DNA of 64,000 nucleotides from contig CM075996.1 of assembly GCA_038087875.1 (NCBI GenBank), positions 5,706,001 through 5,770,000 on the forward strand, read 5' to 3'. Position numbers and translations under genes: made by a program. This stretch comes from Malacoraja senta (Eukaryota). Under the pieces are notes generated by a model that saw nothing but the letters and a program-made list of their open reading frames with translations, was not told where the DNA came from and made no database searches. This document shows positions 1 through 64,000 of this stretch, piece by piece. The first letter of the stretch is position 1. The number at the start of each line of letters is the position of its first letter.

Positions 1-344
1 ACAGAACAAGATACATGAAATTAAAGTGATGAGTGGAAAGCCCAGGATTTGGGATGTGCAAAGATTGGGGGCGGGGGGGAGAGGAGTCAGTCTACCCCAT
101 GACAGAAGGGGGAAGAGCTGTACAGTTTGATAGCCACAGGGAAGAAGGATCCCCTGTGGTGTTCTGTGCTGCATCTTGGTGGAACCAGTCTGTTGCTGAA
201 GGTGTTTCTCAGGTAGACCAGTTTGTCACGGAGGGGATGAGCTGTATTGTCCAAGATGCTCCAGCCATGATTGAATGGCAGAGTACACTTGATGGGCCAA
301 ATGGCCTAATTCTGCTCCTGGAACTTATGAATGATGTCAAACTT

Positions 345-650
345 GCAGCGGGCGCCACTATAACAGTGCAGGAGGTCACGGACAGACGCGATGGTGAATT
401 AAAGCCGTCGTCAATGAGAAGCTGTGGGTCACTCCTGTGAACCAAGTGCACTGGCATCGCAAAGAAACCATTCAGCCTGCATTTGATTTCCCCTCCGTGG
501 AGAAGGTCACAATGCGACCAAATGCAGCACACAAGACTGGAAGTGCAGGTGAATTGCTGCTTCACCTGGAAAGATACTTTTGTGTTCCTGTACAGGGGTG
601 AAAGGATATACATGGAGAAGTCCCATAAGATGGTGATTGAGGGGCATAGA
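345..650 (-). mobile_element. Penelope-like GIY-YIG fragment (decayed)
   Basis: SFQVKQQFTCTSS...FNSPS, similar to the 30767 ORF. Confidence 0.7.
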
Positions 651-1843
651 TCCAGGGAATGGCAAAGCCAGCTTACGGTATCTGACTCTTTCATTCTGTA
701 AGGTCAGAACTGCTCCTTTCTGCTCCTCATCACTTCGCAGATACACACAAAATGCTGGAGTAGCTCAGCGGGACAGGCAGCATCTCTGGATGGAAGGAAT
801 GGGTGATGTCACGGATCCATGTTCTCCAGCGATGCTGCCTAATCCGCTGACTTACTCCAGAACTTTGTGCCTACCTTTGGTACAAACCAACATCTGCGGT
901 TCCTTGTTTCTGCACAGTCTATTACAGGTTACAACTTATTTTTCAGAATGCGCCAATCAAGGCAATAGTTATTGGTCACCCCAATCTGCCTTTTTATCTT
1001 GCACTAAATGTTATTCCCTTTAGAAATGTATCTGTACACTGTTTGCAATCATTTATAGTCTTTCCGCTGACTGGTTAGCACGCAACAAAAGATTTTCACT
1101 GTACCTCGATACACATGACAATAAACTGAGCTAAACTACCCCACAGGATGCCCTGTCAGCATTGAGGACGGAGATGTCCTTGCTCCTCCTTCTCATGTTA
1201 ACAACTATTTTATTAATAGACATGCAGTGGATATCAGTCCTAGATTCACTGAAGCACTTGTTATATTTCTTTTAGTCTGTCTGGGAAACAAGGTGAAATC
1301 CGAATGAACAGATGTGATCTTCCTGCGAGTCTAGCAAAGAAACCACTGAGTATGTGTAGGAAGGAACTGCAGATGCTAGTTTACTCTGAAGATAGACACA
1401 AAATGCTGGAGTAACTCAGCGGGACAGGCAGCATCTCTGGATAGAAGGAATGGGTGACGTTTCGGGTTGAGACCCTTCTTTAGACTTCTCGACCCGAATC
1501 ACCTATTCCTTCAATCCAGAGATGCTGCCTGTTCCTCTGCGTGTTCCTCTATCTTCAAAGAAACCAACTGATTCACCTACATAAGGACAAAAATCCTCAG
1601 ATCCACTCCCTAAATGCAGTCTTGAACCTGAAATGTTAGGCGTTTCCCCACAGATACCGACTGACTTGCCGTGTATTTCCAGCATTTCCTGTTTTTATTT
1701 AGGATAAACCCAGTTTTGTACAATGCAAACTTCAATTGAATTGTGTTATTCACATCAAGTATTGGTATCCGTGCACTATATCTGGCGATAATACTCCCAT
1801 TCCCACATTTTTGGGAATTTGGGACTGGTTCGCACGCAACTAA

Positions 1844-2542
1844 AGCCCCTGTCCCACTTACGTGTCCTTGGCACGCTAATTACGCAACCTCGTGGTCGCG
1901 TTGAGGCGCGACGGTCCCGTGAAGGTCGCGCGCGACTTCATGCGCACGCACAGCCGTCTGGAGCGCGTGACGTCATTTGAAGATGGACACAAAATGCAGG
2001 AGTAACTCAGCGGGACCGGCAGCATCTCTGGAGAGAAGCAATGGGTGATGTTTCGGGTCGGGACCCTTCTTCAGTCTGAAAGAAGGGTCTTGACCTGAAA
2101 CGTCACCCATTCCTTCTCTCCAGAGATGCTGCCGGTCCCGCTGAGTTACTCCTGCATTTTGTGTCTATCTTCAATTTTCTTGGCCCCGCTCTGGGAGTAG
2201 AAGTGGGGGCGGATCCGGACCGCAACAGCCGTGAGCCCCAGGCCGAGCTCGGCGATCGTTTGCCTGCTTCTGCTGCTGTTGGAGGTGAAACATTGCGTTT
2301 GGGGTTAGGGTCTTGGGCTTGTCCCACTTTGGCCGTCAGTTACGTGACAGGCCGGTGGTGCGCGAAGATTTCGCTCGCTACAAAATTTTGGAGCGCCGCG
2401 CGATACCGCGCACAACTCCATACCCCTCCGCGCTTCTCAGTGGGACCGGCACCCCGCGCGGCCACACGATGCCCGTGCGCCTCAACGCGACAACGAGGTC
2501 GCTTAATTTGCGTGCCATGGACATGTAAGTGGGACAGGGCCT
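1844..2542. mobile_element. PIF/Harbinger-like MITE
   Basis: Long imperfect TIRs beginning AG[C/G]CCCTGTCCCACTT; TAA TSD at 1841-1843 and 2543-2545. It interrupts a repeat tail seen intact at about 1070-1130. Confidence 0.85.
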
Positions 2543-3869
2543 TAAAGCTTTTCACTGTACTTCGGTACACGTGACAATAAACTAAAGTCGACTCAATATT
2601 TAGCTGCATCTGAAAATCAAAAGCTAAAGATCAACCGAAAGAGCTATCTTGGATTCCAGTCAACAATTCTCCTTCAACTATCAATAGTTTCTACTATTCC
2701 ATTAATCTTTTGTTAGATCTCACTGCTGCTCCCACATTTAACACAACAGCAGTAATTGGTCTTCAAAAGGAATTAATTTGTAAGCATCGTGCGGCAGTTT
2801 GAGCACAACATCTGATTTTTAAAAAGTAAATGTACATAGTGTAGAAGGTTCAGAATCATGCACAATCTGACACTGAAGAAGCGAATCAAAAGCATCCAAA
2901 TTGCAGCAACAGCACAAATCATTAGATCATAAGACAAAGGAGCAGAATTAGGCCATTCAGCCCAGTGAGTCTGCTCCACCGTTCGATCATGGCTGATCTA
3001 TTTTTCCCTTTCAACCCCCATTCTCATGCCTCCTCCTAATAAACTTTGACACCCTTACTAATCAAGAAACTACCAATCAGCAAGAAATTCCACAGATTTA
3101 CCACCCTCCAGCCAAATTCATCTGTGAATATCAGCAAAATACTTAAGAAATTAATCCTACAGACTGATCTTTGAAAGAAAGTGAAATAATACAGCCTGAC
3201 AGAAAACTGCCGGTTAAAGCAGAACTCATTAATTCAAATTCCAACCTCCACACAATGCAGACTTCACCAGTCATTTATTGCTCTGGCACATTTGCATTTT
3301 GTCTGCTCAGCTATTCAAAGGTTAATGAAAGGGATCTTTCCTGATATAAACCTCCCTGGTTGGTTCAAAGTACATTTCTCTGCCTTTAGTCACTTTGAAA
3401 GGAGAGTGAAAAACTCAGAAGAAGCTTCGACGGAGAGGGGAGTTAGACCGAAACACAGCTTCAAACACAGCATTTTTGTTCTACATTTTTAGCCTTGGCA
3501 ATTATCCTGGAAGAATCAAGGTAAGAAACCTTTTTTTTCCACACGCCATGAAACTTAGGTTTCAATGCAAGGGGTGATCTGTTACGGAAGGAAACATGAT
3601 CCAAACCTACTGAGTTAGAGATTGTAATATATTGATGTATCATAATCTTATGTTGATTCCCCAATATAATGTCTTTGAACTGTAAAAGAAATTGCATTAA
3701 GCAGTAGAGTCATAGTCACAGGGTGTGGCAACAGGCCTTTCGGCCCAACTAGCCCATGCCGACTAAGATGCCCCATCTATACTAGTCCCACCTGCCTCCG
3801 TTTGGCCCATATCCTTCTAAACCTATCCTATCCATGTACCTGTCCAAATGTCTTGTAAACGTTGTGATA

Positions 3870-4422
3870 ATAATAATAATAATAATAGATTTTATTTATA
3901 TAGCGCTTTTCAGGACTCAAAGTCGCTTTACAATTGAGAGTCAGGAATAAACAAAACAAAATAGAGCAGTAAGACAGAGGGGAGGGGAACATGGAACTAA
4001 GGGTATGCAGAGGTGAAGAGATGGGTCTTGAGGCGGGACTGGAAGATGGTGAGGGACTCAGAATTTCGGACCGGTTGTGGGAGGGAATTCCAGAGCCAGG
4101 GAGCTGCCCTGGAGAAGGCTCTGCCTCCAAAAGTGCAGAGGTTTGATTTCGGAGTGGAGAGGAGACCAGCTGATGTGGATCTGAGGGACCGTGAGGGTTG
4201 GTAGGGGGAGAGGAGGTCAATGAGATAAGGGGGGGGGGGCAGGTTGTTGAGGGCTTTGTAGGTGAGGACCAGGATTTTGTAGGTGATCCGGTGGGAAATG
4301 GGAAGCCAGTGAAGTTCTTTGAGAACTGGGGTGATGTGGTGCCAGGATTTGGTGTGGGTAATGAGTCGGGTGGCTGCATTTTGGACCAGTTGGAGTCGTT
4401 TGATGCTGCTGGAATTGATTCC
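3870..4422 (-). mobile_element. L2-clade LINE 3' end inserted in a CR1 fragment
   Basis: LQLVQNAATRL...HITPVL..LHWLP...RAFS..AP.LWNSLP...LKTHLF; (TAT)n tail; GATA duplicated at 3866-3869 and 4423-4426. Confidence 0.88.
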
Positions 4423-4889
4423 GATAGTACTTGCCTCAACAACCTCCTCTAGCAGCTCGTTCCATACACACACGACCCTTTGTGTAAAATCTTATACACA
4501 GTAAATGTGAAAACTTCTTCAAAGCAGTCATACTTTGAGGAGATTTTACAATGGAGCAGTAAAAAGAACTTCCTCAAAATAGCCATGTTTTCAAGAGATT
4601 TAGCAGCAAAAAGAGGTACCCATCTCTTCGGTGAACCTTCTTGAAGACGGGTCCTGATCCAAAACATCACCTGTCCATTTCCTCCACAGATGGTACTGAC
4701 CCGTTGAGTTACTCCAGCACCTTGCGTTTTGCTAAAGACGTTGCACTTTGGCCAAGGCGAGCATGCTAGTGTACTGACTCCTGACACTTGGTGAATGAGC
4801 CTGTAAAGGTGCAGGCGGCTCTCTTCCATCAGGCCCTGTCTGTGTCCATGATGTGTGCACACAGAAATATGAAGGTGTACCCACTGTCT

Positions 4890-5819
4890 CAACAAGCAAG
4901 GACCAATTCGTGGGTCTGATGGGTTTCAGCAATGCTGGACATGATTTCCCCAAATAGAGGTGCCTCAGTAATTTTACTCTGTTAACAAATTGTCTATCTA
5001 CCCTAGTATGAGGAGACACAAGGAACTGCAGATGCTGGAATCCACCCTGGAATATTATCCCCAAACACATGTGGTCCAATTTTGTTAAATATTCATTTAT
5101 GTGGCATCTTATCGAAGGCCATATACTCTGCATCCCAGCATCCCCTTTCCCATCAGAACTGCCCTCTCCATCGACTCTTTTAAGTCAAGACTAAAAACTT
5201 ATCTATACTCCCAAGCCTTTCCTGACGTCCTCTGAGTGAGGGCTACATGTATATATGTAGTTTGTTTTGTTTATACTATTCTTATAACAAATGTAAAGCA
5301 CTTTGGCCAATGAGAGTTGTTTTTTAAATGTGCTATATAAATAAATGTGACTTGACTTGACTCTTCCCCCCTCTCTCCCCTGTCTCCCCACCCTCTCCCT
5401 CCACCACCCTCTTCCCCCCCTTCTCATTCCCCCTCTCCTCCCCCCACCCTCTTGTCTTCTTTTCCTTCCTCACTCTTCCATAATTGCTCTTCAGCGAAGG
5501 CTCGTTGTCATCATTTTTATTCAGTTTGACTTTATTCAACACAATAAAATTTCAATTTGTAAGTCAACAGACATCTGCCCAAAGAAAAACTCCAAATTGG
5601 AATCTTCTTGCTGTTTTTGTTACAACCTTATAAATTCCTTCCAAAGGAGCAATGCTAAAACTGTTGCTTTTATGTTTTAAAAATCCTTTGAATTATCAGT
5701 TAGTTTCTTCCTCGCAATGGAAAACGTCCTTTATAATCTCTGGCGTCAAAAGCCCTAGCTTTTATTTTGTTTATTTTCTCTTTGTTAATTCAGACCCACG
5801 AATTGGTCCTTGCTTGTTG
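4890..5819. mobile_element. Segment bounded by a 30-bp perfect inverted repeat (unclassified non-autonomous DNA element)
   Basis: CAACAAGCAAGGACCAATTCGTGGGTCTGA at 4890-4919 is the reverse complement of 5790-5819. Confidence 0.55.
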
Positions 5820-8800
5820 GGATGAGGGGAACAAATATAATCTATCCAAGTGTATTAATGATACTGAGCTGAGTAGCTATGTAGATTGTAAGGATGATGC
5901 AATAAGAGTATTCAAAGGGATAAAGGCTGAATTAAAATAGGTCAAATGAGCAGATAATGCAGAATATAATGCAGAAAATTATGAGTTTCCAGTGAAGCTG
6001 GTAATATAACTAAAGAAGAGTATTTTATATGGGGTGGGAGATTGCAACCTTCACGTGGTCCGCCCTGTTTCGACCAATGCAATCAACGCGGTGTGCACAA
6101 TCAAATAAGATCAAATAGAACAAGTTGTCCTACAATGTCAGGCTGTGCACGCCATACGCAAGAAGAAGAAGAGTACTTTATAAATGAATACAAATTTTAA
6201 AGTGTTGGTGTTCAGAAGAACTTGGCTGTCCTTGCAAATCACTGCAATTTAACATGCAGGTATAGGATAAAAGTAAAAAAGAAAAATTAAATGTTAGCTT
6301 TTATTGCAAGAGGATTTGTGTACAAGAGTAGAGCTCTTACAGGGCTGCAGCAAGACCACAACTGGAATATTGTGCGCAGGCCAGGTCAAGTCTCCCCTTC
6401 AGGATATGCAGGTCACCACCGATTTTCCGGCAACTGGTGGTCCCACACTTCCATTAATCCGGACAAAATTATGAGAGCACACTTGAAGTCTCCCCCAGAA
6501 GTCCCCCCGAAAATGTGGCGCCTAGGCTGGGTGAGGTAATGATTTCACCCTCCTTGGGACTTCCATGCTGATCGACGGGTGAATTTGCTCCCTGTGGCCG
6601 GGCTCTGGAACTCCGGCCTGGCTAGAGCCGGCAGATCCGTTCCCATAGCTGACTTTGCAGGCCGGTATCTCGCCCCCCTTGGCGGCCTAGGTGGACCTTT
6701 CTGGTACCGTTGGACTCCTCTCAGAGGCTGTGACCTCTGTTGGTCCGGCAAAACGGATAATCCAGAAAGGCTCTGAAACCACGGATGCCAGAAAATCTTG
6801 CACTTGCAAAAGAGGGAGTGCAGTGAGGGTTCACCAAAATAATTTCTGGGATTGAGGGGGTTTGGCTGGTTGGATCGGTGGCGGTGGTTGTTGTCTCAAG
6901 TGAAGGGAGATTGAGCAAAGATCATACTTTTCACAGTTTAGAGGACATTATCCTTTGTATGTCCACCATCTTCAACAAGGTTCCAGCATTGGTCAAATCA
7001 TCCTTTCCCTCTCCTCTTTCAGCATTCTGAATGCATCATTCCCTTTGCAACTCCCTGGTTCGCTCTACCATTCCCATCAACACTTCTCTTTCTCATGCCA
7101 AATTCCTGTCCTGCTGCAGAGATACAAAACTTGCCATTTCATCTCACTCTTTTTTTCACTTGGTGGTGAAGAAGGTATTTGGCACGCTTGCTTTCATTGG
7201 TAAGTATATAGTAAGTAAGTAGGTAAGTAAGTAATTTTTATTGATATAGCACTTTTAAATCAAATCACGTTGAAGCCAAAGTGCTTTACAGAAAAAAAAT
7301 TAGATTACCATATATCCATATAAAATAAAAAAGAGAAAAAAGACACAATACACTATAGGACTCAACATATAGATAGAGCTCTAGGGGCTAGTGGAATCAA
7401 GGGATATGGGGAGAGGGCAGGCACGGGTTATTGATTGGGGACAATCAGCCATGATCACAATGAATGGCGGTGCTGGCTCGAAGGGCCGAATGGCCTCCTC
7501 CTGCACCTATTTTCTATGTTTCTATGATTGAGTACAAAAGTTGCAAATCATGTTGAGACCACACGGGGCCCTGTATGCAGTTCTAGTAGTTCAGCTATAG
7601 GAAGGATTTTATTAAGCTGGAAATGGTGCAGAAGGGATTCACCAGGAAGTTACCTAGGCTGTGTAGGAAAGAACTGCAGATGCTGGTTTAAATTGAAGGT
7701 AGACACAAAATGCTGGAGTAACTCAGTGGGTCAGGCAGCATCTCTGGAGAAAAGGAATGGGTGATGTTTCGGGTCGAGACCCTTCTTCAGACTTGTGGGC
7801 TTGAGTTGTTAAGAGAGAATGGATTGGCTGGGACTTATTTCTTTGGAGTGTAGGAGGCTGAGAGGTGACCTTGCTGAGGTGTAGAGGATCATGAGAGACA
7901 TGGATGAAGTGGACACACACTGTCTTTTCCCCAGGATAGAGCATTCTAAAACTGGAGGGCATAGGCCTTGTTGAGAGGGGAAAGATTTAAGAGACTTCAG
8001 GGGCAACTTTTTCCTCTCAAAGGGTATTCCATATCTGAAATGAGCTGCCAGAGGAAGCTATAGAAGCAGATACAGTTATAATTTTTAAGACATTTCCACA
8101 AATGTATGGAAGCAAGGGTTTAGAGGGCTATGGCCAAGTGCGGGCAAATGGGACAAAACCAGTATGCCAACTTGGTCAGTGTGGAGAAGGTGGGCCGAAA
8201 GGCCTGTTTCTGTGCCATACTGCCCTATGATTATAATTGGGGAGCCCAAAATACCTTCCAGGTGAAGCACATTGGATTTCTTCTAATAAAATCTATTATA
8301 TTCAGTACTCCTACTGATGGAGAAATTGAATGCATGAATACCTTCATTCAGTCTGTAGGGGGAACCCTTAGTTTCTAGTCACCTGCCACTTTAATTTTCT
8401 GTCACTGTTTCAACTGTGTACAACCTCTAACTACAGAAATTTAACATTGCAGCATTCATGAATTACACAGGCTGCATCTCTAATCTGAAACTGTCCCAGA
8501 GCTAGATGTTAAGAGTCAAAGCTGCAAATTCCCCACATTTGTTTTGACACCAAAAAAAATGTTATTGGTAATTGTATCCATGCCTTGGGGCCCTAACCCA
8601 GGGAAAGGTGAGTGCAATCTATCCACACCGAGCAAACGAAGCCTGGAGAAGAGAGGGGGGGGGGGGGGGGGGGGAGGAAAGAGGAGAGGAGAAAAGGGTT
8701 GAAGAGGGACTAGAGGAGAGTGGAAAGATGCAATCAATTTGGTCGGAACCAGTTAACCTTCAGATCTCCAGTTGTGCAGCCTTCCTCTCCCTATTGTCTC

Positions 8801-9124
8801 AGACCCCCCCCCCAACCTTCTCATTAGCTCCACATTCTTTACCTCTGCAATGCACCCGCCTCCATTGTCCAGGATCAATCTCCCTGTGTCTCCAGTTCCT
8901 CAGATTACCTCCCTCTTCTGTTTCCAATGTCTTGTATCTCCCTTCCCCTCCCGTTACTCGCCTCTACCCCCTCTCTCCCCTCTCTCCCCTGATCCAGTGA
9001 CTCAACCTCCATCCCACAGCCTCCAGCGTCTCGGATCTCCCTCCTTCCTCTTGCTTTCCCGTATCTCCCTCTCCCTCTCCCTCTCCCGCCATGGTTCAGG
9101 GTCTCCCCCCCTTCATTCACTCAC

Positions 9125-9166
9125 CCCCAGCTGTCCCGCCGCAGCCACTCTCGCCGCCGCCGCCAT
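9125..9166 (-). CDS. Candidate first coding exon of an unidentified minus-strand gene (MAAAARVAAAGQLG)
   Basis: Strong Kozak (GTG-ATG-G), poly-Ala start, consensus GTGAGT donor at 9124-9119 and CpG-rich context. No downstream exons were identified. Confidence 0.45.
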
Positions 9167-9647
9167 CACTCTTATCTTGCATGTAAACTACACCGTCTGT
9201 CCCCTGCAGCCCTGAAGAAAGGTTCCGCCTACGGAGCCTGAACAGGGCAGCGAGCAAGTTCAACCCCCACTTGTACAGTAACGCCTGATGCCAGCAAAGC
9301 GACAATGGGGTGGGGTGGGGGGGGGGGATCACAGGGAGAGGGAAATTGATCGGGGAACTGAATGCAAAAAGGGGGTGGATTAACCAGGGAGGCAATGTAA
9401 AAGGAAGAAAATTAGCCTGGCTGCAATTGGATCCGCCTTGACTTCACATTTTCATTTGTGAGCTGGTTTTTTTATCTTCTTTAAACCTATTCAGTTATGG
9501 TGTGTCGGTTTCAGTGCTTCTTATCCTCACACTTTTGATTTTAGTCGTGTTCGGGTAATGGTTAGACTCTGGAGCTTCCCACTGGGTTGAGGAAATGTAC
9601 CCACAGCTGCTAACATCTATCCTTCTAGCCACATATAATTATTCCTT

Positions 9648-10130
9648 GGTACACATAAAATGCTGGAGAAACTTACTCAGCGGGTGCAGCAGCATCTATG
9701 GAGCGAAGGAAATAGGCAACGTTTCGGGCCGAAACCCCTTTTTTTTTTAAAATAGGATGGAGTCGAGGTAGGTGGAGATGAGTTCGGTGGGGCACGAACA
9801 GGCAGAGACAATGGGTCTACCGGGACAGTCAGGTTTGTGGATTTTGGGGAGAAGGTAAAAGCGGGCTGTGCGGGGCTGGGGAACGATGAGGTTGGAGGCT
9901 CGGTCGGGCAGGGCGTGGGAGTGGATGAAGTCGGTGATGGTGCTGGAGATGGTGGCCTGGTGCTCGTCAGTGGGGTCATGGTCCAGGGGTAAGTAGGAGG
10001 AGGTGTCCGAGAGTTGGCGCGTGGCCTCAGCTTTGTAGAGATCGACGCGCCAGACTACCACGGCACCTCCCTTGTCGGCGGGTTTGATAACCCAAGCTAG
10101 GTTGTTGCGGAGTGAGTCGATGGCAGTGCG
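9648..10130 (-). mobile_element. Penelope-like insertion: RT fragment joined to terminal repeat, 12-bp TSD
   Basis: IKPADKGGAVV...FYLLPKIHKP..PGRPIVS; TAATTATTCCTT at 9636-9647 and 10131-10142. Confidence 0.85.
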
Positions 10131-10554
10131 TAATTATTCCTTCACCCTCCTGGACCTATTCTCAGCTCGCACTGACGTGGCATGTTTCCCAAATGAAGTT
10201 GGCGTTCCAGGAGTTCTGCTGTAATTCAGCAGCAAAGTTTATTTCGAGGTTTTGAATTGCTTGCACTCTGCAGTGCAGAACTTCCTCTCACGTGTTGGTC
10301 TGCTGGTCTCCGTGTTAATCTTATGACAGATGGCATTCCATACCTGACAAAACCAATTTCTGATTGAAATCTGAAGTGCAAGGTCATTGAGATAAATATC
10401 AGGGGTGAGATTTTTTTTATAGACGTAATTTGTTTCCACTGTGTGTTCTGAGAGTTGAAATCACCGTTTGTAAATCTAAAATCATCAACAGTAATACTTG
10501 GGTATTGGACTTTTTAGCAGCTGGGAAAAGTACCTTGGAGTCTTCAGAGTTTTA

Positions 10555-10835
10555 GAAATGCAGCATGGAAACAGGCTCTTCAGGCCAACAAGACCATCTA
10601 TCGCCCGTACACTTGTTCTATTCCCTACACTGGGGGGCAATTTGCAGAAGCCATTTATCCTACAAACCCGCAGGTCTTTGGATTGTGGGAGGAAACCGGA
10701 GCACCCGGAGAAAACCCTCGCGGTCACGGGTAGAATGTACAAACTCCGTACAGACAGCGCCTGAGATTAGAATCGAACCCGAGTCTCTGGCGTTGTGAGG
10801 CGGCAGTTTTCCCGCTGCGTCACTTTACTGCCCTG
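10555..10835 (-). mobile_element. tRNA-derived SINE (HE1-like)
   Basis: tRNA-like head (box B GGTTCGATTC on the minus strand), central TGCTCCGGTTTCCTCCCAC motif and a CR1-like tail; related copies at about 20397-20602, 24430-24770 and 36860-37295. Confidence 0.7.
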
Positions 10836-10949
10836 CATCCCTTGAACGTTGGAGATGGAGGTATCACTAATTCTAAAGTGAAGTTTTCATCAGGAAAGCT
10901 CTCACAGCGTCGCACAGCTGGATGTCAAATTGGAAGATCATTTACTGAC

Positions 10950-11850
10950 TGCATTATCTCGACTAACAGACGAGGTCCCAGAGGACCGAAGACCAGAGAA
11001 TATTGTCCTTTTATTTAAGAATGGATATAGTTTAAGCAGCAAAATTATAGTCCAGTAGATCATGTCAGTGGCAGGGAACAATTGAAGAGAATTCTTAGGG
11101 ATAGGATTTACGTGTATTTGAAAGAGAATGAGTTAAATGGGAACTGTCATCATGGCTTTGTCTGGGGCAGGTCATGTTTTACAAACCTTATTGAATATTT
11201 TGAGGATGTGATGAAGGGGGTTGCTAAGGGTAGGGAGGTAGATGTTGTCTACATGGAAGACAATAAGGCATTTGACAAGTCTGAAGAAGGGTTTCGGCCC
11301 GAAACGTTGCCTATTTCCTTCGCTCCATAGATGCTGCTGCACCCGCTGAGTTTCTCCAGCATTTTTGTGTACCCAAGGCATTTGACAAGGTCCCTTAAGG
11401 TCCCGCGGTTTGGATTCAGAATTGGGTTACCCATAAAGGACAGAGGATAAAGGTGGAAGGTTATTACTATTCTGACTGAAGGGGGAAAGATTTAATGGGA
11501 ACCTAAGGGGTAACTTTTTTAAACAAAGGGTGGTGGATGTATGGAACAAGCTTCCAGAGGCAGTAGTTGAGGCAGGTACTGTTGGGTTTGGGTTCCTCCC
11601 GCTTCCCAAAGATGTGGGTATTAGGCTGACCAGTGAAAATTGCCCCTAAATTGTAGTCAAAGGGGGAGAAGGGCCTGTTGGTACCATAACAACATTTAAA
11701 TGTACTATAGTGATTTTGTAAAGACATTTGGACAGATGTACGGAGAGTAAAGTTTTAGAGGGATACGGGCCAGGTGGGACTAGCATAGATGAGGCATTTT
11801 GGTCGGCATGGGCAGAAGGGCCCGGTTCAATGCTCTATGACTCTGAGAAC
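10950..11850 (+). mobile_element. CR1 LINE fragment (decayed)
   Basis: HGF..GRSCFTNLIEYFEDV...VDVVYM...KAFDK and a CR1-type 3' end. Confidence 0.75.
11280..11374 (+). mobile_element. 95-bp Penelope-derived mini-element with a hammerhead-like core, 15-bp TSD
   Basis: AAGGCATTTGACAAG at 11265-11279 and 11375-11389, inside a CR1 RT fragment. Confidence 0.85.
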
Positions 11851-12495
11851 ATGTAAACATGGACAGCATATGAAGTCAGGATTCAATTTGGGTCTCTGGC
11901 ACATGAGGTAGTGATTCTACTGGCTATTCCACCATGCTGTCCCTATGTGTTATTCTGAATTGTTCCATGTCAGCAATGAATAACATTCCTATCCATTTTG
12001 AAATCGTTCAAAGCATTCCATTCTCTGTAACTCTTCCAGTATTCCAAGTGTCTTGTTTTTCCCCCCATTCCTGCCATTATGAGGATTCTTAATTTTAAAG
12101 GTGACCTTTTGTTTCTCTATTTTTCTTTCTTCAGTTTAGGAAATCCTGGGAAGTCTACTTCCAGACTAAGCTTTTGATTACCTTTGATAACAAAATTAAT
12201 CAATACGAATATCAAAATCAAAACTGCAGATGCTGGAAATCTGAAACAAACACTGGAAAAAATCACAGCAGTTCAGCAGCATCTGTTGGAGCACTACATG
12301 ATTTTGGTCTATCATTTCTGAAGGGTCGCAGACCCAAAACTTTGACGAGTTATTTTTCTCACAGATGCTGCCTGAGCTTCTGAAGTAAATCAAAAACGAT
12401 TGTCTCATTTCAATCTTGTTCTTTCTTCGCCAGGCATGCATAAGAACGAGGCTTTTGTTCATAACAAACTAAGTCCACAATGGAGAATAATAAAG

Positions 12496-12943
12496 CTTCT
12501 TCCTTCTTAAGCCCTTTGCTCCTCTAGGAGCAGAGGCCATTGACAAATGTCCTCCACCTCACTCGATTATTGGCAGTTCTTTTGAGATCTCCCCAGTTGA
12601 GCCCACTCTCAGACATTTCTGTCTGGACACCTCTTCTCCAGCTGTTCCTGGGGCGACCTCTTTTCATTTTTCCGTGGGGGTTCCGTTTTAGGGCTTGCCG
12701 GGTGATGTTTGTGGCAGGTGTCCTGAGGTAGTGTCCAATTCAACTCCATTTTCTCCTTCGAATTTGTAAGTCAATGGGCTCCTGGCTTGTTCTTTTCCAC
12801 AGGTCCACATTGCTTACTTTGTCTCTCCACCAGATGTTGAGAATTCTCCTAAGGCAGGTGTTAATGAATGTTTTCAGCCTGTTTGTGGTGTGTTTTGTTG
12901 TTTTCCATGTCTCTGATCCATACAGCATCACCTGTTTCACATT
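12496..12943 (-). mobile_element. RTE-clade LINE, 3' part
   Basis: Translation KQVMLYGSETW...CLRRILNIWW...RRRKW, followed by RGRPRNSWRR and a GAA-rich tail. Confidence 0.85.
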
Positions 12944-13325
12944 CAGGGCTGCCAAGTCTCACGCTTTCAGCATGAGTATCACGCCTTGGAGCAAATTCTC
13001 ACGCCCTCAAGCTCATGACCGAGTTCTCACGCTAAGTTCAGTCCCTGCACAGTTTGTCCCTTTGCGCCGCGTGCCAGGGATCTGCACGGTCTGGGGAAGC
13101 GCGTCGGTTGCCGGCTGTGAGTGACGTCGGGTCTCTGCTCTCTTGCATGTTGGATGTGCAGCCGCCGGGTTCAGCAGCTCTATGTGCCGGCTGTGAGCGC
13201 TGCGCTGCCGGCCGCCGCTGAGCCTCGCTCCCTCCCTCCCTCCCTCCTGCCCTTCAACTCACAAGGCAGCGCCAGCACCGCCAATCCACGCTACACTGTG
13301 CCCGCCAGACTCCCCATTGGGCGGC

Positions 13326-13730
13326 CGGGGAGAGAGAGGGAGGGGGGGAAAGAGAGAGAGAGAGAGAGAGGGGGAAAGAAAAAAAGGGAGGGATGGAGGC
13401 AAAGAGAGATAGGGGAGGGAATGTAGAAAGGGGATGAAGGAAGGAAAGGCGAAAGAGGGAGGGGGAGCAAAGAGGGAAGGATGAGGGCAGGAGGGAGGAA
13501 GGGGGGATGGAGGGAGGGGGAAGAAAAGGTGTGTGTGTGTGCTTGCGTGTCTGTCTCCCTCCCTGTGTGTGTCTCCTTGTGTGTGTGTCTCCCTGTGTGT
13601 GTGTGCGTGTCTGTGTGTCTCCCTGTGTGTATATGTGTGTCTCTGTGTGTCTCCCCGTGTGTGTGTCTGTCTGTCTCCCTGTGTGTGTGTGTGTGTCTTC
13701 CTTTGTGTATGTGTCTCCCAGTGTGTCTGT
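13326..13730. repeat. GA-rich low-complexity tract followed by (GT)n/GTCTCCCT microsatellite
   Basis: Direct reading; explains the C/V-rich and T/H-rich spurious ORFs here. Confidence 0.9.
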
Positions 13731-14876
13731 TGTCACATCCTGGCCTTAGACAGGGCTGCCAACTCTCACGCTTTGAGCATGAGAGTCACGCATTTCAGCC
13801 AATGCTCACGCTCATGACAGAATTCTCACGCTGTCTTCAGTCCCTGCACAGTTTGTCTCTTTTGCGCCACATCACAGCGATCTGTGCAGTCTGGGGAAGC
13901 GCGTCAGTTGGCGGCTGTGAGTGACGTCGCATCTCTTCTCTTCTCTTCTTTCTTGGTTGGATGTGCAGCCGCCGACAACATGAAGCAGCCGGAGATAGAA
14001 CTAACCAGGTGAATTGGTTGTAAAACATGGGGAGGCCAAACATCTAGGACAGGGTTCGGCAACCTACGGCACACGGGCCGAATCCGGCGCGTAACCCGAA
14101 AAACTGAGGGGGTTTTTCCAATTCGTTTTCACGGGGTCGGGGCAGGCAAGCCAACCTGAGAACTGCAGCCAGTCCCTGGGACGCGAGCTGATCTGGGAAC
14201 GGCAGCCAGTCCCTGGGCATGCAGAATGCCAACTTGATCATTATGAACAAATTGGGCCAGCCATGTGCATGTTGTATAACTCTGACTCTATGCAGATCTG
14301 AATGGGCTTAGAATGACCATTTAAGCAAAATTGCCCTCATTTTCCCCATTTTGATTCTTGAGATTAATATCCCTTTGCTCTGTTAACAGCGTTAAAGTAC
14401 TTATGAGGTAGCATCAGGAAAGGGAACGTTATTTTCTTTTACTTTGCTTTAATTTGTTAGTTGATTTTTTGTTGACTGCCATAATTTCTGAAATGGTCTT
14501 AATGTAACTTAACTGTTATAAAGCAGTAATAAGTGATTTTTGTCCAAACAATTGGAACTTGCATAAAATGTTTGCATTATTAGCAGGGCTGCCAACTCTC
14601 ACGCATTGAGCGTGAGACTCACGCATTTCACAAAACTCTCATGCTCTCACGCTGATCACAAAATTATATAATGAGAATAGGACCTGTTTTGCTTAACAAA
14701 TAGTGTAGGAAGGAATTGCAGATGCTGGTTTAAACTGAAGATAGACACTAAAAACTAGAAAAACTCAGCAGGACAGGCAGAATCTCTGGAGAGAAAGAAT
14801 GGGTGATGTTTCGAGTCGAGACCTTCAGCCTGAAGAGGTTGAAAACCAGCCATAAAACACAATGACTGGACATGTG

Positions 14877-15582
14877 TGATAAAGCTGAATTATGTTAAAA
14901 ATATAAGAAAAGCTTACAGCTTATATTTAGTCTCAAATCAGGCTTTTCTCCAGTAGAATAATACAGAAAGGCAAGTTAAGTTGCCTCAGGTTTCGGGGTA
15001 TTGAGATAATGAATACTATAACATTTGCCTCCCAAGTGACGAGAGAGGAAGCAGAGAAGAAGCTATGATAAGCTATGATATGTAAAATGCCTTGTACCAA
15101 ATGTCCGATGTTTCTGAGGGAGGAGGTGATGAGAGAGGAACCAGGGAAGTGGAAAGATAAGATGCCATAAACCAAATGGCCTATGTTTATGAGGGACCAA
15201 GTGACAGAGAGGAAGCAGCGAAAGAGCTAGGGTGATCTCTTTGAAGATAAAATGACCTAAAACAAATGGCCAATGTTTTTAGTATATCTTGTACCATGTA
15301 AACAAAAGGCCTTTGATGTGATGCATTCTGTGGAAACCTTTTCCTGTACCTCTGATCATGACTAATGTCTGTGGAATGTGCTAAGGGGACAAAAAAAAAC
15401 TATTTAAGACAATGTAATTCTGTTGTTCGTAGAAGGGGACCGAGGACAGTCGAGTGTCTACATTGGTCACAGCTGGAATTCTCGCTCCCTTCCATCGGCC
15501 GATGTTAAGTAAAGTTTTGAACTGGTCTACCAAACAGTTTGTGTGGTGTCTGTTTATTAAGAAGCGAACCTTAACTTTTTCA
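14877..15582 (+). repeat. ERV 5' LTR (706 bp)
   Basis: Near-identical to 19580-20302; starts TGATAAAG and ends TTTTTCA. Confidence 0.93.
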
Positions 15583-15583
15583 T

Positions 15584-15600
15584 TGGCGTAGTTATGCAGG
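15584..15600 (+). promoter_or_regulatory. Primer-binding site, tRNA-Ser-like (TGGCGTAGTTATGCAGG)
   Basis: Begins one base after the LTR-terminal CA; resembles the complement of the tRNA-Ser 3' end (TGGCGTAGTCGGCAGG). Confidence 0.65.
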
Positions 15601-16409
15601 CCTCGCTGGGACCACATCAACGGCTGACTGTGCAAGAGGTTGCAGAGGTTGCCGGGATTGGAAGGGAGATAACTGAGCTCTATCGGCCCCCTTGTAAGAC
15701 CGACTCCCTAGAAACTCCCGGGAACGTCTGTGATCCTTCATCAGAGGTTGATCCAGGTTCCCTGCCGAGGTTCTTAGAAACAGACCAAGGTAAGACCAGT
15801 TGGGCTTTATAGGTTTTTTTTTAAGAAGGGATTGTGTATGTATTTTTAAGACAGAATTGTGCATATATTTTTAAGAAGGGCTTGTGTATATTGTTAAGAA
15901 GGACGTGAGTGGTTTCTCTTTCTCTCTCTCTCTGTCTATCTCTCTTTGTTTTCTTTTTTTTCTTCTCTCTCTCTCTCTCTACTAAGGGCTCATCGGCCTC
16001 GTTGAGATATCCGTGATTTGTCGGGTTGAGATACGGGGGTTGAGGTGTGCGTCTGGCTTATTGAGACATCCGAAGAGTTGTCGGATTGAGAAATAAGTGG
16101 CGTTGTATATTAAAGAGTAAGAAGTCTGCCAGGTTGAGAAACGGGGGTCCCGGTTAGCGGGTCTGCTTCGTTGAGACACCTGGGGCTTATTTTAGGTCTG
16201 CCAGGTTGAGAAACGGGGGTCTCGGTTAGCGAGTCGGCCTCGTTGAGACACTTGGGTCGTATATCAAAGAGGTAAAAAAAAATAAAAAAAATAAAGTCAG
16301 CCAAATTGAGAAACTGGGGTCTCGAGTAGCGAGTCGGCCTGGTTGATATATTTGGAACGATTCGGAATTAAGAAGTCTGCTTTCTCTATCTCTTTCTCTC
16401 TATCTATCT

Positions 16410-17354
16410 ATGGGGAATGCTCTGGATAACAGTGAGGGGGGAACCCCCGTCCAACATATGTGTTATTTGAATCCTAAGTATAATAAGAAATTTAGAATGT
16501 TAAGTTACAAGTTGACCAAACGGTTGGGGGATGAAGCCGCGCCAGTAGGGGGCACATGGAATGTTGAGACAATTAAAAAAGCAGAGATGTTGATATGGGA
16601 AAGGAAGGCAGGAAAGAAATGGAAGAAGGGAATTAAAACGTGGAAAGCAGAAGCAGAGAAGAAGCATGAGGAGAGTAGAGATCGAAGTTGGATGGATACT
16701 GCATGTAAACAAGGGATAGAGTTACGAAATAAGGATGGCACTATGAAAGGATGGAAAGTATTGCAACTAGAATGCCAGTGGGCGGAGGAACAAGAGAAAA
16801 TAATTAAGAGACAGGCAGGAGGTGAGAAACAGGTGATGGTTAGTAAAAATAAACCCAGTACTGGTAAATCCTCTGGAGGAGACTTCATGTCTGGCACGAC
16901 GACCCTGTTTGGTAGTGAAGATGAGGAGTTAGATAATCTTGGGAGATGTCCACCTCCCTACGTCCTACCAGTAGCAATGGCATCCTTACCTGTGGCAGCT
17001 CCGTCAGTAATATCCCTATACCTTGAAGTTCTGACCTTACAAAGCTCCCCAGGATTGGGAGCACGGGAATGCCTTTCTGTGCGTTATTTGCTTAAGGCAT
17101 TGATGATACCAGAACACCTGACCATTATTAAATGTGCTGCACACACTGGTGCTGGGGACCCTATAACCAAAGGCAATGCATTTGCCGATAGTGTAGCCAA
17201 ACAAGCAGCCTATGCATACAAATGCTTAGTGACAGCAGCTAAACAGATGCTAGCAAATAGAACGGTCCTGCCAAACATGAGGGAGGTATGTACATTACAG
17301 AGGGACACTTCATATATAAAAACAACTATGGAAACAAGAGGGCTGTGCCATTGA
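16410..17354 (+). CDS. ERV Gag N-terminus fused in frame to the RNase H C-terminus (314 aa)
   Basis: Starts MG (myristoylation-type), has a PPPY late domain, then IIKCAAHT...GNAFADSVAKQAA (retroviral RNase H end). Confidence 0.75.
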   Translation: MGNALDNSEGGTPVQHMCYLNPKYNKKFRMLSYKLTKRLGDEAAPVGGTWNVETIKKAEMLIWERKAGKKWKKGIKTWKAEAEKKHEESRDRSWMDTACKQGIELRNKDGTMKGWKVLQLECQWAEEQEKIIKRQAGGEKQVMVSKNKPSTGKSSGGDFMSGTTTLFGSEDEELDNLGRCPPPYVLPVAMASLPVAAPSVISLYLEVLTLQSSPGLGARECLSVRYLLKALMIPEHLTIIKCAAHTGAGDPITKGNAFADSVAKQAAYAYKCLVTAAKQMLANRTVLPNMREVCTLQRDTSYIKTTMETRGLCH

Positions 17355-17419
17355 TTCGGCTCACCCCGCTTGGACAAGTTGGTGTATACGATGCATTTTT
17401 CCCCGTCTGACTAACATAT

Positions 17420-17949
17420 ATTCATTCTCTTACCCATGCTGGTAAGGAGGGAATGATAAGGATGACAAAGGAAACGTGGTGGCACCTGAAAATCCGGCAA
17501 GAGGCACTGAAGCAGGCCTCTGAATGTAAAATTTGCCAACGAAGTAATCCAGGCAAACCAATTAAGATACCCTCAGGGGTGACGCCAATGCCATCACGAC
17601 CGTTTGAATGCATACTGTTTGAATGCCAAGGGCCCGGTGTTATAAATATTGCTTAGTGATTTTAGATTTATTTAGCAGGTGGATTGAAGCTCTACCAACC
17701 ACTAATAATACTGCTGAGACTACAGTAACATTGTTGTTAAGGGAAGTTATTCCCAGGTTTGGCCTACCTACTGTCATAAGCTCGGACAATGGTCCCCATT
17801 TTATTGCCACTATTAATAAGGAAATATGTACACATTTTTATATCCGACAGCAATTTCACTGTGTACATCACCCACAGGCATCTGGGATGGTGGAAAGAGC
17901 CTATGGGGCATTGCAAAACAAAATTACCCCGGGGGAATCCTTTTTCTGA
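17420..17949 (+). pseudogene. ERV integrase remnant (frameshifted, truncated)
   Basis: Zn-finger part (H..G...CKIC) and core DLFSRWIEA...SSDNGPHF...PQASGMVER lie in different frames. Confidence 0.88.
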
Positions 17950-19579
17950 CAAGCAACTATGTTATAAAAATTGGGGATGAAGGAAAATTCGGTGGAGAAA
18001 TGAGTATAGGGTAGGGAGACTGAAAAGTCACGGGGAGTCTGACTAATCATGATCTGGATCAAAGTCCAATTAGGGTTAGGTAACCAGGATTCTGGTAAAC
18101 AGAAGTCTTGTCAGAAAAAGGGAAAGTAAATTACAAAGAGACGTCTTTGAAGATGAAATATTATATACTGCTGGTAAAACAAATTTTTTTGTGTATGTAC
18201 TGCTTGTAAAACAATGTTTTTTGTATGTGGAATGTGTGAAATTTGAAGCAATGAGCAGAGGTGTGTGTCCCTTTAAGAACAGTTTGTCCTTTAAAATGCA
18301 AATGAACAGGCAGGTTATGGTGTGTTCCTTTAAGACACTGCCATGAATGGGGGGTGGAGCTATACTCAAATGATAAAATGTGTTGGATGTTATAAATCTT
18401 TTGAGCCGAGTTCAAAAAGAGACTCATCCCAATTAAAGTGTTAAATGAGATTGGAAATGTCAAAATTACAGAGAAAAAGAAAATGTATTATTGATTACTG
18501 ATTCTGAGTGAGTTCTTTTGGGAAAGATTTTATTGATGTGATAACAGAGGTTGTGCTTTAAAATGCAAATGAAGCAAGATTACGGTCTGCAGACGAACAA
18601 AGGTGTTGAAGCATGTGCTGTGTAAGGGAAATGAATGTACATGTAAAATTGTCTTATGGCTTACAAAATGGGGTTTGAGGGAACTCATAATGAGGGATAA
18701 AAGGTGAGAAGATAAGTAGATTGGGGAAGAGAACATATTTGGAGAATTTAATATTTACGTGGGGAGAACCTCTTCAGATATAATCGGATTAAAGAATAAG
18801 TTCACAGAGAAGTGTTTAAGAAGGAACTGCAGATGCTGGAAAATCAAAGGTAGACAAATGTGCTGGAGAAACTCAGGGGATGAGGCAGCATCTATGGAGC
18901 GAAGGAAATAGGCATCATTTTGGGCCGAAGCCCTTCTTCAGAGTAGATTGGGGCCATTCAACTGCAGCTAGAGAAACAGGATTTACAACTTTTTTATTGA
19001 TACAGGAAAGGCTGCTGTGCCCACCCCCTGGAGAGTGGGGGGAAGCCACCTACAGGCCCTGGACAATTAACTAATTATGTATGGACAGCAATTAACCCAG
19101 GTCTTGCCAGATCTGCATTCCCAGGTTAGAGGAGCTGGGCTGAAAACCAGTGAGCACAGGGACGAGTCCATAAAGGCTACAAAATGACCATGTGCTGGGA
19201 CAAGAAGAAATTGAGATTGTGTTGAAAGGAACAACCAAGTGCTATCAACAACATAAACTGCTGTGAAGATTGAAGATCATCATCGTTGGATACATTTGAT
19301 TGACTGTGAACGGTTTGTGGAGTTATTGACCCTCCTTTTATTCTGGGGTGGCCCACATGGACTGGACTTTCTTCAGAATGGCAAACTTGCAGACTAACCC
19401 ACATTTAAAGGATGGTACACACCTCCTTTTAAACAAGATTGGAGTCAAACATGACAAGTGCAGCAAAGATACCCTGACTACAGACAGTGAGATAATTTGC
19501 CTGATGAGATGCTTATGGTCTTTCGTATGTACTCGGCAAGGACTGTAGTTATTATCAAGATTTTGATAAAAGGATGGAT

Positions 19580-20302
19580 TGATAAAGCTGAATTATGTTA
19601 AAAATATAAGAACTTACAGCTTATATTTAGTCTCAAATCAGGCTTTTCTCCAGTAGAATAATACAGAAAGGCAAGTTAAGTTGCCTCAGGTTTCGGGGTA
19701 TTGAGATAATGAATACTATAACATTTGCCTCCCAAGTGACGAGAGAGGAAGCAGAGAAGAAGCTATGATAAGCTATGATATGTAAAATGCCTTGTACCAA
19801 ATGTCCGATGTTTATGAGGGAGGAGGTGATGAGAGAGGAACCAGGGAAGTGGAAAGATAAGATGCCATAAACCAAATGGCCTATGTTTATGAGGGACCAA
19901 GTGACAGAGAGGAAGCAGCGAAAGAGCTAGGGTGATCTCTTTGAAGATAAAATGACCTAAAACAAATGGCCAATGTTTTTAGTATATCTTGTACCATGTA
20001 AACAAAAGGCCTTTGATGTGATGCATTCTGTGGAAACCTTTTCCTGTATCTCTGACCATGACTAATGTCTGTGGAATGTGCTAAGGGGACAAAAAAAAAC
20101 TATTTAAGACAATGTAATTCTGTTGTTCGTAGAAGGGGACCGAGGACAGTCGAGTGTCTACATTGGTCACTTAGCTGGAATTCTCGCTCCCTTCCATCGG
20201 CCGATGTTAAGTAAAGTTTTGAACTGGTCTACCAAACAGTTTGTGTGGTGTCTGTTTATTAAGAAGCGAACCTGTTTAGTTGTTATAAAAGTAACTTTTT
20301 CA
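19580..20302 (+). repeat. ERV 3' LTR (723 bp)
   Basis: Differs from the 5' LTR by about 3 substitutions and 3 indels (3, 2 and 18 bp), by visual comparison. Confidence 0.93.
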
Positions 20303-20604
20303 TGTGTGTTATCCAACTAAGGGCAGAAATCAGAATCATGTGTTCATCTTTATTCACATGACACCATAATAAATATATTACAGAAAAAATAATGGGTTGG
20401 CACAGTGGCACAGTGGTAGAGTTGCTGCCTGACTACCACATGGGTTTTCTCTGGATATTCCGGTTTCTCCCATATCCGAAAGAAGTGCAGGTTTGTAGGT
20501 TAATTGGCTTCTGTAAATTGTCCCTGGCGTGATGGATGGAATTGGTGTATGATAGATTGCTGGTCGGTGTGGACTTTGTGGGCGGAAGGGCCTGTTTCCA
20601 TATA

Positions 20605-22227
20605 CAGTGGCTTGCAAAAGTTTTCATACCCCTTGAACTTTTCCACATTTTGTCACGTTACAACCACAAACGTAAATGTATTTGATTGGGATTTTATGTG
20701 ATAGACCAACACAAAGTGGTGCATAATTGTGAAATGGAAGGAAAATGATACATGGTTTTCAAATGTTTTTACAAATAAAAAACTGAAAAGTGTGGCGTGC
20801 AAAAGTATTCAGCCCCCCTGAGTCAATACTTTGTAGAACCACCTTTCGCTGCAATTACAGCTGCAAGTCTTTTGGGGTATGTCTCTACCAGCTTTGCACA
20901 TCTAGAGACTGAAATTTCTGCCCATTCTTCTTTGCAAAATAACTCAAGCTCAGTCAGATTGGATGGAGAGCGTCTGTGAACAGCAATTTTCAAGTCTTGC
21001 CAGAGATTCTCAATTGGATTTAGGTCTGGACTTTGACTGGGCCATTCTAACACATGAATATGCTTTGATCTAAACCATTCCATTGTAGCTCTGGCTGTAT
21101 GTTTAGGGTCGTTGCCCTGCTGGAAGGTAAACCTCCGCCCCAGTCTCAAGTCTTTTGCAGACTCTAACAGGTTTTCTTCCAAGATTGCCCTGTATTTGGC
21201 TCCATCCATCTTCCCATCAACTCTGACCAGCTTCCCTGTCCCTGATGAAGAAAAGCATCCCCACAGCATGATGCTGCCACCACCATGTTTCAGAGTGGGG
21301 ATGGTGTGTTCAGGGTGATGTGCAGTGTTAGTTTTCCGCCACACTAGTTTTCAGCGTTTTGCATTTAGGCCAAAAACTTCAATTTTGGTCTCATCTGACA
21401 AGAGCACCTTCCTCCACATGTTTGCTGTGTCCCCCACATGGCTTGTGGCAAACTGCAAACGGGACTTCTTATGGGGTTTTTTCAACAATGGCTTTCTTCT
21501 TGTCACTCTTCCATAAAGGCCCGATTTGTGGAGTGCACGACTAATAGTTGTCCTGTGGACAGATTCTCCCACCTGAGCTGTGGATCTCTGCAGCTCCTCC
21601 AGAGTTACCATGGGCCTCTTTGCTGCTTCTCTGATCAATGCTCTCCTTGCCCGGCCTGTCACTTTAGGTGGACGGCCATGTCTTGGTAGGTTTGCAGTTG
21701 TGCCATACTCTTTCCATTTTCGGATGATGGATTGAACAGTGCTCTGTGAGATGTTCAAAGCTTGGGATATTTTTTTATAACCTTACCCTGCTTTAAACTT
21801 CTCCACAATTTTATCCCTGACCTGTCTGGTGTGTTCCTTGGGCTTCATGATGCTGTTTGTTCACTAATGTTCTCTAACAAACCTCTGAGGCCTTCACAGA
21901 ACAGCTGTATTTATACTGAGATTAGATTACACACAAGTGGACTCTATTTACTAATTAGGTGACTTCTGAATGCAATTGGTTGCACTGGATTTTATTTAGG
22001 GGTATCAGAGTAAAGGGGGCTGAATACTTTTGCACGCCACACTTTTCAGTTTTTTATTTGTAAAAAAAATTGAAAACCATGTATCATTTTCCTTCCACTT
22101 CACAATTATGCACCACTTTGTGTTGGTCTATCACATAAAATCCCAATAAAATACAATTACGTTTGTGGTTGTAACGTGACAAAATGTGGAAAAGTTCAAG
22201 GGGTATGAATACTTTTGCAAGCCACTG
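20605..22227 (-). mobile_element. Tc1-like DNA transposon (Passport/PPTN-like), full length 1623 bp
   Basis: About 213-bp TIRs (CAGTGGCTTGCAAAAG...) with inner and outer direct repeats; TA TSD at 20603-20604 and 22228-22229. Confidence 0.95.
20823..21848 (-). pseudogene. Tc1 DD34E transposase, inactivated
   Basis: MKPKEHTRQVRDK...GRPPK...SDETK...QQGNDPKH...SPDLNPIE. Premature stops near codon 22 and after FGLNAKR; the second catalytic Asp reads Gly. Confidence 0.92.
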
Positions 22228-22860
22228 TATATTTTTACATATATATCTTAATTTCATTGAACCATATATGATTGAATATGTGGCATTATTTTTGTCTTGT
22301 TTCTATATTCAAAGGGTAAGGTTGAAACCGTCTGAAGAAGGGTTTCGGCCCGAAACGATGCCTATTTCCTTCTCTCCGTAGATGCTGCCGCACCCGCTGA
22401 GTTTCTCCAGGAATTTTGTCTCCAGCATCTGTAATTCCTTCTTGAACAAGGTTGATTGATTTATTTGTGCAGAACAGTGATGGAAGTCCGACTTTTGCTT
22501 TGTTTCTCTGAGTTTTTCATCTATATATATACATAACAGCATGAATATAATCTGATTTCCATATATGAATACAGTCATCCATGTGCTGCACCTGTTGATC
22601 AGAGCCTGGCTCTATTGTGGAATGTAATTAGGAATGTAATTTAGCCTAACCTTATTCATACCTAATCCAATTTAAAGCATAAATGTTGCAATCAAATGAA
22701 AGTTAAAAGACTCGCTACAGTATGCACCAGATTGCACAATTTCAAGCTGAAAAATGCAAAAGCTCCCTACTGTGGGAGGGGGAACCCCCCCCCCTCCCCC
22801 GGTCGCTACACTCCCTCGCAATTTCTCACTCTCAACTCTCACCCAATGTTGGCAGCCCTG

Positions 22861-23095
22861 CACATTTGAGTTAAAGATGCGTATTTTGATGTTGATTGAG
22901 ATGAGTTTTGAGCTCCAGATCTTCATGAGCATGTTAAACACCACCCTAGCCTTATTGATTCTACTTTTTATGTCTGCCTCTGTCCCTCCAGTGATGTCCA
23001 CAACACTGCCTAGGTATGTGAATGTTTCCTCTAGAGCAGCGCTGTGCATAAGGATAGGGTTGCTGGTTTTGGAGTGGATCCTCAACACCTGTGTC
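22861..23095 (-). mobile_element. RTE-clade LINE, upstream part of the same copy
   Basis: FTYLGSVV...DIKSRINKARVVF...KIRIFNSNV; continues in frame into the 12943 fragment once the insert and one TSD copy are removed. Confidence 0.85.
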
Positions 23096-24146
23096 TTTAA
23101 TAAATATGCTTCAACCCAAAATTAATTTTAATGCTAAAATAAGTGATTAATCTGCTGCTTTCAACTCTTTTTTGTTTGATGTTATTTGCTTTCTATCTAC
23201 TACTTTCTATAATGATCCAATACTCTTGACAACTGATTTTCCTAATAATATGTATTACATTTTTGTTTAAGGTTCTGAAATCTTAAGGACAACAATATTA
23301 ATTCATGACGATCATCTGATCTTTTGGACTGGTATACAATGTCAATTCTTTCCAATGCTGTCTCTTTCTTTGTTTACTTTAGTGTTTGTGTATGTATAAA
23401 GCAGGTTGCTATGCTTCGTAAGATTAAAACATTATGTGACGTTCTTTTTGTTTCCAGTAATAAAAAGGTACGGAAACTGGTGGTCTGTTTCTCGGTATGT
23501 GCCAATTATATAAGGAGGTATTGGCTGTGTACAAAACTTGTGAGCAGCAAAGGTTTCAGTGGGTGGAGTGTCCTTGTAGTTGATTGGTGCAGCAAGGGGT
23601 GGGGGAGAGGGTGGAGATGGAGAGGTTGCAACTGATTGGCTTGATGCTAGGAGTGGAGATGTAGCGTCTGCAACTGACTGGAAAGTGAAAATGTCCCAAT
23701 TGATCTAAAGCCAGAACTCTGAGGAATGAAGGGACGGCTAAATTAGAAACTTGAAAAGTCAGATCTGTAATTCGCTTTTCACTTTAACCCTTTTGTTACT
23801 CATACTGAAATTTTCCATAATCAGAACATTATCAAAATCAATGAAATTGAGCAAGTTACAATTATAGCATTTTATTTTTCTTCCATCTTTAAACACCCCA
23901 AACATTATTCTCAAGGTTAAAATAAAAAAGCTCAAAAAAACTCAGTAAATCCAGTTGATTTTTTTTCCAGCATTTTCTGATTTCATATTTCAAATTTCTA
24001 GCATCTACAGCTTTTTCTGGATTTTCTCAAGGTCATGAGCCATTGGAAAGAAAATAACAAGAAGTAGAAGCAGGAGAGGTAATTCGTCACCTTGTGCCTC
24101 TTCGGTCATTCAATAAATATCATGATTGATCTTCTAACTCAGCGCA

Positions 24147-24246
24147 GGTAGACAAAAATGCTGGAGAAACTCAGCGGGTGCGGCAGCATCTATGGAGCGA
24201 AGGAAATAGGCAATGTTTCGGGCCGAAATCCTTCTTCAGACTGATT
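24147..24246 (-). mobile_element. 100-bp Penelope-derived mini-element, 9-bp TSD
   Basis: CTCAGCGCA at 24138-24146 and 24247-24255. Confidence 0.8.
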
Positions 24247-25619
24247 CTCAGCGCACTTTCTGATACCAATCCCATATCCATTGATTCCCTTTGCATATAA
24301 AAATCCATTGATCTCTATCTTGACTGGTAGGAGACCATGAGCCTAGTTCTAGATGGCCCAGCCAGACGAACCATAAACTCATGGAACATGAACATAAACA
24401 TGGAACAATTGGAAAAACATAGAACGTATAGGGACAGCACAGTGACACATCTTACAGAACCGTTGCCTCACAGCGACAGAGACCAGGTTCAATCCCAACC
24501 TCGGGTGCTATCTGTGTGGAGTTCTCCCAGTGACTGCGTGAGTTTCACTGGGAGCTCCGGTTTCCCTCCACACCCCAAATACGTGTGGGTTGGTAGGTTA
24601 ATTGGCTGCTGTAAATTTCCCCTAGTGTATAGGTGAGTGGCAAAATCTGGGGGAAATTGATAACAATATGGGGAGAAAAAACTAGGAGTAGGTGTTAGTG
24701 TAAATGGGTGGTTGATGGTCAGCGTGGAATCTGTCGGCAAAAGCGTTGTTTCCATACTGTATCTCTCTTTTTTTTTTAAACTGTCAGACCCTGTGAACAT
24801 TTCAATGAGATCACCATACATGATTCTAAATTCAATAGTTATAAATCCAATCTTTTTATTTGTCTAGAGATGTGAAACCATCCCAGAAATCAATCTGGTA
24901 AACCTTGCTGCATTCCTGCCATAGAAAATATATCGAGTATCTGTGGACATGCATCCACATTCTCCGTAACCATCTTGTTTAAGGTATTGCCTTTCTATTC
25001 AAAAGAGCACAAAGTGCTGGAGTAACACAGCAGGTCAGGCATCATCCCCAAAGAACATGGATAGGTGATGTTTTGTCTCAAGACCCTTCTTCAGATTGCC
25101 TTTCAGTCTCACTAATTTCTCCAGTACTAATTGTTCACTAATGCTAGTTCCATAAGATGATCTTTTTAATATTATTCATACATTTTCTTAGAATCTGTAT
25201 TTATGTTTTTGCAGCCTACTTTCATGTTCTACTTACCGTTTCTTTATCCACACTTTAGTTCTCCTTAGCTCTATTTCTTTCACTGAATCCATTCCTTTCC
25301 CCATGTCTTTAAAATGGAAGACTGCGCTTTTCCTAGTCACTTGTGCTCAACTGTGAGCTTCCCAATTTCTTGTTTTGGCAAAGGTTCTGCAATCCCCTTT
25401 CTCATTACAACATCAGCAGGACAATTGCATGAGTCTAGCAATTTAATTTAACCTCATTAATACTCACAATACGCACGGAGGAATATCAAAGCCATCTGCC
25501 TTCATTTGGTCACATATCAGAAAAGCCTTGATTATCTGGTGGTTTGAATCTCTGCTAAACCAGAAAATCTTACATCATTTCAAGCCAGCACAGAAACATT
25601 CCCATACTGAAACACTTTA

Positions 25620-26095
25620 CCATTCCCATACTGACCTTTCTGTCCTGGGCCTCCTCCATTGTCACAATGAAGCCAAACGCAAATTGGAGGAACAACACGT
25701 CATATTTCACTTGGGCAACTTACAATCCAGCGGTATGAATATTAATTTCTCTAACTTCAAGTGAGCCTTGCATTCCCTCTCTCTCCGTCCCTCCCCCACC
25801 CTAGTCATTGTACTAGTTTCACTGTCGTTCTGTTGAGTTTCACTGTCAGTATAACTCATTATCACCTAGCCCATAGCCAACATTTGACCATTGTGGGCTC
25901 CACCTTTCCTTGTTCATCGTTACTTTTTGCATATCTTTCATTCATATGATTTATACATCTCTATATCACCGTCTATATTTCTCGTTTCCCTTTTCCCTGA
26001 CTGCCTGAAGGGTCTCGACCCAAAACATCACTTATTCCTTTTCCCAAGAGATGCTGCCTGACCTGCTGAGTTACTCCTGCTTTTTGTGTCTAACT
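25620..26095 (+). mobile_element. Penelope-like 3' fragment with terminal repeat
   Basis: SHTDLSVLGLLHCHNEAKRKLEEQHVIFHLG..QSSGMNINF, then the terminal-repeat motif. Confidence 0.8.
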
Positions 26096-29000
26096 GCATC
26101 TTACAGTTCACTATTCTTGTTTAGACATTAGATTGTGCAGGCTGCAAAAGGGCAGCCTGGAATAAGGGGATTCAAAAACAAAGCTACTTTCCTTGTCTGC
26201 TGGTGTTGCTGGAAATACTGCGGTTTAGACATTGCACCATGCTATGGTATTTTGGGCATATAGTTCATCATGCTGACCGTTGGGGTTTCCTTTTGTAATA
26301 TCATGCTGAAACTGACATTATTAAATTCAGTCCACAGTTCTGCAATGAAGTATGGCAAGTTCTGGTAGATATTACTGTGTGACTCATCCTATGCTATCTT
26401 TCCAGGCAACTCTTAAAGGAACAAACAAGCACAAGTGCTCTACAAGCAAGCAGATGTTCTTTGCACTGAAGAGTGCAGAGAGCATTTAGTGCCACAGTCG
26501 AAATTAGCTGGGGAAGCCTTTTTTAGTGAAGTCTATGAATCCCTGTACTTTGAGGAATCAAATGTCTGTGCCTCTGCTCCGTGCTCCAGTGTTCAGCTTG
26601 TGTTCTGTTAATCTGTCTCAAGCTAACCAAGGACACCAAATTATTGTCCTTTCCTTTTGCTTCAACAATAGACCTGGTGGAAAAGGTTTATTTGGAAGAC
26701 AATAGTTTCAATTGCCCACTTGTATCTACTATAGGATAGCTGCCCAAGTGCATGGCACGAGAATTCTGCCCCTGCCTCTTCCAGTAACAAGATTTATTGG
26801 CCAGACATGACCTTGGAGTTGATGCAGGGTCTCGACCTGAGATATCGACTATCTCGCTGCCTCCACAGATGTTGCCTGAGTTTCTCCAGCAGTTTGTTAT
26901 TTTTTGCCCTGGATTACAGCATCTGCACTTTTATGCATCTACATGATCGCTGACCTCCCCACTCACATGCTGGTGGAAAGCAGCAGCAGCCGCCTTTAAT
27001 GATCCTAGGGCTGGGAGGTTAAAGAGTGACATGACCCCAATCATCATGGGCAATGTAGTCAAGGTATATTTTTGAGCCAATGTTTGAGGTCATAGGAGGT
27101 TGCAGATCTGAGTAAGTTGAAAGTTCATTTTGAGTGATGGGCTTTTAAAGAGCACTGTTTCATGGGAATCATGATTTGTAGAAATATTATCCCACGAGTT
27201 AATAAAAATCATTACTTTTCAGAACAAATGTAGTTTCAAATCCCATTGCAGGCAAATTGTGAGTTTTACACAACCATTTGAAGAATCTTCACACTGAAAC
27301 TGCTGCGAAATGAAAAGACAAACTTGCCAAACGATGATAATGTACAGAAAATTGTCTTCAGTTAATCTTTTTTATTTTTTTATTTTTTAAATTTTATTTA
27401 TTAGAAGCACATTACGTTACAACCACATCCATTAGTACTCGTCACATATATTTTATTACAATTAATGTACTCCGTTTTTTTTTTTTTTACATTAATAAAG
27501 GGAGAGGATAAGATTAAGAGAAAGAGGAAAGTGAAGGAAAAGGTGAAAGTGTAAAAAAAAAAAAACGTGACAACAAGAAAGAACAAAGACCCTATAAGAA
27601 AAAGAGATAAGAAGTAGACCCTAGAAAAGAAGAAGAAAAAGAGTTAATCTACTTTGGGTTATTTTCATGTACACAGCACTTTATACTTGGAAACAGAAAA
27701 TGCTGTAAATATGTAGGTCAGGCAGCATCCGTGGAAAGTGATTTTACAAATGCTATCTGATCTGCTAAGTGTTTCAAACATTTCCTGATAATATTTCAGA
27801 TTTCCTGCATTTGTAATTTTTTGTTTTTTCACTTTTTTATGGATCTAAAATGAATTTCTAGCACACTTCTAAATTGGAAAGCTGGTGAAGCTAAGTCAAA
27901 GGTGTAATTTGGTTAGAGGTAAATTTTTCAAGACTATCACTCTATCATGTGACAGTTCGAGTTAATAAGTACAAAGAGAAAAAGGAAAATTCTACCATAA
28001 TGTAAACTAAGATATGGAAAGCAAATGCTTGAAAAGGTAAGGAATACCATCACTATGGATGCAGCTATGTTTCAAGGTGAAACAGAATTACCCGTTTCTA
28101 ATGCAACTGACCCAACAAAGAAATTGTGCACAATCTAGTAACAACATTCCCACTATGGTGAAATAGATATTGTAATCAAAGCTGCTAATTGTCAAACAGT
28201 CTTTGATCCTGTAAATCTTACATGTGTGTAATTCAAATAAAAACTGGTCATACATGATTGAAACTGTCAGTTAAGATGTACTGTTTTATTGTTATTATCG
28301 TGATCATAAAAGTGTTAATATTGTGATACTAAATCAGTGCATTGACTTTATTCGCTGATTCTTTTCTTTATAGAGACATCAATTTTGTTTTCTTTTAGTT
28401 GCTCATCAATAACTTTCCACTTTTATCAGGCCGGGAGAAGGAAGGTTTACTGATTATTTGTAACATTCAACTCCATTCACAACTTCTTCCAAAATTATTG
28501 GCTTGAGCTGACAAGTCTTCCCTTAGATTCATAAGGCCAGACCAATCATCACCAATAAAAAGAAAAGATAAACCCATAGCTCTTCAGGACATTTTAGCAG
28601 TGCCATCATTGACCAGATGTCCACCATCATCAACACTTTGAGATCACTAATAGGAGGCTTTAAAGGATTATTAAATAGACCAGCACATTGCCTACACTAC
28701 TGCCACACAGCAGCTACAGTATGTAATAATTATGGAATTCACTGCAACGATTCAGCTCAACAATACTTCCCAGCCATGCGATCTTTCACATCTAAAATGT
28801 CATGGATATATAGCTGGCTTCACATTATACACAATCTAAACTTGGACTTGCAGAATTACAAGTTTTATGGCTATATGTTAGTAGCCATACATTTACTTAT
28901 TCACAACAATTGGAAAACAAGGTAATGGGAAAAATGAGTCCTTTAACATCATTATTTTAGAGCTTTGGAATTGCCTATCTATTATTTTAGTGCACAAGTA

Positions 29001-30759
29001 TCTAGCATCTAACTTTCGAACATCACATGGTTTACTGACGCCGATTACTGACAGGTTTCTAGCTACTTATCTGGTTGAATACAGAAGAGCACTATATGTA
29101 GGGTTATCAAGAACCTAGTGAAAGGAATCCAAATCTAGTCAGGTACACCCTCTGCTTTCTATTTTTAACCCAAGTTTATGGTCAATCATTAATTACCCTG
29201 AATTTCATTTGTAAGGCTTTTCAGTAAAATCAAAAGTTTTACTGACCATTGATAAACACCTGAAATTATTGACAACTATAATTACATCATGTGATTGTGA
29301 TGAAACAGAGCACGTTTTATGATTCAAGCAGTATATGATAAGGGACCACTTGCGTGCAGCTTGGTCCAGCAAACTTATGCTCACTTTGAACTCAGTTGAT
29401 TTGGTCCATTCAAACCAATTTTGCTGGGAATTGTTAAGTGAAAGCAGAGTTTTAACATTATAGTAATCTGTACTGGATTTAATCTGAGATTCCTGATTGA
29501 ATGTGCGCTGTTTCATCACGTTATTTTCTTCTATTCGCCTCTATTCTTTTGGTAAGTTGATTTCCTATATTCCCTCTCCAATCCTGATCCTGCATTGCTC
29601 AGTATCAACTGCCACCTACAGCAAAAGAAGGGGAAATGCTGCTGGTCTCAATCTGATCCGAGCCAGAATGATTCATTATATCGTGTCCACGTGCTGCATG
29701 TGTAAGGTATTAGATCACCTGCACGAGATGTTTTGGTATAGCAGCAGTGAGATCACTAAGATATATAAAGAAGGCTTTGGAATAAAAAAACTCTTCTAAA
29801 ATGATGTGGCACGTTGTACCACAAAATGGTAGTCAATGTTAAACTATTCATTGTATGAGTAAATTATTGTTATAAGAAAATGACAGAAACCTCTTTCTTA
29901 CAGCAGCTGGCTTGGAAAAGGGAAATAGGTTTAACAAATTTAGCCCAAAATAAAGTCTTTGCATAAATCAAATGATCAGCAGTGATCAAATGAAAAATTA
30001 TTATGAACATTTCAAACTAGCTCTATTAAATGCAGCCCACGAATCAAGAACTTCCTCTGACATCAATTTAAAAGCCCAAGGACAAATGGTATGGAGATGC
30101 AATGCATGACTAAAGTACCGGTACTTGGGTCATTGTGCATTAAGTCACAGATCCCATTGTATAATTGAACAGGTTTAAGAGGTTGATGGTCTTGCTTCCT
30201 TTCTATGTTCGTAACAATAAAAATGTACTACTTTGGATATTTGCAAAGCTGATACTTAATTTAAGTGGTGGGGGAAGGGTGTGGAATGTTCTCATATGAT
30301 AGCTATTAACAACTGCAGATTTTCTGTTACAATTGGCTATCACACTCTACCCATCCATTAAGCACTCTTACCGAGATTATGTATCAGCCATCCCTTTCTA
30401 TTCCTAATACTTTCCTATTAAGTTCTCTTATTCTTGAACCACTTTTTGAGAATAACCTAGTTTTGCAGCAACAGTCGGTCATCAGTGGTCTGTATCGAAA
30501 CTCAAAACTTTAAAACTATAATTCAGTTACAATGCTCACCAACACTTTCTACCAAATATACTATACTTCCTGTTAAATTCTTGCACATCTAATGCCACAA
30601 ACTGCACATTTCATGGGAAGGGCCCTCAGTAATAATCTTGTGCACCTTGTTTTTGTATTGAAAAGAAACTCAGCATCCTAGAAATTGGATTCCTTGCATC
30701 TTTGGTGAGCTAAAGGGGAATTACATTTTGCCCTAATACTAAATGTGAAGTACTCTTCT

Positions 30760-31680
30760 AGTATAGATGAGGCTCTCACCAGGGTCTCCTCTATATCCTG
30801 TAGCTCTGCTCTCACTCCCCATCCCCCCACTCATAACAAAGACAGTCCCCCTTGTCCTCACCTTCCACCCCACCAGCCGTCACATACAACAGATAATCCT
30901 CCAACATTTTCGCCACCTCCAACAGGATCCCACCACTGGTCACATCTTCCCATCTCCTCCCCTGTCGGCTTTCTGCAGAGACCGTTCCCTCCTCAACTCC
31001 CTGGTCAATTTGTCTCTTCCCACCCAAACTACCCTCTCCCCTGGTACTTTCCCTTGCACCCGCAGGAAATGCTACACTTGTCGCTTTACCTCCCCCCTTG
31101 AATCCATCCAAGGACCCAAGCAGTCCTTCCAGGTGCGGCAGAGGTTCACCTGCACCTCCTCCAACCTCATCTATTGCATCCGCTGCTCTAGGTGTCAGCT
31201 GCTCTACATCGGTGAGACCAAGCGTAGGCTTGACGATCGCTTCACCCAACACCTCCGCTCGGTTCGCACTAACCAACCTGATCTCCCGGTGGCCCCGCAC
31301 TTCAACTCCCCCTCCCATTCCGAATCCAACCTTTCTGTCCTGGGCCTTCTCCATGGCCTGAGTGAGTCCCACCGCAAATCGGAGGAGCAGTACCTCATAT
31401 TTCGCTTGGGCAGATTACACCCCAGCGGTATGAACATTGACTTCTTCAATTTCAGGTGGTCCTTGCTTTATCCCTCCTTCCCCTCCCCTTCCCAACTCTC
31501 CCACAGCCTACTGTCTCCGCCTCTTCCTTTCTTCTTCCCGCCTCCACATCAGTCTGAAGAAGGGTCTCGACCCAAAACGTCACCTATTCCTTCACTCCAT
31601 AGATGCTGCCTCACTCGCTGAGTTTCTCCAGCATTTTTGTCTACCTTCAATTTTTCCAGCATCTGCAGTTCTTTCTTAAA
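30760..31680 (+). mobile_element. Penelope-like element 3' part: GIY-YIG endonuclease plus terminal repeat with a hammerhead-like core
   Basis: ORF 30767-31621 contains FTCTSSNLIYCIRC...YIGETKRRL..RF..H; CTGAAGAAGGGTCTCGACCCAAAACGTC at about 31554. Confidence 0.9.
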
Positions 31681-33572
31681 CTCTAAATCATTTATGGTGA
31701 TTTTTTTTGTCAATATTGCCTGCCTGTAAAAGAGTAACATGGGAGACCGAAGATAAACTTTAATTCAAGCATGTTTTTCAAATTAGTGTCCTCATTTTAC
31801 TATGAATGGAGAAAAAAAATTGTCGTTCATGAACTGTTGATCCAAATTCTACGTCAAGAATGTGCATTTTTCAGTATGATGGTGTCTTCATAAGCACAAA
31901 ACGGGGCAATACGGCAAAACAACTAGTGCAAGGTCTAATTGTCAATGGATGGGTCATCGGGTGGAAATTAGCACACAATTAATATACGTGACCGAAATGC
32001 TTTTATTTGTCAATTTACAACACAATCAGCTAATCTATTCCTCCAATGGTCAATGCTTTACTATCATTATTCTGGTTATTAGTTTCTGGGCCAAAAGATT
32101 TTAGTACTGCTGTGGCATCCAATCCCACTGATTCAGTCCAAACAGACCTCCTAATCACATGTGACAATAAACTATTCCATTCCATTCCATTCCAATTAGG
32201 GTTTAATAAACATTTCTGTGAAGCACCCTGTTTGAATGTATATGCTGATGCTGTTTTCTTATTGACAGACAATGGGTGCCCAAGAAAATGCAACAATCTA
32301 AAAGGTATAGCTAACAAAAAATGTAAAGATAAATAATTGATTACATAATTGTCAGAAAAAATATTACATTATCATTACAATGATTGCTTAAACATTTTGC
32401 AATGCCAAACATTAATACCAGGTCCAATGGAAAGAGGAATCCTAATAGTTACACCTGATTTTAGAAATAGAAACAAAATTGCTAAAAATGAGGTCAATTT
32501 GTTTGTTCAGACTGTTCAGAAGGCTCTGGGAATGAAGACAAATTGTGATGAAATGTCTTTGATGCAAAATATTAATCTATTTCCACTGATGCTTCCTGCC
32601 CTGTATTCCAGCATTTACTGTTTTTATATCTTAAACACTGAAGTTGCATTGAGAGTTTGGATAATGTAGTACCATTACTTAAAAGTACAGTTAGATATAA
32701 AGTTACTGATTGATAATCACTCAAGATCTTTCTCCTCTCTTCCACTTGAGCTATCTCACACCTTTCATGCTCCCTTCCTCTCCACTCTCCACATTCTGTC
32801 CAGGTTCTCCTCTCTCCCCAAGCTTCCTGTTCCAGAGGATCTCCACCACCAACCTTTACCTCTTCCCCCAAATACAATATTGCAGTCTTAGGACTCTCTC
32901 TTTCTCTCTCTCGCCTCCTCCCAACTCCATCCTTTTCCTCCCTCCAAAAACACAGAACTCTTCAATAACTTTCCACCTGGGCTCTCACCCTGCCCCTCTT
33001 TCCTCTCTTCTCCTCTGCTCTCCTAGTTCTCCATCTCCCCTCTCAATATTTTCCAGATTATCAAATTCTTCCACTTCTACTACCCCAAATTCCTGGGCTC
33101 CCAACATCAGAAGCACCTCTTCCTCCCAACATCAGAAGCACCAATCTGCTATATATATGACACCTTTTCAACATTAATATCTCCTACACCCACATCCATC
33201 CATCCAGACCTCAATGCCCCTACTATCATAAGTGATAGGAGAAGAATTAGGCCATTCGGCCCATCAAGTCTACTCCAACATTCAATCGTGGCTGATCTAT
33301 CTCTTCCTCCTAACCCCATTCTCCTGCCTTCTCCCCCATCAATAATCTATCTATCTCTGCCTTAAAAATAGCCATTGACTAGGCCTCCACTGCCTTCTGT
33401 GGCAAAGAATTCCACAGATTTACCACCCTCTGACTAAAGAAATTCCTCCTCATCTCCTTCCTAAATGGTCCCCAGAGGTAGGATATGTGCGGGGATCGCT
33501 GGTCGGTGCGGACTCGATGGGCCGAAGGGCCTGTTTCCGCGCTGTATCAAACTAAAAAACATAAAGCCACCC

Positions 33573-33990
33573 CCACCAATTCATACCTCACCGTGTCCCA
33601 CATTGGAAGTCCACCAATTCATACCTCACCATGTCCCACATTGGAAGTCCACCAATTCATACCTCAGCATGTCCCACATTGGAAGTCCACCAATTCATAC
33701 CTCAGCATGTCCCACATTGGAAGTCCACCAATTCATACCTCACCGTGCCCCACATTGGAAGTCCACCAATTCATACCTCACCATGTCCCACATTGGAAGT
33801 CCACCAATTCATACCTCAGCATGTCCCACATTGGAAGTCCACCAATTCATACCTCACCGTGCCCCACATTGGAAGTCCACCAATTCATACCTCACCATGT
33901 CCCACATTGGAAGTCCACCAATTCATACCTCAGCATGTCCCACATTGGAAGTCCACCAATTCATACCTCAGCATGTCCCACATTGGAAGC
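33573..33990. repeat. Minisatellite, 11 x 38 bp (CCACCAATTCATACCTCA[C/G]C[A/G]TG[T/C]CCCACATTGGAAGT)
   Basis: Units start every 38 bp from 33573 to 33953, with no spacers. Confidence 0.97.
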
Positions 33991-34210
33991 CAACCTCAGC
34001 CATCCCCCCCCCCCCCCCCCCCCCCACTCCCTGGGCTCTCTCCCGCGCGGCGCGCGCCAGCCCGCCCGTTCAAGCGCCAACGGCTTCTCCGTGGCCGCTC
34101 GCCTCGCGCCAAACGGCCTCCGCTCCGGGCGTCGAGCAGCGGCCATGAAGTCCGGCAACAGGTACAAAAAAAACAAACCCCATGAGGACACCACCGAAGG
34201 AGCACGGACG
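33991..34210 (+). promoter_or_regulatory. CpG-rich putative promoter/5'UTR of the sacsin-like gene
   Basis: Dense CpG (cgcgcggcgcgcgcc) in a CpG-poor background. Sequence is C-rich upstream and G-rich downstream. Confidence 0.6.
34145..34209 (+). CDS. SACS-like: Sacsin-like gene, putative coding exon 1 (MKSGNR...; donor after 34161 or after 34209)
   Basis: GCC-ATG at 34145 in a CpG-rich stretch. Two GT donors (CAG|GTACAA and GAC|GTGAGC) are both phase 2 and join in frame to exon 37950. Confidence 0.55.
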
Positions 34211-34229
34211 TGAGCGGTGGTCTGTTGAC

Positions 34230-35350
34230 AGGGGATTGTGTCGATGGTGATGGTGGGGTTAAGGTGGAAGCTGCGGAAGGAGTTGGGGGGAGGGAAGGAG
34301 TGGGGCTAAAGGAAGTTGAGGGGGTTGGAAGTGGAAAGAGTGGGTGTGAGCGAAGGAGTGGGTGTGATAGAAACGATGGGGGGGGGGGGTGGGGGGTGAG
34401 GGAAGGAGGAATGGGGAGGTGAGGTGGAAGAGTGGGGGTGAGGGAAGGAGTGGGGGGTGAGAGGGAAGGAGGGGGTGTGAGGGAAGGGGTGGGGCTAATG
34501 GAAGGAGTGAGGGAAGGAATGGAGGTGAGGGAAGGAATGGAGGTGAGGAAAGGTATGGGGGTGAGGAAAGGAATGGGGGTGGAAGCTGGGGGTTGGAAGG
34601 AGTGGGCGAGAGAAGGAGTGAGGGGTGGGAGGAGTGGAAGCTGTGGGGAGTGGAAGCTATGGGGGGTGGAAGGAATGGTGTAAGGGAAGCTGTGGGGGTG
34701 GATGGAGTGGAAAGAGTGTGGGGTGAGGGAAGGAGTGGAGGGTGGAAGGAGTGGGTAAGCCAAGGGGGTGAGATTGAGGATGGATAGGATCAGGTGAGGG
34801 TGCATGTGGTGGTGTGGGTGGGTCAGTTATGGATGGTTACACCTGTGCATGGCATGGATCAACATCCTTAGGGAAATTGGGGTGAGGATTTAATGGATCA
34901 AGAAAGAAATTGGGATGAGAATGGTTGAGTTGGGTGGGAAATTGGGCTGAGGGTGAATGGGCTGGGTGGGAAAGTGGGGTATGAGTGTGTGGGCCGGTGG
35001 GAAAGTGGGGTAAGGGTAGAAGGGCCAGCTAGGAAGGCAGATGGTTGGGATGAGGGTGGGTGGGTGGATGGGGTAAGAATAAATGGGCCAGGTGGGATGT
35101 GTTGGGTGAAGATGGATGAGATGTGGGTGCAATGAGGTAATGGTGGGATGGGATGGGTGGTAAAGTGAGATGAGAGTGGATGGGGTGGGTAATGAGTAAG
35201 GTGAGATGAGCATGGAGGGGGTTGAGGGAGGAGATCAAGATGCATGGCTTGGGATGGTGGGTGAGGCTGGGATTTGATCATGTCTGCAGGGAATCAAAAG
35301 GTGGGTTTGGTTGATGCAGGTGAGGGATGGGTGACAAGGGTTGGAAGTAC
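34230..35350. repeat. G/purine-rich low-complexity tract (GTGAGGGAAGGA-like units) at the start of intron 1
   Basis: Repeated GGG runs and degenerate short units. Confidence 0.85.
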
Positions 35351-35474
35351 TGTGCATTGGAAAGTAGATGGGTGATAGGGATGGTGTGTCACAGGATGGA
35401 TGTTGAACCATCAGCATTTCCGAATAATTGGATAGTTTGTTATCACGGTTTTACTTTGTGTCAAATGCAATTGT

Positions 35475-36470
35475 AGACCAATTGCAGTTGGCAACAACAC
35501 TTCCTCCCTGATAACCATTCAACACAGTGGCACGTCAAGGCTGTGTGCTCAGCCCCCTGCTCTACTCATTCTGCACCCATGACTGTGTAGCCAGACACAG
35601 TTCCAATTCCATATTTAAATTTGCCAATGACACCACCATGGTTGGACGAATTACAGACAATAATGAATCAGTATAGGAGGGAGATCAATTGTCTGATTGA
35701 ATAGTGCCAGAACAACAACCTTGCTCAACGTTAGTAAAACCAAGGACCTGATTGTTGACTGGAGAAGAAGAAGCCTGAGCATCTATGAACATACCCTCAT
35801 TGACGGATCGGTGGTGAAGGGACTCAAGCAAGTTCCTGGGCTATCCTGCACCCCGCAATTGATGTAATCATAAAAAAAGTCCATCAATGCCTCTACCTCC
35901 TTAGAATATTGAGATCTGGTATGTCAACAAATGCTCTCTTGAACATCAACAGGGGTAGGGGAGAGACAATATTGACTGGTTGCATAACAGCCTGATTCAG
36001 CAACTCAAACATTCCGGAACAAAGGAGATTACAAAAAGTGATGAACACTGCTTGGTCCATCACAGGTACTGACTCCACAATCGAAGGGATCTAAAGGAGG
36101 CGTTGCCTCAAAAAAGCTGCTAGCATCATCAAGGACCCACACCACCTTGGCCATGTTCTTATTTCACTCCTGCCATCGGGAAGAAGGTATAGGAGACGGA
36201 AAACCTATAACATTCAGGTTCAGAAACAGCTTCTTGCCACCAGGCTATTGAACTATGAATTCAACTAAACTCTGAACTGCCTTGGTTGCACTGGGGACTT
36301 TGAGCTTTGTTTTTGTTTTGCACTATATTGGATTTTTTATTTATTTAACTTATTTTTCTTTGTTTGTTTAGTATATAATCTATTGAGTACTGTGTTTACA
36401 AACCACGTGCTGCTGCAAGTAAGAATTTCATTGTTCCGTTTTGGTACATTTGACAATAATACTCTTGACT
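35475..36470 (+). mobile_element. Rex1/Babar-like LINE 3' fragment (decayed), intron 1
   Basis: QGCVLSPLLYS..THDC, FKFA[N]DTT.VG, LNVSKTK.LIVD remnants and a ...ACAATAA tail. Confidence 0.78.
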
Positions 36471-36956
36471 TGCTTCTCATACAGACAGAGACCTAGGATT
36501 AATCCTGGCCATGTGTGCTGTCTGCATGTAGTTTGCATGTTCTCCATTGACTGTGGCTTTCCTCTGGGTACTCCTCCTACATCCCAAAGGCCTGCGGTTA
36601 CTATTGATGCAAATATTTATGGATTGTTTTTAATGAATTCCATCATCAAGTTTCGAACCCCTTCACATCAAGTGCTGGTTTATTGCTTATTAATTGTGCA
36701 AAAATGGACACAGCAATCAAAAAAACGAATACATATTATTACTAATAATTGACATGTTCTCTTTTGATTTGATCCTCAGAAGAAATTTTGGATTAAAGCA
36801 ACCCTGAAAATCAACTAGTGTTTATATGGGTATGTGTGAAGTGGATTTTAGAATCATACAAAAAAAGGTCCTTTAGTCTACCAATCCTATGCCAACAATC
36901 AACTATCTGTTTACACTAATCCTGCACTAATCATAGTCTCCCTACATTCTGTAAAC

Positions 36957-37052
36957 AGTCTGAAGAAGGGTTTCGGCCCGAAACGTTGCCTATTTCCTTC
37001 GCTCCTTAGATGCTGCCTCACCCGCTGAGTTTCTCCAGCATTTTTGTCTACC
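36957..37052 (+). mobile_element. 96-bp Penelope-derived mini-element, 10-bp TSD
   Basis: TTCTGTAAAC at 36947-36956 and 37053-37062, inside a SINE. Confidence 0.82.
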
Positions 37053-37949
37053 TTCTGTAAACTTCCCTCAGTTTGTATTATTTACCTGCCCACTAGGGGG
37101 CGATCTCCAGTAGCCAATAAACTGTCACCAAGTGACCTGTACGTCTTTTGAATGGAGGAAGAAACAGGAGTACCCATTGGAAAACCACACAATCAATAGG
37201 GAACATACAAACTCCATGCAGACGCCACCAGAGGCCAGGATTAAATCTGGGCCTCTGGCAATATGAGGCAAGAGCTCTACTAGTTGCGCCACTGTACAAT
37301 TTTAAAGATCTTAAAATTGTTCCATTGTTTCACTGAAGGAGATAGGCTAAAGATACTTGTAGTTGGTTCCTTTTCCATTAACAAAGATTATTAGTAACCT
37401 GGATAAACCAATACATTGAAAGAACAAATGCATTCCTTAAGTGATTGTCATGAATTAAGCAAAGTTGAACATTTTATTGCCAATGAACTCCATACAAATG
37501 CATTATATTTACCACTGAAAACTAGCTCTTGAAAATATGTATCCAGGAAAATTAAAATATTATGACTTAGCTCAAGTGTCTTGATGTTCCACAAGCAATA
37601 CAGTCTACCTTTGTTTTTGTGGACCTCTTTATAACGATTTTCGGTTATAGCAGATGAAATCTGTTGTAACCGAGGCGTTCGATCGTTTCAGGAACCAAAG
37701 ACAGAGTGACCGCTGGATGGTTGGAGTGAATCTTGTTTCAGTCAGTGGTTATCTTTTCTGTTTAATGTGTGTCTTATTTAGTGTATGTTTAGTGTATGTT
37801 TATCCAATACTGTACATATTTACCCTCCTTGCTCAATTATAGTGGACAAATGGGAATAATGGACACTCCCCCTCCCCACTCCCTGATCCCCTAGATCCAT
37901 TATATTGAGGGGTATTTGTAATAACAATATTTTTTTAACCTTAATTTAG

Positions 37950-38039
37950 GCATGCAGCGACATCTCTTATGATGTCTTCTCTACTGCATCGTAAAGATCA
38001 AGCTGATGGCAGTGTCGACAGCAATAGCAAAAAAATCAG
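37950..38039 (+). CDS. SACS-like: Sacsin-like gene, exon 2 (HAATSLMMSSLLHRKDQADGSVDSNSKKI)
   Basis: tttag acceptor and AG|GTAAGG donor. Open frame, phase-compatible with exon 3; also contains in-frame ATGs at 37969 and 37972. Confidence 0.75.
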
Positions 38040-39047
38040 GTAAGGCAGGAAAGGCTTTTGAGGCGAGTTATGTTAAGAAAGTGTCCATGTATTTTGTTCA
38101 AATGGAAATTTGAAACAAATTTGTTCAGTAGAAAATAAGACTAACTAATCTGATTAATGTTTAGTGATGAACATGGAATAATACATTTACGTGTAAAAGA
38201 CAATAAATTGCCAGTTAATTCTTTTGAAAACATTGATCCACATTTCTTTACATACACACATTTGAATTTAACCTTCATAACTAATGAGTCTATTCAGACT
38301 GGTTGGAAAAGTCTTTCTGGTCTTTTTAATTTGTACATTAAAGCAGAAGAAAATTCAATGATAAAACAAATTGTATCGCCAAATAAATTTTATTCTGCTG
38401 GGCATGCTATTTTATTTTGACATCCAGTCCTTTCTCAGTGTTCCCTAATTCTAGCTTTACCGATTGGCATAGAAGATAATTCTTGGAACATATTTGAGTT
38501 CCTCTTTATTTATTGAATCTATTATAAATTTGGGCCTAAAAATTCTTTGGCCCCATGCCCCCAAATACACTGATTGCACAAATTAAAACATATTTAGATG
38601 ACATTAACCAATTTTGCACATATTTTCAAGTGAGTTCGCATCATTCTCAGACCATGTATAAATTGTAGGATGAAATTCAAAAATATGCAACTGAGTTGCA
38701 AACAAAGTAGAAGGAAAGGGGGAGAATTTTATCACCTTTGCCTCTAACTTCCACCCTGCCCTCAAATTCACATGGACTGCTACTGACACATCACACTGCC
38801 TCGGAAAGCAGCAAACATAATCAAGGAGCACTCACACCCTGGTCATTCTCTCTTTTCTCCTCTCCACAGTCAAGACTGCACTGTTTGCAAACAACATTTC
38901 ATTTATTTTTATACTTAGCAGTCCCTGGACTATGATGGCACAGCGGTAAAATAAAATAATTGGGTGTTGCAATTAAAGAAAGAAGCCATGGTACAACATT
39001 CATTTGGAATGAAAGTACAAGTGATAGATTATCTTTTATTGATATAG

Positions 39048-39135
39048 GAAGAAATTTGGTGCAACTGCTCCACCATTTATTGATTACCTGAAAGAGATAC
39101 TGCGTCGATACCCCGATGGAGGCCAGATTCTTAAG
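39048..39135 (+). CDS. SACS-like: Sacsin-like gene, exon 3 ([29 protein letters not shown])
   Basis: AG/GT boundaries; translation matches the start of sacsin repeat 1 (FG..PP..D.L..ILRRYP.GGQILKE). Confidence 0.92.
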
Positions 39136-39355
39136 GTAAATGTTCTTTATATTTTATTCTGTCCAGTAATATACAATTACCACTCCTATCATTTTTCATA
39201 TGTGACTGTGACCTTAACATATGTTGATCTAGTCTCAATGTCATTATTGTGATCCAACATAGTAAATTATAAATTCATTGGAGACAATGGAATTGAGCAC
39301 TGAAGGAATGGGACATCCATGTACTTAATATTGTTCTCTTTGATTTATTTCTCAG

Positions 39356-39467
39356 GAATTACTTCAAAATGCGGATGATGCAGAAGCCAATGAGGTGGTG
39401 TTTATATTTGACGAAAGAACTTATGGGTCAACATCTTTGTTTATGAAAGATCTTAAGAAGTTTCAAG
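39356..39467 (+). CDS. SACS-like: Sacsin-like gene, exon 4 (ELLQNADDAEANEVVFIFDERTYGSTSLF...)
   Basis: ttctcag acceptor and G|GTATGT donor; GHKL motif I (ELxQNAxDA). Confidence 0.93.
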
Positions 39468-39719
39468 GTATGTGAATTCCATATGTTAAACTAATGAAAA
39501 GCAAGAAAAATTCTCAAGCAAATTTTGATTTGATTTTCAGGGCAACTTATATAAGTTCAAACAAAATGGTAATTAAAAGGTACAGCCCTACAAAGGTACA
39601 TGTAGGGTAGCATTCAAATTTTGTCAACATAAAACAAGTTGGTAGATTTCTGATACATCTAATTACACTTCTCCTTTTTTTCTGCTTTCCTTGATTTTGG
39701 AAAACCATCTTAATCAATG

Positions 39720-40210
39720 AAAATCTCGCATCTCTTCCTCTTAACCGAACAACTCTCACCAACTTCTACAGAGGTGCCATTGAAAGCATGTCATTGAGGT
39801 TTGGAAACAGCTCCATCCAAGACTGCAAGAAATTGCAGGGAATTGCAGACAAACAATTGCACGCAAACAAACCTTCCTTCCATCAACTCCATCTGCACTT
39901 CACACCTTCACACTGCCGCGACAAGGCCACCAGCTTAATCAAAGAGGTGTCTCACCCCAGTCACTCTCCCTTCTTCCCTCTCCCATTAAACAGAAGTGTG
40001 AAAATATATACCTCCAGATTCAGGTACAGTTTCTTCCCAGCTGTTATCAGGCAACTGAACTGTCTCTCATCAACTAGAGTGCCGTCCTGATCTCCCATCT
40101 ACTTACTGGAGACTTCTGAACTATCTTTAATGAGACTTTAAATTGCACTAAATGTTGTTCCCTTTATCTATACACTGAGGACGGCTTGATTGTATTCATA
40201 TATAGTCTTA
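39720..40210 (+). mobile_element. Rex1-like LINE 3' fragment
   Basis: FYRGAIES...SHPSH..F.PLP...RFRYSFFPAVIRQLN remnant. Confidence 0.7.
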
Positions 40211-41502
40211 TAGTTCAGAGAGATCAAGTAGAGCCTAGTAAAAATTTCAATGACGAAGAGACCACATTAAATTGTTGCTGGTTGAAGGGTGCATTAATTT
40301 AAACAGTTAACTGTTGTACAATCCCAGAGGTAATAATTCACTTAGCAGTTCCCAGCTGTTATCAGGCAACTGAACCATCCTATCACCATATACCTCATTG
40401 GAGACCCACAGACTCATTTTAATCGGACTTTACTGGTCTTTATCTTGCACTAAACATTATTCCCTTTTTCCTATATATGTACACTAGGAATCTTTTGTTG
40501 CAATCATGTATAGTTTTGGTACACGTGACAATAATAAACTAAACTAGATAGGTGGAGGGCCAGGTAGTATTGATGAAGCAGGAAGGCTGCAGGAGGATTT
40601 GAACAGGTTGTGATTCCAAAAAGGTTAATTTGCAGGTTGAGTCGGTGGTAAGGAAGGGAAATGTAATGCTAGCATTCATTTCGTGTGAACAAGAAAATAA
40701 AAGCAAAGATGTCATGCTAAGGATCAGTATCCCAATTGAGCTACCAGTCTTTGAATAACAAAACAGAAAATGTTGGAAAGGGAGACAGTCAATGGCTCAG
40801 GCAAAAGAAGAGAAAATAAGTTAGGGTTGGGTGGCAGAGAACGTGATCTTAGGATTGTTATGGCAAAGGGAAAGTCTGCGATAGGCTGAGGCAAGAGAAT
40901 AAGTTGTGGAGGTTATCCATAGAAGAGTTAATGAGCATTTCCAGCATTTTCTGTTCTTGTTTCAAATTTCCAATTTTTGCTGTTATTTGATTTTTACCAG
41001 TCATTGGATGTTTGCAAGGAAGAATTTATTGAGCTAGGTGTGCATGTGGTCATTACATTTGTTATCTAGATCAATTCTTGGGAACCACTCTCATTTTATT
41101 CTTGTATTTAGTTATATCTGTGTGGTACAGCTAAATGGCTTACTCAGCTATTTTAGTTCAAAGTCTGTCATTGTTTTGAGGGTATGGAGCCACTCAGACT
41201 AGATAAGGGCAGCAGGATTTCTGTCCCTGAAGGACAATAGTGAATCAGGCAGATATTTATTCTGGGAATATTCTTAGTTTCATAGTCAGTTTCATGATGT
41301 CATCTGATTTCAAATTATTTAATCATTTGATTAAATTCTATAATTGCTATGATCAAGGAGCTTGAGCCCAAATCTTTAATTCAGGCTTTCTTGATCATTA
41401 GTGCAATGATTTAACCATCCTAGTAAGTATGTTGAATTGCCGAAGCACTTGTATTAGCTAGGGTCACATTTGCCTCCTTTACATTTTGTTTTCCTCTATT
41501 AG

Positions 41503-41649
41503 GTCCAGCTCTAATAGTGTACAATGATTCAGTGTTCTCAGAAGAGGATTGGCATAGCATTCAGACTACAGGAGTCAGTAATAAACGTAATGATCCCAGC
41601 AAAGTTGGCCAATTTGGCCTTGGATTCAATACTATTTATCACATCACAG
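41503..41649 (+). CDS. SACS-like: Sacsin-like gene, exon 5 ([17 protein letters not shown]...[16 protein letters not shown])
   Basis: Polypyrimidine tract plus AG, G|GTGAAA donor; GHKL G-box (GxFGLGF). Confidence 0.93.
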
Positions 41650-41740
41650 GTGAAACATTATTTTGAACTATAACAAATAGTATAAAGTCATGATAAACTA
41701 GCTAAGTTTCATTTAGAATCTTTTCTTTATAAAAGGTAAC

Positions 41741-44017
41741 TATATGGTTGAGTTCTTCATTAGGATGGAGAGTGACATGGTTAATTCAGAAACAATGGTT
41801 CTGAACTTAAAGAAAGGTAACTTTGAGGGTATGAGACGTGAATTGGCCAAGATTGACGGCGATTAATTCTTAAAGGGTTGACGGTGGATATGCAATGGAA
41901 GGCATTTAAAGACTGCATGGATGAACTACAAAAATTGTTCATCCCAGTTTGGCAAAAGAATAAATCATGGAAGGTAGTGCATCCGTGGATAACAAGGGAA
42001 ATCAGGGATAGCATCAAAGCAAAAGATGAAGCGTACAAATTAGCCAGAAAAAGCAGCCGACCAGAGGAATGGGAGAAATTCAGAGACCAGCAGAGGAGGA
42101 CAAAGGGCTTAATTAGGAAAGGGAAAATAGATTATGAAAGAAAACTGGCAGGGAATATAAAAACTGACTGCAAACGTTTTTATAGATATGTGAAGAGAAA
42201 GAGATTAGTTAAAACAAATGTAGGTCCCTTGCAGTTAGAAACAGGTGAATTGATCATGGGGAACAAGGACATGGCAGACCGATTGAATAAGTACTTTGGT
42301 TCCGTCTTCACTAAGGAAGACATAAATAATCTGCCGGAAATAGCAGGGGACCGCGGGTCAAAGGAGATGGAGGAACTGAATGAAATCCAGGTGAGCTGGG
42401 AAGTGGTGTTAGGTAAATTGAATGGATTAAAGGCCGATAAATCCCCAGGGCCAGATAGGCTGCATCCCAGAGTACTTAAGGAAGTAGCTTCAGAAATAGT
42501 GGATGCATTAGTGATAATTTTTCAAAACTCTTTAGATTCTGGAGTAGTTCCTGAGGATTGGAGGGTAGCTAATGTAACCCCACTTTTTAAAAAGGGAGGG
42601 AGAGAGAAAACGGGGAATTACAGACCTGTTTGTCTAACATCGGCAGTGGGGAAACTGCTAGAGTCAGTTATTAAAGATGGGATAGCAGCACATTTGAAAA
42701 GTGGTGAAATCATTGGACAAAGTCAGCATGGATTTACGAAAGGTAAATCATGACTGACGAATCTTATAGAATTTTTCGAGGATGTAACTAGTAGAGTGGA
42801 TAGGGGAGAACCAGTGGATGTGTTATATCTGGACTTTCAGAAGGCTTTCGACAAGGTCCCACATAAGAGATTAGTATACAAACTTAAAGCACACGGTATT
42901 GGGGGTTCAGTATTGATGTGGATAGAGAACTGGTTTGCAAACAGGAAGCAAAGAGTAGGAGTAAACGGGTCCTTTTCAGAATGGCAGGCAGTGACTAGTG
43001 GGGTACCGCAAGGCTCAGTGCTGGGACCCCAGCTATTTACAATATATATTAATGATTTGGACGAGGGAATTGAATGCAACATCTCCAAGTTTGCGGATGA
43101 CACTAAGCTGGGGGGCAGTGTTAGCTGTGAGGAGGATGCCAGGAGGCTGCAAGGTGACTTGGATAGGCTGGGTGAGTGGGCAAATGCATGGCAGATGCAG
43201 TATAATGTGGATAAATGTGAGGTTATCCACTTTGGTGGCAAAAACAGGAAAGCAGACTATTATCTAAATGGTGGCCGATTAGGAAAAGGGGAGATGCAAC
43301 GAGACCTGGGTGTCATGGTACACCAGTCATTGAAAGTAGGCATGCAGGTGCAGCAGGCAGTGAAGAAAGTGAATGGTATGTTAGCATTCATAGCAAAAGG
43401 ATTTGAGTATAGGAGCAGGGAGGTTCTACTGCAGTTGTACAGGGTCTTGGTGAGACCACACCTGAGTATTGCGTACAGTTTTGGTCTCCAAATCTGAGGA
43501 AAGACATTATTGCCATAGAGGGAGTGCAGAGAAGGTTCAGCAGACTGATTCCTGGGATGTCAGGACTTTCATATGAAGAAAGACTGGATAGACTCGGCTT
43601 GTACTCGCTAGAATTTAGGAGATTGAGGGGGGTTCTTATAGAAACTTACAAAATTCTCAAGGGGTTGGACAGGTTAGATGCAGGAAGATTGTTCCCGATG
43701 TTGCGGAAGTCCAGGACAAGGGGTCACAGCTTAAGGATAGAGGGGAAATCCTTTAGGACCGAGATGAGAACAACTTTTTTCACACAGAGAGTGGTGAATC
43801 TTTGGAACTCTCTGCCACAGAAGGTAGTTGAGGCCAGTTCATTGGCTATATTTAAGAGGGAGTTAGATGTGGCCCTTGTGGCTAAAGGGATCAGGGGGTA
43901 TGGAGAGAAGGCAGGTACGGGATACTGAGTTGGATGATCAGCCATGATCATGTTGAATGGCGGTGCAGGCTCGAAGGGCCGAATGGCCTACTCCTGCACC
44001 TATTTTCTATGTTTCTA
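41741..44017 (+). mobile_element. CR1-clade LINE, 5'-truncated, in intron 5
   Basis: ORF2 RT (KSPGPD, NYRPVCLTS, DFQKAFDKV, GVPQGSVLGP, FADD), broken by a stop at 42751 and a frameshift near 43465; CR1 3' tail ending TTTCTATGTTTCTA. Confidence 0.95.
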
Positions 44018-44261
44018 TTCCAGTATATTATCGTGCAGTATCACTGAGTACAATCTCACAAAAACTATATTTACATTTGCTGAAGAGGAAAACTGTTTTG
44101 TTATTTGCTTGTATATTGATCGGGAATGTTTAAGGCCATTCATTTTAGTTGAATCTAAAATTTGGTTGCTGTATATTTTTGGGAATTGAAAGTTAAATTG
44201 ACAACCTAATTTAGACAAGAGAATTATGATCTCTTAAAATATTTATAATTTTCTTTTCCAG

Positions 44262-45732
44262 ATGTACCAAGTATATTCAGTGGTAAATATATTGGTATAC
44301 TTGACCCACAACAAAAGCTGTTTGGAGAACAGGAAGCAGGATATATATGGTCCCTTGATGACCATGACGACAAAAAGGTTCTTGAACACTCCAAAGATCA
44401 GTTCAGACCATTCAAATATGCCATGGAAGTTATTGGGACAACAACATGGACTAATGCATTGAAAGAGAATTATTTCAAAGGAACATTGTTTCGGTTTCCA
44501 TTGAGAACTGAACCTTCAGAAATATTAGCTGGCTTGTATGATAGAGATAAAATTTTTGATCTCTTTGACTCCTTCAGAGCAGATGAAGATATGAATCTTT
44601 TGTTTCTAAGAAATGTTTCATCTGTCTCAATTAAGCATATTGACAACAGTGGAAATGTGAAGGACCTTTCAAAAATAGCAGCTTTGCAGCCTGAACACAT
44701 GCCCTGTTTTAATCGGAACGTCAGTGTTCAAAGCCAAGAACTAGTCTCTAAGGTCAAAACTTCTACCAGTATCAGAGCTATTTCTCAATTCTTTGTAAAA
44801 GAAAAGAATCACAATCACTGGTTAATAACAAATTGCACAGGCATTAGAGGTGAATTGGGTAAATTAGATGAGCTGGCTGAGAAGCTGAGTTATACACCAT
44901 GTGTTGGATTGGCCTTTCCTTTGAACAAACTAGAATCTACAGAAACTAGCACAAGAACAGATTTTGAAGGGCGTCTTAATTTCTTTCTACCACTTCCAAA
45001 TAATGAGGCCAACAAGACAGGATTGCCAGTCCATATAAATGCCTTCTTTGGACTTTCAGACAACCGGAGACATATAAAGTGGATCGAATCAGACCAAAGA
45101 TATGATGAAGCAGCACAATGGAACGAGCTCCTGATAGACAAGATCCTTCCCTTTGCCTATTGCCAACTTATCTTGGATGCCATTACTCTGACTAAAACCT
45201 CAGTGTTAAAACCTTTATCAGTGTATCATATATGGCCAAACCTTGAGAAAATGAATCATAAAGACCGTTGGATTAAGATATCTAAAGAAACCATAAAATC
45301 TTTGATGAAACTTGATACACTGTGCTTGGCTGCCAATGAAGAAAACTGGATATCTGCTGCCAAAGGCATCTTTTTACAGTGCTATGATCAGCTTGACATG
45401 AAGCAGGCAATTGAAAATGTTTTGATAAAAGAGGCTCAACCTTTGGTTAGAATCCCAGTTCATATATTCAAGGCCTTGAAATTTGCCTTGGAAAATCATA
45501 GTGAATTAAATGTTATCACTCCAACATCCCTACGAAACATTCTTCAGCATTGTGATTTGGACACTTTCCCATATGAACAAAAATTACTACTTCTAGAATA
45601 TGTTTTAAGTGATGAGCAATACAGTTCCCTCAACAACCTTCCACTACTGCCACTCACCAAGGGATCCTTTGTAAGATTTCAGATCAGTTCCTGTGAAGAA
45701 CTCGTGTTTACTGACTCAGCAAAATTTCCAAG
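44262..45732 (+). CDS. SACS-like: Sacsin-like gene, exon 6 (DVPSIFSG...GTLFRFPLR...TGLPVHINAFF...KFPR)
   Basis: ttttccag acceptor, AG|GTAAGC donor; contains ORF 44423-45736 with sacsin motifs GTLFRFPLR, FLPLP and TGLPVHIN. Confidence 0.93.
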
Positions 45733-48359
45733 GTAAGCCTTTTTTTCCCCATTTCTTTCTCCCATTTTCTGACAACCTAGTCCATATCAGTCCATACAAT
45801 CAATGCTAGTTTACCAAACCATCCCCTTCTTTGACTAATTTTCCACCGCAACCTATTTTCCCCCCCAGATTCTACCACTTACCTACATACTAAGCAATTT
45901 GTAGTGACAGATTAAACTAACCAACTCTCACATTTTTAGAAGGAGGAAGGAAACTGGAGTTTCCAGATGAAACACACATGTCATGGGGAGCACATGCAAA
46001 CTCCACAAAGAGTACTGGAGTAGTGTAGATGGTTTAAGAATAAGAATAAAAATAGCTGCATTCAGGATTGGTTGTGTAATTTATAATATATAATTTAGCT
46101 CAATATCCTGTTGGAAACGTGTTAATATAGTAAAGAAACCTACAGTGCAGTACTGACAACATTGTTATTTTCCTGAGCAATTTTGCCATGCAATTAAGGA
46201 AGTTTCCTTATTTATGTTGTTCACTAGACTTATCTAGGGTAATGGAGTAGTTTGAATGGGTAACAATAAATGAAGTAGCAACCAGCGTCACCTTAGTTAT
46301 ATCATGTCTTACACTAGAAAGGAAATATATACCGTATAAATTTCAAAAGAAGACAGCGTTCAGCTAAGCTCTGCTTTTACCAACAAACATATTCTTTATG
46401 AACAATGAGGCCTTGGGTAAACTAGGAGAAGGCTTTAAGTTATAGAACTTTTAGAGATGAGGACATATATTTTTAATATCAGTGTTTAAAATTATTTCTG
46501 AGTCCTAAATATTACTGTTTTCTGAGCTTTATTCAAACCTTAGGAACTCTCTGCATTTTTCCTCATGGACAATACCAATTGGTTAGGGGAAAACAGGGTC
46601 AGAAGTAAGAAAAATCTGGGCTGCGAGTGAAACCTTGAAGATGAACCATCATAGTTGTGTTAAATGAACACAGCATTCTGTTGTAATACAATTATATTAA
46701 ATACAAGATTGTGAAGGATCTTGAAAGGATGGATACGGAGAGGATCTTTCCTCTTGTGGAAGAATTTATCACTAGGGACCATTGTTAAAAACATAAATGG
46801 TGGATATTTAAGGCAGACAGAGTGATGTTTTTCCTCAGCTGTCAGTCTTTGCAACTATCTTCAGGTCCCAACTCAAAACTTCATCGGTCCATTAGCTCCA
46901 CAGATGCTGCCTGACCCGCTGAGTTCCTCCAGCACTGTGTTTTGCTCAAGATTCTAGCTTTGGCAGTTTTTTGTGTCTCCTTTGCAATTATTTTCCTTAA
47001 TGGAGAACTAAAGCAGAGTTGTTTAATACTTCATATAGATAGATAAGGGTGAAATTTTACCAGAACACGAACAGGAAAGTGGAATTGAAATTACAGCCAC
47101 ATCAGCTATGATCTAAATGAATGGTGGAGCAAACTCGGGGGATTAAGTAGCCTATTCCTGCAACTAATCCATGTGTTCTTATGTAAAAAGCAAAGTGCTG
47201 TAGGTTCATTGGGAAAATAATTAGGTTTATGGAACAATTTAACAATGGATTCAACTACATATAATGCAAGAATATTTTTAGCTAGGTTCTCTCCTTTGAA
47301 GTCTTTTTCTCATTACATTTGGTACTGTTTCATTAATAATAAGGTAATTTTCATTTCTATAACATTTTTCATGGTCTCAGATAACAAACAGATTTAAAAT
47401 GCCATTAGATAGTAACTACTGAAGTAATATTGGGAATACAGAGCCAGTTAAGAACTTTCCGTACTCAAGTAGAATCAAGAACTGTGATGTAGATACAAGA
47501 TACATTTATTTATCACATGTACCAATTGGTACAGTGAAATGTGTGATGTAAGCAGGGAATTTGTATTTAGTAATGTTTCTACAGACTTTTGATGCAAGGT
47601 ATCCAATAATCTTGTTTGGTACTTTTGAACAATTACCTAATAAGCAATTGGCCATATTTTCAAAGCAAGATTTATTTCAACATTTATTTTTGCAAAGCAT
47701 AACATATATACATTCATGAAAGAATCACATATCAGATTCCATCAATGAGACTGCAATGAAACTTGTACAGAAGTGATGACCTAGAATTCTTCTTAATGTC
47801 CTTATACTGTCTACAGCTGTTGGATGTGCAGGAAGTCACTTTTAGTTTCAAGAACCTGTTGGGAATCGCATAAATTACAAAATCATAAAGACTTTATGCA
47901 AAAAATGTTGGAAACACTGAGCTGGTCAAGCAGCATCAACAGCGGATAGGCTGTACTGGTCGAGAAGTGAAAGCGAATTCAACAGTATATGATGATCAAA
48001 AGAACTGTAGATGCTGGAAATCTGAAATAAAAACAAAAAATGCTGGAAGCTCTCAGTCGGTCATGCACTATACTGCTGGATGTTTTCAGCATTTCTGTTT
48101 ATTATTCATTGGTGGAGGGCTAGAAAATGAAACATAAGTATTTAGCACTCCAAGGTAGCCCAATAAATAAAGAATTATGCACAATGTGGTAATGAAACAT
48201 AAGTCATATCGGAACCTCAAACACTTTACTTTTACAACCTGGTGTGGTCACATTTATTCCAATGTAAAGCTTACTACATTAAGCAGTACTTAAACAATTC
48301 CTATCTCCTCCTTTTGCTATAAAATGTATGAACTGATCTTTTTTTTTAAATGTTTGTAG

Positions 48360-48448
48360 GATTTTACTTCCGGGTTTTGAGGAGAGATTTCTACCTGAAG
48401 ATCTTAATGATACATTGTTGGACCATCTAAAGAAAATTGCTTACAGTC
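48360..48448 (+). CDS. SACS-like: Sacsin-like gene, exon 7 (ILLPGFEERFLPEDLNDTLLDHLKKIAYS)
   Basis: tgtag acceptor, C|GTAAGA donor; phases fit exons 6 and 8. Confidence 0.88.
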
Positions 48449-49797
48449 GTAAGATTTACTTCTTCTTGAGCTTTGATTACTAAAGTTGTGGACAAGAAAT
48501 CTGTGGCAGCATAAAGATACCCTTAGATGTTTGTATTTTGGGTGGAAAGCAAAAAGAGAACAAATCTGGGTTATTGGGGTAAGATTTGTCTTCAGTGATA
48601 AATGTGTGGCTGAGGAATTTGTGCAGGAGGGAGGGATCCAGGTTCTTGGACCGTTGGGATCACTTTAATGTAAGAAAATTGACAGTTAAGGTCAAATTAA
48701 CTCAGGGCATACATAGAACTGGCGTATTATGGCTATTACAAAACAGGGTTGAGGGATTCAACTGGCAGTTCAAGAATTCCAGGGTACAGATTCTAAAGGC
48801 ATGATAGAGGTGGAGGTAAGAGAGAAGGAGTTGTTGCATGTTTGATTTGAGAGAACGTCACAGCAGTACTGTCACACAGAGGATATTCTTGGGGAATTAT
48901 GAAATGAGGCTAAAAAGATGGAACTCAGAAATAAATAAGAAGGGGGTGATTTCATGGGATTATACTTTATGCTGCACAACTGTCAGCTGAAATTGGAGGA
49001 GCAAATATGTAAAGACAAAGCAGATAGCTATAAGAATAATAGTCAAGAGTGTTTTATTGTCATATGTCCCAGATAAAATAATGAAATTCTTACTTGCTGC
49101 AGAATATGTAAACATAGTATGATATGATAAACGAGAGAGAAAAGAAAAGTTCAGTGTGTGTATATATACACATACTCACAATATATATGCACATACACAC
49201 ATACTCAAAAAACAAACAAAATAGTGCAATAATAATAATAATAGTCTATTGTAGTTCAGAGCTTATATGAGGTTGTAGTGTTTAATAGTAAGATTAAACG
49301 AGAACTTACCTAAGTTTGAAGTTTGATCTTTATTTTATGAGGAGTTACGTAGGTGATTACGTGAAGAACCCCGCCAGTGCGCCTGCGCGTCAATCTTCAA
49401 AGCAGCGGTGTGAAATCACAAAAAACAACAACCGAAGTAATATAGTCTCATACTAAAACGAGTAAGACAAGAACTTCCATCTGACCTTTATGATAGAGGG
49501 TAGGGTCGTGGTGGGCACGTAATCACCTACGTAACTCCTCATAAAATAAAGATCAAACTTCAAACTTAGGTAAGTTCTCGTTTAATCTTACTATTTTACT
49601 TCGGAGTCACGTGAGTGACTACGTGAAGATTTTAAAGCTTTGTGATTTCATGCCGTGGATCAATCCCGGCTTCTCACTGCATAGATTGACTCGGAACGAG
49701 AATAATCAATCATGCATTCATAATAACATTTGTACCACAAATGCAGTAATTCATTTCAATAATGAAATGAATCAGATCCCCTTTAAACCAGAGGAAT

Positions 49798-50740
49798 TTA
49801 CACAGAACTTAAAATAGTTTCTGCAAACAACCCCGCATTAACAATAGGCCGATGGTAAAATTGTTGAAACATCAACTCATTGGACCACCCGGCGGCTGCG
49901 AGGATATGGTCGACGGGGCCGTCTTTTGCCCTGGCCGCTGACATTTCTGCTGCCCTAGTCGAGTGAGACGTAAAAACATAAGTGTTAATACCAGCAGCTG
50001 TTAAGACTTCTTTTATCCATCTGGAAATAGTCTGTATTGAAACTCTCTTGTGTGGTTTCTTGTGTGTGATCAAAAACCCAGTTTCCGTATTCTCAAATTC
50101 TTTGTGACCTCAATGTATTGTAATAAATATGTCTTAATACAGAGACATGGATCATTTGGATATGCTGCCAGCATAATTTTAAATCCTGTCACACCTGGCC
50201 TAATTTGCTTTAGTAGGTCATAGATATAGAATGTAACCTTGTCTTCAGTTACTTCCATACTGTCTATTTGTAATTTTCCAAGTGTTTGCACTCGTTGTGC
50301 TGTCACTCATGCCATAAACATGAATACTTTCATACTGAGCTTGACCAAAGGTAAAGACACACTTGATGACCATCACGAAGTAGTTTCAGTACCACACTTA
50401 CATCCCAGATTGTCACGTACCTAGGTTTCGGTGGTTTGGAATTAAAGATTCCTTTCATTAGTCTGGAAACAATTGGGTGTGACCCAATTGAGTTTCTTTC
50501 TGAATCCAGAACCAAATATGAGGACAATGTACTTCTGGCTGAATTAATTGCACTACAACTCAGACCTTCATCATAATAAAGTTTTGACAGAAATTCTAAA
50601 CATTTGAAATATCTGCAGTACTTTATTGCACATTCTTTTTTACCCAGAACTCTTCCCATTTCTTAATATAAGAAAGGTACTGTTTTTGAGTGCTCTTCCT
50701 CCAGGCTGCCGTAAGCATGTCCACAGTATGCTCAGACAGT
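49798..50740 (-). pseudogene. DIRS tyrosine recombinase (fragmented)
   Basis: SAINSARSTLS...HPIVSRLMKG (N-terminal part), AQRVQTL, HSTR, AGWS...FYHRPI across three frames. Confidence 0.88.
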
Positions 50741-50776
50741 CCTCGTCCCAGAAAAGGCATTCTTAAAACCTGCAAA

Positions 50777-51157
50777 TCAACAAATCCAAACGATCATATA
50801 ATGGATGTTGTTCCCCTGTACAGGGTGCAGCAATAAATTACTCTTTTTTGGGACTTTCATCAACATTTGTGTTGTTAATTCTAATATCAACGGATACCAT
50901 GGCTGTGTAGGCCAATCTGGTACTACCAATACCCTTGAAGCAGCATCTTGCCTGATTTTAAGCAAACATTGGCTTATGAGGCAGAAAGGTGGAAATATAT
51001 ATGAAAACATACCACCCCAATGTAGCGAGAAAGCATCAATCGCCACTGCTCCTGGATCTGGTTTCCATGAGACATATCTCGATAGCTGATGATTCAAGTC
51101 GATGTCGGTCATTCCAAATCTGATGACTATATCATTGATTACCTCTTGATTCAACAA
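50777..51157 (-). pseudogene. DIRS methyltransferase-like (MT) domain remnant
   Basis: DAFSLHW...YIFPPF...LVVPDWPTQPWYP, the pattern typical of the DIRS1 MT domain after RNase H. Confidence 0.8.
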
Positions 51158-51479
51158 CCATTCTTTATTATCATGGAACTTTTCGTGACCTGGTGTCTGC
51201 TATCGTTCATTCTACCTGGTAGATAGATAGCTGAAATCCAAATGTTCTTTTCAATACACCAAGCCCAAAGTTGATTAACCATTTTGTCACAAGACACCGA
51301 CTTAATTCCATATCATTAATATAAACAACTACTGTTGTGTTATCAATTTGAACTTGAACATGCTTATTAGTTGTGTTAGAACAATAAGCTTGGAGCCCAT
51401 AGAAACATCCTAGAAGCTCCAAATAGTTAATTCCCCATGTCTGCAGTAACAATGACTCTTCCTGATTCCATCTGCCTCC

Positions 51480-52971
51480 TCAGCTAGATGTTAAGTCAGT
51501 TGCACCCCATCCTGGTGCACTGGCATCAGTTTGTAATATCATGGAAGGTTGTTCAATCAGCACTTTGCTGGAACTGCTTGAGACATGTAGAATCCACCAC
51601 TGCAGATCAGAAACAGCATTTGTTGTTAGTTGCATGGTTCTATCAAAATGACCAACATGCATTCTCGGTGCCTGCTCTTTAAGTCTCTGCAGCTGTTGAT
51701 AATGTAATGGTCCGAATTGGACTGCTGGGAATGCTGCTACTAATTTTCCCAGTACACGAGCCACCTGTCTAATTGAAGGTTTTTGCTCGTTTAGGAGATT
51801 ACTGCAATCTTTAATCAAATCCACCCTTTTCCCTGGGCAAAGTAATATTCATTTGGACTGAATCAATTGTGAACCCCAAATAATTAATAGAGGTACATGG
51901 TGTTAACCTAGATTTCTGTGGCTGAATTAGAAACCCCAAATTTTCAAAAGTTGATTTCACAACTGCAACAGATACTTCTGTTGACTGTTTTGTCTTTCCT
52001 ATAATCAAGACATCATCCAAATATGCCATTAGTACATGCCCCTGGCTACTCAGCAAGCCCAGAATTGGTTTTAACAATTTTGTGAATATTCTGGGTGCAG
52101 ATATTAACCCATTAGGCAGAGCTTTGAACTGCCACAACTGGTTCATCCATTTAAATTTAAGATACTTCCTATCTTCTGAATGAACAGACACTGAATAATA
52201 TGCATCTTTCAAGTCTATAGTTGCCATATAACATGCTTCTGAAATAAGCTGTTTGGCAGTCACAAATGTTTCCATTTTAAAATGTCTAAATTGCACAAAA
52301 GGATTCAGATTTATCAAATCTACAAGAATCCTACATCCTCCATCCTTTTTTGATCGAGGGAATATATTTGACACAAATTGGTGACTTTGGTAGACTGATT
52401 TTTCAATAACCCCTTTTTTATATAGGGTTTCAATTGCAACCTGAACCTCCATCACTTCTTTTTGTACAAAGTGCAGAGTTCGGCTAGGAACATGCTGAAC
52501 AGGCAAAGCATAATTTGGATTGAATTCAATTCGAAATCCTTGTATATTATTCAGGATTACCACATCTGAAGTAATTTTCTTCCAATTATTATAGAAGAAA
52601 TGTAACCTGCCTCCAACTTTTGGACTTAATCCAGTTAGTATGTTCCCATGAGAACCAGGTCCACCTACCTCTTGAGTCATTTGAGTACCCTGAGATTCCT
52701 GGGTTCTCCCAGAAGCACGCCCACTGGTTCTTGCTCCCGCTGCAGGCCGCCAACTACGTCCCTGCGTTGATGAGCGACTTGGTCCAGGATCCGTATGACG
52801 TCTGAAAGGATACTTCCTCTTTACAGACTTCACAACCATTGATGTCTTCATCAATCCTGTTTTCGCTTCATCTTCCAACTCTTTAATACGTCTCCCGAGA
52901 TCTCTCCAAAGAGTAAGTTGGGTAATTTGTATATTACTTGGTTTGCAGAGTGCTGCGAATTTCGGATTCAT
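51480..52971 (-). pseudogene. DIRS reverse transcriptase / RNase H (frameshifted)
   Basis: HFKME, DLKDAYY, QFKALPNGL..APRIFTK, YLDD, YLGFTIDS, and TDAS..GWGA in the next frame. Confidence 0.92.
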
Positions 52972-55900
52972 AGTAGACCGTATAGCACTTCTCGAAGTGG
53001 GTGCTGCATAGCAACCCCAGTGCTTGCTGATGCAACTTCGTCATCTTTTGGTTGTTACCTGCTATTCTGGTAAAAGCAGTTATTCCAGAACCCAGCAGCT
53101 TTAATATTCTCTGCAACTGATTCCAGATACTCTTGCAGTCTCATCCATTTCATGCTGTTCCAGCTAATGGTAAACCAAGTAATTTATTAAGGAGGCCAGT
53201 TCTTCCTAATGGCTCTCCTGACCCTGACGGGGCAGCGAATCCTACTACCAGGGGTGGAACATCTGGCAGCTGCCTTTCATCGCCTTGTACAGCCTCACCG
53301 TCAGAGTCGGGGTCTGAAATCTCATGACCCGTAGCACGCTCCTCATTCCTGAGGGTGCATTCCATCAGCCCTGAGCCAGGTGCTGTTAAGCTGCTCCTGC
53401 AGCTTGGATTACAGTACACTCCTTCCTGAGTGAACTTTTGCTCCAACAACCTATGAAAAAGGCTTCTATTTGGGCAATACGCTCGAAAGCAGTATCTAGC
53501 CCTGTACCAGGAGCTGTTTGAGCTGTTTCCAGCAGCTTGGCTTTCAGAACACTCCTCCCTGAGTGAACTTTGCTCCAACAGCCTGTGTAAAAGGCTTTCT
53601 ATTTGGGCAATACGCTCTAAAGCAGTATCTAGCCCTGGAGCTTCTTCATTGCCTGGGACTCCCTCCGTTGGGATTTAAACTTCGTCTTTTGCCCGACAGG
53701 CGCTGACTGTGTTTTCACCAGCCCCAGGTCCACAGTCGCTATGCTCACCGCTGGCGACTGTACCGGGGTTTAGAGGCGGTTGGTCTCTAACCGCGGACTC
53801 CCGACTTTCCCGACTTCTGTCGGCTATGTCGCTCGCCTCTTCCCCCTGTCCGTTTTTTCCCATGGCGTCTGTGGAAAAAATCGCCATAGACCCACAGTAA
53901 ACGGACCTGGAAAACCTGTAAAAAAGTTTTTACTTACCTTGTAGTTGAAAAACTACAAACCACTCGAGGAGCACTGATCCTCACGTCCATTTGCGTCAAG
54001 GCGTCTGACGTAATGACGCGCAGGCGCACTGGCGGGGTTCTTCACGTAGTCACTCACGTGACTCCGAAGTAAAATAGCCTGATGGCTGTAGGGAAGAAGC
54101 TGTTCCTGAATCTGGATGTTACAGTTTTCAGGCTCCTGTACCTTCTTCCTGGTGGCAGTGGTGAAATGAGTATGAGGCCAGGATGGTGTGGTTCTCTGAT
54201 GATGTTGGCTGCCTTTTTGCGACTCCGATAAATCCCTTCGATGGTGGGGAGGTCAGAGCCGGTGGTGGACTGGGCATCATTGTAATATTGGGTAATTTTA
54301 TCTTCCCTAATATTGATTGGACTCCTCTTGCACCAAGGGCAAGTGGGGGGCTTTTAACAGTGAGATTGGGAGAATTCAGAGCGAGCATGTCCCTGTTAGA
54401 GTAGCATGGTCAGGAAACCCTGGTTCACGAGAGATATTGAGATTCTGGTTAGTAAAAGGAGGTGGCATATGTCAGTTATAGGCTGCTGGAATCAAGCAAA
54501 TGCATTGAGTAGTATAAGTGATGTATTAGTCCACTTGAGGGAAATCAATTACTTGAGGCAAAAAGAGATCATAAAATAGCTTAGAGGCAGATAAGGTAAA
54601 GGAGAATCCCAGTCTAAATATATGATGGAGTGTTGAGCTGCTATCATAAGAAGATGCATCAGCTCATTTTACACCAACACTAAAATTCACATTCAGCATT
54701 TAAGAGTCCTTGGAGAGAGGTGCATTTTAAAGGTTTTGTTTGACATGTAACTTTTATTACTTTATTTTTGGAGTCACGATTAGTTGACAATCTGCTCTTT
54801 AAAGCACTTTCCATGCCTAATGGAATTCAATGTCATGAATTAATCAAAATGTATTAATACCAGTTTAAAGTTGTGATTTCTAACTACTTTGTTAATATTA
54901 GTTCTTAGTACCACTTTTGCATGTAATCATGTAATATGGTTCAGAATTTACAGTATGTGGAAACTGTTTCTTTTCCCTGGAGACAGCTTCGCTTCCAACT
55001 GAGATGTGGTCTAATGGCAAAATAAAGGCTTTTGTATATAATCAGACAATGCAACTGAAAATGTTGGAAAAACATTAAACCATGATAATGGAATAATACG
55101 GTATAGATGTAGGCCACTCAGCCTCTTGTTCTTGTGCTGGCTCTTTGGTACAACCATCAATTTGTCCACAACCTTGTTCATTTGCCATGCCCCTGTAATT
55201 AATTTCTCCTCAGCTGCTTATTCAGTTCTCTTTTGAAGCTAATTAAAGAGTTCTTCCACCATCTTTACAGGCAGTGCATTCCAGATTATAACATGTACTG
55301 CACAAAAAAATGATTCTTTACAAGTCCTTCCCAGGTTACAATATTCCATTCCTGAAAACTGTCCATAACCCAAACAGTTCATAGATCAGAAATGCAGCCA
55401 CCTGCCAATATATAAAACATAGGCTAACCAAGTTAAACCAGGGGGTTAAATTTGCATGAGCAGTGGGTAGTTATGACAGTTTAAATTATGGAGATACAAT
55501 GTAAAGAAAAGAAGATAAGTACAGACCTATGGGGAAAAAGGCAGCTTTTAGGAGCATGATTAGCTTTACTGCTGTGCAGACTGCCCGTGTGAACTTGAAA
55601 GTCGAATAGTCTCCTTACATCTTGTCATTATGCTCTGAATATATGGACTTCAACTGCTTGAACCTTTTCACCATTTAGAAAGCATTCACGACTACAGTGT
55701 TTATTTACAAGGTGGATCCCCTTACATTTGCCTACTTTGGAGTTGACTTGCCATTATTTTCCCTATTTGTTTAATCTATTAAATATGTATTTTGTAATTG
55801 AAACTTCCATCCAGCTTTGCCCATGCTTGTCAACCCTTCTTAAGCTTAAAGTATGTAAGAGCTTTCAACTCTAAAGAAATTCAATTATTAAACAGAAAAC

Positions 55901-56081
55901 ACATTTTGACAGATAACAATAACACAAAATTATGGCAATAAAAAATGAAAAAAAAGTTGCAGAACCATTACATTTTGATAAGCTTCCCTTCCTTTCTTCT
56001 AAGGGGCTTGATAGGGAACTTGCAGGGAGGATGTTTCTCCAAGCTGAGAGAGCTAGACCAGTGCATACAGTTTTAAACTAA

Positions 56082-56800
56082 CGGTAGACACAAAGTGCTG
56101 GAGTAACTGCGGGACAGGCAGCATCTCTGGAGATAAAAGATGGGTGACGTTTCGGGTCAGGACCCTTCTTCAGACTGAAAGTCGGGGGCGGGGGGGAGGG
56201 TGAAGAGGTGAAGGTGAGAAAAGGTCAGGACCAATCAGAGCCAGCCGCAAATTACCTCAGGCCTAGTAGGTCCACAGTTGGCTGGGGAAGGTGTGATCTC
56301 CAGAGAAACAATGTGGAGAACTGTGGAACTGGTAAAACGACTAGGAAGGAGGCAAGGGGGGGGGGGGGGGGGGGGGAATATGTGATGAAGTTATTCAAAA
56401 TTAAAGAACTCAATGTTCATACCGCTGGATTATAAGCAACCCAAGCAAAATATGAGGTGCTGTTCGTCCAATTTGCCTGTGTCCTCACTCCAGCAATGGG
56501 ATAAGCACAGGACAAAAAGGTAAGTATTTGAACGTGAAGGGGAGTTAAAATGGTTGTCAACTGGGAGAACATGTACGCCTAGGCGGACCAAGCGAAAGTG
56601 TACAGCGAAACGACCGTTGAGTCTGCACTTCATCTCATACTCTCCTCCCCTTTCCCTCTTTACCCCCTTCCTCCCCCCCTCCCCTTTTCAGTCTGAAGAA
56701 GGGTCCCGACCCGAAATGTCACATCCTATTTCGCCAGAGATGCTGCCAGCACTTTGAGTCTATCTTTGGTATAAACCAGCATCTGAGTTCTTTGTTTCTA
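56082..56800 (-). mobile_element. Penelope-like element with terminal repeats in inverted orientation
   Basis: Minus-strand GIY-YIG tail at 56400-56636; hammerhead-like motifs on the minus strand (about 56145-56176) and plus strand (about 56691-56720). Confidence 0.8.
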
Positions 56801-57147
56801 CTTTAACTATTTCTCTACTCTACTCTATTTAGAACTGAGATAAGGAGAAATTTCTTCAATTAGAGGGATGTGAGTTTAAAATTCTCTACCCTGGAGGCCT
56901 GTCGAAGTTCAGACATAATCATTCAAAATAGAAATCAATAAAATCGATGGATGTGGGAATTCCACTGCAAAATGTAATTGAAGTAGAAAATCGGCTATGA
57001 ACTTGATGAATGAAGAGCAAGTTTAAATTACCAGATTTCATTCTTTTATTGCTATTTATGATGTTCAATCAATTGATTAATTGAAAGTGTTAAAGTTTTT
57101 AATGATATTGGGAACCTTACACTGGAAATTCTTTGTTCTTTTTCCAG

Positions 57148-60100
57148 AAATATTTGCAAATGTCATCTGCTTGAATGTGAATGCTGTGAGGGAGTACATT
57201 CGAAAAGCTCTTCCTGAAGACTGGACTAAAACACTTGGTCATGTAACATGGGATCTCATAAATAGACAGCACCCTCCAGTGCACTGGCTTTCAGGATTTT
57301 GGGATTTCCTGAATAACAATTGTAAAACGCTAGAGAAATTTGAAGGGTTACCACTCATACCACTCAACTCACTTAAAGATTGCGTGAACAGTATCCAACT
57401 CGCACATTTATCGAAGAACATTACGACAATTTTTCGAATGCAAAATGGTTACAATTTACCAGATACAATTGCAAGTATAATTACGAGAGTTGGAGGCAGT
57501 ATTGTTCAAGACTGTGACGAATTTCTAAAGCATCAGCAGTTATCTGAGTATGTATTTTCACCCAATCCAAATAATGTTTTAAAAGTATTTTTGAATCTGG
57601 GTTGTGATCGAGCAGTAAAAGAGATTGGTTCTATGTCAATTGAAGACAGAAGATCTTTGAGAGGTTTTCTTGCCGAAGCATCCATTTTTGAGACGGATGA
57701 GATAAATCTGTTATTCAAGTTACCAATCTTTCACCAGATGACTTCCCTTCGGCCTACAAATAAAGGACTTATCACAGCTGGAACACATGGAGCCCTGAGT
57801 AATGATGTTTATCCTGAGATCCCAGATGATATGCCTCTACCAGAAACTGTGCTTAAATGTGTTGATGAAAATGACAGGAAACTGCTGCTGATGAAAGGAA
57901 AGTTACTGACAGCAGCAGATGTTGCTTTGCTTATGATGAAGGGAATAGAGACCCAAAAGTATGAGCCTGAACAAATTGAAAAGGTGATGCTCTGGATTCT
58001 AAAAAATAGTGAGGTACTTTTTAAACAGAAGCCAGAATTATTCAATAGGTGCAAAGCACTTAGATTTTTAACTTCAAAGGACAAGGTTGTCGAAGCTTCT
58101 ACTTTATTTGATCCAAATAATGAGGCTTTTCAGCATCTGTTTCAGCCAGAATATCAGCACTTGTTTCCCCCTCCACTTTATTGTAAGGATGAGAAAAGTT
58201 TACAGACATTGCAAAAACTTGGGCTGAAGTCAAAAGATGACAATATTTCACCAGATGACCTTTTAAAGGTTGCGCAATTGATAGATAAACAACATAACCA
58301 TACTAGTGACATTGACGGTCTTTGTAAAAAAGCAGAAGCTTTGATTAAATTGTGCAATACAACTTCAGTTTTGGCTATCAGTTCTTATCAAACTGTGGAA
58401 CAATTATGTTCTTTGCAATGGGTGCCCTGTAACAGTCGCCCAAAAGCATTGACAGAACTTACGAAAGAAAAGATTGATTTTAATAAACTTGAAGATGTAA
58501 GAGATTCAAGATATGCTAACCTCGTTGGGCTAGTGATGCCACTTACTGACAAGTTTACAGAGAAGGCAGGCAAAATCTTGGGACTGCTGAACTTACCACC
58601 AGCTGGGAAGGTAGTTGAACATTTCCTATTAATAATTGACCAGATGTCCAACATCAGCAACACTCAGCACAATTTTGTGGTGGATTTGCAAACCATATAT
58701 GATTACATGCAAAAAAACCTTGGTCAATTTAAGTCACTCCTCTTGGCTATAGAACAGCCATGGGTATGGAATGGGGCTGGGTTTGCACACCCTCAAAATA
58801 TTGTTTTCTCCTATCCTGAGGATTTGGATCTCAGTGGTTATGTCAGGAAAGTCCCAAAGGAAATATCTCAACACAGAGAGTTGCTACTTGAATGTGGGGT
58901 GAAAACTGGCTACAACAACCGTGAAATTATTCAAATACTTTATCAGATAAGAGATAATACAGTTAAAACGAATGCTGGCTATGGTAACCCAAATGAATTG
59001 TGGACTATTATTTCCATATTAGATTGGATGCGTAGAAATAACATACCACCAAATAATGACCTTCCAGTGCCTGTGTGGAAAGGCACCCAGGGTGGATTCT
59101 GCTTGACACCATGTTCCAAGGCTGTTTTATGTGATTTAGATAAGGGAGCATTGGAGGCATTTAATAAATGCGAAGAAAATATTCATATTCTTCATAAAGA
59201 AATAAGCCTTGCCATTATTGAGTGGCTTAATGTGCCCCCTTTAAGCAGCAAAATGCAGCATTCTGAATTAATTGGAATTGAGCAATATGGCCAGGTGGAA
59301 CCCATTGTACTGAGAATTAAGAACATTTTGAAAGAATATGATCAGGAGCATGATCTCTTCAAAGAGCTGCTTCAGAATGCTGAAGATGCTGGTTCTGCAC
59401 TTTGTAGTTTCCTAGTAGACATGAGACAACACAAAGATTTACCAGAAAGTTTAATTGATCCTGGTATGGCTTTATGCCATGGACCAGCACTCTGGTCATA
59501 CAACAATGAGTGTTTCACTGATGAAGATTTCCGCAATATAACTAGAATTGGAACAGCTTCGAAAGAAAACCAAGTTGATAAGATTGGTAAATTTGGACTT
59601 GGATTTAATTCTGTTTATCATATAACTGATGTACCATCGATCCTCAGTGGAAAATATTTACTTATATTCGATCCAAACGTTACCCATCTCAAGAAATATA
59701 TTCATTCTGTATCGAACCCTGGAATAAAGCTTGATCTTTTTGAGCATAGACGATTAATTCAAAAATTTCCTGGACAGTTTAGCCCCTACAATGGAATATT
59801 TGGATGTAATTTTAAAATTTCCACTGGAGAAAATTTCTATTATGATGGGACTCTCATTAAGTTACCCTTCAGGACTCCAGAGGAGGCTGCAGTATCCGGG
59901 ATCTCCAACAAGTATTATAATCAGAAACACATCATGACTTTGGTGGATAGTTTCAAACAGACATCAAAAGATCTCATCATATTCTTAAAGAACGTGAGAA
60001 AGGTTTCACTGAAATTTATTAATGAGCATACATCTCATGAAAACCAGCTAATCTCTGTATTCAAAATGGAAAGGCAAATAATTAACATCATTGAAATGGC

Positions 60101-63100
60101 AGATAATTTCCCACTAAAGAAAATGCAAGAAAATGCTGTGAATATATTGGAGAGCACAAATAAATTCTCTAAAAAAATCAGAAATCTGAGGATCTCAACT
60201 ATCATACAGATTACAGAAGAAACAATCGATAATCCCAGTCATGTAAGGTATTGGTTGGTTCATTCATGTTTTGGAATGGCAAAGGCCTTGCAGATTGCAT
60301 GCAGTAAAGCGGCAAATGCTTATTTTGCCCCTCCTCTTGGAAGTGTGGCTATTCCACTCAAAAAGAAGAAAGAAACTGGACACTGGACTCCAAACACAGA
60401 ATCCCATGTGGGACAGGTGTTTTGTTTTCTGCCACTTTCTCTTCAGTGTGGTCTTCCCATTCACATTAATGGATCTTTTGCTGTAACCTCAAATAGGAAG
60501 AATCTTTGGAGCTCTGGACCAAAGGGAGATTGGAATCAAGCCCTACTGGAAGATGCTGTTTCTGCAGCTTACATCACATCTATTTCACTTATGCAGCAAA
60601 TGTCTCAAAAAGGAGAATTTGAAAATTATGATTACTTCACATTTTGGCCTAATGTGAAAAATGTGGATAAACAGTTTAGAGTCATTGTGGATAATTTCTA
60701 CAGAGCGATTGCACATGGAATTAATGGTGTTAGAGTGAAAGCATTTAGCAATGGAAAAGACTGGTGCCCAATAAACCATGCTCGATTTTTGGATTCTTCA
60801 ATTATTGAATGCAAAAAAATTGGAGGGGCTGCAATTACAGAATTTTCCAAATACCTATCAAAGCCCTTAATTTCAGTTAATTTACCAGAATGGGTTAAGC
60901 AGGGCTTCGTTGCCAGTGGATGTGGGCATTTGATTGAGCAAAACACATATATTTGGGAGTCATTTTACAAGGAAATTATATTTCAGAACTTAAAGGATAT
61001 AAATCACAAGATTAGGAATGATTTTATTATTTATGCAATTGATATGAGAGATTCATTTATTGATGAAATGCTAGTGACAAAACCATGCATTCCATCTAGT
61101 GGAAAGAGAGATCTCCAATACATTAAACATCTTGTACATCCAGAAGGCAAAGTTGCTTGTCTTTATGATGAAGAAGAAGGGCGATTCCCCTTTGGAACTG
61201 CTAAGGATTTTCTCCATCCTGAGAGACTGTTAAGATTTGAAATTCTTGGGATGGTAAAAGATAAAATTAATTTTCTTGATTTAATTAACAGGGTGGAGAC
61301 AATTGCGCAAATATGGCCCCTTGATAAGAACAAAGCATATCAAAGAGTTCGGCATATTTTGGAATTGCTCAAAGATTTTGATGAAATCAACAGTTGTGAC
61401 CAGGAAATTTTACAAAATGTTCCATTTCTCCCTGCTTTTCTCCCATTTAGTCAGGAAAAAAATAGTACTTTAGATACTGTTGTTTTAATGAAAGCAAAGG
61501 ATGTATACAGTTGCAAATACTATGCACTGGTAAATATGACAGAAATGGTTTTAGACAAAGAGCTGTTGAAAGGGATCAAACTGTCTACAGAAGCCATTTT
61601 TCTTCTAAGTTTAAACAAACAACCACCTGTTGAGATTGTGTTGAAACAACTGAAGCAGGCGTCTATGTGTAAAAAATTGGCAATGAGTGATCTGAAGAGA
61701 TTAACTAAAGAATGTTACATCTACTTGACTAAACAATTAAAGGGAGATCCAGAATCAAAAAAGCTGATCTTAAGTGCTGCTCAAGAATTCCCTTTTATTT
61801 TAGTTCATGGACAGTTTATCTCTGTGAACCTGGTTGCAAGGAAGGTTTCATTTGATGCTGCTCCATACCTATATGAACTTCCCAAAGAATATATAGAGTG
61901 TGACGAATTGTGGAAATGCCTCGAGATCAAAGAACAGTTTAAACTACAAGATTACATCTCTGTCCTGAAAGGAATGTCGGAGAAATATAATGGAACAAGG
62001 CTCTCAGATAGCGATCTTGCTGTGTGTCTTAGAATTGTTACAACAGGATTCACTGAGGCTTCCGAACAGGAGGAAACCTTGCAGAATGTTCTCCTACCCA
62101 ATCAACACTGCATCCTTCATTCTGCTCAAATGTTACAATACAATGACACACCATGGCTTGTTGTAGGAGATGATGTCAATCTCTGCCATAATCAGATAGC
62201 TAGAGAAACAGCTGTCCGCTTCCTTGTTCAAACAACTAAAGACAAGGCAATGAAAAATCTGCAAGTCAAAGATTTGTCCTTATGGGCACAGGAATTTGGC
62301 CAACAGGAAAAATTAACAGTTCGTTTAAAAAATATCATAAAAGCTTATCCATCCAAGAAAGATATACTAAAGGAATTAATTCAGAATGCAGATGATGCTG
62401 AAGCCTCGGAAATCCATTTTATTTGGGATCCCAGAAAACATGGCAGCACAAAAACTTTTGGTGAGGAATGGAATACACTTCAGGGACCAGCATTGTGTGT
62501 TTACAATAACAAAAAATTCACAGATAAGGACGTTGAAGGTATACAACAACTTGGGGAAGGAGGCAAACGCAATAGTCCAGAGAAAACTGGAAAGTATGGG
62601 CTTGGTTTTAATTCAGTGTATCATTTGACAGACTGCCCCTCCTTTCTGTCAGGTGACAGAATGCTGTGCATCTTTGATCCTCATTTAGCTGTGCTTGCCA
62701 CAGCAAAGCCACATTCTCCAGGAGGAATGTTTACAGTCAACCAGAAATTTAAAACTACTTTTGAGGATGTTTATACTACTTTTCTTCCTACCTTCTTCAA
62801 GCTTGAATTGGGTACCATGTTCCGATTGCCATTGAGAACAGTAGAAATGGCTGAAAAATCAGATATCTCAAAGCAAGCAGTCACAAAGGATGTAATTCTC
62901 GAATTGCTGGAATTGTTGAAAGCCGATTGTGATAGTCTCCTTTTGTTTTTAAATAATATCAAGAAAATTAGTTTCCACAAAGTGGACAAAAAAACAAGTG
63001 AAATACATGAAATATTTACTGCAGTAATAGAAATATCACAAGAAAGCATTAACAAACAGGAGCAACTGAAGAATTATATACAGAAGTATTCAAATTCAAA

Positions 63101-64000
63101 AGCTATAGTATCTAAAGAAGAATTTCCTCAAGTAACATATGAAATGGAGATTCGTTCTTCTATCAAAAATCCGACCAGATGGATTTTGGCAAATAAAGTG
63201 GGTGTTCATGAAGCAGAAGTTACTGAGACAGTGCAGAACCTTTATTCCAACCTGGGTCAGACATTTTTGCCTCGGGGTTCTGTTGCTGCCTGTATTAACT
63301 GCAGCAGTTTTCAAGGTAAAGCCTTTTGCTTCTTGCCTTTGCCAATAGAAACTGGGCTGCCTGTACACATCAATGGAAACTTTGCTGTTGACTTTGCCAG
63401 GCGAGACCTTTGGAAACAGGATGGCCAGAGCGGAAAGATGAAATGGAACAACTTTTTAAAATTACATCTGATTGCACCTTTGTATGCAGATTTACTTGAT
63501 TACATTCGGACACATTTACCTGGTAATAAAGCAGGTCCACTAAAATTTAACAGTTTGGAATTATGCAGAAACATTGTTGAACCCAGTTATCTCTGGTTCT
63601 TTCCTCATGTCTCTGAAGAAGTTCCTCAGGAATGGCAATTAATGATAAATCAAGTTTACAAATGCATATATCAAAAGGGCCTGTGTCTGATCCCTGTGGT
63701 CAAACATGAAAGTAGTATATTGTGCAATGAGAAGAAAGTTATTCATATTTCTTGGTCCAGTTTGAACAAGGAGAAAAAAGACGAAGTTCCTCACTTTGTA
63801 ACTACTCACATAACAGGAAAACTGACTGAAATTTTAGAAGATATTGGTATGAATTTAGTCTTACAGTCTATCTATATGTCCAAAGTTTTGAAAGCTTTAG
63901 AAAGAGCTTGTTTGGATATCTCTGTTTTGAACCCTGGGACAGTCAGGAAGTTTCTTCTAATCCATCCACTGAACAACACAGAGTCAACAAATAGCAACTA
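57148..64000 (+). CDS. SACS-like: Sacsin-like gene, giant exon 8, running off the window end (sacsin repeats 2 and 3)
   Basis: ttttccag acceptor. The frame with codons starting at 57150 carries YGQVEPIVLRIKNILKEY...KELLQNAEDA (from 59280) and FGQQEKLTVRLKNIIKAYP...KELIQNADDA (from 62280), plus GKFGLGFNSVYH motifs. The ORF track lists no stop-terminated ORF in this frame, consistent with it being open to 64000. Confidence 0.93.

Follow-up and report, generated by a model that had tools for sequence, protein, structure and literature searches.

The window analysed here, a stretch of 64,000 nucleotides, contains a set of short dispersed inserts of about 95–130 bases in overall length, which are real retrotransposed copies of a hammerhead-bearing Penelope end. 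The unit they carry is the pLTR end of GIY-YIG Penelope-like elements (PLEs) of a cartilaginous fish. We consider it likely that the inserts are by-products of autonomous GIY-YIG PLEs (Penelope/Poseidon type) with a fixed stop, and not a separate family. Some 20 places related to the unit were detected in the window by BLAST. For the comparison, 22 anchors were aligned against a reference copy and 19 copies among themselves; one of the 22 anchors (S) is a tail fragment, not a core, and carries no information.

Short inserts flanked by target site duplications

Insert A is located at 11280–11374 on the forward strand and is a tail-less pLTR core belonging to a young subfamily, here called A-type. 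Its target site duplication (TSD) is 15 bp long and exact, with the left copy at 11265–11279 (forward strand) and the right copy at 11375–11389. The start of the insert is ambiguous, since the AG that closes the left TSD may also belong to the element as its bases 1 and 2. Insert B (24147–24246, reverse strand; 9-bp TSD at 24138–24146/24247–24255) includes five bases (ATCAG) of what precedes the core in the longer copy P described below. Insert C (36957–37052, forward strand; 10-bp TSD at 36947–36956/37053–37062) has as its first base exactly the A equivalent to position 31551 of P. In all three cases the repeats directly abut the insert. The original prediction had given these inserts with their coordinates, duplications and motifs and had called them nearly identical. 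All of this was confirmed: the repeats of 15, 9 and 10 bp are exact, and pairwise identity is 95%. The same motif had been noted behind the GIY-YIG ORF and at further places, and we found it there at 31553 and again at 2075 (on both strands), 7791, 18942, 22331, 56174 and 56692. The statement that copies end at TACC applies to A, B and C, but the recurrences at 7791, 18942, 22331 and 31553 continue with a tail of ~36 nt.

As background for the flanking repeats, the same search was carried out at 2000 random positions of the window. Exact words of at least 9 bp were shared at 45 of these positions and words of at least 15 bp at 12. Flanking repeats of at least 8 bp were found for 9 of the 19 inserts tested as against 79 of the 2000 random positions, with lengths of 15 bp for A, 12 bp for D, 11 bp for H, 10 bp for C and T, 9 bp for B and 8 bp for E, M and N. 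The other ten inserts tested, one of them the core of D taken by itself, had no flanking repeat of at least 8 bp.

Several further short copies are present. Insert E (22326–22447, forward strand; 8-bp TSD) comprises an A-type core and tail and has an internal deletion. Copies F (18813–18942) and G (7662–7793), both on the reverse strand, are short and composed of core and tail; the core is A-type in F, where the closing pair of stem II is C-G, and belongs to a second subfamily in G. A TSD was found for neither of them. Copies T (24996–25094; tail-less, within its 10-bp TSD) and Q (14703–14833; core and tail), again both short and on the reverse strand, are older.

The unit is the terminal repeat of ORF-bearing Penelope-like elements

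Copy P (30767–31681, forward strand) is a 5'-truncated PLE made up of an ORF end, an intron-like tract, the core and the tail; a convincing TSD was not found. The C-terminal part of its ORF (30827–31456) contains a GIY-YIG domain (PF01541, 23.8 bits at a cut-off of 22.6), and the best 8 of its 28 homologues are shark or ray proteins with 55–66% identity, so that the window belongs to a cartilaginous fish. Next to it lies a putative intron of 97 nt (31456–31552; GT...CAG, 82% pyrimidine). The pLTR core of P (31551–31645) is colinear with the short inserts, shares 88–91% identity with A, B and C and has a predicted GUC cut site after 31581. The 36-nt tail (31646–31681), which is optional, fills the distance between both 3' end points of the family. 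All of these parts are located on the forward strand.

The same arrangement is seen in other copies. Copy M (25575–26097, forward strand) consists of an ORF end, a pyrimidine-rich spacer and a tail-less core within an 8-bp TSD. Copies J and K (56080–56797) are arranged head-to-head, J on the reverse strand with ORF end, spacer and core, and K on the forward strand with a pyrimidine tract, a deleted core and a tail. Insert D (9648–10130, reverse strand) is made up of ~370 bp of Penelope reverse transcriptase (RT) coding sequence, which is 63% identical to a Penelope-type protein, then a run of A and finally a core of A-type from which the first ~9 bases are missing. A single 12-bp TSD (9636–9647/10131–10142) encloses the whole insert and none surrounds the core by itself. 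The unit is thus colinear with the repeat following the RT/GIY-YIG ORF in P, M and J, and joined to RT sequence in D, as is a feature of EN+ PLEs. Among the 19 copies in the alignment, four (P, J, M and D) are linked to ORF sequence lying in their own orientation. The similar proteins found are unclassified ones, and the assignment of the elements to Poseidon is tentative.

The core of D is 99% identical to A over the aligned core columns. In a tree of 18 rows and ~100 columns, from which K was left out and in which 1 of 15 inner branches is strongly supported, D pairs with A (93/88) inside the A-type clade (99/96). This clade is young and comprises six copies, five of which are short; a full-length A-type element was not seen within the window. 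The four ORF- or intron-linked rows require four changes on the tree and the six TSD-flanked short copies three, so the short copies do not form one lineage. They occur in more than one subfamily and are interspersed with ORF- or intron-linked copies, as far as this weakly resolved tree goes. The original prediction had regarded the unit as SINE-like and mobilised in trans. The first half of this stands: the unit is non-coding, and since the short copies encode nothing they need the Penelope RT/GIY-YIG protein, in trans or in cis. The idea of a separate family, however, was not established, as the unit is the pLTR end of the elements, its copies are intermixed with theirs on the tree, and D carries RT sequence.

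Decayed fragments of Penelope ORFs were also detected by tblastn at 389–589 (reverse strand) and 38686–38793 (forward strand) of the window. Among the database proteins, the stingray gene model P0003 bears the name of a divergent protein kinase isoform and consists mostly of Penelope ORF, from which it departs at the donor of the ORF end, a position matching the 31456 segment. Likewise P0008, named "mucin-2 isoform", is mostly Penelope sequence.

Two 3' end points

Copies end at two sites located 36 nt apart, either after TACC (equivalent to 31645) or at the equivalent of 31681, which corresponds to the optional 30–40-bp tail of EN+ PLEs. Work with the purified protein of Anolis Poseidon showed nicking of both strands of AT-rich DNA and an internal start of the cDNA at two adjacent sites, which set the 30–40-bp tail (PMC11167929). 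The RT-EN protein of this element binds the region of the pLTR and ORF start, and copying runs toward the RNA 5' end; the RNA has to reach +172, past the main start site at +111–118. Mutating the hammerhead leaves insertion unaffected, and the ribozyme is cleaved only when the protein is present (PMC11167929). By analogy, both 3' ends observed here would fit the two-start-site and tail model of the Anolis element.

Clustered 5' ends, contig joints and a possible extra G

Eleven of the 22 local alignments start within −5 to +2 of position 31553, the T preceding CTGAAGA, and by eye copies F and G also begin at this point. We compared public contigs with the region 31000–31750 at 80% likeness in four of the 23 runs listed, from three organisms; two runs come from an organism matching 94–98% of a unique stretch and two from relatives. 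The loose ends and joints reported below were selected by the tool and are a small share of the total (24 of 4095 and 15 of 652 rows, respectively), so further pile-ups are possible. Among the rows listed, loose ends before 31551 and 31552 are present in all four runs with 667–1316 contigs per row, and their flanks of ~200–255 nt are AT-rich with a low agreement of 0.31–0.33. Loose ends before 31548 and 31549 (845–1726 contigs per row among those listed) have pyrimidine-rich, intron-like flanks, and longer copies are therefore common as well. Hence the 5' ends are clustered and not random, as the original prediction had expected, both in the alignments and in the pile-ups at two adjacent bases in every run. 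The idea of a mini-element is thus not overturned by random truncation; clustering alone is no proof of a SINE either. Summed contig depth on P also rises several-fold in the bin 31546–31571 in all four runs (in run X1 from 2.7 million in the preceding bin to 22 million, with 0.8–7.3 million in the ORF bins). Contig depth cannot rank the parts, divergent ORFs drop out at the 80% cut-off, and this step is not taken as evidence.

Ten of the 15 joints listed are head-to-tail returns from 31637–31647 or 31681 to 31549–31553, each of them found in all four runs. They correspond to units of 93–97 nt and 129–133 nt, which means that tandem short units exist. Among the 15 of 652 contig joints listed none skipped the intron-like segment, and neither a loose end nor a joint was found at the cut site 31581 among the rows listed. 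Joints from 31587 or 31588 to 31551, seen in three to four runs, represent a tandem duplication of the first 37–38 nt, i.e. of the hammerhead core, and would be natural minimal dimers.

Immediately outside the junction, the consensus is G in all four runs at 31551 and in three of four at 31552 (7 of 8 rows), with a G content of the window of 21.5%; this signal is that of a consensus letter and not of a measured share, and a G-bearing subfamily could contribute to it. In addition, a single G lies between the two sides of four joints returning to 31548 or 31551 (among the 12 of 716 rows listed). Within the window, G precedes the start A in none of the four copies beginning at the equivalent of 31551 (A, C, G and H). 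The G in the joints 31645 to 31595 and 31593 to 31562 was also considered as a cap signal and discarded, since it reflects the A>G letter of a subfamily at 31594. In the case of L1, copying of the cap has been given as the origin of a 5' G that is untemplated (PMC9341517).

Two readings of the fixed start site are offered by its sequence. TCAGTCT (31549–31555) fits the Pol II initiator consensus, with A+1 at 31551, which is one of the two pile-up positions. The site is also a pyrimidine tract followed by CAG and thus resembles a splice acceptor. In Drosophila virilis the 5' side of helix I is where the intron terminates (PMC4209133), and 46 bp separate the start site from the intron downstream of it (PMC2377424). 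With a start upstream of the intron and an intron end at helix I, the site seen here may be a mere splice acceptor. In the open-access literature searched, we came across neither a fixed 5' end or cap signature described for PLE inserts nor this shark family; so abundant a repeat is probably catalogued in Repbase or Dfam.

The hammerhead core

The minimal hammerhead core of A spans 11281–11308 on the forward strand and was identified by a descriptor match. It consists of CUGAAGA, an extra A, a 4-bp stem II with a UUCG loop, GAAA, the palindromic ACGU and GUU, and the predicted cut falls after 11308, inside the insert. The strict minimal-hammerhead descriptor matched four places (A, C, J and K), whereas 50 windows resampled by a Markov model averaged 0.02 matches. 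Together with an architecture that matches the published minimal hammerhead ribozymes (min-HHRs), this bears out the assignment to the minimal type I hammerheads of the Penelope kind. The core motif had been claimed for all three inserts. It is complete in A and C, but B is short of one stem II pair and no longer has the palindromic ACGU. The cut triplet is GUU in A and C and GUC in P.

Stem II is paired in 93.4% of cells across 19 copies, with a closing pair that is always kept (UA in 13, UG in 5 and CG in 1). The whole-structure covariation score was matched by 279 of 500 shuffles, so that stem II covariation, which had been proposed as a check, does not rise above the shuffle control. In Rfam, none of the 16 hits at E≤10 belonged to a hammerhead family. 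Stem I has 2 bp, is paired in 68% of cells and is shorter than the 4–5 bp expected of helix I in this class. Unusual fold stability was not seen in the six units tested (z from −2.0 to +0.9). The predicted probability of stem II is ~0 in A, C, P and J, 0.4 in G and 0.8 in one arm of I. The monomers A, C and P favour a predicted fold without stem II, and enforcing stem II costs 3.5–4.7 kcal/mol. The earlier doubt about monomer activity with a stem I of about 2 bp is therefore shared here, as the monomers of young copies prefer another fold. Any self-cleavage would probably need a dimer or the protein.

Ribozyme cleavage as the maker of either insert end was ruled out: the predicted cut is located ~30 nt inside the insert, and cleavage therefore defines neither end. 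The A-type subfamily has a 7-bp inverted repeat (11291–11305 in A, with equivalents in C, D and E) that overlaps stem II and GAAA. In addition, stem II and the stretch behind the cut site of this subfamily carry linked substitutions, A>G and C>T in each of them, by which the ribozyme may be silenced or switched.

Head-to-head pairs

Apart from J/K, three pairs of cores are arranged head-to-head. H (1346–1555) is an inverted pair with a tail on one side and an 11-bp flanking repeat, L (739–916) is a pair of truncated cores, and I (1977–2172) consists of two cores for which a TSD was not found. The cores of I meet exactly at the quasi-palindrome AG-T/A-CT at their common 5' start. Head-to-head copies are a known arrangement of PLEs (PMC8557442; PMC3846280). 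Of the direct or inverted pLTR arrangements and TSDs expected of this class, the inverted form is present in H, I, L and J/K, and flanking repeats in 9 of the 19 inserts. The junction of pair I, a single case, is as would be expected if two cDNAs both ending at +1 had annealed.

Origin of the short copies

We suggest that the RT-EN protein, as in Anolis, would start cDNA internally at either of two sites and proceed toward the 5' end of the RNA. Most events would then halt at one fixed point, which we infer to be the capped Pol II start of the template RNA (TCA+1GTCT). The protein would thus copy only the ~95 or ~130 nt between start site and cap, similar to a retroviral strong stop, and would integrate the product. 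Copies with spacer and ORF (P, M and J) would derive from read-through of a longer or tandem transcript, D from a template jump close to the same stop, and the head-to-head pair I from two run-off cDNAs meeting at the quasi-palindromic start. The hammerhead would be a passenger. The five upstream bases of B imply that its template extended past the proposed start. The tandem head-to-tail joints in all four runs are possible sources of new copies and count against the by-product reading. A more far-reaching version, to which we give well under an even chance, holds that strong-stop cDNA (primed in the 5' pLTR of a capped transcript beginning at the edge of the hammerhead, with cap run-off and an added G) is a major product of cartilaginous-fish Penelope elements, that two cDNAs primed on opposite strands of the target pair at the quasi-palindromic start and so yield the head-to-head copies, and that tailed or tandem products may re-enter as the Pol II, ribozyme-headed equivalent of a SINE.

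The fixed stop could also have a different cause while the inserts remain by-products, and we count this variant within the likelihood given to that reading. RT leaving the structured pLTR would stall at a protein-bound polypyrimidine tract or 3' splice site of a long unspliced RNA, and AG/CAG microhomology would join the cDNA to its target. The site itself suits such a roadblock, being 82% pyrimidine and followed by CAG. The D. virilis intron end takes the same place relative to the hammerhead (PMC4209133), and the stingray model P0003 exits the ORF at the corresponding donor. Microhomology amounts to two bases in A and one in C, with B reaching five bases further upstream. However, a stall should scatter wider than two adjacent bases, and the G as consensus junction letter in 7 of 8 rows is left unexplained. 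We give this variant less than an even chance and regard run-off at the cap as somewhat more likely than a roadblock at a splice-acceptor-like site. In an alternative to the by-product reading as a whole, the inserts would be a self-propagating non-autonomous family: the short, tailed or tandem copies would themselves be transcribed, either through read-through or with the help of an internal Pol II promoter, and the Penelope protein would re-copy them in trans. Copies linked to the ORF are far fewer in the window than short ones (4 of 19 in the alignment), five of the six copies of the young A-type clade are short, and joints lead from both 3' ends back to 31549–31553 in all four runs. Such a life is also known in principle, since in rotifer pLTRs in cis suffice to mobilise foreign DNA (PMC3846280) and Chlamydomonas has non-autonomous PLE derivatives (PMC8557442). 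We nevertheless regard this as unlikely, because short copies belong to more than one subfamily and the nearest relative of A carries RT sequence, and read-through transcription would not preserve a fixed 5' end. Furthermore, tail-less copies would be devoid of the binding region if the Anolis need for +172 applies here.

The existence of tandem units of 93–97 nt and 129–133 nt in all four runs would also be in line with a non-LTR retrozyme, whose units self-cleave as dimers, circularise and are reverse transcribed by rolling circle. The palindromic ACGU is suited to dimers, and known retrozymes derive from pLTRs and leave monomers (bioRxiv 10.64898/2026.07.22.740005). Yet a tandem array is absent from the window, the rows listed contain neither joints nor loose ends at 31581, and stem I of 2 bp, the GUU triplet and a predicted stem II pairing of ~0 in A and C speak against it. 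The monomers of coral and axolotl measure 220–350 nt, those of coral with canonical hammerheads (PMC7229834). A retrozyme origin is thus very improbable. Hardly any weight falls on solo pLTRs left by recombination between both repeats of longer elements. Recombination would retain the TSD, and solo pLTRs are reported from Adineta vaga, but those attributed to recombination in that study were without TSDs (PMC3846280). By itself this process also gives no fixed 5' end, no extra G, no head-to-head pairs and no D. By-products of the autonomous elements thus remain our preferred explanation.

Other features of the window

A frame of 495 aa at 44249–45736 (forward strand) contains a sacsin domain (Pfam SACS, 4.5e-22, and sacsin hits in the PDB) and is probably a host exon. 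Further mobile sequences comprise long, little-decayed non-LTR RT frames with RVT_1 hits at 41857–43928 (forward strand), presumably CR1-like, a fragment of a DDE_3 transposase at 20823–21350 (reverse strand), which we take to be Tc1/mariner-like, and an RT frame (RVT_1, 7.8e-23) with an adjacent frame at 51811–53674 (reverse strand), presumably DIRS-like. A frame of 335 aa at 16347–17354 (forward strand) has a weak RNase H match (E 0.007, below the cut-off) and may be a fragment of an LTR element or of retrovirus-like origin. At 33465–34213 a tandem repeat yields long repetitive open frames in three frames.

Significance

The element class, its hammerhead and tail, lone minimal hammerheads and pLTR-derived retrozymes with monomers are already known. 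The insertions form a huge natural collection in which two 3' ends and one 5' end are fixed; it records where RT starts and stops in vivo, and opens the question of the template (sense capped RNA, spliced or unspliced, antisense or ribozyme-cut RNA) to direct testing. It argues for lone genomic minimal hammerheads being passengers of abortive PLE events and not working ribozymes. If true, the strong-stop reading would account in one step for the many lone minimal hammerheads and the inverted pLTRs in animal genomes.

Comparison with known systems

The inserts resemble SINEs, including the hammerhead-bearing Sm-alpha of Schistosoma (PMC6765202), in being short, non-coding, very abundant and flanked by TSDs, and in having an end in common with an autonomous partner. 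Unlike SINEs, the unit has neither a Pol III head nor a tail of poly(A) or simple repeats, and it lacks sequence of its own, the whole of it being the pLTR of its partner. In line with this, no tRNA, 5S or 7SL family was among the Rfam hits, and the whole unit aligns to the PLE pLTR.

Non-LTR retrozymes are likewise non-coding, contain a type I hammerhead, are related to pLTRs and occur as monomers and tandem copies (PMC7229834; bioRxiv 10.64898/2026.07.22.740005), and they have been reported in the single chondrichthyan sampled (bioRxiv 10.64898/2026.07.22.740005). What defines them is a tandem arrangement of units whose hammerheads are complete and foldable, together with circular RNA in the cases tested. 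In contrast, the inserts described here are dispersed monomers whose ends match RT start sites and a fixed upstream stop, and not the cut site.

The core shares with the min-HHRs of PLEs (Cervera & de la Peña 2014, PMC4209133) the conserved boxes, the extra base before stem II, the G10.1-C11.1 pair, the palindromic 15.2–16.2 and the missing loop 3, and with the D. virilis variant the 2-bp helix I, at whose 5' side the intron of that variant and the putative intron of P end. It differs in that stem II has just 4 bp and in that the young subfamily has GUU and a competing predicted fold. In the accessible part of that paper sharks are not named. Most min-HHRs are described there as isolated motifs in scattered positions, "probably related to truncated PLEs".

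The closest agreement is with EN+ PLEs, for which we compared the accounts of Poseidon_Ac (PMC11167929), of PMC8557442 and of A. vaga (PMC3846280). Common to both are a C-terminal GIY-YIG in the ORF, a pLTR hammerhead, the optional 30–40-bp tail with two 3' end points, TSDs of 8–15 bp and head-to-head copies with a palindrome at the junction. In the parts of these accounts available, 5' truncation is described without a fixed point, whereas here very many copies start at two adjacent bases, possibly with an extra G. By the features tested, the inserts are truncated insertions of a canonical EN+ PLE.
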